Shown here: piece by piece, positions 1-64,000 of the stretch
How positions within the stretch are numbered: position 1 is the first letter of the stretch
How the letters are laid out: each line of letters begins with the position of its first letter
From: Obrimoposthia wandeli
Lineage: Eukaryota
Reading direction: 5' to 3'
Assembly: GCA_977020255.1 (NCBI GenBank)
Contig: CDROCS010005195.1
Location: forward strand, 62,001 to 126,000
Length of the DNA: 64,000 nt
The notes under the pieces: model-generated
The model's input: the letters and a program-made list of their open reading frames with translations, nothing else
Database searches by the model: none
Told to the model about the DNA's origin: nothing
Made by a program: the position numbers and the translations under genes

Positions 1-2
1 CA

Positions 3-3000
3 AATATACAAAAAATTACAAGTACCAAAGAAACAGAAAATGCGGAATCTTCACAATATCCTGATTTAGAAAAATATATAGATAAAACAACTATAGAAAA
101 ACCAACTGCACCAACAATATATACAATAAATCAAAAAGATAACGACAAACGACCATATGTAAAAGTAGAAATTAACGAATATAAACTTAAAGCTTTAATT
201 GACACAGGATCAAGCGTAACAGTTTTAGACGAATCTTTCTTAAAAACACAACAAAAATTACTTCTTATTAAGGAAAATAGTCAAGTCACAGCAGCAAACG
301 GTCAACCCGTAAATATAATAGGAAAATTAGACTTTTTTTTTAAAATAGGAAATAAATTCATAAAAATTCCTACAAGAATCATGAAAAATTGTCCTTGCCA
401 AATGATCATAGGAACAGATACATTAAGAAAATTAAAAAATAATTTCCATTTTGATTTTGAAAAAAATCAAATAAAATACATTTACAGACCTAACGCCAAA
501 AATGAATACGAGTTAGAAATAAAAGGAGATATCATTCTCCAACCAAGAACAGAAACAATGTTACAACTAGAAACTAACATAATCACAGAAAAATATGTAT
601 TATTTGAACCTTATAAATATCAACAAGAAACCTTGAACTACGTTTTGCCAAATATAATTTGTAAAATAAAAAACAACACAATACCAATCAGAATCCTAAA
701 TGCAGACATTAATGAAATTCATCTCAAGGAAGGAGTACGTCTTGGAAAAATAAGTGTTATTGAAAATATTGAATTAATAGATAATGAAAAAATAGAAGAT
801 AAATCTACGATAAATTTTAACGATATCAAATTAAATGATTATGAAAAATCAAAACTTAAAGCTTTAACAGAAAAATTTGATGTAATATTTGCTAAAAATG
901 AATACGATTTAGGTCGAACAAATTTGATAAAACATAATCTTCCGTTAATAACAAACACAGCAATAAAACAACGACCCTACCGAATTACATATGCCTACAG
1001 AGATGAGGCTCAAAGACAAATAAAAGGAATGTTAGAAAATGAAATTGTTAGAAGAAGTTTTTCTGCATGGACATCACCTGTTGTTTTAGTTAAAAAGAAA
1101 GATGGTTCTTTGAGATTTTGCGTAGACTACAGAAAACTAAACGAAGTCACTCACAAAGATACTTATCCACTGCCAAGAATTGATGAAATATTAGACAAAC
1201 TAAAAAATGCAAAAGTATTTACAACTTTAGATTTACAGAGTGGATACTGGCAAATAGAAATTGAGGAGTCAGATAAATATAAAACAGCTTTCTCAACAGG
1301 AGATGGATTGTATGAATTCAATGTCTTACCATTTGGATTAACCGGAGCTCCAGCAACATTTCAGAGATGTATGAGCCATATTTTAATGGATGTAGATCAT
1401 GTAATGGTATATATCGACGACATTCTTATTTTTTCAAAAAATTTTGAAGAACATTTAAAAGATTTAGAAAACGTATTCTTAAGATTACAGGTAGCAGGAT
1501 TAAAACTAAAACCAAAGAAATGTGAATGGATAAAAGATAAAGTAAATTACTTAGGACATGCTGTATCAGCAAAAGGAATACAACCAGACGAGAGTAATGT
1601 AGAAAAGATTAAAAATTTTCCGATCCCAAAAACAGTAAAAAATATACAGGAATTTTTAGGGCTTGCAAGATATTATCGTAGATTTATTAGAAAATAGCAA
1701 TACCATTAAATAAACTTATTAAAAAAGATGAAAAATTTGAATGGGAAAAAGAACAACAAGAATCTTATGAATATTTAAAACAAAAATTAATCGAAAAACC
1801 TATACTTAGATATCCTAATTTTAATAACTCATTTTTAGTTATGACTGACGTCAGTGGTTATGCGTTAGGAGCAGTTTTAGGACAACAGGAAAATAACGAA
1901 AAAGATCATGTGATAGCATATGCGAGCAGAGGTCTTAAAAAACGTGAAAAGAATTACTCAACGATAGAAAGAGAATGCCTAGCTATTTGCTTCGCAATGG
2001 AACATTTTAAACATTACTTATTAGGTCGAAAGGTTTATGTTTACACAGATCAAAGACCATTACAATGGCTTTTAAATCATAAGGATACAACATCTAGATT
2101 AATGAGATGGGCATTGATTTTACAAAAATATGATATTGAAATAAAATATAGAAAAGGAAAATCTAACGCTAATGCAGATTGTCTATCACGAATAAGAGAA
2201 GAAATAAACGAAATAACTGCAAACGACATCGAATTAAATCTGTTTACAATAATTCAAACTAAATATGATGAAAAAGTAATTACTAAACTTCAAAGCAAAG
2301 ATAATGAAATTCAGCAAATAACTAAATACATTAGCACAAACGAAGTACCAACAGATGAAAAATTAAGAAAACATTTAAAAATTCACGAATCACGATACAA
2401 ATATAGTAATGAAATATTATATTATTTAAATGACAAAAATCTATATTCACTAGTTATTCCTAAAGAAATTCAGTGTCAATTACTTCTTCAATATCACAAT
2501 GGAGCGCTAGGGGGACATTTATCATCAAAAAAGACACATTCACGATTAAATTTAAAATAATATTGGATTGACACGAAAGAAGATGTAAAAAATTGATGTA
2601 AAACATGTGAAATATGTTTTAAACGGAAAAATACTTTACGTACCACAAAAATACCTTTAAAACCAATTCCTTATCCATCAGCCCCCATGGAAACTGTTGC
2701 CATGGATGTAATGGGACCATTACCTGAAACACCCCGCGGAAATCGATATATAATAGTATTTTCTGATTATTTTACAAGATGGCCAGAGGCTTTTCCAACA
2801 CATGATCATAAGGCTGAAACCATCGCGAAGGGTTTAGTCGAAAAAATTATTTTTACTTTCGGTGCACCCCGAAAATTATTAACCGACAAAGGTCCTGAAT
2901 TTATAAATAATGTATTAGCGTCAATAGCTAAAATTTTTCACATAAAAAAGATCAATACAACACCATATCACCCTCAAACTGACGGGCTAGTAGAAAGATT

Positions 3001-3590
3001 TAATAGAACCCTCGAAGATATGATGGCATCATACACAAACAACAACAAAAACAGATTGGGATTTACACATACCTCCATGCCTTTTTGCATATAGAACATC
3101 AGTACATGCATCCACAGGAGAAACACCTTTATATCTTATGTTCCTCAGAGATCCTCAAATGCCTATTGACCTAACATTACTACAACCTACTACACAATAC
3201 TTAGAAATACCTGAATACAAAATAGAAATTAGAGAAAGAATAAAACTAGCATTCGAAAAAGCTAAACTATTTGTAAAAAACATACAAGAAAATTACAAAG
3301 AATATTATGTTAGAAGAACTAAGCCATCAAATATAAAAAAGCGGAAGTAAGGTGATGATTCACAATCCACAAATTAATGTAGGATTGTCACACAAATTAT
3401 CAAAACCATACAAAGGACCATATACAGTCATTAGTACCAACGGAACCAACATAACAGCTAAACTAGATAATGAACCAAAATCAAAAGAAATAAGAGCACA
3501 TATAAACAGATGTTGAGAGAAATACCTGAGGAGAATACAAAAGTAAAAAGTCACAAATATAACTTAAGATCAACTAACGATAATACTGTT
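3..3590 (+). mobile_element. Ty3/Gypsy retrotransposon pol (PR-RT-RNaseH-IN), degenerate, 5'-truncated by window edge
   Basis: Frame open from 3 to 1697: protease LIDTGSSV (~195), RT motifs YPLPRID, LDLQSGYWQ, PFGL, YIDDILIFS. RNase H TDVSGYALGAVL/YASR/IERECLAI (1841-2560). Integrase HNGALGGH...CKTCEIC, DVMGPLP, TDKGPEF, YHPQTDGLVERFNRTL, GPY motif (~3415). Several stops and frameshifts. Domain order PR-RT-RH-IN is Gypsy. Confidence 0.96.
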
Positions 3591-3640
3591 CTACAAATAT
3601 TGACAATAAAAAACTCACATAAAAACAAAATAAAACTATT

Positions 3641-4873
3641 TTGAGTCATCAAACCAGAAATACAATAAAAATGTCAATGAAAGAAATTGATAAAATAATG
3701 ATGTTATTGATAATATATTTTACAATAAAATATAACCTACTGAAAGTAAACGCAACAAACATAAATGACAATCAATCAATCATACAACAACAAACAAATA
3801 AATACGACTCAACAACTCATCTCATAAATTTTTTTTGATTAATAACAATAATACCTGAAATCACATCAATAAAGTTAAAAATTTCTCTTCTTACAAACAA
3901 AACAGGAAATGTGCAAATCACACAAACAGATAGAAAACAAAATATAATTATTTCAGGAATAAAATCACAAAAATATACAATACCATTTTTAAGAACAGAA
4001 ACACAATATAAAATAAGAATTAAGTCGAAATTAAAAAATATAACACTCTATGAAAGAATTATAGAAACTCACATATACCTAGCATCAATATTAAAAACAA
4101 CAGCAAATTATATATCAAAACATAAAATAATGATAAAATGGGAATTTCAATTAAAAATAGATGATTTAGATAAAGCCCTCATTAGAATTAGATATAGAGG
4201 AAATAATGCTAATTTTTGGAAAGACTCAGAAAAACAATTAGAAAATACACAAACTAAAACAAATTTAACCATAGAAAATATAAGATATCCAGAGAAAATA
4301 ATTATGGATAATAGAGAATGCGTAATCACTAATAAACCAATAATGTACAGACAATGGAGTCAAAAGTTTGAAAGTTATAAAAATCTAACAAAATTAACAA
4401 ATTTAGGAAATAATATATCCAAACTATATCAACCTACAATTTTTTGTGGTCGTTGGTCAGCAGTAAAAATTAAGAAATATGTCAAAGAAACAACCACAAA
4501 ACAAATACTACATACCACAGCATTTACATCAAAGATTTACAGAGTTACAAATCAAGTTGAAATCACGGAGAAAATGAGAATTAAATTAAAATTAAAAACA
4601 ACAAAAACAATATCCTATAAATCATTTAATGAAAGTTTAAAAATGCACTATGGTAAACAAGAACATTCAAGGAATGAAGATAAAAAAGAACTTATAATAA
4701 TAGTTATAGTAATCGAAATAATTACATTTATAAATCAAATATCATGGAGAATTTTAATTTTGAAACATACAAAAATGATCGAAACAAAACAACGAAAACA
4801 CTTTTGCGGCTCCCAGGCCCTTTTACTAGTTATATTATTCCTAAGGATGAGAATTCTTCAGAATTATCCATAA
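3641..4873 (+). pseudogene. env-like / membrane protein ORF3 of the Gypsy element (one in-frame TGA at 3836-3838)
   Basis: ORFs 3641-3838 and 3911-4873 share one frame. N-terminal hydrophobic signal-like segment (IMMLLIIYFTIKYNLLKVNA), FN3-like string YTIPFLRTETQYKIRIKS, C-terminal TM-like ELIIIVIVIEIITFI. Lies directly after integrase. Confidence 0.6.
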
Positions 4874-5117
4874 ATACTGTAATAGAAAATAGGAAGGGAA
4901 ATATGACACAATAATCAAAATTTTTTAATAAAACCATTTAAGTAACAAATAATGTTAGTACTATTACATAAATCTAAATTAGTTTGGAAATAGAATAAAT
5001 ATTAATAGAAGTTAGTTATATGTGTATTTTAGGGAGGATTTAATGAAAATAATGTTAAAATAAAATCACCAGGAAACGCATCCTGAAATTTAATAATGGT
5101 TATTTTTAGACATAAAA

Positions 5118-5511
5118 ATGAACAGATTGGCAAAAGTTTGTAAAAAATGCAAAAAATTAGAGAAGAAGATTCGAGATGTTTCCAGACAGCATGACGACTA
5201 CTATATAAAGATCACAACTCAAAATGAATCACTGAAACAAGTAATAAAACAAAGTGTGGAAGAAAAATTGAATAATGATTTGACAATTGACGAACTAGAA
5301 GGAAGGTTGACACATAGTTTTGCAGAATAGACTATTTAATACAACAAACTTTAAGTCAACGATCAACTATAGCCTCATTAAGAAGACAAATGATGACCTA
5401 TAGCGACATGATAAACTTTTATATGACCATAAATCCTACTATCCCAACTAATACAACACTTGATGATGGATATGACTCGGATATGAACATTGGTGAACAA
5501 AACTCTGGTTA
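5118..5511 (+). pseudogene. Coiled-coil-like accessory ORF of the Gypsy element
   Basis: ORF 5118-5330 with CKKC and heptad-like LEKKIRDV...LKQVIKQSVEEKL; appears to continue after a stop/frameshift to ~5511. Same strand and A-rich composition as the element. Confidence 0.4.
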
Positions 5512-5681
5512 AACCATAACCATACATCCTTCTTTTGTACAGATTGTCTAAATTTTATTAGTAGGTTTATTTTTATGACAAATCCCACATACTGCATGTA
5601 TAAGACTGATATTTTTATAACTTTAAGACTGAGAAATAATTATATTATTTATTCAACTAACAAATTGATTAAAGCAGACGA

Positions 5682-6734
5682 ATGGATATCGATCACCTGG
5701 ATACGACTCCAGACCAGGAGGAGCTCACTCAGTCAAATCAAACAAAAAGCACAGCAAAAATAGAAAGAGGAAAATCGGAAAATATGCCAGAAAGGTGGTA
5801 TTTAGCAAAATTCCTTTATCAAAAGATGCGTCAGTTTAGTATTGCATACTTTAGAAACAATGGAGGAAGAAAAATGTTTTCAAATCAAACATTTCTTCCC
5901 AATTAGTTAAAAATTACCACAGAGGAAAGAACAAGCGCACTTATTTTTTCCAATGAGAAAAGACCAACCCATATGGCTCTCAGCGAGTTATTCTCCGATA
6001 ATAATTGTGAAAAAATAGATATTCACGTGGCACTAGAAGTAGCCCATTTAAAAACCAAATCAGATAAGACCTTAAACTTTCTGATGATAGGAAATCATAC
6101 CTACACCTTACAAGCAGCTCAATTAGAAAATCAATATAGCATCAAAATAGGAAGAGAACCAAATCTATTATTTATAGAAAAAATAAGAAAAGCAGAAGAA
6201 CCTCAACAAATAGCCCTTTTTGAATTAAAAAACGCACAGAAACCAGCAATTTTGTTCCTCGATTGCGAAATGGTGATATCAGTGGATAAACAGCCAGTTT
6301 TAGCAAGTGTTTCTATTATAAATTACATAGGCAACGTAATTATAGATACACTGTGCGTAACTAGAGACAGAGTAAGAAATTACGTTACTAGAATAACTGG
6401 ACTGTCAGATAGAAAGTTACAAGGATGTAGAGATGCTGATGAAGTAATTGAGGAAGTAAGAAACATTGTGTAGGTGTGTTTCATCATCGTAGGTGTGGGA
6501 CTAACAAACGATTTAAAAGCTTTACGCCTACAGAGATGGATGTTATTCAACATTGTTGATTTGGGAAAATCTAAAAGCATAAAAGCAGAACTAAATCACA
6601 ATCACCCAAATATTGGACTCGCCAACATGGTGCGAAAATACTTAAATGTAGAAACACAAAAAGGAGTCCACACTAGCATGGAAGATGCAAATCACACCCG
6701 AAAAATTTTCATAATGAAGGAGGAAATGTTTTAA
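5682..6734 (+). pseudogene. DEDDh 3'-5' exonuclease (REX4/ISG20-like) cargo gene, two in-frame TAG stops
   Basis: ORFs 5682-5906, 5973-6473 and 6474-6734 share one frame (351 codons). ExoI FLDCEMV (D at 6261), LASVSIIN..G.V..D, TRITGL, ExoII NDLKAL, ExoIII HTSMEDA (H-x4-D). Confidence 0.88.
6716..6726 (+). other. Polypurine tract (putative PPT)
   Basis: GAAGGAGGAAA immediately before TGTT at 6727. Confidence 0.55.
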
Positions 6735-6879
6735 AAGAATAAAAAAAAAATATATATATATAAAAAAATTAAAAAATAAGAATTAATTAATTAAGGAATT
6801 AATTAAGAACTTTCCTTAATTAGGGAAAAGTTCTATTTAGATAAAATATGCACTTTGGCATTTTAGTTTACAGTTGTTA

Positions 6880-6931
6880 ATCTCCGACGGGAAAAAACCC
6901 CGTTTCGCCCTGCCGGGCTCATCAGGGAGAT
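6880..6931 (-). ncRNA. Type I hammerhead ribozyme (canonical core, GUC cleavage site)
   Basis: Minus strand: AUCUCC-CUGAUGA-GCCC(GGCA)GGGC-GAAA-CGGG(GUUUUUU)CCCG-UC/GGAGAU. Complete CUGAUGA and GAAA core, 4-bp stem II, stem III, 6-bp open stem I. Predicted cleavage between plus coordinates 6886 and 6885. Confidence 0.92.
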
Positions 6932-6934
6932 GGC

Positions 6935-6982
6935 TTGTTATCTCTAACTTCGCGGTGGATTCCGCGAAGCCAGAGATAACAA
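6935..6982 (-). other. Long RNA hairpin immediately 5' of the hammerhead
   Basis: UUGUUAUCUCU-GG-CUUCGCGG(AAUCCA)CCGCGAAG-UU-AGAGAUAACAA: 21-bp stem, continuous on the minus strand through two G-U pairs. Confidence 0.8.
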
Positions 6983-7508
6983 TAATAAAAAGCCAGGGAA
7001 AAGAAGGAAAGATTCCCCCTTTCATGTGCCGACGAATATCAACGACATGTGATGTTGGTGTGCGTAAATTGCACAATTCAACACACACATACTCACACAG
7101 CAGACATGACATAAACCTACTCACATCAACTTACATATTCTACTCATATCCTACTCACTCATTCTCATTCATTCTCTCATTACTCACTCACTCACTCATT
7201 CTATACTCGACATGCTCTCTTCCATTTTGTATTACTTCCTGTGTGTGTACATGCATGGCTATTTTGAACATTTTCCCTCTGCCCAGATGCATTGCAACCT
7301 GTCTGGTGTGTGGGTGTGTATTGGGTTGTTGTTCAGATGAATTTCCTCTCTGCCCAGATCCGCTGGCTGGAAGCAGTTTGGCAGTATGGTGCATGTATAC
7401 TGCGGATCGGCTGATGCTGTGGCGCATTCGCATTCGTTCGGCGAGATGTTGTTTTGGTATAAATACCAAGTATATAAAAATATTATTTGATAAAACAACA
7501 ATTTGACA

Positions 7509-8290
7509 GAAACAGAATTTGAAACTGAATTTGAAACTGAATTTGAAACAGAATTTGAAACTGAATTTGAAACAGAATTTAAAAACTGAATTTGAAACTG
7601 AATTTGAAACTAATTTGAGACTGAATTTGAAACAGAATTTGAAACTGAATTTGAAACTAATTTGAGACTGAATTTGAAACAGAATTTGAAACTGAATTTG
7701 AAACTAATTTGAGACTGAATTTGAAACTAATTTGAGAATGAATTTGAAACAGAATTTGAAACTGAATTTGAAACTAATTTGAGACTGAATTTGAAACAGA
7801 ATTTGAAACTGAATTTGAAACTAATTTGAGAATGAATTTGAAACAGAATTTGAAACTGAATTTGAAACTAATTTGAAACTGAATTTGAAACTGAATTTGA
7901 AACAGAATTTGAAACTGAATTTGAAACAGAATTTGAAACTGAATTTGAAACTAATTTGAGACTGAATTTGAAACAGAATTTGAAACTGAATTTGAAACTA
8001 ATTTGAGACTGAATTTGAAACAGAATTTGAAACTGAATTTGAAACTAATTTGAGACTGAATTTGAAACTAATTTGATTTTGAAACTTTGAAACTGAATTT
8101 GAAACTAATTTGAGACTGAATTTGAAACAGAATTTGAAACTGAATTTGAAACTAATTTGAGACTGAATTTGAAACAGAATTTGAAACTGAATTTGAAACT
8201 AATTTGAGACTGAATTTGAAACAGAATTTGAAACTGAATTTGAAACTAAATTTGAAACTGATTTTTGGAACTGATTTTTGAAACTGAATT
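7509..8290. repeat. Minisatellite of 11-12-bp monomers with a 47-bp higher-order unit
   Basis: Monomers GAAACAGAATTT, GAAACTGAATTT, GAAACTAATTT and GAGACTGAATTT repeatedly occur in that order; decays at the right end. Confidence 0.95.
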
Positions 8291-8837
8291 TTATTTTGCA
8301 ATTTGTTTCGGATTATGATTTTTATCAAATAAATATTGTTTGGAATATTGGACTTCTTAACAATATTAAGTAATAATGATTCTGTACAAAAACGAGTAAA
8401 CTTAGAGTTGTTTGTCATACTAATGTCTACTCATCAGGGGGGTATTGTCTTTTCATTGATGATATGTGATGCGTAAAATGATGTCATTATACGTATTTAA
8501 TCGTATTGTTAAAATATCAATAGCATTGATATATGTTACAAGGATATTGATATTATGACATTGATTGATGTGTGAGTAATCTGGGGGGTACTGGCCTGGA
8601 GCCCTCATTAGGGTTTTACTGCTTAATTTAACAAAAGCTAAAAGATTACATATTATGTCACCTTCATGCGTGACTGATAAAGCTTCAAAATATAATCAAT
8701 ACGTACTATCTCTCATCTAACATCTCTCAATACGTAATAAATGGTCAATGTCACATAAATCAATGATATATGTAACAGTGATTGACAGGTGACAGGTGAC
8801 AGGGATACTGGTCCGGAACCCTCATATCCAGCTACTC

Positions 8838-10500
8838 CAAGAAATCATTAAATCTAAAAATCGAGGTAAGAATAAACAATTTTACGTTAAGTGGTACGGA
8901 TATAAAACACTAACATGGATAAAAGCGAACCAGATAGAGTAAAAAAAATATATTGTATTACCATCTAATAGTTGTCCTGATAATACTGCATCGAAATTTA
9001 TTGTTGATTGGGAAAATCCAATAGAACTTCAAGGTGTATGGAAAGTTGCATTGACTGAATTTACTTATAGCAAAACACCTGTTATTTTACACAAGGGTGG
9101 TGAAATTAATTATAAGACATAAATAACAATTGCTTAAGATATGCATACAGTTTATACAAAAATACTTATTAAAATGTTATGTGGTGACCCACAATAAAGA
9201 ATAATAGTTTAAAAATATTAATTAATTTTATGTAAAATTCACCTTTTTACGAATAACATTTTAAAGAAAGATCTTAGATAAAAATCTGAACTACATATAA
9301 ATTAGTAATGAAATATCGTATTAAGAAAGATCCACAAAAATGTGATTTTTGTTAATTAAAATGTTAATTAATTAAACTTTAAAGAAGAATTTCTAGACAT
9401 CTAAAAGTAGCACATAAATGAACAAAACATCATTTTCAAGCATAACCTATTTCCAATTGAAAAATGTACGGCTCTTCAAAATCCCACCTTTGGGTAAAAA
9501 GTCCTATAGTATAAGAAATTACATAAAACTTTACAATACTAACAGGCAAACACACATATTAACGGGTTATCCGATGGAACCTAAGTGGGAAAATTATCTA
9601 AATGACCAAATCCCATTTAGATTAAACAAATCTAAATCAAAGCCCAGCCAGGAAGACCCGGACACAGCGTGTAAATGAGAAAGTATATAAACCCTAAATT
9701 TTTGAAAATAAGATAGATTGTTTTATGCCAACGCCTCCAGTTCGTTCTTTAATTTGCTTATTTTTATTCTTTTTATGTTATTTTATCACCACCATCGCTA
9801 TAATATTTATTTATTTTTTAATTTTACGTAACTCTGAATAATTGTTGGTCCCTGGTCATTGTTTAATGTAATAAAATTATATTACAATTTTTTGTATTTA
9901 ATAAAACCCACTAACAAAGTGAACTTTATCGATTACTTTATACTAGAACAATTTAAATTATTAAATTAAAAAGGCTATAATGAATTTGAAAAATATTGAT
10001 AACAAGTGTTTTCTCTATGCTATCCTTAGCGTGTTAAAGTATAATGAAGTTCGAAATAGACATCGACAAACTTTTTATGGTCGATATTTAAATGAGTTAA
10101 AATGTCAGCCTGGGCCTATGCCATTAGCCTCAATACCTCAATTTGAACGTGATAACCAAATAGCAATTACAGTTTTTAAAAATTTTGAAATTAACATTAT
10201 GTATTTTAAAAATGATGTGTTGAAATATCCTGATGTTAGTATAATTTACCGAACAAAACTACTGGAATGTAATAAAATTGTTAATTCACTTTTGATAGAA
10301 GACTGTAAAACTTATCATTATTGTGGTGTTCCTAATTTAAATAGATTATTTAATTGTCATAGTTATGGTTTATAACTTTACTGGTGTCCGAAATGTCTTT
10401 TTGGTTTTCGAACTGGGATTTCTTATGATAAACATAGAACCCATTGCAATTTTAATACTGATACTACAACATTATTCACTATGCCGGATGATAAATATTG
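8838..10500 (+). mobile_element. Maverick/Polinton remnant (integrase chromodomain, capsid-like ORF start, pPolB N-terminal region)
   Basis: 8838-8942 QEIIKSKNRGKNKQFYVKWYGYKTLTWI (chromodomain). 8949-9120 YIVLPSNSCPDNTASKF...IELQGVWKVALTEFTY, resembling the Polinton minor capsid N-terminus. 9980-10450 NLKNIDNKCFLYAIL...QFERDNQIAITVF...HY...NLNRL...CPKCL...HRTHC. Confidence 0.72.
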
Positions 10501-12366
10501 TGGAGGGATTCTGTTCTGTTATAACTTGTTAGTACCGACACTATATACTATTCGAGCTAATCAACGGTAAAAGTAATTATGATAAAGGCTAGTTGTGACC
10601 TAAAGTACATACAATTACAGATAAAGTTAAGTTTGTATGTTTTTTAAAGATAACTATAAACCTAAAATTTAGTTTAAGATATAAATCGATATAAGCCAAA
10701 ATACAACATAAAGACAATTTAAAATTGAAACGATATGACATAACTGTAACCTTTGTGTCGATACTTGGCTAATTCTTTTCAACAAGTGATTATATATCTA
10801 TACATCTTAAAGTGTGTTTGAGTTTATAGATAATTACTCGACTTATCGGTAGTGTCGTATAATTTATGTACTATTTTTACGATTGTGTTAAATCAAATAT
10901 AAAATGTTAAATTAAAATATTTTATAATAATGCTGCCCAGTTAACTGAGATGTATTAACACAACTGCTGTTCTATTCAATATCAAACGTACGTAGCAATA
11001 ATTTAAATAGTTTGTTAAATAATTAAAATATTAACAGTGAGTTACTGTAGTGCCATTGATATGAGAAAGTTGTTGTGTAATACAGAAAATAATTAACTTC
11101 AGATTTAGGAATTTATAATATGCCCTGCAGTTAGTACTATTCTGTTAAAAATTCCCTTGTCCGAGGCTAGCTTAACTAGTGAAACACGTGTGATACCAAC
11201 AATTGTATGCTATATACATTTACCTTTTAACATGACATAATTGGCCATAAATTATAGTTAACATTGTGCAATTTCTTATTAATTACATATTTCATTTAGA
11301 GTTTATTTTTTCCCATACAAAATATTTTATTTAAAATTAACTTACAATCTTCAAAGATAAACATAATAGGTATCTTAATTCATTATGAATAACTCTCTTT
11401 CGCTTATTATGTAAGTCGTTGCTATTTACAATTATTTGATTGGTAAAATGACATTTTTATTGTAGCGAATTGTTCTCACATGTATACTAAAGCATATCTA
11501 TCATAAATATTTCTATTCAATTTTCTTCTTTTATATAATTATTGAGTAGCTAATTATTTTATGAAAATAGTCATTATCTTTCAATTAATGCAATCAGGGA
11601 ATTTGTATGAATACCAGTCGTCATACAAATAAGTGACTCGTACTAGATTTATATACTGCATTTCATATTTGCTGTGAACACAGCCTGACAAACAGATAAC
11701 TGGGATTTTCTGATGCTGAATTCTAAGACTATTGGTAAGTCTCATTGTTGATCTCACGTTTCTATAGAGAATACCGCCTCGATGGGTTTGAGAAAGAGTT
11801 TGTAAGAGGATCGTGGTTCGAAGAGGTCGACTTTCTGTCAAACTAATAAGACGAATGTCCTCAAAATCCTTTTTTAAATTATAATTAAAAATAGTCTCTT
11901 ACCGATTTTCAGTCACTTATTCAACTTGTCTAACAAATGCCATATTCGTGCTTTTATTTGATGCACTACTTGACGCATTTTGTGTTGGCTTGCTTGGATA
12001 GATTTGTATACTTTTAGACTTAATTGAATTATGAGTAGCTTAATTTGGTTAGGTAAAATCAGTTACAATCAGTTTACAAGTATTTGCTAGCTCTGTCAAT
12101 AAATAGGTATATATTTCATTTTCTAACATAATATATCTATTTTCAGAGAGAGTACAAAAATGATCGCATTTCAGTGTCGAATCCAAAGGTAGGTTCCCTT
12201 AGTGCAATTGTTAGGATTAGGTTTTGATTAATTTAAAATAATTAATTGTTTTTATACTAAAATAAAAATCCTTGAAAACAAGGTTATAATTAAGATAAAA
12301 TTAATTATAAAATTAAAATTATAAAAATAAAGTCATCGGGAAAATATTAGGACCACGAAGGTCATG

Positions 12367-13532
12367 TGTAAGCGTGTGCGATATATATATAGATGTTAAA
12401 ATTAAAGTAAAGGGCCCCAAAAAAGATTAGCAAAAGAAGGTAGAAACGAGAAGAAGAAAATACGAAAGAAGAATTGATTAAGAAAAGCACTTAGTGGAAT
12501 CGCTATTCAGAAAGAAGCCACCAAGGTAAGAAACATTAGCACTTAGCTAAATTAATTTTCTTCCTTACAGAATAGCAGCAGAATTAATCCATTAGCCGCA
12601 AGTGGGAGCCAAGTAGCCATCAGTCTGGGAACCGGACAGCCGACAATTACCCAGCCCAAAGTAGGTGCACTTAGTTAAAGTGCTAGTAAATTTACTTAGT
12701 TCCATTAAGGAAAAACGCGCGGGGAAGATTACTCACTCGCCTGATATAAAAGAGAAACATTAAATTGAAAAACGCATAAATCGTCTGGCTCATAAAAAGA
12801 AAGGAGTTTTTAGAAAAATAAGAAATCAAAGAAGAAAGTCGATTTCCGAAGCGAGACAAGAACGTCATCAGCCACTTGAGAGGAATCCTAAAACTAGCAC
12901 CGGAGCCGAGTCTTCTTAGCGGGATTAGGAAACTACGAGACCGGAACAGAATCAGACTAGAACCGAAGCAGAGGACCGATACGCATCCAGACAGTCCGTG
13001 ATACCGGGCGGAACGAGGACCAAGCAGGAACGGACCTTGGTATCAATTTCATCGGCAGGAACGAATATTGGTGAGTACTGTGGATTATCTGAGTTATTAG
13101 GAGGCTGATAGAGTTAATTACGGGAAGGTTGTATCAAGTCTAACGTGTCATATTATATTCAGATCTCGGTATCAATCGCATCGGCAGGAACGGACATTGG
13201 TAAGACAAAACTATTTTTAATTTATATCAATTGTGAACAATAGCACCAGCTCTCTAAACTCAATCCCTATTTTAGAGCAGCCAGCTCTCCAAAACATCTA
13301 CCACCTTAACCTTGCCCACATTTAGAGTAAAGACTCTAGTAACCAACCAAACTTAAACTTAAAATCGATACGTGGATCATCCCCATTTGTGTAGAGACTT
13401 TGTGAAAAGAACTTAGGATTTGCTGTTGTCATTTTTAGAATGTATTTGTAGAACGTAACTAGTGTGTTAAAGAATAAAGATTTCCTACAACTAGACAGCG
13501 TTGTTATAGACCCTTCAATTTTAGAAATAACA
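12367..13532 (+). repeat. Probable solo LTR (Bel/Pao- or Gypsy-like) with internal exon-like repeats
   Basis: TGTAAG...AATAACA termini, AATAAA near 13473, internal duplicated GGTATCAAT..CATCGGCAGGAACG...ATTG followed by GTGAG/GTAAG. No TSD found. Confidence 0.4.
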
Positions 13533-13978
13533 AACCTTCACATACCAATTGAGACAGGCAAGCATAACACAAGTAGGCCAAAAACATATACAAGTCCTGC
13601 TTCTATAGAATTCACGTTGGGGCCCTCCGTCTGAGGATCTATATTAGAAACAGTTTCATATAGAAACCCCAACACAATTTTATAATCGGAGAGAATGAAA
13701 AAGATACCGCACTCTCACACTATATATTCCAAATATCACATGTATAGAAAATTGGATCACATCAAGCACTAGTGACTGATAAAATAGTCGACAGTTAACA
13801 GCAATAACAGTGATAAAAATATTGTTACAATTGATCAAAACAAAATTCTCTAAAATGCCTGCTAAACTAAATCACAAAATTGCTATGAAATAAATAGACG
13901 CCAACTCGAAATGATGGATTGATTGTTTGAAAAGAGTGAGTAAATATTTCACTTAGACTACCAGAATCTTTGAGTACA

Positions 13979-16900
13979 TCAGTTGCCGAGCTCTTTCATT
14001 TTTTCGCGAGCTTCTGTCACGTATTTCTTGATTTCATCAACCGTCTGTGAAAATAAGGGACATGACAACTGAGAATAGGAAGAAAAAGACACAATCGGTT
14101 AGTGAAAAGACATTGTCTGGGTTGTATAAGAGGATAATGTTTTGTTATTTATTAATAAAACAAGTGCGTCGAAACTTTAATGCAAATTGAAAATGTAATT
14201 TTATCATTTAATAGGCTACTAACAGATATCAGTAATACACTTAAAACTAAAATAAAACTAATAATTTCACTTTACTGTAAATATACTTACCGATTTACCG
14301 TCAACGTCATCGCTAGATGCAGAAGGGTTGGTATAAGATGCGGCCAGACACAGAAGACCTTCTAGCGCAGCGAGTACAAGTTTTCCGGCCATAACAACTT
14401 CTGCTCGTCTGGTGGGGTCCACAGCGGTAGTGCATTCGAGCAACGGCGCCCACAAATGACTCAGCTGTTCTGCGGTATCACGAGGACATTCCCTGCACCG
14501 TTGCACCGACTTGATCTCCATATCTTTGCGCCTGGCGCACAAAGGAACTGATTAACAAGGTTTCGATAACTTAACACAGTTACTGCTGATTACTTCAAGT
14601 GTAAATTAACCTACAAACGATGTGTGACCCTGGCGTAGCCAGGGACAGAACAAACAACCGCTCTCTCAGACCAGCCGCCATAATTAGTGAATTGGTCACC
14701 GATATTCGATTTGAGAAAGCGGGGAACTCACCACACACGCCAGCGGCTCGAGAAACCGACCATGCCCAACTGCCAACTGTGTCGACTACAAACAAATACA
14801 CATGTTCTCGGCACGTCATCAAATAGATCGCTGTCTTTCATGTATCCGTGACCCTTGTCAGTGGGACTGTTGAGAAAACACAGCCAGGTATGAGCGACAC
14901 CGTGTGAGTGTGTGCTGTTTATGTATTTGCCGCTTCACACATTTGCGTTGCTTGCGTGTGCCATTCTCTGCAGTCTACAGCCATTCAGAACATAAATTGT
15001 GCTTTTGTTGTATTAATTATCATTATTAACTCTGCCTATTGACTGGGGGATTGTTAAGTATTTACATATTATACATATATAGTATTATTCATAGTATTAT
15101 AGTATTATACATATATACATTCTGCAGTTCGTACTCTTGTAACAGGAAACCAAAAATTGGATCCGAAAACTTGCACTTGAATACATTTACAAAATTACAA
15201 TAACTAATGACGGGTTGGGAAATTTTGTTGTCCACCCTGAATTCTACCCTTTGTCGATTATTTTGCAAAATCAATTTTATCATCTTAAATTTAATGTATT
15301 TCCCTATTTCCCGATTCCCAAGACAATTTACCGCTTAGCAAAGTTATAAGGTGCAAGGTATAAATTAACATAGTAAACCAGTCGTAATTAATTCAGAAAA
15401 TAAATTAAATTGTTTTACAAATAAAAGTAAACTAAAAATTGGAAAAAACAGGTATGGAAAAGAGAACAAAAATAAGCTTCGTTGTATATGAAAACGTCTT
15501 AGTACGATCAGAATCTAATAAACAAAAGAAGAGTGGATTCAATCACGAAGGAATAATCTGATTTATTTCTCTTCATCAAATGGAAATGAAATTTCCTGAT
15601 ACTACAAAGCTCCCAAGAATTGACTAGTACAAGAATATTCCAAATTCTTAAGAAAGACGAAAATTATGAGTTGGAAATTATAATTTGTTGAAATAATAAG
15701 TGTTAAGAATATTGACAAAATTTACAAATTGAATGTATTAGGGACTGATAAGAAATTCGTAACTAACACAAACAATGTATAAAAGGGTTTACAATGTTTA
15801 AGTAATTTTTTACAACAATTTAGCAACAACGAAAACTCACATATCTTTGTCCTTGTCCAGTTCCGGAGTTTGAAGGGATGATATTTTCTAAACAATGAAT
15901 AAGGGTCAAATATAGGAATCGCCTACCGAATATTCGAAGGCCAACAGAGCATGACGATCGATGTGGGACATAAGCTTCTTATGAGTTTGGTAAATCTGAG
16001 GAATGACCTTGCGCAACTTTTGGTTTTGACCTATATCTGCATCTCCGCATCGACCGTAGCTTAGCAACCCGTTCATTGTTGCCAACGAAGTACCCTGAGA
16101 GAAAAGTCAATCTTATGGTACTTTCTATAATTACTTGAGCACAATAATCATACCATCATTCATAGGGCTCATTCCATAAATTTACGTCTTCAATTTAGAA
16201 TACAACACCGATAGTACACCATATCAATTAACTTTCGAACCCAATAATTACTTTCAAAATAACCACTACCACTCTATATTAATAGTCAATAGCTATAGTA
16301 AAATACTCTTGGAGGGGTTAAGGTCGGAATATATTTGTAATAAATATCAATTTAAATACCATTGGTAAATGTTTATAACTATAATATGTGACCGTTTAAA
16401 AACCCAAACAGATGTATTTGAGAATAGCTTCGATTAAACTTCAAACAGAAATCATGAAGTAATGGGAATTTTGAACAAATTTCATACAAACTGGTCTTGT
16501 CCCTCATATCGCATTACGAATACTCAAAGTTGTCAAATGAATTCAAACATACAATGTAAAATAATCTTAGAAACTTCTGTGAATCATTTTGTATAATAGG
16601 ATCAGGTTTATTTTATTTAATTAAAATGATTTCAGAAAGTTATATTTTTTAATCAAATTTTAGAGACTGTTTTAGGATAAGAAATTAATTTTTCTTCATT
16701 TTTATATTTATTCTATTATGGCCTGACGATAATTGAGGGTCAAACGTAAAATAGTTGCAAATATATATTTTTTTAAAATGGCGTTATAGTAAGTTATAAT
16801 AAACAGTGAACATAAATGTTTATATTCAAGTCACCAGTTAGAGATAATTGACAGAAGATTAGTACCATGAGGGCAACAAGAGTGGCCACGGAGCCGAGTC

Positions 16901-19900
16901 CAGGGGTGGAGTTGCGGGCCGCAACAGCCTGGACGAAGTCCGCGATGCTGAGATTGAGCAGTGCATTCTCCAGACTGACTCCAGCACTGCAGCCGCCCCC
17001 CACGCCGCCGACTGAACTCTCTTCTGTGGCTTCCACCACGTACTCGATCACTTTCTCCTTTGGGTTGAAGGCACTGATCGTGTTCAGACCCAGCTTCCCG
17101 ATCACCTGCACATCAGCATGATATAGTATGCATTAGGAGGAAGACACTGAACACATCATCCTCAGGTGCATGAAAATGCAAACTAAGAGGTTCGAGCACA
17201 ATATGTGGTCCCTGAACGACCTTTGTCCGAAATCTGAGCTGGTACTCTCCATCTGGAACAACTACAACATTAGTGTTTGTTTTTAGAAATAATTTAAACA
17301 TAAGTTTGGTTCATCCCACACCACCAGTTCTGTTTACAAGAAAATGGCCCACTGGGCATTTATATAATATTGGGCGACTTCAATGAACCATTTAAAGTTT
17401 GAGAAGACGTTGAGGACGTTATATCCCAAGTACTTCTAATCATCTACTTTACCAGATACAACACCTCTTCAAATGCCAGCTATCTTGGGGGAAACGTCAG
17501 AGAAAAACGGCTGCAATATGGTTCGATGTTTCGCCCTTTAACGCATGTCTGATGATCGATTTGCACATCAAAAGTTAGTATAAAAAAATTACATTGTTAT
17601 TTTAATATAAAAATATAGTGTTTTTTTATGAAAACTTATCATAATTTACTATTTGTTTAATTTTTTAAAATAAAAATTAATTTAAATAAATATACACCGA
17701 AACCTCGATTTGCGTCGTTTCTATTTGCGTCGCTTTCGAAGTTGCGTCGTTCATAAATTTTGGTGTTTTCAAAGTTGCGTCGTTAAAATGTCTATTTCTA
17801 TTTCTAAGTTGATATGTATTTTAAACCGTTAATATTTTTATTTGTTTGAGTTTAGAGGTGATTTCCCTTTTATAAAGAAATATCATGTAGAAATATATGG
17901 GAAAATGATTTCGAATTGCGTCGTCTTTCTCTGGTCCCAATAAACGATGCAATTCGAGGTTCTGGTGTAGTAATTTACGCATAAACAAGAGATTTCTTTA
18001 TTTAACATAGCATAATATTAAACAAGAATAGATTTGAGGAAAATAGAACTAAATACAAATTAAAACTGATAAATCAAAAAGTCAAATACGAACGTCTGAC
18101 TCGAGAAATGAATGTTAAAAATTATGAAATTCCGCAGAACTGCAGAGTTGTAAATAAAGACAATGACAATAGTTGCCGTCAGTTAGATGCATATTTTCAC
18201 AGAAGTCAGCGCAAATACATGTTTACCTTTTCTTATTCAAAATTTTAGAAGACCAAATTATTTTTAAATACTCAAATAAAAAACAAAAAATGCACAAAAA
18301 AAGTTCCGAAAAATAAGTTGACTTTTATTGATATCGTTCACTTTTTCCACTTAAATATGCCATCTAAACTTGCATATGAATAATTATCTAAGTTTATTTG
18401 GTTAGTGCTTTTTGCATAGATTCAGTTACTATAAATAATTTAGAATATAAGGTTATTTAAGGTAATTGACGCTACAATTGTAATGACGTTTATTAATTTA
18501 GTTCGATTTATACTACCTTTTACTGATAATAGCTTGAAATTGAATTAACAATAACTAAATAAAAATTACGAGTCGGATTTTCTGGTCCTCGTCGAGGATA
18601 AGAAGGTTACTGGACTCCATTATCACATCCGCGGTATCCATGAGCAAGTTCAAGGGCACAGCTCCTACCAGCTGAGAGCCAATCACGTTAGCATTCACTT
18701 CCTGGGTTTGAAAGGGGATGATTCCGCTTATTTACAACACATTTTACTAAAAAAAATTTAAATTATTATGTGAAATAAACAACTTAATTTGTAACTTTAT
18801 CTCGCTGGTTAGTATCTGGCGGATTAAGTTGAATGTCCAGGTCTTATCATTTGTTCCTCGTATTACATCATTTATCCAGAATGACCCCGCCGGTAAAAAA
18901 AAACTAATTGTCCAAGATAATTTTCAAAAGTGCATTAAATAAAAATCATCACTCGACCGTAATAAAATAAAACTGAATAGCTAAGTAAATTGAAAATTAG
19001 CCTCGATTGGGTGTAGATTCAAATTCACCATGATGATTAGTTTTCCGTTATAATTCCAAGGACTTAGGGGTTCCTCTAGGCTCCTGATTCCACTGCTGCT
19101 AGTTTATCCTCAACACAAAACACCAATACAATAGCTGTTCTTTGTAGTTAGTGACCTAAGGGAAGTCCCAGTGGTGTATGCCTTGAGCCTCACAACAACC
19201 TTAAAAACCTTTTTCAAATTCTCAACAAATCCAGTACGGCACTCATCTGTCAAATCAATCTTTTTCTCAATGAAATTAATTTAAATTAACAATAAATATT
19301 TTGTTTTTGTGTGTTCGGTTATTTATAAGTGTTGGCATTTGTTTTTTATTTATTAAAGTGGAGTTGTTGATTTCATGTATTATATTGTACGGTCCTGCAT
19401 ATTTTGGTTCCAGTTGACGGGTGTTTCTAAGTTTGATGAATATCTGTTTGTTTTTGAGTATGGGGTTGAGGGTTGGTGTATTGTTGTGTTTTGTTTGTGT
19501 AGTGGTTATTCATGGAATGTGGTTTCTGAATGTTCGTTGTAATGGACTTTTGTTGTCTTTATTGTGAGGTGTGTTGCGTATTCCCATCGTGACTAGGTGA
19601 ATTGTATTCGGCCAGTTGTGTGGTTGTTGTAAGCATGCTAAACTCTCTTTGATGCGTCGGCGTAGTCATTCGATTTTACCGTTAAATTGTGGGTTGTACA
19701 TGGTTGTTTTAATGTGTGTGATGTTGTGGGTTTACAGTATTCGTCGAACGCTTATGAATTATCGTCCTTGATTTGTTATGATTTTAGAAATAAATCTTAA
19801 TAGAGTAAACCAGTGTTTGTGAATTTTGTTTATTGTGGTTTGTGTGGATATGTTTTGGATGGGTATGGGTATATACCAGTTTGTGTTATTGTCTATAATG

Positions 19901-22900
19901 ATGAGCAAGTGCGAATATGTTGTATGTAGTGGTAATGGTAATCCTACGGGTATGTTTGGATGGTGTGGTAAGGCGTGTCGCAGGTTTCATGTAAGATTTT
20001 TGTGGTGTGTGTTTTTGTATTTTTGTATAAATTGCAAGGTGAAAATAATTTGACGATGTTTTGTGTGTATTTTCTCATGTTGGGCTATAGATAATGGTGT
20101 TTTATGAGTTCGTATGTGCCTTTAATTCCAGGGTGTTGGATGTTGTGAAAGTGTGCGATGCTTCTCTGGTTTATTTCTCGTGGTAGTATGATTCTTGTGA
20201 GGCCTGTGTTTGTAGTATCATGCCATATGCTCTTGTACAGAGGAAAATTATACGTATTGTGTGTGAATTTATGTAAGTCTTTTTTGACAATGAGTTCGTT
20301 TGGTTGGAAAAAATTGTCTATAGTATTGATAGTGTTTGTTTGGTCTAAATCGGATGGCCTGGATAATGTGTCGGCGATAATGTCTGTGGAGCCTGGAATA
20401 TACCTGATGTCTGTGTAGAATCTTTCATGTGTAATGCGTGTATGAATGGTTTATGATCTGTGTAGATGATGGAAGTTTTGTAGATTAGTTGGTGTTCGAA
20501 GTGTTGATGGCTTGATATATGCCTAGTAGTTCGCGGTCGGATGTTGAATTCTTACTTTAATGAGTCTTACGTTTTTTGCAGGAAAAAGCTAATTGTAATG
20601 TTATTATGTTGTTGTTCTGATTTAATACGGCTCCGGTTGCTAAGTTGGATGCGTCGGTAGTTAAAGTTATCTGCGCATTGTGTGTTGGACTTGTTAAAGT
20701 GGTGGCAGTTTTGAATGATTCTTTTGCGTTGTTGTTCATTTAGTCTAATTTTCACCTTTTGGTTTTTGTTTTTTATTATCTCGTTTAATGGTGCTAATAT
20801 CCGTGCTGCATTTTTATGTGTAGGTGGTAAAAATTGACCATACCAAGGTATCCGCATAATTGTTTCACTGCTTGTGGTGGGTGTAATTCTGAGATGGTTT
20901 TGAGTTTGTTCACATTCGGGTTGATGCCATCTACGCACAACACACAACCTAAGAAGTTTATTTTCTCCTTGTTGCCTGCACATTTTTCTGTGTTTAGTGT
21001 TAGTTTGTATTTTTCTATGATTTTGTTTACATATTTTATGTCTAAGTTGTGTTGCTTTTGGTTTGGGCTAGCTATTAGTATGTCGTTGATATTTGTTATA
21101 ACGTTCTCTACGTCTGAAAATGTTGTCCATGAAGCATTTGAAAGTGGATATCGTGGTAAGCGGATTTTAGATCTAACTTTGAAAAAATGGTTTCTCCTGC
21201 TGTTCGGCGTGTTATGTCGTAGATGAGTGGTAGTGGATATGCGTCTGGAACTGTTAAAGGTTTCAGTGCTCTGTAATCTTCGCAACGTCTCCATTCTCCA
21301 GAAGTTATCCTTTTCAACATCAAAGCAGAAGCCCAAGGTGATTTTGATGGTCTTATTGTTTTTCTTTTAGGAGGTTGTCCAAGATTGTTTTTGCAGCCGT
21401 AAATTTGTCCGGTGGTAGTGGTCTAACGTTTGCGTGACATGGATATCCTCATGCTATTATTTTGTGTGTCGTTGGTTTAGTTTCTGATTGTGTTGTGGTT
21501 GTTTCCAGCGTGGTTGAGTTATGGATTTGTAAGTTGTGAATGAGTATGTCTTTGTAAGTGTTTGGGTTTGTTGAAATAATTGTGGGATTAATTATGTGAT
21601 AACGTGGTTTATTTTGTGTTGATTTGGAAAAGTTGTGTAATGTGTGTCGTGGTATTATTATTTTATTAAGGCAGTCTATTAATAAGTGGAAGTGTCCTTG
21701 TATATGATGAGATTCAACTTTGTTTCACCATAAGTATTAATTTTTGCGTTGTTTGCAGCTATGAGGAAAATGTTTTTTGTCATGTATATGTGTTTAGTGC
21801 CTGTTGATTTGAGTATTCAGGAAATGGCAGCTTCAGAATCAATACGGAAGCTATATGGTGTGTTTGCAGGGTGCTCCTTGAAAATAGCGTTTAATCCATT
21901 GAACTGTGTGGCTGAAATACCTGGTCTTATGCGTTTTTGAATATGAACATGGACTTTCGCATTTGTATACTCGAAACCGTATGTTTTGTGGTAGTAACAG
22001 AGCGGGTCATTTGTTCTACTGATTATTGTAACAGGATGTCATAGATTGTGGACGATAGGGTAGTGATTGTTTCTCACACCAATTTGTAGGAATGGGTGAG
22101 CGATCGTAGGATGTCAAATTACCAAGGCAACACATTGATTTAATGATTAGTCATTCCATTAAATTCACAATTACAAATTTTCGTAGTGAGGCTACTAATT
22201 GAATTAACACATTTAACAATTAATTAAATTATCATCGATTTATGATAATTTAATGTAATAAACAATAACCATCTAAACACATAATTACACACAATACAAA
22301 AGAGAAAGAGATGATTTAAAGAGGATTAGGAACCCAACAAAATACAATTTAAAACTTAGTTTATACATTTTAATACGTAAAAAGTGATCCAAACTCTAAA
22401 CTTTCTATTAATCACATATTGCCGCCTTAAGCAGACTGATTAGCTAAAAGTAATTTATCATGGATAATTTTGCAGTGAATTCCCAGTATTACTAATTAAA
22501 AGTAGAAAGAAAACAAAAGTTGTTTTTAAATGAAGGAAGATATAAAACCATATGTCCCCATCTCGATAATGAATTAGTTTTCATAAATTAAATAAATTCT
22601 CAGGGAACAGTACAAATCAAACTCGGCGTCTTCCATCCAGAATGTGAAGAAACTTAAATAAATTTTCACTACTGTCAAAATAAATTTCAGTTTAAAGTGT
22701 CCTAATTTTTTAGAAAAGCGGCAGCTTAGTGAAAGACCAATATTTTGCCAAGGTGTATCGGGTTACACGTCACCAGCAGAGGGGGACTGATGGAAAGGAC
22801 AATGCAAACAGTTTATTAACTGTAAGCAATAGATTAAATATACTTATCTAACAACTCCTATAGTCATCCTCACGATTTCATGTTGAGGCTGGGAACATGG

Positions 22901-25900
22901 TGTTTTCACATCGAACAAACCTCTATGATCATCCTCAGCCATTCCCATCTTCATCTCCAGCACTCTTCTCATCCAAGCTCCGTTGACAATGTTGACATAC
23001 TCAGACCTAATCCCGTTGCCAAGCAGCTCCCTTAGGCCAGTTTTACGATTGTTCCCTCTGCCGTCTGCAGCCTACAATCACCCAAAAACTGTCTATCTCA
23101 CTCTCTTACTGTCTGAATCCGTACAAGCTTCACAATTCTTGTACTGTCTCCACATCGATTTGGCTGTGCTCTGGTGACACAAAACTCTCTTCTCCACACA
23201 CCCATTACACTCCACAAACACACTCCATTGTCCCTCGCTCTCTGTTTCTGTCCCGATGTTGCCTTGGCGGCTATTGTCCCGCAATTGCCGTGACAACAGT
23301 CGCAAGGCAAGTAGAAGCTGATGCTGCAACTGAGAGCAGAGTAAACACAAACAATACTGCTTTAACACAACTCCCATCGACTGACAACATCGAAGAAGAA
23401 GTGATGTGATATTGATAATGAGTGGCAAAAAGAAAATTAGCAGCAGCCATAAGTCGTGTTGTTATCCAGACCCTCATCTTTCAGTTGCCATTTAGATACC
23501 AGTCTGTGTCGTCTTCCATTAGCAGACAATGAGTACACTACGGTGATTCATTGGGGCCTGCTGTGAGAGTGCTGAGGTCACTGTTAGACGATGTTTGACA
23601 CTTTATCACTGATTGACAGACCGGCTCCTAGTGCTCAAATGCGTTGCTATTTACAGATCCAGCTAGAAGGAGCTCACAAATTACGATGACAATGATCATT
23701 ATAGACAGCTTAGACCGATTAGAAAATGACTCAATCGCTTGAGCACCAGGCATAAAACAAAACTATGATCATTAAAATTAATTGAATTGATTTATTATCT
23801 ACTCTACATGATTCAATTACACTGGGTTCCAATTAATGGTGTCACGTCAAAATGCGAGTAAACAGATATTGGAAGATGATATTATAACTTCATTTGAAAA
23901 TCACCCAAAAATTAATTAATTTACAGATACATAAATTTGTCATATGAAAAGAAAAAAACATTTTCCCCCATATGGCCTTGGACTCGAAAGTTTATCAAAA
24001 GTTTGCAATTTTATACAATGCTTAAGAAAACTTAATAAATTAAAAATTAAATTTACTAAATTACTTTAAAATTAAAAAAAAAACTTTTTTCTTCAATTTT
24101 CAACAAAATAATTTAAGATTTTTTCGTTCTTTTTTGTTTTTGACTTGTAACCCAGATTAATACATACACGAAATATAGGATACTTTTAATGATTCAGAAA
24201 TGCTTATCGAAAAGTTTCAACTCATCTCAACTATTTATTTCTTTATTTGAATAAGAATTTAATGTATCATTCATATGGATGTAGCGGAATGGTTCATTTC
24301 ATCTGCCAGATACATTGTTTGAGAAGGTATAATATTCGTCTTTGAACACTTTTACTTAAGAAAAAATCATAAACGTCAGATTATGGGGGAAGTTGTGAGC
24401 ATTGGCCACAAACTGAGTCGGCAAGCACCGCCACCCAGTCACAAATATGCACACAGACAGAGCTTCATCAGCCAACAAAAACCAGTCATCGGGTGCTCGT
24501 CACGGTTAATGGGTCGTCAGGCATCCCGCCGCTGTTGTAACATCACAAACGCTGGCAAGCCGCAAGACACCTGGTTGGGCTCAGGATCTTGGCTTGACAA
24601 TATTACACTAATTGCCTGAAATGGCTTAAAACTACATTTTAATTAATTGTGCATCTTTAAGTGGACTAATCATGTGCCCGGATGAGCTACACTGCATCTA
24701 TCCAAATATTGTCCAATTATTGAAGCGGTCATATATTTGCCCCAACTGTAAACCCAGCTATTTAGTTGTGACGATTTAACTTGAAAAATTGCTTTTACCA
24801 CAAATATTAATAAAATTTAATTATATTTTCAACACATGTTTATTAACTTCATCCAATATGTATTTTCACCCACGATTTGATTATATAGGGGTGAATAGCA
24901 TCTGTAATAGCATCCTGATTTGGAACTTAACTTTCGTAAGAAATTAAATTCCCATGATAGATTTTAAAAAAATCTATTTAAATCTCGCTATTAATTTTGA
25001 GGAAAATTTTGTATTTCTTTTACAGTAAAATTCAGAATTAAGTTATAAAACTTTATTCTATTCAATGTGTAAAATATCGGGAAAATATTAAATACCTTTT
25101 TGACTACTTAAAATGTTGCTTTGTGAAAAATATTATTCTCTACTAGAAATAATTGATAACGTAGTACAACATGAACATTTTTCATCTAATGAAAATAATT
25201 ATTAATGATAGTTTTGCATCCTAATAACGACAACAAAGACTATGTATGACTTTATGTCATTGGTAAAATTTATATATTGAAGAAAGATACTGAAGAGATT
25301 ATGAAATGCATATGTTTAGAGAACCTTTACTAATAGGCCAGAGTCAGTTAAATGGCTTAGTCAGATATTTGAATCATGCTTGTAGCAGTGGACTCTAGGG
25401 GAAACTAATAAGTAATTGTTATAACTAAATCTACTGTTTCATATATGTTAAATCATTATTTGGTGTATGAAAATATGTCTTCTGACCTCTTCGATATCTG
25501 AAAATCCGGACGAGATGAAATTGTTTTAATAACATTTTTGCAATAAGCAAACACATTTGGACTAGAAATTTCGTTAAAGGGGGAAATAAAATTTATAAAT
25601 AGTATAAAATACATTTCAAAATTGTTAGAATCTCCCATTTTAGTAAACGCACTTTTTATTCTGCGTGGGATAATATATAATATTTATATCTTCTTAAATT
25701 CTACATAATTTTCTTTCAAAAGGAAGCTTCGATTGTCAAATGTTTTTAGTTCAAAATATGCAAGCCGAGATCTGCTAAATACGCAGTTGTAAATGATACC
25801 TGAGAGTTAGCATGATTTTGGTGAAGAGTTCATATTTTCAAACTTGTTAAACTATTGGAAGGTAGATAAGGTTAACACAAACGAATTTGACTAGACATCA

Positions 25901-28900
25901 TGCACTGTTCTAAATATACTTATCTTCAGTTTACTATTTCAGTCAATTATTTTGGCTAATTATAATCGTTTCAATTATACGGTTCGATTAGTAAATACAA
26001 AGCGCTCTAAATGGTTAATCTTCTAACTGTAATTAAAAAAATATAAAAATGCTGAATTAAAATTTTTATAAAATATCATTTTACTTCTAATTATAGTTTA
26101 TATTTCTTAACATATTTAAATTGATTATTAAATTATTAAATATTAGTCGATTAATAACATTAAGACATTTTTAATTTTGATGTATTGAATTGTTTAGAAT
26201 CTATATATATTTTAAAATTCCGAAAAAAATTATTTTGAGAGAGATTTCAAATTAATGATTTACACAAAAATAGAAACAGTCGAGTTTTTATAGCTGTCAT
26301 GCTTTGCCGCAGTAGATGGGTCATCCGGAATTGTTTGTATGGACAATCTATGAAATTAAGAGGAAGAAAAACAACAAGTGCTTGAAAAATTTTAGAGCTT
26401 CATTTTTTCGAAAGAAACCATTGGTTTCAGTTAGATAATTCACGACCCCATGTCTCAAAGTTAATTAAAGATTGATAAAGATTGTCAATATATACAGATT
26501 AAAAAATATTCGAAAACGTATGGGGAATACTCGTAAGACATTTTTACTCCAAAAGTGTTCCCTATAATTTGATAACCAACGTGAAAGCAGTTATATTCAA
26601 TGAAAATAAAAGAAACCGATGCAGAGAAAATAAATGACATATAAAACCGTTGTTGTGATATTTTGTGTTTTGAAAGCAGTTTGTTAAATAAATTAGGAGT
26701 CTCAGTTTTTCTTTCAGCTGAAGATATAATTCACTAAAAATGTCATATTTAAAAAATATATTTATTTCATAAATCTTTATACACCCTACATCAGGGTGTC
26801 TTAACCTGTGAGGCACACCTCCCAATGGTGGTCTGGAACGAGTCCAGGGGAGGTGGGAGATGCCGCTAAAATTTCTGTAGAATTTTTTAAAAAAATATAA
26901 AATATTTTAAAAATTTGAATATAATTATTTTTATTTATTTTCGCAATAATTTCATTAAAACATTTAAGCGGCTATACGTTTTTAAAAATAAGATTTGAAA
27001 TTTTTTATTTTTAAACTTTGTTTAACACAAAACAAAACCCTGAAAATTTCAAATGTTTTTTATTTGAATAAATTTTATATTTTGTTATGTTTTTGATGTA
27101 CTGAGCTTATACAATTTTTTTATATCGATATGGTTTGGAGGTATGACTATTAATGTCGGTCTCAAAGGAGGTTAAGAACCCCTGCCCTACATAGTTGACA
27201 AAATATAATAATTACCATCATAGGCCTGATTATAATTTCAAAATAATGATGTCTCATAGATATCAAGTATACTATATTCAAATACGTATGCACTTATTTA
27301 TTTTTGTTTATTCTAAAATTAGCAACGAATGCAACCTCCGTTTTAATTGAACTAAAGTTACAAAATCGATGAACAATTATTGAGAAACGGAATTTAAATG
27401 TAATCTTTTTATTTTATCCATTTTGTTCATATCTTTGTCAAAATTTGCTCAATCCTAAACTGAAATAAAAAAACGTTTTCTCTGTGAAATGGAAATTACT
27501 CTCCCAACCTTGGCTATGGTTATTGCAGATTCGTAGATCTCGTGGATGGGGGTCTTGTCGAAGTCGATGATATTGATGGAGATCTGTGCCACATTGAGCT
27601 CGTCGGAGAACCAGCCAGCACACTGGATATCTTCCTTTTTGGAGTTCTGAAATTGCGGTTTCAGCGCTCATTAAGCACAAAGTTAGAAACATGATTCATC
27701 CCGCCAAATTAAGATACCTACTGAGGAATCCCTACTCATACTCGAATTTTCTGGTCAATTTTCATTTTGTCATATTTGAGGTTACATTAGGTATTTGAAC
27801 ATCTTGGTTCCAAACCTGCAATCACTTTTTCTCTTATACGTTAAGATTGTTATATAAAATATGTTATTAACACATAACAAACGTTACACGAATAAATATT
27901 TTATTATATTTCGATAATTAATACACTAAAAATCAGTGAAACGGTTAATTTTTTATTAATTGCTCAAATGTTTGATTTGAATTCTGTTTGTACTGCATAC
28001 AAGATCCTTTTTGAAGAAACCAACAAAACGTTTCCTGCACACCACAGTTTTTGGTATCGTTGCTTCATTGTCTTCCACCGCGTTCTTCAGTCATATCACC
28101 CAAGTCGTCTGAAAACAATCCCAAATGATAATGGAGAAAATGTATTTTCAACGACATCTGTTTCTCAAGGCATTGTAATTTTTCTGAAGATCCTTTACAA
28201 TTTTAATGAAGTTAGCTTGTTTACTATTAGCTAAAAATGGTCACCACCAATTTAATTTATCGCCATGCAGATAGCTCCAGCTCATTCAAATTGTTGTCAT
28301 TGATGATTTTCCTCATCTGTGAGTCATTGAAACTCTTTCGAGAACTTTCGATGCCGATATTGGATACCAGACCAATCCTTTTTAAAGGAATTCCCACAAT
28401 TTTTCATTAAACCCCATTCAATGTGAAGATGAGACCAGATGTGTTTAGCTGGGTTCACTAAGGATACACACAGGATGTTTTTATCATTGAGTTGAGGCTG
28501 AGTAATAAATTGAGAAGCTGATGATGATTTACCAGATGGGGGTGGTACACAAGCTGTGCCACCACATTGAACAGAGTCGCTGTCAGCAGGTTTTTAGGCA
28601 GTACATGTAAATAGGTTGGAAAATTGTGATGTATAAGTTAAATATTAATAGCAGATTCATTTTCAGTATCATCAAATAAGTATAGGAACTTGCATTTCTT
28701 CTTAGAAGCAAAACTATTGTTGGTCAGTTTAATTTATGCTGTAACAATTTTTTCAAATATTTTGATTTCTAAAATCTGAGAATTACACATTTGGACAGAT
28801 AACGGTTGGCTTGTAGAATTTGACGGGTTGACACTATTAATGTCAGTTTAACAGGTGAACAAAGCGAAGGTCCAACCAGTTGTTGATTTTATAGAGTTAA

Positions 28901-31900
28901 ATAAACACATGTCAAATCATTCAGGGGATAGTCCAGTGTGTCATGAAACCATTAGGGAGTGAATGAAAATGGGCGATAATTTGACACTTTTAGATTTAAA
29001 GTCAACCTATTTATAAATCTTTGTGTAAATATCAAATAGTAAGATACTGTGGGAAGAATTATGCGTTTACTCAGTTAGATTTCAGTTTAATTTGTGCACC
29101 GCAAATTAGGACTAAAATATTGAAGAAAGTTTTATATTTGGATCACACAATAAATGAAGCAACATATTGTTATATAGACGACATTGTTGTTGACACAAGT
29201 AAAGCAAGTGTAGATACAGTCAAGAAACACCTATTAAAATATGGACTGGTCTCAAAAGATCTTGAACCAATCGATGGGGCAAGAGTTATTGGATTGCGTC
29301 TACAAACCTAGTAAACGGTTTCCTCAAGAGACAACAAAGTCGATAAACCAAACTGGGACTTGCCAATAACTCGTAGGAAGCTTTTCTATATGTGGTCAAA
29401 TGGTTGGACAATTGTGGGTAGTTGGTTAAGATTGGCTACATCAAGAGAAAAGCAGAAGAGTGACATGAGAAGATGAGATTGGTGATGTAACAAATAATAT
29501 GTTAAGCTTTGTGTTACACAAGGTCAAAACGGAAGATACGGTAAAATGCAAATGGTAAAGTTAGTAAGTACGAGTAAAAAGGGTCGTGTGTGGTGTGATG
29601 CAAGTAATATCGCGTTAGGTGCTTGTGTTAAATCGACAATGAAGTAGTAAAAGATCTGTCACATCTTAGGAAGAAGACAGATTACGGACACATCAATGTT
29701 GCTGAGCTTGCGGCTGTGGTCAAGGGCCTCACACTGGGAGTTTCACGGGATTTGAATAATATTGAGATCATGGCAGACTCACAAACGGTCTATTGATGGA
29801 TTTCGACATCATTGACTGGAGAAAGTAAAATCCAGACTCGAGGTAGTTCAGAATTGCTAATAAAAAACCTTTCAGTTGTGCGTATCGCCCTCAGAGAAAT
29901 GGGATAGTAGAGCGAAACCATAGAACAATCAAAAGAATGATGGTGCGAACAAATAGAAGCCCAATTGAAATGGTTTACTTTTATAACATCACTCCAAAAC
30001 TAAAGCAAGATAATGCTATAGTTCCAGCAACACTACACTGTAAACGAGTATGAATCAAGAGAACGGGGTCTCCTCAAGATCATGATCAAGAGATCGAAGC
30101 CTCTCAGTACAGCCCTGGCGACCAAGTCTACGTCGAGCCAACGGATGGAAGGTGCACAAGTCGGTGACAGATAGAAACAGTGATGACATCTCGCATCATG
30201 TCTCCCATATAAGGCCAACTGCGACAGAGGTTATTGAAGAAACGAACGAGAATTATAATATCATGACCCCATGAGACGAGCAAGTAGTAGACGCAGACGG
30301 TCCCACTCTAAGTTCCCGAGAATTGAGAAGTTCAGTGTACCTGTCAGACTATGTGGAATGATGTCATACAACATCACGGGGACCTGTGAATTATTTGTTT
30401 AAATATTCATTATTCATTTATAACAGTTTGAAATGTTGAATACAACTGAAGTCTCAATGATTTTTTGATTTTTACTATAGAACATAAACTTTAAAAATTG
30501 TAAATTCAAAGGAAAAAGATACAATAAAACTTTCGATATAATTTTTTAAAATTTTAAAAATTTAGAAAAATATTCTCAAATTTTAAATTTTAAAATTCAA
30601 ATTAAAGGGGTTTTACGGTAATATAAATTAAAACAAAATACATTCATAATTTCTTCTAACTTTCATAATGTTGTACTCTAAGGATGAGAAATTGGAATGA
30701 AATTAAATAGAAGTGCAAGGCATATTGAGAAACAAAAATGGGAGAAAAACAATTATTAGACAAAGGCTACTAGAAGATTAATTAACTACGCTTGAAAATA
30801 TCATATAGTAGTTAAACAGTTAAACCCAAAGCAATAGATCAACTTTCACACTAAAAAATACTACAGATCATTTGTTTTAGTTTTAATTTGACATGTCCAA
30901 AATGAACGGAAAGTCATGAGAAATAATATAGAGTTTACGGATTAGAAAATATCAACTTGCCAATGCTTATCGATGTAATTGGCATAATTTCAATAAATAG
31001 GCGTAACCAACTTTTAGTTTTGCTCAATAGAAACAATGACATGTTATTCTTCTACGAATGTTATAACCTTGGCTATTTTAATGAGTATGTAAGCCAGTTG
31101 GTCTTAACATTTTCAAAGGAGCCAAACCCTACCTAAACTTAGTTACCACTCACTGCTCCCCTCCGGTAATGTCGTCGATACTTCATCTGAGAGTGGAACG
31201 AGAGAACCTGATGAGTGTCTCACAATCTGAATGTGGTTTTCCCTGTCATGCGACCAAGTATGCAACTTCATATAAAGAAATAAGAAACGATTTGTAAAGC
31301 CAAAATAGTTACTATTTCATCAACTCGGGGTCTCTTTAATTTTACTTCATACAGTCTTGGATCTTTATACTGTTTGCCGTTCAATTTTATGAAGTGTTCC
31401 CGTAGGTGTTCTGGTGCTAGGCTGAATTCGCGCCACTGGATATTGCAAAACATGTATTGAGTACGCTGACTTCTGTCACGATCCGTCAAACATGTGAACA
31501 CGTAAAGTAAATATTTATCTGACCCTTTTTTTACTCGACATACTCATATGTTGCAAATGTGTGTATACCAGAGAAACCATTGCCACGTTGGGTCTTAACG
31601 TAACTCCAACATGAACTGTATCGTGAATAGACAAAATCTCTTTCTGCGTACCATGGACTCGAAACTGAATGAATTTTCATGATCTGAAGTACTTTGTGTT
31701 AGAATATTCAAAGGGACAAAAAATCCTTGTTAGTATTTACTGAAATTCAAAAAAGAATTCAGCAATTCAACGTCAAATCGAATATTTACAAAGTAAACTG
31801 TAGTAAGGAATCCTTTTCATACCCTGTTAATTAAAAAATTGAAGTTAATTTTACACTGTATTATTTTCCCGAAGATGGTAAAACTAGTCTAGAAGAGAGT

Positions 31901-34900
31901 CAATTGAAAGATGCTTTTAAAAAATAAAACTGTAATAAAGTTGGAACAATTTCGACTCAAATTTTCAATAGAAACTGATATTTTAAAATGTAAAATAAAC
32001 ATTCAAACACAAGGTCCAGGTTGAAAATTACGGTTCAAGATGCTTAATATTGCATTAAAATGAGCTTTAATTGATAATGAGATAAAGAGATAAAGTTTCA
32101 TACGAGAGAGTTAATATATTTAAACAAAGAGTTGCATTAATTCAGCTCACCAAGCTTATTATCTATTTTTTAAATTTGTTTACTTATCGACAGATTCCAG
32201 TGACAACAATACAACTTCGGGAACAATGCCCGTAACCATAGTGACGCCCATAATTCACCATCTCCCTATAGCCTCATAATGGGAATATTAATAATTCTAC
32301 ACTAGCAATCTCCAATGTCTCCGTCAATATCGAAATTCTTAGGTCATATTTTAATGCTGATATACAGTAATCATTCACTACATTACACATTTTAGATAAT
32401 TTCTCACGAGCATTTACACACAAGTCGTTTTCTCAATTTAGTTAACATTTTAATTCGAAATTCTTCTTTTTCTAAATCCCTTTTTATTTTATCAAATACT
32501 ACAACAGTTTTATAATAAGTATTGGACATGGATTAAGCTGAATTTTCTGATTGTGAAAATGACTTTGACAAACAACGTAATAGTTCATTGAAGAAGAACA
32601 ATACGATTACGTTAGTAAAGGATATGGTGTTGAGTTTGAGGCTAGTGATTTGTTGAGACGATGTCAAAACAAGTCTAAGTGGAAATGGAGGTAGTGTGAT
32701 GCGTGTTATTTTTAATATAAAGTTGATGAAAAATTTGTGTTATTTTCAAGATGCATTTAAAAATTTTATTTTGTACCCATTCTTCCAAATCTTAGATTTG
32801 AATATTTTTTAATAATTCAGTAAAATGTCGATATTGAAGATAGATACTGAATGGATTATTACTGATACAGATTCTGAAATGCGGCTGCCTAGAGAACCTT
32901 TGTTGATAAGTCAGCGTCAGTTAAAGACCTAGTAAAGATTAATATCTTTCTAGACGGCAAATTGAAATACTTGGCTCACGCTTGCAACAATGAAATATTT
33001 GAAGTAAATACATGCATTTCATGTTTTGCAACAGATTGTACCAATAATCAATTGTCAAATCGTTATTTGGTGTATAAAAATTCGTTTTTGACCATGTCGA
33101 TATCTCAAATCGTAATGAGATGGAATTGTTTAATAACATTAGGCTAGAAATATGCTATTTCATTAAAATAAAAGTCATCATGTGTTATGTAATGTCATAA
33201 GCATATCCAAATACCTCGAAATAGTACAATTAATTTACATAAACTTTAAGAAACTGAGAAATATGGAAAATAAGTTATATGAAGTGTGAAGAGTTCATTC
33301 AGTGCTTCTTAGTATGCATTGTGGCCAGTAACTGGTGCAATAGTAAATTACTACATGTTATATAATTCACTAATCTTCACCCATTTCACAATGGATATTA
33401 TCCTAACAGATGAGTAGGGAAGTTCGGCTCCATCAGACGATTATCATTAACGTCATATGTCAATACGTTTTGGGTCATCACAAAGAAAAGCGTACTGACT
33501 GTAAAGCTGCATTCAAATCAGGATTGAAATATACAGTTTTTGAATATGAAAACATTTTGATAACCCAACCTTTCACTGAGGTGGGAGGGTTCAAATTAAC
33601 TCAAACAATTAGTACACTAAATGTTTATTTTTAATCAGCCTAATATAATTTCATTTTCTGTACGGTATCTAAAGAAATAGATTGGTGTTTTTTCCAACTA
33701 CACCTTAACTCGCAGTGGTAGACGAAAGAAGTCCTTCCACGACTAGATATCTCACTAATGTGTTGGAACCTTACAGTGACGCTGCGATCAGAGTACAACT
33801 TATGAGACTGTTCAGATTTACATTCAGATGTCGTTGCTTGTAAACAGTAAGGTTACAGCGAAGTATCGATTGATAAATTTCGATTTTGATGAGATGCAGA
33901 TGGTTACTTTTGCACATTGACAAAATTCCGCGTTCTATAAATCCATTAAGTATGCAAACCAACTTTCAGAATTCGAAATTTGTCCTCAAATCGAGATAAT
34001 AGGTTTAGTGAAGTTAAATGATTGAAATATATACACGTATTACTGTACGCACACTTGTATATTTTTAGCCATTAGAGCAGCCAAGAGATTATGAAGGAAG
34101 ATGATAATGATTGTTTGGTGGTATTCTGGGATAAATGGATGTCAGATTATAATTATGCAACCTTTGAATGAACTAAATTGATCAACTCAAGTATTTAATG
34201 AGAATGTTGTAGTGGTCAGAGAATCGTTATCTGGATTTATTGAAAAACATAAATTATAAAAATGTCGTGTTGAAAATGACAATTTTCTGTTTACTTGATG
34301 AAAAACATTTGCAAAGTGAGAAAAACTCAATTCCATTCTCAACGCATAAATCTAAATAAATCTAAATTCAACTTCTGTGTATTTTAAATAAAAATGTATT
34401 AAAGAAATAGGATGTGTGAGAAAATATTGTAGAAATCAAAGGTGTACTAGCCTCTGAAAATGCTAAGACCACTGGTTTCATTAGCCATCTGGGACGATAA
34501 AACAAAAATTCGATTGAATATATTTGATTGTAAAAAGGTAAATTCAATTGTTGTGCTACAAATTAAGTATAATGATGTCATAAAAAGTGGAAATATTTGA
34601 AGTGGCACGTGTAGAGAAGTTTTAAAATATATTTTAAATTCATAAAAGGATGAGACGATCATTCTTCTGTTAGATACTGATATTTGAAATGTTAATAATG
34701 TTTCAATAAATGATGTTTACCCTTTGATGTGGTTTTCTATTTGTTTTGCCCATCTATTTTACCATGTTTCTTTCACACATTTTTTAAGTGCTGCAAAAGA
34801 CTTCAATTTGTTAAAAAAACTGAAATGCTTTAACTGTTTAAATTCAGTCAAAAGACAGATAAATAATACGTAGTTTTCAAGCTAAGAATTAACCAAAATT

Positions 34901-37900
34901 AACCAAAAACAAGCCCTCCGTCACATTTAAAATTAAATTTAGTAAGTTTCTACTATAAATTTATATTTCTGCAAAACTTTATTTCTTTCTTAATGTGTAG
35001 CGATCTTAATTAAGAGTACGTATCACTGCACAATGGGATCTAGTAAGGTTAGCAGTTTTCCGTTCTAGTTGTCCTTCTTTTACACAAAAAACAACAGCAT
35101 TCTGTTCAATTTTATAATAAATATCTAAAATGCTATGAGCTGTAGAAGTTAAGGTCACTTTGATTTTCAATTTTTTTGCATTATAATAACTTAAATAAAA
35201 TTCAAAGGCAACAAAATGTTAATTCATAACTCGGCTATCAATATGTACCCGTTAATTAAAATTTTGAACTGACATATCCATATATAAGATAAAACAAATG
35301 GTAAAATATACTAATTAAAAGCATCACCCTGTGCACACACGAAACCACCTCAGTCAAAGTCACCCATGGCAGCATCACAAGTCCAGAATATTTTCATCCA
35401 AATTTCCCAGTTTGAGGATTATGTTCTGACGTAAACTCACAAGCCCATACAATTCTAGTAGTTGTCTAAGAAGGCGGAGCTGACTTTAAAATACATAAAA
35501 TGGGAATTTAAATAGGTCCAACTAAGTTTGATAAAGACATTTCATCCTACACTCCATTTCAACCTTTTCATAGGAATTGTTGAAATTGAATGAAAGTGAC
35601 AGACAACCCTTTTCTATCAGTATCAACCATATAAATCATAATTAAATGAATGCCTCCTGGGTCATTAAAAGACAACCCAATATTTCTCGAGATCGATTAG
35701 GAAGACAGCCCCTGTGTCAATAAACTATAACTATTGCGCATCCTCAGATATGACATTCGTTGAATTTACAGACCTACTTTATTCTAAGCTTGTACAAACT
35801 TTATATTGTATAACTAATATTTGATTGGAAGAAAATATTGTAGATACTTTGAGTTATTTGAACTCTGTGTCATTTGGGAAATACTTCTAAATTCCTAATA
35901 TTTAGCAGACCTATTTGAATACAGCTGACTCTTTTAGATTTTTTTGTATATTAGAAAGAATTTAAATAAGTAAATTTTATGTTTTCAAATGTAAGCTTTA
36001 ATTTTTTTAGACCATTATTTAGTCATCTTTTTACTTTTAGAACCATAAAATGTCATCAAGAAAACGTAAAATAAGTTTATGTTTTTAAAGCAATTTTAGA
36101 AGGTAATTTGAAACTTTTTAACCGATGGCTTTTATTTATGAATATTTTAACAATATTGATTATAAAGATAAAAAACTTTTACAATAAGCCGATGCAAAAA
36201 AAGAAGTTAAAGGAAAATACTCTGATTTATGACAGAAAAAATAAATTTAAATTACAAAACATAAATTCATTGTAATATTTTATAAAGACATTCAAATTAG
36301 TGAGTTAACAAATAACAACAAAAAATATGAAAATTAAAAACATTATTAAAAAAGTATAACAAAAGAAGAATTTTTAAGATACTGTTTTATAATTTCTTAC
36401 GAATTTGCATTCGTACCTTTTGAAAATTAAAACTGTTGATCGTTAATTTGCCAAAGTCAGGTTGAACAACAGCGAATTAAAATATTAACGCTGTCGGAAG
36501 GAATACCCACCTCATCCATGATGTTGTAGATATCTTCTAGACGATTTCCAATGTGGACGGCTTGTTCACGCGTGCCCAACAAATTGATGTTGAAATATAC
36601 GAGGAATTTTCTAGCACCAACAAGTGTAGCTCCCCACTGAGGCACAAATTCAGCAACTCCAAAATCGGGTTTGAGATCCTCCTTCAGAATCTGTAATGGA
36701 AAAGATGGATGATGAATGGATGATGGATGGATGATGGATGGATGAAATATGGATTTTTTTAAAAATAACCTTGTCTTTCATTTCTTCATATTCGGTGGAG
36801 AAAAGATCTTCGATCATGTTCTTCCTATCATCGTCTGTCACACTCTCGCCATAGATGTACACTGGAAAGACAAAATGTGTTAAAAGATACTTCAATTTTT
36901 AGAAACGTTTAGAACTAATTTTTACTTGAAATTTTTTAATTCATTTTATCGAAATTGTTTCAAATTCGTTTTACATAACACATAACATAATATAACGCTG
37001 ATTTCTTAATAATTGCAAGAATTATTTTTCAAAGACACTTTAAATCAGAAATTTAAGCAGTTTCTAAACAGGAATTTCTTGACGTATTATTTCAATTGTA
37101 TGACTCATTTCACTGCTAACGGTAAATTATAAAGCTGGCATGTGTCATTGGAATAATGAGTTTATTTGCACAAGAACTTGCACTCCAGTTAGAAATTTAA
37201 ATTTAAAGTCTACAATATATGATTAAAAAGTTATTTAACTTAATTATTATAAAGAATTATTATAAAGAATTAATTAATTCAGAAATAAAGAAATGGCTAG
37301 CTGTTGTAATATTAAAAGTATGAATATGTATTCAAATTATAAGCACAAACAATGAAAGTTTTCTCGATTTAATGTTATGTTTACTGTTCCAATTTTATTG
37401 ATTCGAAAATATAAATATAATTTTGAATGTAATTTTAAGCGTTAAAAATAAAATATTTTATTTTCATGTCATTTATTTCATTTAACTAACACTAATATTT
37501 AATAAATTCAAAAACACTTCCTGTTTTACTTTATTCTTCGTAATATTTGCTAAATAGTAAAGTCTTCAGCTGCCTCTTGAATTTTTCAACATTAATACAG
37601 TTTTTTTATGTTTATCAATAAATTATTGTAAAGATTCTTAGCATAAATTTCAAATACTCCATCGCTTTGTTTATGATTTGTAAATTACTTAACCAATCTG
37701 CAGTCATCATCGTTGCTCCTAGGATGTATGATCACTGCTAGAGTAGAGGATCATATAACTATTTGGGCTTTGTGAGAGAATATATATTTTTTTATAATAA
37801 GTAGGATTTTAAATTTAATTCTAGCATTGATTGGTTTGTAATTGAGACTTCATTATATCTACACTAGAACAAGCACTTTTCTTTAATTCGAATATAATTC

Positions 37901-40900
37901 TGACGGCTTTGTTTCAAATATCTACATTTTTTTGAGAATTTTAAAGAAAATAATGTTAGTTTATAAAATAAATTATGCAAGTTAAACTATTTAAATCAAT
38001 ATATATATATAAGTAAAAGATCATTGAAATGTTGTATTTTTTCGTTTTAAATCGAATGTTTTAATTTCATATTAAAACAAATTATATATAAAAAATTGTG
38101 TTGAAAAAATATTTATATATAATTATTGAACAATTATACTGTATCGTTAGGTGCTTACACCATTCAGAAGTTTCTTACTTATTAAAATGTTAAAATGTAG
38201 AAAAGTTATAATTAATAAACCGGAAAAATATATAAATTATTTAATTAGAACGGAATACAATATGAAACATGTAAATGAAACCTTTCTAGCGACTTAAAAG
38301 TAATATTATTGAAATGGTTTTCAAGTTTGGCTTACTCCATATGTTGCAAACATGTATTTCAATTTTCATATGAACCATACATGATTGAGAATTCTATTCA
38401 CAGACTGGGAATGACCGTAAAATATCCTTCAGAAAACCGTATTTCTTTCCAAGGGTAATTATAAGTTAAATTTTGTTTGTCAGTGTTATGATACATAAAC
38501 TAAATTAATTTCAAAATATTTTAATTAATCGAAAATTCTAGTTGTCACTTTTGCTGCCCTAGAAACAGGACTTCAGTCCTAAACCGAATATCTAGTGTCT
38601 AGCTAATTTTCCCTTGCTTGCGAAATCAGAAACCGTGAAGCGCTTTCTCATCCGTTTTTCCGGCCATTTCCGTATTTGCTTTGCAAATCTTAGAAATTTT
38701 CCCAAATTATCTCCATATCACTTTTCTGAAACCCGAGCATTGCGATGTCTTATATAATAAGTCACACAAGCATATAGATTAACATATTCTACAACTTGTT
38801 TTATTCACTCTGTTCGTGAGATTTGAATCCTCGATATTGGCATTTTTTGTCAAAGAATGTTACTTGAAGAAATTGCAAATCAATCAAAATAGAGCTGCTC
38901 GATTAATATTTAAAATTAATATAAACATATTCATGCGACTAAACATTTAATAGGAATCTGAAAGAATTTCCCAGCTCCAATTGTGTAGTCACTATCTTAT
39001 TTCCCACTATAAATAATTTCAGGCTACATTGAATTACACAGGCTCGAAGGATTTTCCGTCTCACTAATGCCAAGAGGTCGTAGCACTATTTTAGTTATAG
39101 ACTATCTAATTTACTAATATGGAGATTTTTCTTATTTTTTGGTTATCTACGTCATTAAAAACATTGTTGAAAAACAAATTCTCTGAATCTATTCTATATT
39201 GTGACTTAACATGTGACTTAGCTCAGTGATAATCTTACTCTTCTCTGTGGAAAAAATCATCTGGGCCCAGCATGTGGAAATGCAAGACCTTGACACTAGG
39301 GAATAGCTGAACATTATTACTTTAAATATTCAACTCATGTGTAATCGCGTGACAAATCACTATTCCGAAGATTTAAACCCATGTTTAACCATCTACCCCT
39401 AAAACTACTTTTTTGCCGGTTTAAACATGGGTTTTATACTAGGCTGTTGCAGGACATAAACTATATTCTACTATTATGTGATGATGCGTCCAAGAAGCTT
39501 GTGGGAAAAGAGAAAGGAAACCATGGAAAAGCACAGGTTGAAGATGAGGCATTAAAAGAATTCCCAGTCTTTCGCAAAACGAGAAATTCAAATGTTATGG
39601 AAACGCTCTAATAAATAAATAAACACACACACACATGTAAGGGAACAATTTGATTTATCTATATCTCCGATAATAAAAATTAAATATCGTTTCTGATAAT
39701 TATTTTTTGAAAATATTTTGTAAATATGAATATGATTTGTGATTTTGTATTTTAAAATGTTTCCTTGTTAGTAAAACAAATACATTTTTCTTAGCATCAA
39801 ACTACAGTGTGCGCCATAAATACTGTTACATAATAAAAAGCTCATAACTATGGTTGTTTTGGATATTCCAGCCTCTTGCCATTTTTCTCATTGACCTTCT
39901 CAGATTTCTCCTGAGTTTTTCACGTACACTCTTAGTGAGTTTCCATGTTTTGGTGTGAGAGGACGTCCTGATCTTGGTCTGTCCTTGATCGAGGTCGCTT
40001 CCTTGTACTGATATATAGTTCTTTTAATCAACATTCTGTTGATTGATAGTAGTTTTCCAGACTTAAAGATATCAGGTAGGGACATACAATTTTGATGCTG
40101 CTCGATGATAAATTTCGTCTTTAGTTCTAAGGACATTACTCAATTTCTGATGGTATATTAGATGTTTTAATTGAAATCCCAATCTCAATCATCATTTACC
40201 CGTTTAATGTAGGGCTTCCTTTTCCTTCGGATAACTAAATGATGTTTTTTAGTTATTAATGTTACTTAATTAATTATTGATGTCGAATAATGATATTAAA
40301 TTCTATTCATCCATCAACGTCGTGATCAATACACAGTGTTCATCATGCATGCTAACCTGGTGCGATGACCTCGTCGGCCAGCTGTCGAGCAAAATCCATG
40401 GCAACCTCGATACAGCGTGCCATGTCCTCGTTGTGTAACGGCACGAATGGGCACGCAGATATAACCCCTATGCGAGGCTGATAACCTGGACACAACCATA
40501 GAGGGAATTAAACACAAGAATACATAATTGAGAATGAATTTATTAATTTATAATTCTAAAAATACTGTTTGAAAAAACATTATTTGTGACTAGAGTAGAA
40601 AACAGAAAAGGATAAGATAGCATACATTTATATATAATCAGAATCAAAGGATCACGCATTATATAAAGAAACATTCAAACATTGTTTTACAGGATCTCTG
40701 TGACTGGAAATTGATGTCACAGGAACTCTTCTTAATGCTTCTTAAATAGGAAAGTCTTCACCATTATTTGAAAAATATTTATATTCTTGCAATCTCCTAT
40801 GCATAAACATGGCCAGTTGTTATATAATTTTGAAGCTCTCAGAGTTCTGTGATTTGAACTTTTAATCAATATTAATAAATCCTCAAACCACCTGGTTTCT

Positions 40901-42736
40901 GGTGTGCTTTGTTTCTGTCTAATTAGAAGAATTTGGTTTAAATCTGACTGTTTGAGGCTGCAAAAATTCACCAAACTTGTTATGTTACACGTGTGAAGAG
41001 TTCTTTTCAAAGAAGACTAAAGGAACTGTCTGAAATATTAAAAAACCGTATAATTTGTATCCACTTCTGCCGAAATCTTGAAAGTCGGTAGAGGGGAAGA
41101 AAATTCCATACGTTTTGGTATTCTCCGTACCTGGCGTGAGTCCTCAGACTATCTCACTGCCAGCTACTTTTGTATGATGGAGTATTTTGATATCCCATAA
41201 TCTATAGCACATATTCCTCAAAACATGGCAGGAACGTGCTCCTACTACCCCAAACAAGCTGACATAATTATTAAATATTTCAGAAATCAGAATCTAAATT
41301 GTCTCAAAAATATATCCTTACGGTGAATTTGAATTCAAAAAGCCTAAAATGGAATTTAAAATTTTACGTAATTAAGTAAAATTAATTCTTTGATTCAACA
41401 TTCAAATATCTTTCTGGGAAACTTCTGTATACCTCCTTTGAGCCATTTTCTATAATATTAAGATTCTAAGTGTTTATTATTTTATTCTGACCTTGATATC
41501 GAATTAGAATAAGTAAGGAGGATATACGATTGTTTATTGGGTAAATTACAAATTGATGAATTTTGAAAATCCAATCTTGAACTAGATAAAAATTTACGAA
41601 TTTTGGTTGCATTACTCGGAAATAAAACCTAATATAGCATGTTACTAGATTTGGAAGAAAATATAAATAATGAACTTGTATTTGATAAATAGCAAACAAA
41701 AATGTTTTAAAAAAAAATTATTAACAAAAAATATATATATTCAGTAATACCTCACGTAACGAACTCCCGCTTAACGAACTCCCGCATTAACGAACCAAAT
41801 AGAAAATGTAAGTGAAAATCAATTGTTTGCTACCGTGAAATTTATAATGAGAGGAAAAAAAGTATTTTAATCAAAAAACTCTTGATGAAATTTTTATTAA
41901 AAAAAGAAGCGATATCTACTCCATCGACGTCAAAGGAACAAAGGAATACAAACGAGAAAGAAGTCGATTGACGAAAGTGAAACTGCAATGAGCAGTATAT
42001 AATTTGTCTTCTTATTATGCTTGGAAATATATTTTATATCTATGATTATTATTTTTTGCTTTACTGTTATTTCTATGATGTATTAAATCATTTTCATTCC
42101 TATATTATAGTCTTATGTAATATATTTTCATGTCAAATTTCATCAGCAATAACGTAACCATGGTTTTTACATTATATCTATGTAAACTAGACTCCCACTT
42201 AACGAACAAGCACTCAGAACGAATTGGTTCGTTAAAGTGAGGTTTAACCGTATATAGAGAAAATAGACTATGTAGTTTAACTTAGAACATTTGGGGCCTA
42301 TCTAATCTTAAGTCACTCATTTCCTTATACAATGTGGAACACACATATTTTAGTGTGAAATTCAGTTTGACGAATTTTGAAATCTTTTATAACTTATTGG
42401 TGTTACATTTAATTTGAAACTCAAACAAAAGTAACTTTTGTCTCAAAACTATCTCCAACCTTTATGCTTAGATATATCGATGAGATTGTACGCTGCTCTG
42501 CATAGATTCAAGGCTGCTTCCACAATAGAAATTGGATTTCCAACAAAATTGAAAATTGTCCGATTATTTGTGGGACTAGAATCAACGTCTAATAAGATGA
42601 CCCCATCTACTGCAGATATGGCTGATGCACATGTCTCGATTACCTATTCAGAAATTTAATAATAAATATTAAAAAAATTTACGTCTTTATTTCGTCCTTC
42701 GGAAATGTTAGGAGTACAGAGAATGTTGTAATTCAT
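13979..42736 (-). CDS. FTCD: Formimidoyltransferase-cyclodeaminase homologue, 12 exons, 556 aa
   Basis: Exons (minus): 42736-42683, 42643-42460, 40485-40357, 36861-36770, 36690-36511, 27646-27509, 18701-18570, 17105-16866, 16094-15927, 15887-15841, 14531-14291, 14044-13979. All introns GT-AG, phases compatible, 1671 nt with no internal stop. Motifs CTPNISEGRN, GATLVGARKFLVYFNINLLGT, GSQLVGAVPL, TPGLGSVA. Confidence 0.95.
17695..17967. mobile_element. Tigger/pogo-type MITE in FTCD intron 7
   Basis: TA-flanked TIRs CACCGAAACCTCGATTTGCGTCGTTT / AAACGATGCAATTCGAGGTTCTGGTG; TTGCGTCG repeated internally. Confidence 0.88.
19300..22084 (-). mobile_element. Decayed Ty3/Gypsy internal region in FTCD intron 6
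   Basis: Minus-strand fragments CEDYRALK...YPLPLIYDI...LDLKSAY, NINDILIAS, FLGCVL, TTDASNLATGAVL, integrase remnants and LEPKYAGPY near 19400. PBS-like TGGTGTGAGAA at 22081-22071. Confidence 0.88.
22085..22416 (-). repeat. Putative 5' LTR of the intron-6 Gypsy element
   Basis: Minus strand TGTGAT...CCTACA, then 3 nt and a TGG-initiated PBS resembling tRNA-Leu PBSs. Confidence 0.55.
26792..27184. mobile_element. hAT-family MITE with perfect 8-bp TSD
   Basis: TIRs CAGGGTGTCTTAACCT / AGGTTAAGAACCCCTG; TSD CCCTACAT at 26784-26791 and 27185-27192. Confidence 0.93.
28260..28900 (-). mobile_element. Possible non-LTR (LINE) RT remnant
   Basis: Minus-strand fragments loosely resembling YRPISLL...SKI.EKIV and LND-K..LCVSL; heavily decayed. 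Confidence 0.3.
28900..30380 (+). mobile_element. Decayed Ty3/Gypsy pol in FTCD intron 5 (antisense to host)
   Basis: LDLKSTYL, YCYIDDIVV, VWCDASNIALG, HINVAELAAV, PQRNGIVERNHRTIKRM. Confidence 0.85.
39804..40140 (-). mobile_element. Tc1/mariner transposase N-terminal fragment
   Basis: HTH-like ORF 40136-39900 with KDRPRSGRP; TA-CAGTG TIR-like end near 39804. Confidence 0.6.
41742..42250. mobile_element. Tigger/pogo-type MITE in FTCD intron 2
   Basis: Ends CAGTAATACCTCACGTAACGAAC and GTTCGTTAAAGTGAGGTTTAACCG-TA; internal AACGAACTCCC repeats. Confidence 0.75.
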
Positions 42737-45090
42737 TTTCGAAATTTGACGATGGTAAAATATATAAAATTAAATAAATACAAATTTTAATATAGATTTC
42801 ACTGATTAATATAAACAAATGTATCACATTATTAGAAGTTAATAATAATTTCACTTTAAAGTACTTGGTTTTATTTGTATTATTAAATTATCCATGAATA
42901 CATTTTTCTGTTAAAATACGTTTCCTAAATTACAAACTAATAATGTACTATTTTAAACTATATAGCAAAAAATGTATTTCAACAGAAAAATATTAAAATA
43001 CAAAATGCTTTTAATACATATTGATAACCCATTTATGCAGAAATGAACACTAAAACATGTAATAAAATGTGTATTATGTCAGAATTTTTCATTCCCAGGT
43101 AAACTATTGAAGTACAATCATCAAACATACTTCTAAATAAATCCATGTATTTTAACAATATAAAAAGAAGTTTCAGATAAACTACATCATTTTGTTTGAT
43201 TCTACAAGCTATATTATGCTAACTAAAAAAAATCAAGGTTTTATTCTCTAATTTCTGTGCAATGTTAACCAAGGCCAAAACAAAAAAGCCATAGTTAGGT
43301 GCATATGATAGTAATGGGCTAATCTCTGATCTTATCGCTGTAGTCCGATATAGCTCCAACTTTAAAGTGCCATACACACTATCACCATTCCATGAATTCG
43401 TCCTTAGTGCTGATTCAGAGACAAACAGTGTCCATTATAATTCACAGTTGTCGAGATCCTAGTTCGAGACAATATCATTCAGAACCTCAAGAACTTATAT
43501 ACAAATTTAATTTGTGTGTGTGTTATTTTTAATTAAAATCTGAAGAATATTTATGAATCTTATTTCTCAAAAATAATTTATATATAAATAAAATAAATGA
43601 ATTTAAATTGTTTAAAATAACATGATACGGAAAAAAAGAGTCAACAAATATGTGCTAACAAACAGCTGTGCCTCAACTGCAATTGTGAATAGACTTAAGT
43701 TAAAAAGAAGACATCTCAGGATCCCGATGAAGATTATAGAATATTTAACTCATTAAACTCACACACTCTAAATTATTATCAACTTTGTTTTCAACTTTGC
43801 ATAACTTGTGACTGATTTCTGAAAGATTTATGACACCCAGGTCATAATATTTATAATTATTGTAATAAATTAAGGATTCATTATTTCTTTTTATTTTTAT
43901 ATTTCTAAAAAATTTAATATAGTTTTAATATTAAGTAACGTTCAAAAAGATATTCTATACTGTATTTTTTTGCAATTTATTGTAATTGAATTTTACGATT
44001 AAATTTTTAAATTGATCGAAGGCCAATAGCTTAAATTTAAAAAACACTTATGGTTCAACTACAACTTGGTACAAAAATGATAACATTATTTGTCGTTACA
44101 AACTCTAAAATCGATAGTCGCAAATGAAACACATATTCGCAAGCCAATACTTTAGTGTTAACTTCAAATAAATGCAAGTAGACAATGGGTTATGTCTGTT
44201 ACAACAGAAAGATTTCAACTTTTTATAAATGAAATCAAAAAGTGAATTACAGAAAATGTTGACATATACAATCTGATTTACAAATATTACGGGGTTTTCT
44301 AAGGAACTCTTTTAGAATCCGTGCATGGAGGCCCCAATGTGTGTTCTATAGAGATAAGACTTAAAGATCGTCGTGGCCTACCTAGTTGAATCGAAATCTG
44401 AAGTTGTATTTATGCTACATGAAGAGTTATGTTCCTGTTATAAGAATATTCCTGGAAACTAATGTGGTTCAATGTGAGACTATATTACAGCCGGTTAAGT
44501 CAACTATTAACTTCTACTCAAATAAAGTCTGGCTGAGTCTAAACAAGAAAAATCCACAAGTTATCAGCCGTATAACTCTGATACAAAGTGACCATATCGA
44601 TGTACAGCCCATGTAGCATTCACACAGGTTGGACTTCAGTCCTCCTATAAAGTTAGAGTTTTTTAATTTAACCCTTCGACTATGTTGAGTTGCAAAAAAA
44701 ATTCGGTTAAGAACAAAGTCTACAGCCTTCTAAGAACCTTCTACAGCAGCACATTCTACATCAGCTGCAATTGCCTCAACTTCAGCAGCACCAACAACTT
44801 TTAATATAAATAGTTGTCTTCCCATTCAATTAGGGGGATGTTTGTCAGCGACAGTAGGAAGAAAGAGGCGAGGTCAAATTCCTAATAAGGTCCCACCAAA
44901 TAAATGTAGGGAAAACGGTGCTACTATAGAGTATCACTTAAATAATAAATATGTTATAGTTCAGGTGCTATTAAGAAATAAAATTTTATTAAACGTAGGT
45001 GTAGATTCAAATATTGAAAGTATTTTAAAATCTGAAGTAACTAAATTAGGTCAGGCTAAGGTTAAATTTTGCGCAACAGACAGTTTAAAA

Positions 45091-45340
45091 ATGTCAATAA
45101 GGAGTCTAAAACTTGGGTAATTTCACATAAAGCAACTTTTTTTATGATAATTTTGTAACTGAAATTGGAAGAAACCTAGAAGAAAAAATTGCTAATCTGA
45201 AGTAACTACAGACTAGGTTCAAGAAAAAAAAAATGTCAATGAAGAGTCTAAAACTTGGGTAATTTCACATAAAGCAATTGTTTTTTATGATAATTTTGTG
45301 ACTGAAATTAGAAGAAACCTAGAAGAAAAAAATGCTAATT
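45091..45340. repeat. Local direct duplication (~110 bp x2)
   Basis: ATGTCAAT(A/G)A(G/A)GAGTCTAAAACTTGGGTAATTTCACATAAAGCAA...GAAGAAACCTAGAAGAAAAAA.TGCTAAT at ~45091 and ~45234. Confidence 0.9.
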
Positions 45341-45419
45341 ATAGCGAGTTAAGTAGTGGATGAACTCTAGTTAGAATTCAAGATGTTAGCTTTGTTCTAA
45401 CAAAGTTCACTGACATGAT

Positions 45420-45900
45420 ATATCTTTCGGGGAGTTCATACATTCCTTCACCTAGATCTCTTCAACTTTCACGTTCCATTGTTAACGTACAAAACAGTGA
45501 TAACCTTTGCTTTCTGTATAGCGTGTTGGCCATCCTCAAAGGGGTGTAATTACTGAGCACAGAGAGCGTGTCAGTAAATATATCCCTTTTTTAAATGAGT
45601 TTTAGTATCGTGGAATAAATTTTCCTGTTAACTTAACTGTGATATCAAGATTTGAACACATTAATAACTTGAGTATTAATGTATTCAAATGTAATACTTA
45701 TGTCCCAGTTAATGTATCAGATGAAGAATTTTTTAAAATCCTTTTGTAGATGTAATTTATAGGAGTAAAAATGAGGGGACTCCGGTCAACTTAATTTTGC
45801 TCGAACAAAATAAGAAATTCTACTATGCTGCAATTCAAATTTAGATCGTCTTCTAAATTTAGATAATGGATCCTACCGGTTAGGATAAGGTGTAAGTGGT
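45420..45900 (+). mobile_element. Second Maverick/Polinton pPolB N-terminal remnant
   Basis: GSSYIPSP...IVNVQNSDNLCFLYSVLAIL...FPVNLTVISRFEHINNLSINVF; same family as 9980-10450. Confidence 0.7.
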
Positions 45901-46329
45901 GTCATAGATGTTTGCATGTATTCCGATCCGAGCTCTCTTACAGCAAACATCTGACATAATTTACACTGAATCCTGATGACAATACGCTATATGGCATGCC
46001 TAAGGATAAGGATTTAAAATCCAGGGATCGGGCAAAATGTATACCCATGGAATTCAGGGTGTATGCTGATCAATTCTAGCATTGCACGACCAGTATGAGA
46101 GTATTCACCGACCGGTTTCGGCAGGACTAATATTCTTAGGCCTCAATTTAACTCAATATCATGAATTTTCCGATTCAAATTGTATTTTAGATTTTATGTT
46201 AAAATTAGAAGAATTAGGAACCAATATGGTATGATTTTAATGCTCATCAAGCAATGATCCTGACAGAATATAGACTGGGTTAATTTTAATTCTAGTATAT
46301 CATGTTATTTGTGTGGTACTCAGTCTAAG

Positions 46330-48409
46330 TTAGTCAGAGTTACAGGGCGATACTTGGGAGTGGCGTGCAACCTCTGTAACATTAGCCGTCGACTCAGAAA
46401 GTTGAATAAGAATCGATTATTAAAAGACGACTATTCAACGGTAATAGAAAATTGTATGACTAAAGGATACATAAAAATGTTAACGCTAGATAAAGAGTAA
46501 AAACAAAGTGGTTATTACTTCACTTTCCAGTGGTAAAAAAGGAAAAAAGTGAGAATAGTCTTTGACGCAGCGGGGAAAAGTAATAATATGAGTCTAAATG
46601 AGGCAACCCATTGTGGTCCCGATCTGCAAGGAGACCTTATTGCAATTATTTTGCGATTCCGAAGGAATGCAATAGCGTTAGTGTGTGACGTTTCAGAGAT
46701 GTACTTACAGATCAAGGTATGTAAGGAAGACCGGGCATGGCTAAGGTTCTATGGAGAATAGAGAGAACCAGAGGGAAATGTATGAATTTCAGAGAGTAGT
46801 CTTTGAAATAAATGCTTCACTGTTCTTAGCTCAACTGGTAACCCGAGTAAACGCAGAAACTTTTAAAGTGAAGTACCCAAGAGCCAGTGAGACAATTTTG
46901 CAATCAACCTACATGGACTATAGTCTATATTCAGTGTCTTCAGTAATCGAAGCAGATCAGCTAAAATATCAGTTGATGGAAATATGGGTGAATGCAGGGA
47001 TGATTACAAGGAAGTGGATTAGCAATAGCCCAGAGTTTAATGAAAAATACCTCTTTCAGAAAGATCAAATGTATTACAATTAGATGACAAAGGGGTAATT
47101 TAACAGTAAAGACATTAGGCGTACACTGGGATGCCAAATCCGACAATTTTTTCATAGTAACAAAATTTGACGAAGTCGACGACATAACCAAACGATCTTT
47201 CTTAAGCCTTTTGTCAAAAGAGTTTGATCCATTAAGTTTTGTTAGCCCGATAGTCATCAGAGCCAAAATTATTATGCAGGAAGTCTGGCTTACAGGGTCG
47301 GATTTGGATCAAAAAGTAAATTAAGAATTAACTAGGAGAATAGTACAATAGATAGCAGATTGAAAGCGATTGAAAGAGATCAAGATTCCGAGATGGATGA
47401 TAACGAGTGAGAAACAGCAAGAAATTCACGTATTCGTGGATGCTTCGACTACCGCGTATAGTGCAGTGGCATACATGCGTAATGAAGACGCAGGCAGAGT
47501 GATGATGCGATTGATGGCAGCTAAAAGTAGAGTTGCCCCAGTGACAATAAAAAGTGTACCCAGGTTAGATGAACCCAGGCAATGATTGGAGTGAAGTTAG
47601 CACAAACAATATGGGAAGCCTTAAATTATATAGAAGTAAAAACAACATTTTGGTCGGACAGCAAGAACGTATTATGATGGATACGCCAGCCGGAAAGAGA
47701 CTACAACCCCTTTGTAACCAACCGATTGAGGATGATCCAAGAGGACACTGATATAAAGCTTTGGAGGTATGTGCCCACGAAGCTAAATCCAGCAGATATA
47801 CTATCGCGGGGAGTCGATGTACAGCTATTGATTGGTGAGACAATTTGGTGGGAAGGACCGGAGTACCTAAAGGAACAGAAAGAAAATTGGCCAGTTAATT
47901 TAGATTTAGAAGAAATACAGTCAGATAAAGAGAAAAAGAAACGGTACAAAGAAGTAACAATGTTCATACAGGAAGTAAACTGGTTCAAGATAGAGACTTA
48001 TTTTGACTTAACAAGATTGAAGAGAGTCTTAGCTTGGATACTACGATTTGCACGAAATATAAAGTTACCTCGAAATCGCAGACTTGTAGGCGAGCTGAAG
48101 ATGGATGAAGTGGAAGAAGGGATGCAGTTGTTGATATAGCATGAACAAATTCAGTATTTCTGCATGGAATACCAAAGGTTAATAAAGAAGAAAGAGATAG
48201 AGAGAACAAGCTCATTATTAAAGTTGAAACCGTGGGTTGATGAAAAAGAAATAATCAGAGCCAATACCCAAATTATTAACGCTGAGTTTTTAGATAATGA
48301 CACAAAATATCCCATAGTGTTATCGGAAAAGAGTTGGCTGACTAGATTAATCATAAAAGAAACACACGAGAGGTTACGACATTACGCCGGGGTAAGTGGG
48401 GAGATGTGA
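46330..48409 (+). mobile_element. Decayed Bel/Pao retrotransposon pol, truncated at the start of integrase
   Basis: RIVFDAA, GPDLQ..L..I.LRFR, DVSEMYLQI, STYMD, HVFVDASTTAY, AKSRVAP, WRYVPTKLNPADILSRG, WWEGP, RVLAWILRF, HERLRHYAG. Confidence 0.93.
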
Positions 48410-48850
48410 TGACTTCGACTCAAGGCAATAGGTCCCCCCTGAAGTAGATCAAATTTCTCCCGAGTAGGCCTATTGTAGGTCAATTTTCTGACGAGTAGAC
48501 ATGTTGGAGGTCAAATTTCTCCCGAGTAGTGCGCAAAAATAATAATGATATTTGCGCCCGGTGGGCGTGAATTGTGATCGCCCTGAAGGGCGCGTTGTGG
48601 CGGTTGGGGCGATTTTTTTTGGGTGGCGGAACCCCTCTATTCGTTGCTTTTTTCAATTTTTTTAATATTTTCACTCCACACACATGCACGGTTTTAAAGA
48701 ACAGTGGTACACCCCTTAGGGGAGAGAGAAGGGGTGGATTAGACCGAACATATACACCTACTACGCTAAATTATTACGGAATTCTACACAGTTTTCAAAA
48801 TATTATTAAATTCGAAATAATATATGAGACGATCTAAACTCCCCTTGGCC
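48410..48850 (-). repeat. Element terminus copy A: three 31-bp-spaced repeats, GC hairpins, conserved blocks
   Basis: G(G/A)TCAA(A/T)TTTCT(CC/GA)CGAGTAG at 48447, 48478, 48509. Hairpins 48531-48557 and 48579-48592. Blocks 48669-48704 and 48737-48762 are inverted homologues of 60231-60266 and 60186-60211. Confidence 0.8.
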
Positions 48851-50249
48851 GACAACTTCTCACCTTACTCTAATCCGTCTATAATCCTCTGGTTGGTCTA
48901 CGGAGTTCGGTTGCTGCCTCAGTTGGGATTCCTGCGTCTGGTTATCCTTCGTCGGAATTGTTGTCCTCCTCGATTTGGCTGTCCCGATTGTTTTCGGTCG
49001 CGACAGGTACTCTGGAAAATGTTGGATAAATAATAAAGCGTATAAGAGCTTCGCTAGTCGAAAGAAATTGGATAGAAATTGATAGATGTAAAATAGTTTT
49101 GATCAGTTAAAGTTGATTTTTCAATGAAGAGTGAGGTCAGATTGGGAAAAGTAGTGGGGTGGTGGTTCTCATGTAAGAAAGTGTGTGTGTACTTCGATAT
49201 ATAATCATCGATATATAATCATTGGATAGGGGCATTAGAAGATGAATTGGAGGAAATTAGCGTTTTAAAATAATTTATCAATGATGAAGTGAACCTATTT
49301 TGATTTTTGTCCGGCGTAAGGAAAGGATTTTCCTTTGAAGAGTTGAAACTATAGAAGTTTGAAGAAGGAGACTACAGCTAGGTTGATTAGGTTTGGGTTG
49401 GCTGGCATTGGGTAAGGGGTAGGAAGAGCAATAGGAACTAATCAAGTCCACAGTATGATATGGTGTTCTCCTACGACTATGAAGGTTTTATGACAAGCAG
49501 CCTTGAAGAGACGTCATCGTCAGACCATTTTGAATCGCACAATTTAAAGGAAAAACATGATTTATGATTGTTGTAATTTATGATTTTCAATAGCTATGAT
49601 CCGGAGGGTAAAATTATCAAAATAAATGGTACTTGTAAGTGGCATGATGTGTTAGTCTCACTGTTTTTTGTTTTCCGTTTGAGTCGATTGCTTTTCTTTG
49701 ATTTTTTCGTCTGTCCGATTTGTATTTGCAGGAGCGATATTTGGGTAAATGTTACCTTATTCCGCACGAGCTCATATACTGATCCAACTTTGCTGCTGTT
49801 GTTGATAAAGTGGAATGCCGTATGAACCTCTAATTGTGAATGCCTTTTATATGAAATATTAAACAGAGATTAAATTGAGTATTAAATAATCCCTCAACTT
49901 TAAGTCGAAAGAAAATTGGGTACTATCGCACTTCAGCGCCCCCCTCCCCAAATGAAAATTTTATATAACACTTCTTTTTTTTAATTGAAATTTTTCCAAA
50001 ATTTTAAATACTGTAATTGTTTTTAATTTATTCATTTTCATGAAGATTATAAGCATAATTAATGTAATTCCTTTCAGATGTAGAATTTTACTTTTATAAT
50101 TATATCGAATATTCATTAATATGGTTAATACATTATTTATATTCGTTAAGGAGTGCTTATTATGTTTTCAAGTTTTTGAAATGATAATTGGTGGGTTCAA
50201 GAGCACTAGTACCGGAAATTGGTTTATGTTTCAAAAAATCAATTTCTTT

Positions 50250-51230
50250 AAACATAGTACCGATTAGATAAAAATTACCGTCTCTAACCAAAATTTCATT
50301 GCTGTTTCATTCATTGATCCTCCTTTCGCAACAGTCACGACACTGCTGTTAAGAATTTTCAAATATTTAAGAACTTTCTTTAATTCTTTGAAGATAACCA
50401 TGCTCTTTAGAACTTCCCCGTCATTGCATTCGCAAGAACGACGGTTTACCTTTTCTTTGACGCTCCTGTACCAACAACTTCGATAGATTTTGTTACTATA
50501 GATATTTAAAAATTCGGTATTAGGAAATATTAGGAAATGTCAAAATAATATTTATACGGTATATCTCTTTATAAATTTACTATAATACATAATAAATTAT
50601 TTAGAAGAATTTATTTGCTGACCTTTGAAATTAATCGTTCTGTCGCGAGATATATCGAAATAACACGGCGTTCATTTGAAAAATTGTGTTTGTTAGAAAA
50701 TGTTCAGTGTAGCCATTAATCGATGATAACATGTTTTACGGAGTTTGAGCTTGTTCTTTGAGATTATCAAAAATCCTTTTCTGAGCTTTCTTTGTGATAG
50801 CGCGGCTTAAAATAAAAGTAACATTACGTTGAGATATAGGTATTTCTATTTCGATAAGAAGAAAATTTAATAAGTTATATTTAACAAATATATCACCTTG
50901 TCAGATTGTTTCTCTTCAAGTATCGATCCAATTAGCTATGTATTTCTTTAAAATATTTGTTGTAGTGTTCATCAGCTAGTTTTGTTCCATTTTCTGTGAT
51001 CATTCAATAAGAAATACAACTTTTTGCGAAACGTTCTTTATAAATCTTCTCAGTGAGTTTATATTCAATAATTCCAAACATTTGTTTTCATGTATATTTT
51101 TTCCTTTTCTAGTGTTTTTATTACTCAAACTTTTCAAAATTTCCTCATTTTCTTCCAATCTTGTAAACATTGTTGATCTGTTTAGTTCACGAGCAGTTGC
51201 TGAAAGATTGTTCTCTTCTAATTTATTCAA
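50250..51230 (-). mobile_element. Possible pogo/Tigger transposase remnant
   Basis: HTH-like KLEENNLSATARELNRST (51230-51000) and SKKR.TVVLANAMTGK near 50440; heavily decayed. Confidence 0.4.
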
Positions 51231-51795
51231 AGCACTGATTTTTGGTCTTTAATATAATAACTCTTTATTTTAGGCATATGAAATATTTGTTTGCTCTATT
51301 TCTAACAATATCTGGAAAATTAATTTTAAACAATATTATTTAGAAATCCATTATTTTTATAAAATTTACAATCCTTTTTGGCAAATGTTTATAATCTCAC
51401 CCACATCAATATGTAATTACCAATTATGTAATATATAAAATGTCATTATTCTTTAAAAATATGTAAAAAAGTATTAAAGCTCTCCATATATATTCAAATA
51501 AACTTCATTTCATAATACAGTAAATTCGAAAGAATTTTTGGAAATTATTGCTCAAAACATAAAGAAAAAATTATTTGAAATATATTGAATAATTGTCACA
51601 ATCAAGTTATGGTACGCAGTTTGTTATACATTACAAAATGAAATGCGTTATATCAAAACATTTTATAAAACGAATAAATGGGTTACTCAATTCCCAATTG
51701 TCTAAACGCTATATAAATACACCAATAACTTAACTAAAGCGGGTATACAATACTGAGCCCAAAGCACATAATATATTAAATACAGGTCACACAGA

Positions 51796-53137
51796 TCAGT
51801 TTGTCTCTCCGGCAGCAGTAGCTGGTTTCTTCTTGTTCTTGATGGGTTCTGCTAAAACGGCCTTGACTACAGCACTCTGGATTTTATGATCTGACTGGTA
51901 GATGCTGGAATCAAATGGCAACCCCGTCAACCGCATAGGGCCATTTGGCATCAGCAGCACCGTGTACTTGAAGTGGGCTACAGATTCTCCTTCCTTCTCA
52001 AACATGACCGGCAGAGCATCCACGAGACCATGTTTACAGCATTCAATGACAGCAATTTTAGCCTTTGTCTGATCCAAGAACGAACGAAGAGTGAAGGGAT
52101 ACCCCACATACTTATTGGTAACATCACTAAAGAATTCTAAAAAGAAAATTTGTAATTAGAATTAAAAAAAGATACTTACGCCTTGAAGCCTTCAGCTTTA
52201 GATTGTACGTATCCGCTCCGATATTTCTTTTATATACAGTAGTCTTTGCATCACGTTCTTTCACTTTGCCATCTCCAGATGTTACAATTACATCAACAGT
52301 CCAAACTTGATTGACTTCGAAATTAACCTGTTCTGCACTCTTTTTTTGTTCTTCGGAGGGATTAACACTAAAAGTCTTTGCATTTTCATAGATGTCTTTC
52401 TGGAATCCATTGACAACACAATCTAAACAATAATATTGTATCTCATGATTGAAACTAACTTTCTAAAACTTTGCATTCAAATTCAGCCGCTGTATTTATT
52501 ATAGGTTCAGAAACGTCTTTGTTCTATATAATTTTAAAATTATACATGTGGCATATTAATCTTACATTTTTTCCTGGTTTAATTAATCGCAATGCAGCTT
52601 CAGCGCAATTATATGCAGCTAAAATAGCGTCAGCCTTGCGACCAGCAATTTTGTTATCTTTTGATGCTCCTACAACAAATGTGTGACCAACAACAGCCGC
52701 ATAACCATCAACTTGGACACCAACATCACTTAATATATCATTAAAATAATTGCAGTAAATAAATTATACATTTTAATCATATCGTTTTTCTCGATAATCT
52801 CGTCAGTTTGATCCAGAAGAGGTGAGAAGTTGCAGACTACATTATTACGGGAGATGCATGTTGGAAACGCAACACCCTTCTTGACATCTTTGTCTTTCTT
52901 GAAAATTTTAGCAGTCTCTTCCGCAATTCTGTCATCACCAAAAATGCAAAGACTCAGTACACTTGATCCAGGTTCGCATTTTTTAATGAGTTCCTTCAAA
53001 ATTTCTAGAATTTTTTAAAATAAAAGAGAAAACAATGACTTACTCTGTGTAATTTCAGCCGACATTTTATATTTGTTTAAGATGGTATCATCTTCCAAAT
53101 TATTTAATTCGACATCAGATTCACTATCGCTGGACAT
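51796..53137 (-). CDS. PA2G4: Proliferation-associated 2G4 / EBP1, 6 exons, 379 aa
   Basis: Exons 53137-53044, 53004-52770, 52728-52566, 52523-52460, 52422-52180, 52136-51796. GT-AG introns of 39, 41, 42, 37 and 43 nt. Motifs KGVAFPTCIS, DVGVQVDGY, YPFTLR, EGESVAHFKYTVLLMPNG. Confidence 0.97.
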
Positions 53138-54360
53138 TTTCGATAAAAACACACTTAATTTTCAAAAACGGTGGTATAATATTTGATTTAAACAAAAGTA
53201 GAAAGTATTGGATAATTTTAATAATTAACAAGAAACTGATTTGCTCAAATTAACGTATTTTCGATTTAATTTAATTCATTTTAATTTAAAACACAAAAAA
53301 ACTTCAGAAATAAAATTGTTTGTCGTGTTCATGCACTAATAAATTTTACCAATATTGCAGATTGATTTTTTTCATTATTTTCAATTTTTATTATGAATAC
53401 CTTTTTTGCTTATTCAAGAATTAGTAATTACTGTTTATGGTTCAATTATTAGAGTTATAAGGTTTTAAAAATACATCAAAATATACATTCAGAATAATCT
53501 ATATAAAATATTTATATAGTATGAAATATTTAATTATAGATTAAAAACATTAAAGAAGACATTTTCTAGAATTTAATAAAATTTATTTAAAATTAATTAT
53601 GATTATTTTGATAAAATAATTTAATAAATAAAAAGATTTTATCTTTGAAAGAAAGTGCTAAGGTCTGTAAATTTATGTTTTTATCAACAATCTTTACTTA
53701 CATATTCCTAGAATTAAAATAAAAGAGTATATATATATTATTATTATATAATTAAACTTACTTTTTGGCAAAAAATATAAGTATTATTACAATTTACTGT
53801 TAAACTTTTTATTTTAAAATGTGTTTCAATAATTAAATGTATAAATTGCTTATAATAACTATAGAAAATTGTATTATTAATTTTATAATAAAACTTTTAA
53901 TATTAGAGCTTTCTTCTTTATTTCGACGGCTGTTTTTCACTATCAAATTTACTTAATATAATTAAGCTTTTTAATTAAGTTACTAAATCTAAAAAGCTTT
54001 CTGATGTTAAATTTAAAAAGACAAGAACCTTTTAGATATTATTCATAATTCCAAATTTTAATGTAAGAAAATTACGGTGTTTGAATTTTTTAAAAGATTT
54101 TTTGAATTTAAAATGTTCGGTACATCCCACACTGCCAGTTCTGTTTACTAAAATTGGCTCACTAGCTATTTGTATTAAGCTTTGTGATTTCAATAAAGAA
54201 ATCCACACATCTTAACCATTTAAAGTTTGAAAATAAGTTAAGGTATTTTTAAATTTATTTCAAACTAACCAATACTTTTTGAATAAATTTTATTTCTGAA
54301 CAATTTTTATCTATAGTCCAAATAAAATTTTATAAATACGTACAATTATAAAATAAGACT

Positions 54361-54795
54361 ATGGCACCAATTCGCAAAGGAAAGAAGGCTCCACCTCAAG
54401 GTTGGGAAATGATTGAGTCGACGATTGAGGAGTTCAAGAGGGAAATGAGTAATGCCGTGGCAGATCCCCACGAAGGTAAGCGGAAGGTGGAGGCGATGTG
54501 GCCAGTTTTGCGAATCCATCATAAGAGGTCGCGGTTCATATTTGACATGTTCCACAAACGCCAGTCGATCAGCAAGCAGCTGTACGAGTACTGTTTGCAG
54601 GAGAAGATCGCGGACAAGATGCTGTTGGCCAAGTGGAAGAAACAAGGCTACGAGGGTCTGTGCTGCCTGGCCTGCATCCAGCAGTCAAACACGGCCTTCA
54701 AGACCAACTGTATCTGTAGAGTCCCCAAATCCAAACTGGAAGAGGGCAAGATTGTAGAATGTCAAACTTGCGGATGTCGCGGATGTTCTGGCTAA
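54361..54795 (+). CDS. BUD31: BUD31/G10 splicing factor, intronless, 144 aa
   Basis: [62 protein letters not shown]. Confidence 0.98.
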
Positions 54796-55239
54796 CTTCG
54801 TACCTGCCTTTTTGATACTGAATTACTGGCTGTAATACATAAACTCAATTGCTGTATATATATTTTTCATTGTATTTGCCATCTTTTTGTTTTAGCGTGT
54901 TAAAGTAATATTTACCACATATTTGTCAAAATGGATATAAGCTTCTTAAAACCTCCTTTCCAGATCAACATGTTCTAGCATTAAATTCTTTAATTAGTTT
55001 TATTTATTAAAAATTTTGTAAATACTTTTTTTTTCTTGTTGTATCACCACTTCCATTTTAATAAATCTCGGAGTTTGTTGAAAGTTTGTAGCGCAATGTG
55101 AAAATCCTGTGATTAAGTTTGAAAGATGTGACATTTTACTTTTCATAAAATTATAACATTTTAGTAATTCATGAATTTATATTCTTACACAATTTATGTT
55201 CTACTCCACCTTTGTGAGATTTATTATAACTATCTAAAT

Positions 55240-58200
55240 ACGAGATAGAAAACGATAGTCAAAAAGAACCGGTCGGTGGTCATATACTTCATGGCACACC
55301 AAAAAGACTCAAACAGGAATACCATGATGTGATAATGGTATTACGCAATTCACACGGGAAAAAAGATATAATGAGAGTTCATTTGATCGACGCTGAGACA
55401 AAAAAGGTAATATGTCAGATGGTCACAAAATACTTTGATGGAAAGACCATTGTATGTAATATACCGGTAACTCACTAATTAAAAACATATCAAACAGAAG
55501 TATCTGTAAAGTTGAGCGTAATAGAAGGATTTCATTCGCCAACCCAACCGGAAGTAACAAACAATAAAATCGTTAAAGCAACGGCAGAGTTACGCATTAA
55601 CAGCAGATACCGAAAGTGGGAAGCTAAAAATAAACCACAAAGAATCAATATGATCAGAGAACAAGCGACAAACTCAATCCAGCCAAAATATCATGTTGAA
55701 ATAGTAATATCTGCGCCAAGTGTGATTACATCGATAAACGACGAAATTATAATTTTACTAAAAAATCGATGGCCATCATCGACCGAGATACGAGTCAATT
55801 TAGTGAATTATGCGAAAACACCGATATCTAAGCTGAATGTCACCTATTTCGATGGATTGTCCATCATGGGTAAATTGGAAACAATCGTCATGTGCTAAGG
55901 AGCACAGTTCCAAGTTGAGATACTTAAGGATAGTGTAATACCGTATCCGATTCACAGAGACTCAGGACCAGTCAATCCAATTATTCTAACCCCTTCATTA
56001 ATTTCAGTTCAAACAAACATACCAGAACACCCTTCGAGCGAGTCTACTCAAGACAGTGAACCTGAAAGCAGCGATCCAGAGTCAACAGAATCCAAAGATA
56101 ACATAATAGAGCGATTCGGAAGAACCATGGAGGTTGAATTTGCTAAAGATAGCAGAAAAATACGAAACATGGACTTCGTGAAACAGAATATACAAGAAAG
56201 GCGAATTAAATCCGCAGAAAAGACCGAGTCGGAAGAGGAACTAACAAAGGAACAGACATCAGAGACAAAGATGAATATCTCTCCAGCAATACGAATGCTG
56301 AGAGGAAAGAAACTGGCGAAATTATTCATCATATATGAACAAATAGAGAAGCGATTAGAAAGACTAAAACTTGAGGAGTCAGAATTGATGCCACCAATGA
56401 GTGAGATAATTCCAGATATGTTATACCTCGGAAATGTGGAAGACGCAACAGACGAAAAGAAACTGTTGGAAAAAGATATAACATATGTGATCAATGTTAA
56501 AATGAATCACGAATTGCGATACCAGACAATCAGAGCTATGACATTAAGAGTGAAAGACTCAATGGAGGCTAATCTTCTCGAATGGTTCGGAGAAACAAAC
56601 GATATAATTTACACAGAACTCCAAAACCAAGGAAAAGTATTGGTACATTCAGAAAGGAATCTCTAGTTCAGCAACCTTGGTATTAGCATATCTAATAAAG
56701 AGTAGACGAATGCAGGTACTAGAAGCGCTGAAATATCTACAAGAAAGACGAAGTATCGCGAACCCAAACCTTAATTTTTTGAGACAATTGTCAAATTACC
56801 AACTCCTGTTGCAAGAACTGAGACGGATGGATGACATTCCCGAAGATCCAAAGGAAAAGAATTTCCTCCAATCACTATCGTTGACCAGATTATTCTTAGC
56901 AGGAGTCGACAAAATCACCCAGATAATGCCGAAAGTATTTATATGTCACCCAGGAGATATAGATACTGCTGGATTAAAGTTCCACAGTATCAACCGAGTA
57001 ATTAACATTGTTGAAGTTGAAAACGAGATAATCAGTATATGTCAAAATACTGAAGATGACACTACACGATATATACATGCTTCAAATCGGGAGGTAAACG
57101 ATGCACAACAATACCTGAGGAAGTTGACTCAAACAATCCAAGCCGAAGTCACAGAAGGAAACGGCGTTCTGATATATCAGAAGAAAGGTACAATGTTAGC
57201 GCCTACCATAGGTGTATCCTTGTTGGTAGAATACCATGATCATACACCAGAGGAAGCGATGGTATACATCAAACAGAATAGACCAGATACGGAATTCAAA
57301 CCGTTACTCGTTCGAGAAATAAAGAAATACTCCGAAAGAAGGAAGCAACAACAAGAAATGAATGAGGTTACAACAACAGTGCCCAGCTATCAGTACCGAA
57401 GATTGCTAGCACTAGGCTTGTTAAGTTGTCTAATGCCAACAACGGGAGCACAAGAGATAGGCTCCAACCACGGAAATAGTTCCTGGTTTAAAGAAATCAA
57501 CAACTACATCATGCAGTACAATACACCGACGCTGATGATTCTATTAGTGTTGATAGGACTGATCGATGTTTGGCTAATCAGAAAATGTTTCCGATCCATA
57601 AGAACCGACAGAGAAAGATTCCAGTTTGTAAAAATGAAGAGACCAAACGGACCAACAAACCAGGTACTTGTTTATCTAGACGAAAGGATCGAGGAGAACA
57701 TAGTGAATGAAGCGATATATTATCCACAAAACAGACTACTGAATCAATTCCGAATGGACTACGAAGCTGACCGACAGCACACACTTGATAGAATATCAGC
57801 AACGTTCGCAGGATGCGGGCGAAGAAAACGAATTGTAAAGGAAATACAAAAAGATGCGGATACAAAAGGTACGACGTATATATTTGACGGCGATGTCATC
57901 AAAACACGTGAGTATGGAAGTAAGAGAGTGATAATCGAAACGAAGGAAGGACATAAAACATGCTTGTCCACCAAAAATGGATTCAGAAAGCTGGTGATAC
58001 AAGGCAAACAGGTACAGTTGATTATAGGAAAAACCGGAATCGAAGAAATGTCAAAGCAACGACAGACAACCAAGACAAAACGGCATAACCAGAAACAGAT
58101 ATATCTCAAACGAATAATAATCAAAACTGTTTGCAAAAGGACAATCAAGGCCCTGTGCACTGTTGCACAAGGATTGATCTACGGAGTAGAATTGGATTGG

Positions 58201-59726
58201 TACTACAAGCCATTCCAACCGGTAAAGCGGAATTGATGACACTAGCTGAATATAATCTATTTTTGAGAAATCTAGACAACACCCTAGAAATAATCAAGAC
58301 GTCTCACAGTAAAGCCGTGATGATCATGTGTGTGAAAGGATGTTCAGAACGAGTATGTATAATACCAGCGACAGAAATGAAAACACTAAATGGATATTAT
58401 GGAGTTAGTGTTGTCACATGTGAAGGATACACATTTGGACAAACTAAAATAGTACTTCTCAGTGACATGTCCAACCAAAGTACACATAAATTTAAAATAT
58501 TAACCATCAAAAGTAAAGGGATACAAGCAATACGTTATGGTATTCTAGAATTGGTTAATCCAATACTGGCATTGATTATCGGAATCATAATATTAATATT
58601 ACTCATCTTGTTTTGTTGTACAAAGATCGAGTTGAAATCAAAAAAGAAACGTCACGATCTCGCAAGATGAACAGGTCAAATGAATTTACAAAAATTAGAC
58701 ACAACTATACCAAGGCCAGCATTCATAAATGAACCAGCACCGGAGTATCAGCCAACGATATATGAACATATCGAGGAAAGACCGTACTTCATGAGTAATT
58801 TGGGTTATCTCAGAGAAGTTCCTGAGATCCGAACCCGAACGATAATAGGAATCATGCTGATCATACAAATCACCACGACCGAGGTTGGTTGCGAGATCAT
58901 GATCAGCAAATGGAGACAAGATACGATACGTGCGTTATACATAGAAATACCTCTACTAAAAACGAATCCCATAGTAGACATTCAACTACAAACATCCGCA
59001 ACCGAAAATGTCAATCAGAAATTGTATGTAATCCGCTAGATTGAAATAAAGATTGACAAACATACACTTTACTACCGACTGATACTATTTTATTATGAAA
59101 AGGTATTATACCTACGAATAACAATATCAAAAAAGAAACGGATTATCCAAATTATCCGAACAAAGTCTGTAATATTGCCCAACGACGAGCGCATCTGGAA
59201 AGTTATTGACAGGATTATGGTCACAGATAAACGACGTAAAACTGTATGGAATTATGTTAATTTATTCTTCAGATTGTTAGAAACTGACCAGGTAACAGTG
59301 GCGTGTCCCAATCCAGATGACGGAATCAAATTCGCAATACAACCCCAAATGTTGGTACCACATTATGATGCAGAATGTCTATGTAACCGAATCTCCAGTA
59401 ATGCTAAAGAGACCTCTACCGTGATCATAGTAATAACAGGTCAAATATTCTATATAACTCTAAGATACCAGACACATCGATTTCGTGGACTAGGTATGAG
59501 CATCAGACCCAATAAATTCAATTCCGGGAAACCAAACACAGTCATAAAGAAGGCAAAGGTGAAAGGAAGACAACTCCATTCCGAGAAGCCAAAAGCAGTC
59601 ATAAAAAAAGACAGAGGTGAAAGGAAAAGAGCTCAAGACCAGAAACCAAAGCACAGTTATCGAGAGGACAAGAGCGAAGGGAACGATTCCACTGGATCTC
59701 AAATCTCGAATAATAATACCCTTTAG
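55240..59726 (+). pseudogene. Decayed multidomain polyprotein cassette: Ig/IPT-like region, two tandem DUSP-like domains, signal/TM segments (probably retroelement cargo)
   Basis: 55240-56666 is one frame with two TAA stops. DUSP1 SEIIPDMLYLGN...ITYVINV...GKVLVHS[fs]GISSSATLVLAYLIK...A...LQERRSIANPNLNFLRQL. DUSP2 ITQIMPKVFI...RVINI...NGVLIY..KG...APTIGVSLL...EEAMVYIKQNRP. TM-like LMILLVLIGLIDVWLI and LALIIGIIILILLILFCC. Later ORFs are linked by stops or frameshifts. Confidence 0.72.
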
Positions 59727-60065
59727 ACAAAAAACAAAATATCCGAATCCGTGATTTATTAGAAAATCAGACATAATACACGGAAACCGAACAGCACCAC
59801 TTGAAACGCCATCCAAACCGACAAACATCAAAATAAAGTACTATTACCAATCCTCAGACAGCGGGATAACTACAGTCAATGCTTTAATTGTAATGGCCGT
59901 AGTTTCAACTGCAGTAGTTCTATTTACAGTCGTGTGCATGAAAGGCAGTCAGATATTCCCAAGAATACGACGAAGATGCAAAGAGCTACGATGCTGTAAT
60001 ACACCCATGATGGAAGAAGTGGAATTGCGACCCTTACCTCCGCCTCCCATTAAGACATGACAAGT

Positions 60066-60800
60066 CAGAGGAGGTTGTAGATAAATTAGTGTGTAAATAT
60101 ATGTAGAGATATGTAGAAGCGAATGTACAAACAAGTGTCGAATTATGTAAAATTCATGTAGAAATTAATTGTCATCGTGTATTTAAGTAGGTGGATGTGT
60201 CCGGTCTAATCAACACCCCCCTCCCCCCTACTGTCCTTTAAAACCGTGCATGTGTGTGGAGTGAAATTTCGTGTAGGTGTGTAGAAAAATTTTCTACCCC
60301 CCTCCCAAACACTAAAAAAAAAAAAAACTCCATATAACACCCTATAAATTTAAAAATCTCATAATGCTCCCAAAATTTTGATTAAGGTCCTGAGAGGCCA
60401 AAAAATTTGGGCCCGCGGTGGATCAACGAGTAATAAATACAGGCTCGCGAAAATTTATACGCGAGAATATATTTTTCGCGCCCTGCGGGCGCGAAAAAAT
60501 TTTCCTTATAAAAATTTATATCCATACATACATACAAGGTCATAAAAAAAAATTTCTTTATAAGAATTTATAGGGTCGCAAAAATTTTTAAATAATCAAC
60601 TACATAAATTCGAAATAATTTTCATTTTTATTTGATGAGTCATCAAATTAGTCATCATGACCTTAAATGATCTTGACCTCATGATGACCTAGACAACTTT
60701 GTACCCTTGACCTCATGATGACCTTGCCCTCATGATGATGACCTCATAAGGTCATGACCTTAACTTGACCTGAAATGAGTTCATGATTTTTTTATACCAT
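60066..60800 (+). repeat. Element terminus copy B (PPT-like AGAGGAGG then TGTAG; conserved blocks; GC hairpins; TGACCT cluster)
   Basis: Purine tract before TGTAG at ~60076; blocks 60186-60211 and 60231-60266; hairpins 60444-60465 and 60472-60498; eight TGACCT plus one AGGTCA in 60658-60771. Confidence 0.7.
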
Positions 60801-60969
60801 CCAAACATGTACAGTCAAAAAATATTACTATTTTAAATCCAAAGACATACATGTATTCAAACATCAACAAAATTTAAGAAAATACCATAAATTCTTTGAA
60901 TAATACGTTTTCATTGGACGTTAAACTTATACAACAAAATCTTAAGAAAATCTTAAGAAAATAGTTTTA

Positions 60970-61222
60970 TTTTCGAATAAAATATGTTTTATCCAATGAC
61001 ATTCCAGCATTCAAACATAGTTAAAAAATTGAGAAAAGCCTACTGATTTTCAAATAAATTATTTGAATAACCCGCTATTGGACGACAAAAGTTTAGTGAT
61101 ATATTTTCGAATAAAATATGTTTTATCCAATGACATTCCACATTCAAACATAGTTAAAAAAATTGAGAAAAGCCTACTGATTTTCAAATAAATTATTTGA
61201 ATAACCCACTCTCATTGGACGA
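60970..61222. repeat. Direct duplication of ~118 bp
   Basis: TATTTTCGAATAAAATATGTTTTATCCAATGACATTCCA...TGAATAACCC...ATTGGACGA at ~60970 and ~61103. Confidence 0.92.
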
Positions 61223-61312
61223 TAAAAGAGGGTTAGTCTATTATTTTTGTATATAAGGAAACCTCTTTTCATTATTTTTCATAAATCAAATATCATCAAT
61301 CAAGAAGCAAGA

Positions 61313-63392
61313 ATGTCAAATTTCAATAACGTCGATTTGGATGAAGAGATGGAGGTTCAGCTGTATGGAGATCTCTCTCCAGTACAGCAGCGAACGCCAC
61401 CACCGGCGCAGTACATTGACTTACTTAGTCAAGACTCGTCAGTGGTGAGTGAAGGAGACGAAGGAGAAGCAGCAGCAAGAGCCCAACTGTTGCTAGAAGA
61501 AGAACCGCCATTGGCCAGCTCAACTCCAAGAGAACAACCAATGAGCGTGCGAGGTGGGGTACAGAGATCCCAATATATCGATCTGACTAGTCAGGATTCG
61601 ATAGAGAATTGGGAAGACTGTACTCCCAGGCTGAACATAGAAGCCAATCGTCCGGCAACTTCAGCAGTAGCAGCAAGGAGATCCAATCTCTTCGACAATT
61701 TTGAGGCGGCAATCAAATGCCCCTGGAAATTGATCCCGCTGTCTCAACCGGAGATAATACTGGCACCAGACTCAGACGAGGAGCTGTTTACTGATGACGT
61801 TCCGTCGGATGGGGAGGAGGAGTGGATACAGCCAAGTATCGGAGCCCCGGGAGCCAACGAGTCCATGGTTGCAGAAATGGATGAAGATGAGTGGCATCTG
61901 TTCACTGACGAATGGGATGGTCTCACTCCCTCTACAACTCCGACCCCGATACCCAACAATACAGTGCCTGATCCATTCAGAAGGCCACAATCTCCAATAC
62001 GTCCTGTTAGGAGAATAAAGGCGACGAATGAGGTTAGAAATCATTTATTTAAAATGTTTTTTAATTTTATTTTCAGAAACTGCAACTTGATTTGGCACCG
62101 TCAGTGACCACGATTGAGAGGCAAATTGAACCGCAATACTTGGCGAGTCAATGTAGCCAGGATGATCCCAGGAGTGATTAGAGATACCTACCAACTCCGG
62201 CTAAAATTGAGGTATATTATTATAAATTAGTAAATTTATTTAATTATTCACTTAGGAAGCTGAGTTGGTGGAGGAAATTTGGGAGGAGGCATCTCGGAGA
62301 CTACCTGTCGATAGGAAGCAAGCGGCAGTTAAGAAACCTCGACGTCATCGAATCAAAACCAATACGGTCCATCGGAAGAAGGCCAAGTTGGTGAAACAGG
62401 CTAATCTGCCCGTCATCGAGGTAAATTATTTATATGTTTAAATTTTATTAATGTTTTTTGTTGTTGCAGGAACCAATAATATTAACTGAGGAGACATGGG
62501 CCAAAATTTCTCCTTTCCCGCAGAAGCGAACGAGGCAGGCTACTGTACAGAAGACACGGCGTCTTAGAAAGGCAAAATCCTGTCTGCTCAATTCGAGTGA
62601 AGTAACGATTGAGCGGCAGGAAAATCTTCCGTATAAGATTATTGAGGTAATTTTTTGTTATTTTAAATATATTTTTAATTAAATAAATTTTATTTTTGTT
62701 TTCATTTGCAGGAACCTGTCCGGATAATTGAGGAGACTTGGGGAGAAGTTACTCCTTTCCCTAAGAAAAGGACAAAGCGGGCAGAGGTGAAGAAGACGAG
62801 GCGCTCGAGAAAAATTCGGACCTCAATTGGCCATTATTCTGAAGCGGTGATTGGCCAGCAGGAGATTATCCCTCCTCCAATGGACAACGAGCCTATCCTA
62901 TATGAGAGGATCCCAGTCTCACCAATCGAGATAAGTCCGCACTCGAGTCAACAACGCCTGCAGGAGACTGCTTCTCCTCGTCCAACAACCAGCCAAAACT
63001 TGAAGAGGGCCTGGGATGACGCTGGTTTGGACGAATTCCTGGCGGAACTGGATACACCGGCAATGCTTCCAGATTCGCGTGGGCAACATGATGCCGTCTC
63101 ACGCCAGCTTCAGCGCGAGAAGGAGGAGAAACAGAAGAAAGCTCCGCGGAAGAGGAAAGCTACTGCTTCTATGTCGGGGCCATCAACATCGGCTGCACCT
63201 CCTCCCAAATAGTTGCGGCAACTATTGCCAAACCCGAGGGAAGGACAATTGCTGTACAGCAACCGGTGAAGCCGACCAAAGAAGAAGGAACCAGTACCAC
63301 TTTCTCCTATCAAAATAAGTCGGAGGGAATACGACCCGGATGATCCCAATGATGACTTAGCAAAAATGTTCAAAAATATAATTTATAAACAT
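61313..63392 (+). pseudogene. Spliced gene for a low-complexity acidic/basic protein with three homologous exons; disabled
   Basis: Exons 61313-62032, 62077-62211 (contains in-frame TAG), 62256-62420, 62470-62646, 62712-~63392 (frameshifts after 63209). Phase-0 GT-AG introns of 44, 44, 49 and 65 nt. Confidence 0.7.
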
Positions 63393-63427
63393 TAGTTTCT
63401 TGTGTTGTCTTTTTATTATTATTTATT

Positions 63428-63560
63428 TTAGAATTTAGTAATATTAAAATATATTACTTAAGTTTATTAAAATTACAAGATTAAAAATAAAGTTTAGAAT
63501 TTATTAATATTAAAATATCCTCCTTAAGTTTATTAAAATAACAAGATTAAAAATAAAGTT
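63428..63560. repeat. Tandem duplication of ~66 bp
   Basis: TTTAGAATTTA.TAATATTAAAATAT...TTAAGTTTATTAAAAT.ACAAGATTAAAAATAAAGT occurs twice. Confidence 0.85.
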
Positions 63561-63754
63561 AACTTATTCGAATGTGATTGGATTGTTAAGGAATAATTAA
63601 ATTTTTTTAGGATTAAATATAAATGCAATGATTAGTTATATATTTATTAAACTTTCATTTGATAAATATATTTTAATTGCTTGTGATTGGATTAAAAATA
63701 TCTTAAATTTACATATATAGGTTCAAATTTATTAACATCTTCATAATTAAAAAA

Positions 63755-64000
63755 ATGGAATTTATTAAATTGCAAAGTTTGGTGACGAAGATCGAGGCAA
63801 ATATAAGAATAAATGAGAAGAAAGGAGACTTACGAAAGAGGATCCTCAACCAGAATTTATATACTGCTGTCGCGACCGAGTGGAATCGTCGGGTGGAGAT
63901 TCAGGACAGGCGGCTAGCAGAACGACGTCGGGTTGTGGAGTGGAACAAGAAAATCGAAATGGAAAAAAAGAAGGTGGAGGAAAAAAGAAGAGAAGAGACG
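63755..64000 (+). CDS. 5' part of an unknown charged/coiled-coil protein, runs off the window
   Basis: ATG at 63755, 82 open codons to the window end (MEFIKLQSLVTKIEAN...EKKKVEEKRREET). Confidence 0.5.
   Translation, partial: MEFIKLQSLVTKIEANIRINEKKGDLRKRILNQNLYTAVATEWNRRVEIQDRRLAERRRVVEWNKKIEMEKKKVEEKRREET

Follow-up and report, generated by a model that had tools for sequence, protein, structure and literature searches.

A Ty3/gypsy element with envelope, AlkB-fold/DEDDh nuclease and a predicted antisense hammerhead ribozyme in its LTRs

The window, the whole 64,000-nucleotide stretch of Obrimoposthia wandeli DNA analysed here, holds the 3′ part of a Ty3/gypsy element of about 13 kb with the layout gag-env-pol. 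It is one broken copy of a high-copy family and is defined by an LTR pair, a target-site duplication, a primer site, its domain order and the linkage of its cargo across copies. The main novelty is a predicted canonical type I hammerhead, antisense to the element and located in both LTRs. The combination proposed in the earlier note, a virus-like Gypsy element whose cargo includes a DEDDh nuclease and whose LTR holds a hammerhead, was borne out, and its features are listed below by window position, except for the 5′ LTR in the upstream stretch L001 (contig 52001-62000).

3..428, plus strand: env linker and aspartic protease with DTGS motif (Pfam gag-asp_proteas, E 1e-8)
1089..2131, plus strand: reverse transcriptase and RNase H, frameshift near 1691-1697 (RVT_1 E 9e-40, RT_RNaseH E 5e-39)
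2456..3516, plus strand: integrase with zinc domain, core and GPY/SH3 tail, several stops and frameshifts (Integrase_H2C2; rve E 7.5e-13; SH3_Tf2-1 weak)
3623..4914, plus strand: post-integrase extension, broken here (of 23 loci with both motifs, 10 have it in one open frame with the integrase GPY motif)
5118..5512, plus strand: coiled-coil-like ORF of about 130 aa, frameshift-split near 5318-5330 (ORF frames, copy comparison)
5682..6730, plus strand: fusion of AlkB-fold (cupin/DSBH) domain and ISG20/REX4-like DEDDh 3′-5′ exonuclease (predicted structure and fold matches)
6729..8362, plus strand: 3′ LTR, ending in TTAACA, first ~26 bases missing (alignment to upstream partner)
6877..6934, minus strand: predicted type I hammerhead, antisense to the element (Rfam, core inspection, covariation)
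6935..6982, minus strand: hairpin of 21 bp immediately 5′ of the ribozyme; G-U pairs occur on its antisense strand only (folding energy)
7509..8291, unstranded: 12-bp satellite expansion within the 3′ LTR, 66 copies (TRF)
8363..8366, plus strand: target-site duplication ATAT, 4 bp, equal to the 5′ flank (flank comparison)
L001:4077-5141, plus strand: 5′ LTR, beginning TGTTGGG and followed by the primer site (partner of the window 3′ LTR)

The element and its copies

The Gypsy-type pol with a GPY tail claimed by the earlier note was matched in Pfam at 3-3516 with protease (PR), reverse transcriptase (RT), RNase H and integrase (IN), arranged in this order, and a GPY/SH3 tail, and its ORF frames show it to be interrupted by stops and frameshifts. 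This pol was assigned to Ty3/gypsy (Metaviridae) by domain order and Pfam matches. The protease frame at 3..428 extends upstream beyond the window into env and gag in L001, where the true envelope, of class III, lies between gag and pol (PF24664, E 1.6e-43, and E 4.7e-66 in a second env scan). Among loci holding both motifs of a junction, one open frame joined gag to env in 3 of 12, env to PR in 7 of 11, PR to RT in 7 of 11 and IN to the extension in 10 of 23, and in two metagenome relatives env, pol and extension form single frames of 3,012 and 3,207 aa. Signal peptidase and the viral protease would then cleave a single polyprotein running from gag through env and pol to the membrane part.

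This arrangement of gag, env and pol has been described before in elements of flatworms (PMC13524379, PMC6431247; both cited here for the parts covered). Like the present element, the GAG-ENV-POL 'ancient errantiviruses' of Platyhelminthes, Nematoda and Bryozoa, which have an HSV/gB-type env (Chary and Hayashi 2026, PMC13524379), carry a Ty3/gypsy pol and, between gag and pol, a class III env, and occur in multiple copies; in a by-eye comparison the Smed_errantivirus_1 ENV had cysteine spacing and many motifs in common with the present env. Six S. mediterranea rows in the supplement of that paper list no LTR or PBS, its main text contains no match to exonuclease, fibronectin or ribozyme, and the parts covered do not describe a post-IN membrane extension, an AlkB-fold/DEDDh ORF or an LTR hammerhead for errantiviruses. 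The giant planarian Gypsy elements Burro/GYPSM1 are alike in having env placed in frame between gag and pol, several gag knuckles of CCHC type, a long polyprotein and accessory domains (PMC6431247). Burro is however 25-30 kb long and carries BIR, BCL2, MATH and ankyrin cargo, whereas the present element of ~13 kb has different cargo, placed after the integrase; no BIR, BCL2 or MATH Pfam match was found in the element ORFs scanned, and the passages covered on Burro mention neither ribozyme nor nuclease.

When the contig was extended upstream, as the earlier note had suggested, a 5′ LTR partner of 97% identity was found 12.6 kb upstream of the window 3′ LTR, together with the ATAT duplication. 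The LTR proposed at 6727-7500 is therefore real, but it ends at 8362 and includes the satellite at 7509-8291, which is only ~190 bp long in the 5′ LTR. A polypurine tract proposed near 6715-6727 was rejected because of its coding context and an adjoining deletion: these positions are nuclease coding sequence beside a ~370-bp deletion, by which the window copy lost the end of the nuclease, the genuine tract before the LTR and the first ~26 bases of the LTR. In the other copies displayed, only a short C-run and GGAGGA or AGGA precede the LTR. The LTR-to-LTR distance was 12.6-13.8 kb in full-length pairs. Of 13 LTR pairs tried for target-site duplications 8 were resolved; the 4-bp duplication was identical in 6 and had one mismatch in the remaining 2. 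The best LTR-LTR alignments had 92-99.8% identity. Of 11 copies, 4 matched tRNA-Arg(UCU)+CCA at the primer site over 13 nt, 5 over 8 nt and 2 over 5-6 nt.

Other copies of this pol might have lacked the cargo or the LTR end, as the earlier note had considered, and the same cargo and LTR were instead found in them. The nuclease was present in 14 of 18 env-picked copies with RT (15 of 20 overall); the cargo is not a chance juxtaposition. Among 20 copies picked by the nuclease, all had the post-IN ORF and the small ORF, 18 had IN and 19 the ribozyme. Of the 20 env-picked stretches only 8 held the ribozyme where expected, and one more had it shifted. Seven metagenome loci carrying the same nuclease, some with apparent LTR sequence, yielded no hammerhead, so the pairing of nuclease with ribozyme is not obligate.

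The predicted hammerhead in the LTRs

An antisense self-cleaving ribozyme in the LTR had been claimed, and a predicted canonical hammerhead was recovered on the minus strand at 6877-6934. Rfam matched this segment to a type III model below gathering (E 0.25), with all core positions canonical, and the topology is that of type I, with the core CUGANGA/GAAA/NUH, three helices and an open helix I. In the window copy stem I has 6 bp, stem II 4 bp with a GGCA loop and stem III 5 bp, next to a GUC triplet, and the cut is predicted between 6886 and 6885 on the minus strand. The hammerhead lies antisense in both LTRs, and its stem III is damaged in the 5′ LTR of the same element.

About 5,600 matches to the hammerhead pattern were found in the genome; 2,923 have U7 and 2,667 a different base there. 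The latter were amplified by descent and so do not count as independent events; at least C and A variants occurred on both stem II backgrounds. Change at the neighbouring A6, searched on the U7 background only, gave 21 matches, and reversed controls gave 0. In the hammerhead consensus position 7 is tolerant and A6 is essential. The first 30 matches all lay 115-210 bp inside a TGTTGGG-type LTR start (three with one mismatch), and none of these 30 was in a tandem retrozyme array.

Between a family A LTR and one of family B the ribozyme was the sole significant local alignment (41 bp, E 4e-9), and divergence starts directly outside the motif, with loop III replaced freely. In the covariation analysis, with counts drawn from few related lineages, 96.9% of cells were paired, against 34-52% in slid controls, and 4 pairs showed two-sided change; a G-U pair at column 15-59 holds for the antisense strand alone. 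The motif, whose activity is predicted, is characterised by its architecture, its covariation and constraint of a catalytic-type pattern.

The motif might be a passenger, derived from a retrozyme or Penelope fragment in an ancestral LTR, its likeness kept by recent recombination and not by function. The families are indeed mosaic, since dS comes to about 0.16 in IN, to 0.6-1.1 in gag, env and RT, and approaches saturation in the nuclease, and therefore recombination is real; distant relatives lack the hammerhead, and animal repeats often contain type I hammerheads (PMC7229834, in the parts covered). This origin is nevertheless improbable, as conservation ends at the motif edges with loop III freely exchanged, the stems change in compensatory pairs, the tolerant position 7 is the only core position that varies in bulk and all 30 sampled matches are in LTRs outside tandem arrays. 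Very improbable is a role in DNA or sense RNA, such as promoter, packaging or strand-transfer signal, for a merely hammerhead-like motif. An LTR location is expected for such signals and the sense strand of the region also folds well (z −4.6), but all catalytic-core positions, the GUC site, three covarying helices, the antisense-only G-U pair and the tolerance at position 7 fit the hammerhead consensus.

The 21-bp hairpin at 6935-6982 has folding energies of −50.7 and −41.2 kcal/mol on its two strands (z −7.9). It was present in family A and not found in family B, and in three family A LTRs AATAAA follows directly after it.

Accessory genes after the integrase

The ~3.1 kb of co-oriented accessory ORFs expected after the integrase were located at 3623-6730. 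The first of them had been called env-like, which did not hold, since neither Pfam nor further domain scans gave a fusion-protein match and the envelope is the one upstream of the window. By hydropathy the extension has a signal-like hydrophobic segment, a beta-rich ectodomain, a stalk, a transmembrane segment and a short tail, and it evolves with dN/dS of 0.47-0.70 between families. It is likely an FN3-like membrane protein, the FN3 part being a lead: the best atlas matches of the ectodomain were all fn3, at 0.88-0.89 under a bar of 0.9, the Pfam fn3 match had E 0.17 and the single-sequence model a pLDDT of 33. The small ORF, which the earlier note had called coiled-coil, was present in all 20 nuclease-picked loci, and its coiled-coil nature appeared only as sub-threshold Pfam matches; family B has at this position an ORF of ~100 aa with 29% identity.

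The claim of a DEDDh exonuclease was confirmed by matches to RNase_T (E 7e-7, in an uninterrupted copy) and ISG20 (E 9e-9). The pattern D-x-E, D, H-x4-D is present on an RNase T fold, with D 6261, E 6267, D 6510, H 6669 and D 6684 in the window copy, which is damaged by stops at 5904 and 6471 and the 3′ deletion. The predicted structure (pLDDT 89.8) had ISG20 as best fold match (Z 22.5, rmsd 1.8, 158 aligned), with TREX1 also among the matches, and residues 4-135 matched the AlkB-fold proteins Ofd2 (Z 10.8, rmsd 2.8) and ALKBH6 (Z 10.7, rmsd 3.0) over 127 aligned residues. Judged by an alignment of 21 sequences, in which only P38, H80 and G84 were near-invariant in the N-domain, the AlkB metal triad HxD...H is not conserved, and this domain probably just binds nucleic acid. 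The nuclease evolves with dN/dS of about 0.2, at dS near saturation, and likely trims RNA; the third acidic residue is changed in several relatives, so some nucleases may be inactive. The fusion is also found in distant metagenome relatives.

The bdelloid Juno/Vesta elements and Terminons likewise carry DEDD-superfamily 3′ exonuclease, coiled-coil and transmembrane ORFs after pol, but their ORF3 is RNase D-like DEDDy (DEED) and in rotifers replaces env, whereas the present DEDDh, ISG20/REX4-like nuclease is fused to an AlkB-fold and adjoins a true env (Rodriguez et al. 2017, PMC5408684, in the parts covered). An AlkB-type accessory domain in Ty3/gypsy is also described in orchid Gypsy elements with an m6A demethylase ORF (PMC9289625, parts covered); that AlkB is an active demethylase, in contrast to the exonuclease-fused domain without the conserved triad.

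Possible function of ribozyme and nuclease

Antisense transcription is a main trigger of piRNA and dsRNA defences. To the reading that the hammerhead cuts LTR antisense RNA and the nuclease trims RNA, together limiting dsRNA and antisense triggers of silencing, we give an even chance, and the anti-silencing role is one that the two may have. The LTR promoter would be a GC-rich block that ends, ~500-570 nt downstream of the ribozyme, in a TATA-like box; of 8 LTRs only 5 have a strict TATA motif near 715-780. If this promoter fires in the reverse direction as well, or read-through from the host enters the LTR in that direction, the ribozyme would cut the antisense RNA within ~120-200 nt of the left LTR edge and leave uncapped 5′-OH nascent RNA, to be released or degraded before it covers cargo and pol in the case of the 3′ LTR, or the flank in that of 5′ and solo LTRs. 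Only in antisense orientation would the ribozyme be compatible with replication, as in sense orientation an LTR ribozyme would cut the genomic RNA itself. The nuclease would degrade the 3′ ends of such antisense RNAs or of small RNAs.

The nuclease may instead be unrelated to the ribozyme and act in replication or evasion of innate immunity, clearing reverse-transcription by-products or host RNAs, as proposed for the DEDDy ORFs of rotifer elements. This is quite possible, if short of probable: the nuclease family spans relatives without the ribozyme, and ISG20 and TREX1 are among its fold matches. Such a role is compatible with antisense cutting by the ribozyme. The family B nucleases end in a V-I-D-L/I-T-S-S-D-S-E-D stretch, which we take to resemble a SUMO-interacting motif and which would suit the same role.

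Rather unlikely, an active ribozyme would make defined antisense RNAs that regulate the element or feed piRNA/siRNA, amounting to self-restraint and not evasion. The product would be either a short 2′,3′-cyclic-phosphate RNA or an antisense RNA of unit length, formed by cuts in both LTRs and closed into a circle in the manner of plant retrozymes. Same-orientation ribozymes in both LTRs are the retrozyme arrangement (PMC4918200, in the parts covered) and the antisense-favoured family A hairpin directly 5′ of the ribozyme could stabilise a 5′ product, but the hairpin is not common to family B, and the unit would be ~12.6 kb and antisense, thus without priming at the PBS, while plant retrozyme circles are 600-1000 nt and sense. 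Plant LTR retrozymes, in the parts of PMC4918200 and PMC7761336 covered, share a hammerhead per LTR, a PBS, a 4-bp duplication and a Ty3/gypsy link with the present animal element; they are non-coding, non-autonomous and type III with sense cutting, whereas it codes for gag, env and pol and its ribozyme is type I and antisense. Identity with an LTR retrozyme, which is small and non-coding with a sense ribozyme, is ruled out by the coding element of ~13 kb and the minus-strand ribozyme.

Non-LTR elements, Penelope elements and non-coding plant retrozymes are known to carry small ribozymes. In the literature searched, no such ribozyme, hammerheads included, was reported as a conserved LTR part of a coding Gypsy or retrovirus-like (autonomous LTR) element, and none antisense. 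With anti-silencing as the preferred reading, this would be the first autonomous env-bearing LTR lineage to keep a working antisense LTR ribozyme and an undescribed AlkB-fold/ISG20-like nuclease family as an RNA-level counter-silencing kit, a view that we hold tentatively, at a little under an even chance. The AlkB-fold/exonuclease fusion marks a deep accessory-gene family that the main text of PMC13524379 does not mention, and LTR-plus-hammerhead elements could plausibly have this element as their autonomous source. Because natural dead variants are among the ~5,600 copies, controls come with the genome itself. If the ribozyme cleaves, it would represent protein-free control by a retroelement of antisense transcription from its own bidirectional promoter.

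The complete element at the locus

With the putative LTR as query, a search of the genome (1.35 Gb, AT-rich) recovered a partner of 97% identity that lies 12.6 kb upstream, and ATAT flanks the element on both sides, so that extension of the contig supplied both the 5′ LTR and the target site duplication that the earlier note had anticipated. The 5′ LTR lies in L001, the stretch directly upstream of the window, where it starts with TGTTGGG and ends with TTAACA. L001 also holds the primer site, a gag that has knuckles of the CCHC type, and an env that is a class III viral fusion glycoprotein (PF24664, E 1.6e-43), the start of which is interrupted in this copy by a small DNA-transposon-like insertion. 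The parts referred to below are as follows.

L001:7815-8161, insertion at the start of env, about 340 bp, bounded by terminal inverted repeats and with a duplication of 8 bp, which we take to be a hAT-like MITE
Window 3623-4914, post-integrase ORF
Window 5118-5512, small coiled-coil-like ORF
Window 5682-6730, nuclease ORF
Window 6877-6934, minus strand, hammerhead in the 3′ LTR
Window 7509-8291, 12-bp satellite in the 3′ LTR
Window 8362, end of the 3′ LTR

A deletion of about 370 bp has cost the window copy the tail of the nuclease, the tract that precedes the LTR and the LTR's first bases, and the purine run formerly taken for a PPT is therefore coding sequence beside this deletion. The proposal of an LTR with an antisense self-cleaving ribozyme motif held for the LTR and for the minus-strand hammerhead, but not for the end at 7500, the real end being at 8362. 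Among near-identical copies the 3′ half of the LTR is very different (909-1,661 bp, with differing tandem repeats) and the ribozyme end is retained (L001 and the fetched loci L004, L006, L034 and L020-L027). A tRNA-Arg(UCU) matches the primer site with its 3′ end, over 13 nt in 4/11 copies and over less in the others; a repeated tRNA-Ser/Pro/Arg cluster was seen in 3/10 loci with the tRNA pattern (L104, L106 and L107).

Elsewhere in the window, plus-strand ORFs at 55899-58233 have dual-specificity phosphatase domains (DSPc, E 1.7e-21 and 3.4e-10) and probably belong to the cargo of a giant element of the Burro type. Short frames at 8943-9122 and 9965-10375 resemble Polinton/adintovirus-type relics by eye and gave no Pfam match.

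Coding cargo and its linkage to pol

The post-integrase ORF, earlier described as env-like, was rejected as env because neither Pfam nor PDB gave a fusion-protein match for it, and the class III env sits upstream in L001. Its predicted layout runs from a signal-like segment through a beta-rich ectodomain and a stalk to a single transmembrane helix. Fibronectin type III was the top atlas lead for two divergent versions (0.89 and 0.88, both short of the bar of 0.9), Pfam fn3 gave E 0.17, and a single-sequence fold reached pLDDT 33. With a dN/dS of 0.47-0.70 it evolves faster than pol, and it is likely a surface or virion attachment protein. One open frame crosses the junction motifs between gag and env in 3/12 loci, env and PR in 7/11, PR and RT in 7/11, and integrase and extension in 10/23, which points to a single predicted polyprotein in which signal and transmembrane segments are internal.

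The DEDDh exonuclease was borne out by an ISG20 match of the uninterrupted natural frame (E 9e-9) with residues D-E-D-H-D intact. In the predicted model (pLDDT 89.8, from a 21-sequence alignment) the part from residue 154 to 316 matches ISG20 (Z 22.5, rmsd 1.8), and that from residue 4 to 135 the AlkB family (Ofd2 Z 10.8, ALKBH6 Z 10.7, 127 aligned). Across the 21 sequences the N-terminal domain lacks a conserved metal triad. A HMMER scan of 1.84 billion proteins returned unnamed relatives spanning both halves, with 9/10 of the clusters looked up being unnamed or nearly so; none was found in viral contigs. Word-indexed protein searches gave no match to the nuclease, which is weak evidence as the full HMMER scan gave relatives, and none to the longer env forms, likewise weak evidence. 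In a midpoint-rooted tree of 68 exonuclease domains (the top 60 matches and 8 from the present analysis, with long branches), all 28 two-domain proteins fell within a group of 33 rows that was split from the 35 other REX4/ISG20-like proteins with support of 100/100.

Two related Ty3/gypsy families, A (the window copy) and B, share 90% identity in RT and only 42-44% in the nuclease, the dN/dS of which is about 0.2 all the same. Family B nucleases (L079, L082 and L092) end in a VID(L/I)TSSDSED tail, which we take to resemble a phospho-SUMO-interacting motif. Relatives of the nuclease are encoded at seven metagenome loci, at two of which it directly follows env-pol frames of 3,012 and 3,207 aa, each ending in a membrane extension and with RTs 61-63% identical; the nuclease cargo therefore has deep roots in the clade. 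RING E3 and TRAF/MATH ORFs precede the nuclease in metagenome relatives (L075:300-3999 and L077:54-1845), which makes the zone after pol a variable cassette.

The nuclease DNA query returned 946 candidates in the genome, and identity was 97-98% in the 39 that were scored besides the window copy. All nine further copies that were fetched had the LTR after the cargo, with RT upstream in 6/9, and since these had been chosen by cargo the reverse, env-first test was run. Within the next 9.9 kb of 20 env-picked copies, RT was found in 18, the post-integrase ORF in 17, and the small ORF and the nuclease in 15 each, the nuclease being present in 14 of the 18 with RT. Other copies of this pol thus do carry the cargo and the LTR end, and chance juxtaposition of separate insertions, the alternative that the earlier note had raised, was ruled out by env-first, LTR-first and nuclease-first samples. 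Family B came to light through a solo LTR that sits within one of the copies, and its full-length copies had gag, env, pol, post-integrase ORF and nuclease in 5/5 examined. LTR pairs align at 92-99.8%, and the 4-bp duplication matched in 6/8 resolved pairs (13 tried), indicating recent expansion.

The antisense hammerhead

Rfam matched the window weakly, and to a type III hammerhead; the stretch at 6877-6934 on the minus strand is a full type I motif with canonical core, GUC site and GGCA loop 2, in agreement with the antisense ribozyme proposed before. An invariant GCC lies immediately 5′ of stem I and could pair with loop 2 as a pseudoknot, a pairing for which no covariation was found. A tight pattern matched the genome 2,923 times with U7, 2,667 times with another base at position 7 and 21 times with the adjacent A6 changed, and reversed controls matched 0 times. 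Position 7 is the one hammerhead core position tolerant of change. A non-catalytic role for the motif is very improbable.

The first 30 matches listed all sit 115-210 bp inside an LTR start, and for these a free retrozyme repeat was rejected. Between one family A LTR and one family B LTR, each about 1.1 kb, the ribozyme is the sole significant local alignment. Across 13 representative rows from few independent lineages, pairing holds in 96.9% of cells, against 34-52% in slid controls, and 4 pairs have two-sided change. The ribozyme lies downstream of the nuclease in 19/20 loci and at the expected place in 8/20 env-picked stretches, with one more shifted. The motif is in all probability under selection as a ribozyme, and its being a neutral passenger seems to us improbable.

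In the seven metagenome nuclease loci no hammerhead was found by regex, Rfam or our own model, so that the ribozyme seems to have been gained in the host lineage and not clade-wide; these relatives speak against an obligate pairing of the nuclease with the ribozyme. Related hammerheads with differing stems occur in further LTR lineages (L091:7454-7700, L040 and L041), the LTR starting with TGTTGGG in L091 and L040, and L041 has an older degenerate hammerhead copy upstream as well. Just outside the 3′ LTR, window 8410-8445 on the minus strand is a degenerate hammerhead-like stretch (CUGAUGAG ..., no G12) that gave no score with our hammerhead model R1.

Proposed antisense cutting and comparison with known elements

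A TATA-like box ends a GC-rich block of the LTR, with a strict TATA motif present in 5/8 LTRs, and the ribozyme is about 500-570 nt upstream of this box on the opposite strand. An RNA started backwards at the LTR promoter, or host read-through, would cross the ribozyme. Antisense would be the only workable orientation, because a sense ribozyme in the LTR would cut the element's own RNA. Co-transcriptional cutting could keep long antisense RNA from covering the element, and less of it would mean less dsRNA and small-RNA silencing. This putative lowering of silencing is the favoured role, to which we give an even chance; production of defined or circular antisense RNAs is a clearly less probable purpose. 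Selection on the ribozyme is much better supported than any purpose.

PMC13524379 describes GAG-ENV-POL elements that have a gB-type env in flatworms, nematodes and bryozoans, and the env here resembles its Smed_errantivirus_1 row by eye, which makes a planarian flatworm the probable host. Burro has an in-frame env (PMC6431247), rotifer LTR elements carry DEDDy cargo (PMC5408684) and an orchid Gypsy an active AlkB ORF (PMC9289625); LTR hammerheads are on record for non-coding plant retrozymes, and type I motifs for animal repeats said to be without LTRs (PMC4918200, PMC7761336, PMC7229834, bioRxiv 10.64898/2026.07.22.740005). Literature searches turned up no coding Gypsy element reported to have a hammerhead in its LTR, and supplements, Repbase/Dfam or subscription papers may hold one. 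The O. wandeli element joins a known backbone to cargo not described before and to an antisense LTR hammerhead that is very probably under selection.

Follow-up and report, generated by a model that had tools for sequence, protein, structure and literature searches.

Does the intron-free, A-rich stretch that begins near position 55,230 of the window (the whole 64,000-nucleotide stretch of DNA analysed) represent the cargo of a mobile element, and were the two dual-specificity phosphatase (DUSP) domains that it encodes already dead when that element was working? We see about an even chance that a large LTR retroelement with cargo, from a probable flatworm, left this stretch as the decayed and 5'-truncated remnant of its last open reading frame, which occupied the env or accessory position. 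An intron-free, A-rich reading frame of about 1,610 codons (roughly 55230..60060, + strand) was followed along a coding path with 5 stops in 1,608 codons, against 110.9 expected, and no introns were needed to read it. This long coding path, together with an AT skew of +0.2 to +0.4, bears out the composition described in the initial annotation; the end given there, at 59726, does not hold, as the frame runs on to a last stop at 60058-60060 and a purine tract lies at 60067-60074. The features recognised were the following:

55230..60060, + strand: polyprotein frame, decayed and 5'-truncated (long coding path, composition edge)
55278..55960, + strand: two tandem beta-rich units of about 100 residues each (internal duplication)
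55971..56387, + strand: acidic charged linker (composition; no rhodanese domain)
56388..56817, + strand: DUSP domain 1, MAP-kinase-phosphatase-like (Pfam DSPc)
56890..57345, + strand: DUSP domain 2, long-dead pseudophosphatase (Pfam DSPc, alignment)
57397..57585, + strand: putative signal-peptide-like segment (internal), membrane segment 1 and, between them, a short spacer bearing one N-glycosylation sequon (hydropathy)
57586..58562, + strand: basic, Cys-containing region with no family match (profile, phmmer and atlas searches)
58542..58619, + strand: membrane segment 2, then Cys-Cys and a basic tail (Kyte-Doolittle 3.58)
58839..58898, + strand: second putative internal signal-peptide-like segment (hydropathy)
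59515..59666, + strand: three Lys-rich in-frame repeats of 57-58 nt each (repeat search)
59866..59940, + strand: C-terminal membrane anchor, followed up to the stop (60058-60060) by a basic tail rich in Cys and Pro (hydropathy)
60067..60182, + strand: eight-purine tract, T, then TGTAG; possibly a polypurine tract leading into a 3' LTR (pattern match)
60186..60266, + strand: 80-nt motif, 77% identical to 48669-48762 on the minus strand (within-window repeat search)

The left edge of the skewed composition is sharp (about 55200-55250) and the frame has no start codon at its 5' end. In-frame stops are found at 55476, 55896, 58668 and 59037, the frame changes three times (near 56650, within 58089-58236 and near 59725-59755), and a TGATG stop-start overlap occurs at 58234-58238. 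Decay amounts to about 1.4-2%, and the present copy encodes no intact product. An assembly error is disfavoured as the cause of these breaks, BUD31 and all the PA2G4 exon pieces (4/4) being unbroken in the same window. The codon make-up of the polyprotein resembles that of the window's retroelements and differs from that of its host genes, with 43% A at third positions as compared to 52% in gypsy pol and 39% in Pao, versus 18% in BUD31 and 20% in a PA2G4 exon. The adjoining genes contain introns whereas the polyprotein has none, although BUD31 is also intron-free.

Both DUSP-fold domains proposed initially were recovered as matches to Pfam DSPc. The two halves of domain 1 matched separately (E 3.4e-10 and 1.7e-21) and, with an X set at the break, the domain reached 91.8 bits (cut-off 33.5) over positions 1-131 of the 133 in the model. 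Domain 2 scored 33.2 bits (E 5.2e-8, model 7-131), just below the same cut-off. Their description as tandem pseudophosphatases is borne out for one of the two, domain 2. In this domain, the IYQKKGTMLA string lacking HCxxGxxR is there as reported (P-loop YQKKGTMLAP, 57175-57204), and Cys is replaced by Gln, Arg by Leu and the general-acid Asp by Asn, all in frame, leaving a domain that has long been catalytically dead. In domain 1, the general-acid Asp is retained in the alignment, as are the P-loop His and Gly, and the frame break (56649-56655) falls on the position of the nucleophile. Because the break sits there and admits two placements, the nucleophile is unreadable: the letters of the previously noted HS-E-x-GISSS are present but constitute one of two readings, the other being a gap-free alignment, H-X-Q-K-G-I-S-S-S-A, so the Cys-to-Ser reading results from where the break is placed.

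The best match of domain 1 among the 150 listed was a rhodanese-plus-DSPc protein (P0005; 61/132 identical residues, 46%), although their grouping in the tree was weakly supported (80/63), and the closest solved structure was that of DUSP10 (E 3e-19). With that same tree support, domain 1 appears closest to animal MAP-kinase phosphatases of the DUSP10 type, not to viral ones; no viral name occurred among its 54 structural relatives. Its branch is short (0.85, versus 6-9 for domain 2). Despite the likeness to the DUSP10/MKP5 catalytic domain, domain 1 differs in the lack of a rhodanese docking domain (a Pfam profile search found no such kinase-docking domain upstream of it), the second domain in tandem, the membrane tether and the broken P-loop.

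It is equally probable, in our estimation, that domain 1 did or did not have enzymatic activity when the element was functional. That the same element carried both domains already dead, as decoys or scaffolds, we consider a serious possibility, a little short of an even chance. The Arg position of HCx5R, occupied by Arg in 147/148 motifs among the listed homologues, is Ser in the present copy of domain 1 and Leu in domain 2; a Ser there would be unlikely to arise from 1.4-2% decay alone, and domain 2 shows that the element tolerates dead domains. Against this stand the acid, His and Gly retained by domain 1 and its short branch, and a Ser nucleophile hinges on the break placement, whose gap-free version puts at +1 a Gln, the commonest residue there in homologues (37/148). 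Without the Arg, phosphate should no longer be bound, and since this residue is absent from both domains in the present copy, the substrate-trap role suggested initially fits poorly; of the forms that a doubly dead cargo could take, a STYX-like trap that binds phosphate is the least likely. STYX and MK-STYX resemble domain 2 in combining a DUSP fold with an unusable catalytic motif but, according to the available text of PMC3507883, STYX departs from active enzymes at Cys only, whereas domain 2 is not a STYX-type phosphate binder because Cys, Arg and general acid are all gone.

Two of the matches, P0008 and P0059, also pair a near-canonical with a degenerate domain in tandem. Such active-plus-dead pairs occur in receptor PTPs (D1/D2) and Cdc14 (A/B) as well, which differ from the polyprotein in PTP subfamily or domain order and in being chromosomal, not mobile cargo. 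Large DNA viruses are known to encode phosphatases with a damping effect on signalling in the host, and the poxvirus VH1, baculovirus PTP2 and bracovirus PTPs offer a functional analogy; they are, however, small free-standing DNA-virus genes, those of bracoviruses being classical PTPs, and no sequence support for kinship with the DUSP domains was found among the 150 phmmer matches listed or the 54 structural relatives. The polydnavirus comparison drawn earlier fails because the domains are DSPc and not classical PTP (PF00102), and because the host is flatworm-like.

Downstream of the phosphatases, the signal and transmembrane segments predicted initially correspond to putative ones in the hydropathy profile, which revealed five hydrophobic segments (57403-57438, 57529-57564, 58542-58619, 58839-58874 and 59866-59940), with a topology not fully consistent between membrane segments 1 and 2. 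Profile searches gave no match to a class I, II or III fusogen or env, and the basic Cys-containing region gave no usable match in the atlas. Fold search at E 0.001 was empty (region 58237-60060 left out of the model); fold searches were uninformative because the single-sequence models reached pLDDT of only 37 here and 35 for the beta-rich region. When the ORF 56608-58233 was compared by phmmer with 1.84 billion proteins, 691 matches were obtained, and all of the 150 listed fall in the DUSP part. Word-seeded searches with the same ORF, at near and longer lengths, returned no homologue, but they are weak because even ordinary DUSPs were missed. None of 10 window proteins was present in the protein collection by exact look-up, no PHROGs matches were found (0/8), and neither protein and motif scans of viral contigs nor metagenome scans matched any polyprotein part. 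Four public sequencing runs from one study share 0.54-0.61 of the words of the stretch, no RNA run being listed, which we do not take as evidence. Since no relative of the non-DUSP parts appeared in the protein, viral-contig and metagenome searches run, neither env homology nor a family can be assigned. A Penelope/Terminon reading is unsupported because no hammerhead or other Rfam match lies inside the polyprotein.

The 3' border is consistent with a retroelement. Purine tract and TGT (60067-60078) start 7 nt past the last stop and are the sole match to the pattern in the region, against 22 in the window on both strands; the tract is short and was sought after the fact. A PPT-like tract, placed initially at 59726, is found instead at 60067-60074. 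No direct-repeat (LTR) partner for 60067..60182 was detected within the 64-kb window, the 5' end of the copy being missing, and no gag, pol or 5' LTR adjoins the polyprotein, whose upstream neighbour is the 3' flank of BUD31. In the tree, this gene fell in with the 3 named flatworms and separately from the 25 remaining sequences (SH-aLRT 91, for one 144-residue gene), so the host is probably a flatworm. A gypsy element with a membrane ORF and an exonuclease lies in the same window; nevertheless, the parallel drawn with the cargo element at 1-7500 found no sequence link, as tblastn did not connect the polyprotein to any other part of the window (best E 0.069). The 80-nt motif is part either of the end of the polyprotein element or of another element that inserted at this point. 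The inverted repeat found at the two polyprotein borders was attributed to chance, being equalled by 42/200 shuffles.

Retroelement-like codons, lack of introns, 5' truncation, decay and the purine tract followed by TGT favour a mobile-element origin. Of the claim of a retroelement or virus with signalling cargo, the mobile origin is thus favoured and the captured enzyme holds, while gag-pol and a 5' LTR were not seen. We judge quite unlikely a different source, in which part of a large RNA virus, such as a nido-like structural polyprotein region, became endogenous through insertion by a resident reverse transcriptase. An A-rich polyprotein that lacks introns and has internal signals and a number of anchors, the 5' truncation and the TGATG overlap would suit such a virus, but the purine tract and TGT after the stop would not, the virus-contig, PHROGs and fold searches yielded no viral match, and fragments of TEs are commoner than EVEs of about 1,610 codons that include 3' flank. 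Captured enzymes are known in giant invertebrate nidoviruses, yet DUSP is not named in the main text of that study (PMC11848433).

It is likewise quite improbable that the stretch belongs, as one of its genes, to a large DNA element, either Polinton-like or another endogenous DNA virus, that runs on into 60183-64000. The recurrence of the 80-nt motif within the window, the TGACCT-rich repeats and intron-containing gene (at 61313) that follow the polyprotein, and fragments elsewhere in the window that we take to be Polinton-like would all agree with it. By contrast, this gene differs from the polyprotein in third-position A (32% vs 43%) and in introns, the AGTAG that begins both motif copies would suit a terminus facing away from the polyprotein, and similarity flanking the motif, as a sign of its ownership, was non-significant on either side (14-39 of 200 shuffles). 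A pseudogene of an unusual host gene, either a processed copy or an intron-free paralogue, appears very improbable: domain 1 is host-MKP-like and the adjoining BUD31 lacks introns too, but the codons are unlike those of host genes, no poly(A) was seen after the stop at 60060, and no protein with tandem DUSPs and repeated signal/anchor units appeared among the matches listed from 1.84 billion representatives. No host protein is known in which DUSPs in tandem are combined with repeated units of signal and anchor. Also in favour of a DNA element, Polintons are reported as abundant piRNA targets in planarians in the available text of PMC8532177.

If the stretch is retroelement cargo, the working element would have encoded a polyprotein cleaved by signal peptidase at the internal signals. 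Its N-terminal cytosolic piece (the two beta units, linker, DUSP1 and DUSP2) would be ER-tethered via the first signal segment, and the remainder would give two or three membrane proteins. DUSP1 would be the catalytic domain of a host MAP-kinase phosphatase, captured with loss of its docking domain, and DUSP2 a copy that is either older or drifting faster, devoid of catalysis and acting as a partner for binding or regulation; the likely purpose would be to dampen p38/JNK stress signalling in those cells in which the element is active. The full scenario, a giant flatworm retroelement family in which a captured MKP became by duplication an ER-delivered active-plus-dead tandem, a convergence on the D1/D2 plan of receptor PTPs, switching p38/JNK off from the env-position polyprotein, with the host selecting active-site hits such as the present one, we deem rather unlikely.

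The planarian Burro elements, giant Ty3/gypsy retroelements, carry host apoptosis and ubiquitin domains plus env inside giant polyproteins (AIR1, SMC, MATH, BIR, ankyrin, BCL2, SUMO-like and dUTPase cargo, with env between gag and pol), and decayed fragments with stops and frameshifts have been described, according to the available text of PMC6431247. The polyprotein shares with them a probable flatworm host, great length and the union of host regulatory domains with membrane or env parts; it differs in lacking attached gag or pol and in that none of the cargo types just listed was detected in it, and that text (PMC6431247) mentions no phosphatase for Burro elements. In the 8 pieces searched, AIR1, SMC, MATH, BIR, ankyrin, BCL2 and SUMO-like domains gave no Pfam match. 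Bdelloid Vesta, Juno and TelKA similarly bear captured enzymes and membrane ORFs after pol, a pattern (ORF3 with DEDD exonuclease) matched by the element at 1-7500, but their ORF3 comprises env, GDSL, DEDDy, TM/CC and short ORFs, and the word phosphatase does not occur in the main text of PMC5408684. Retroelement cargo has so far been mostly nucleases, esterases and helicases or, in Burro, apoptosis and ubiquitin domains, and our literature searches found no DUSP reported in any retroelement. As it stands, the stretch amounts to a single broken fragment whose parent element is unproven; if the cargo reading is true, it would be, within the literature searched, the first dual-specificity phosphatase carried by a retroelement. 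Such an element would act directly on a kinase pathway, and the idea of meddling by flatworm elements raised in the available text of PMC6431247 would gain an assayable enzyme.

As to the N-terminal part of the polyprotein, annotated initially as Ig/IPT-like, the two beta-rich units are supported as an internal duplication, their Smith-Waterman score of 54, for segments chosen by eye, being attained by 0/2000 shuffles; BLASTP alone gave no match between them. The IPT/Ig identity was not upheld, since no Pfam, PDB, atlas or fold match to IPT/TIG was obtained, the best fold (Z 3.5) coming from a low-confidence model with pLDDT 35. Two faint Pfam similarities, to 2L_N_poxvirus (E 0.005) and ribosomal L5 (E 0.007), did not reach the cut-off and were set aside. 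Three hypothetical atlas clusters were matched by this region at 0.90-0.92, with low recognition.

The polyprotein reading frame is real: four forward-strand pieces joined as one path contain 5 stops in 1,608 codons, against 110.9 expected from base composition, and the 5' flank has 12 stops in 144 codons. The frame and its surroundings comprised the following features:
About 51800-53140, minus: PA2G4-like gene (name inferred), Peptidase_M24, short introns, intact
54361-54795, plus: BUD31, intact, intron-free, left of the polyprotein frame (Pfam E 9e-61)
55230-56666, 56608-58236, 58089-59726 and 59755-60060, plus: pieces of the polyprotein frame
56388-56817 and 56890-57345, plus: DUSP-fold domains 1 and 2
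57403-57438 and 58839-58874, plus: signal-like segments (hydropathy)
57529-57564, 58542-58619 and 59866-59940, plus: membrane anchors (hydropathy)
60186-60266, plus, and 48669-48762, minus: 80-nt motif recurring in inverted orientation, each copy starting AGTAGGTG

At the left edge (~55200-55250) both GC (0.23 to 0.38) and AT skew (-0.09 to +0.28) increased inside 100 nt, and no in-frame start was found there, indicating that the frame has lost its 5' part. The right end had been placed at 59726, which proved too short, as the frame continues for another 330 nt, taking in a membrane anchor before it stops at 60060. The present copy is dead, and its 4-5 stops amount to 1.4-2.0% substitution since loss of constraint. 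Decay is favoured over assembly error as the cause of the breaks, since neither the neighbouring BUD31 nor any of 4 PA2G4 exon pieces is broken. A stop/start overlap, TGATG (58234-58238, plus), lies on one of the frame changes and could be a genuine stop-restart junction instead of decay.

Both halves of domain 1 matched the Pfam DSPc model (91.8 bits over model positions 1-131 with X placed at the break). The downstream frame, Q-K-G-I-S-S-S-A-T, aligned without gaps to Q-A-G-V-S-R-S-A-T of DUSP10 and the upstream frame ended V-L-V-H, so the break at 56649-56655 spans the nucleophile position. The initial annotation had read H-S-E-x-G, setting the break two codons later; as either placement is possible, its Cys-to-Ser change is not established. 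Among the 150 matches listed, 148 motifs carried the nucleophile Cys in every case, Gln (37) or Glu (9) at the +1 residue, and Arg in 147 at the position where domain 1 has Ser; the general-acid Asp of domain 1 was retained. A lesion would fall by chance within the 10-codon motif with a probability of 1.9-4.9%, and on the nucleophile with 0.6-1.5%, a coincidence that might be explained if copies whose enzyme still functions are removed by the host. The best match among the 150 listed of 691 was P0005, a rhodanese+DSPc protein (61/132 identical), with which domain 1 paired weakly (support 80/63) in a tree built from 45 of 64 full-length match domains; no rhodanese domain was found preceding domain 1. 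The nearest solved relative was DUSP10 (E 3e-19), followed by DUSP1, STYX, DUSP2 and DUSP4, and none of the 54 solved-relative rows bore a viral name. The simplest reading of these similarities is that domain 1 would be a captured MKP catalytic domain.

Domain 2 matched DSPc positions 7-131 (E 5.2e-8) with 33.2 bits, against a cut-off of 33.5. Its motif reads Y-Q-K-K-G-T-M-L-A-P and Asn replaces the general acid; since these replacements are in frame, each involving several base differences, well beyond 2% decay, and its branch is long (6-9 changes per column versus 0.85 for domain 1), domain 2 is a long-standing pseudophosphatase. The proposal of tandem pseudophosphatases therefore held for domain 2, by motif and branch, whereas in domain 1 the Ser stands against a kept Asp, His and Gly. 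Substrate traps require the Arg for holding phosphate, so neither domain looks trap-like, contrary to what had been suggested. VH1, baculovirus PTP2, bracovirus PTPs, receptor PTP D1/D2 and Cdc14 are further phosphatases for comparison. In STYX, the Cys is where the sequence departs from that of active enzymes (PMC3507883).

Outside the phosphatases, two unit copies in 55278-55960, in segments picked by eye, had 14 of 57 aligned residues alike (score 54, 0 of 2000 shuffles); BLASTP for a duplication there returned nothing. The supposed Ig/IPT-like identity of this N-terminal region found no match in Pfam, PDB, the atlas or a pLDDT-35 model. Relatives of the non-DUSP parts were not found, the large library having been probed with 56608-58233 only, a partial coverage. 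No signal or anchor segment lies 5' of the phosphatases, and both domains would therefore be cytosolic. The tail that follows membrane segment 2 contains TIYEHI (58755-58772, plus), which fits the TxYxxI switch motif bound by SH2 proteins and is offered as a lead only.

The polyprotein gene, real, unusual and decayed, is probably of retroelement origin. Third-position A was 43% in the polyprotein, close to the window's gypsy pol (52%) and Pao (39%) and distant from BUD31 (18%) and a PA2G4 exon (20%), and we consider a host pseudogene improbable. Within the region, a single run of at least 8 purines precedes TGT. It begins at 60067, 7 nt past the last stop, and fits a polypurine tract with a 3' LTR, although the tract is short and the test post hoc; the window has 22 such matches across both strands. 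Neither a second LTR nor gag or pol was found adjoining the frame. That the polyprotein is the final ORF of a large LTR element is the most likely reading, at about even odds. The 80-nt motif either ends the polyprotein element or starts another; similarity in the flanks of its copies was not significant on either side, scans of viral and metagenome contigs did not recover it, and the copies are possibly termini of Polinton-like elements. A gene belonging to such a DNA element seems unlikely, as does, to the same degree, a remnant of an RNA virus, both slightly less so than the host pseudogene. An inverted repeat at both borders of the frame was attributed to chance.

If the polyprotein was the last ORF of an LTR element, its translation product may have been cut by signal peptidase into an ER-tethered cytosolic piece, comprising the MKP-derived domain and its dead partner, which would damp p38/JNK signalling, and membrane proteins with putative env-like or receptor-like roles. 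Compatible with the same LTR origin, and only a little short of even in our estimate, both DUSP domains may already have been dead in the working element: the Ser at the Arg position of domain 1 points to such an earlier loss, but the kept Asp, His and Gly and the short branch speak for an enzyme damaged in the present copy.

The initial annotation had drawn a parallel with the gypsy element at the left of the window:
1-7500, plus: broken Ty3/gypsy with protease, RT, RNase H and integrase
About 3670-4873, plus: its ORF with signal- and membrane-like segments
6255-6710, plus: its DEDD exonuclease (RNase_T E 3.8e-7, X at break)
No sequence link to the polyprotein frame was found, and the likeness reduces to a carrier of a membrane ORF and DEDD exonuclease, a cargo pattern as in bdelloid Vesta/Juno. 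Planarian Burro carries AIR1, SMC, MATH, BIR, ankyrin, BCL2, SUMO-like, dUTPase and env in a 4,873-residue ORF, and the cargo of bdelloid LTR elements includes env, GDSL, DEDDy and TM ORFs; the word phosphatase is absent from the accessible text of both sources (PMC6431247, PMC5408684) and, by term search, from that of an errantivirus survey (PMC13524379), while ADP-ribose phosphatase is the only one mentioned in that of a giant nidovirus paper (PMC11848433). Within this literature, which excludes the primary Burro paper, Repbase and supplements, no report of DUSP cargo in retroelements was found; were the parent element confirmed, DUSP would be novel cargo in an otherwise known kind of element.

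The window is AT-rich animal sequence with abundant mobile DNA. BUD31, arranged head-to-head with the PA2G4-like gene left of the frame, shared 71% identity with an Opisthorchis protein and 67% with Macrostomum. A quick 30-row tree, for which 29 matches were chosen from 120 listed (mainly named ones), placed it with the 3 named flatworms and 1 unnamed row, separate from 25 others (SH-aLRT 91), and on this grouping of one short gene the host is probably a flatworm.

Directly after the probable LTR of the gypsy, an array at 7509-8291 repeats a 12-nt unit 66 times and shows a higher-order period of 47 nt. Related decayed ORF pieces at 8840-10500 and 45400-46500 (plus; ~50% over 38 residues), which we take to resemble Polinton polymerase regions, gave no Pfam match except a weak chromodomain (8841-8920, E 0.001). 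A decayed BEL/Pao pol fragment lies at 46500-48400 (plus; Peptidase_A17 E 8e-16) and another decayed Ty3/gypsy fragment at 19279-21422 (minus; RVT_1 and SH3_Tf2-1). TGACCT-rich repeats, a 134-nt duplication and an acidic low-complexity gene with introns, matched by neither Pfam nor PHROG, occupy 60650-63212 (plus). Weak FTCD_C (16797-17132, E 9e-4) and FTCD_N (36460-36777, E 3e-3) matches, both minus, are perhaps exons of a single host gene with large TE-filled introns. Finally, a lone LSU rRNA fragment (17307-17494, minus; 99.6 bits) has a more decayed look-alike at 54105-54243, 5' of BUD31.
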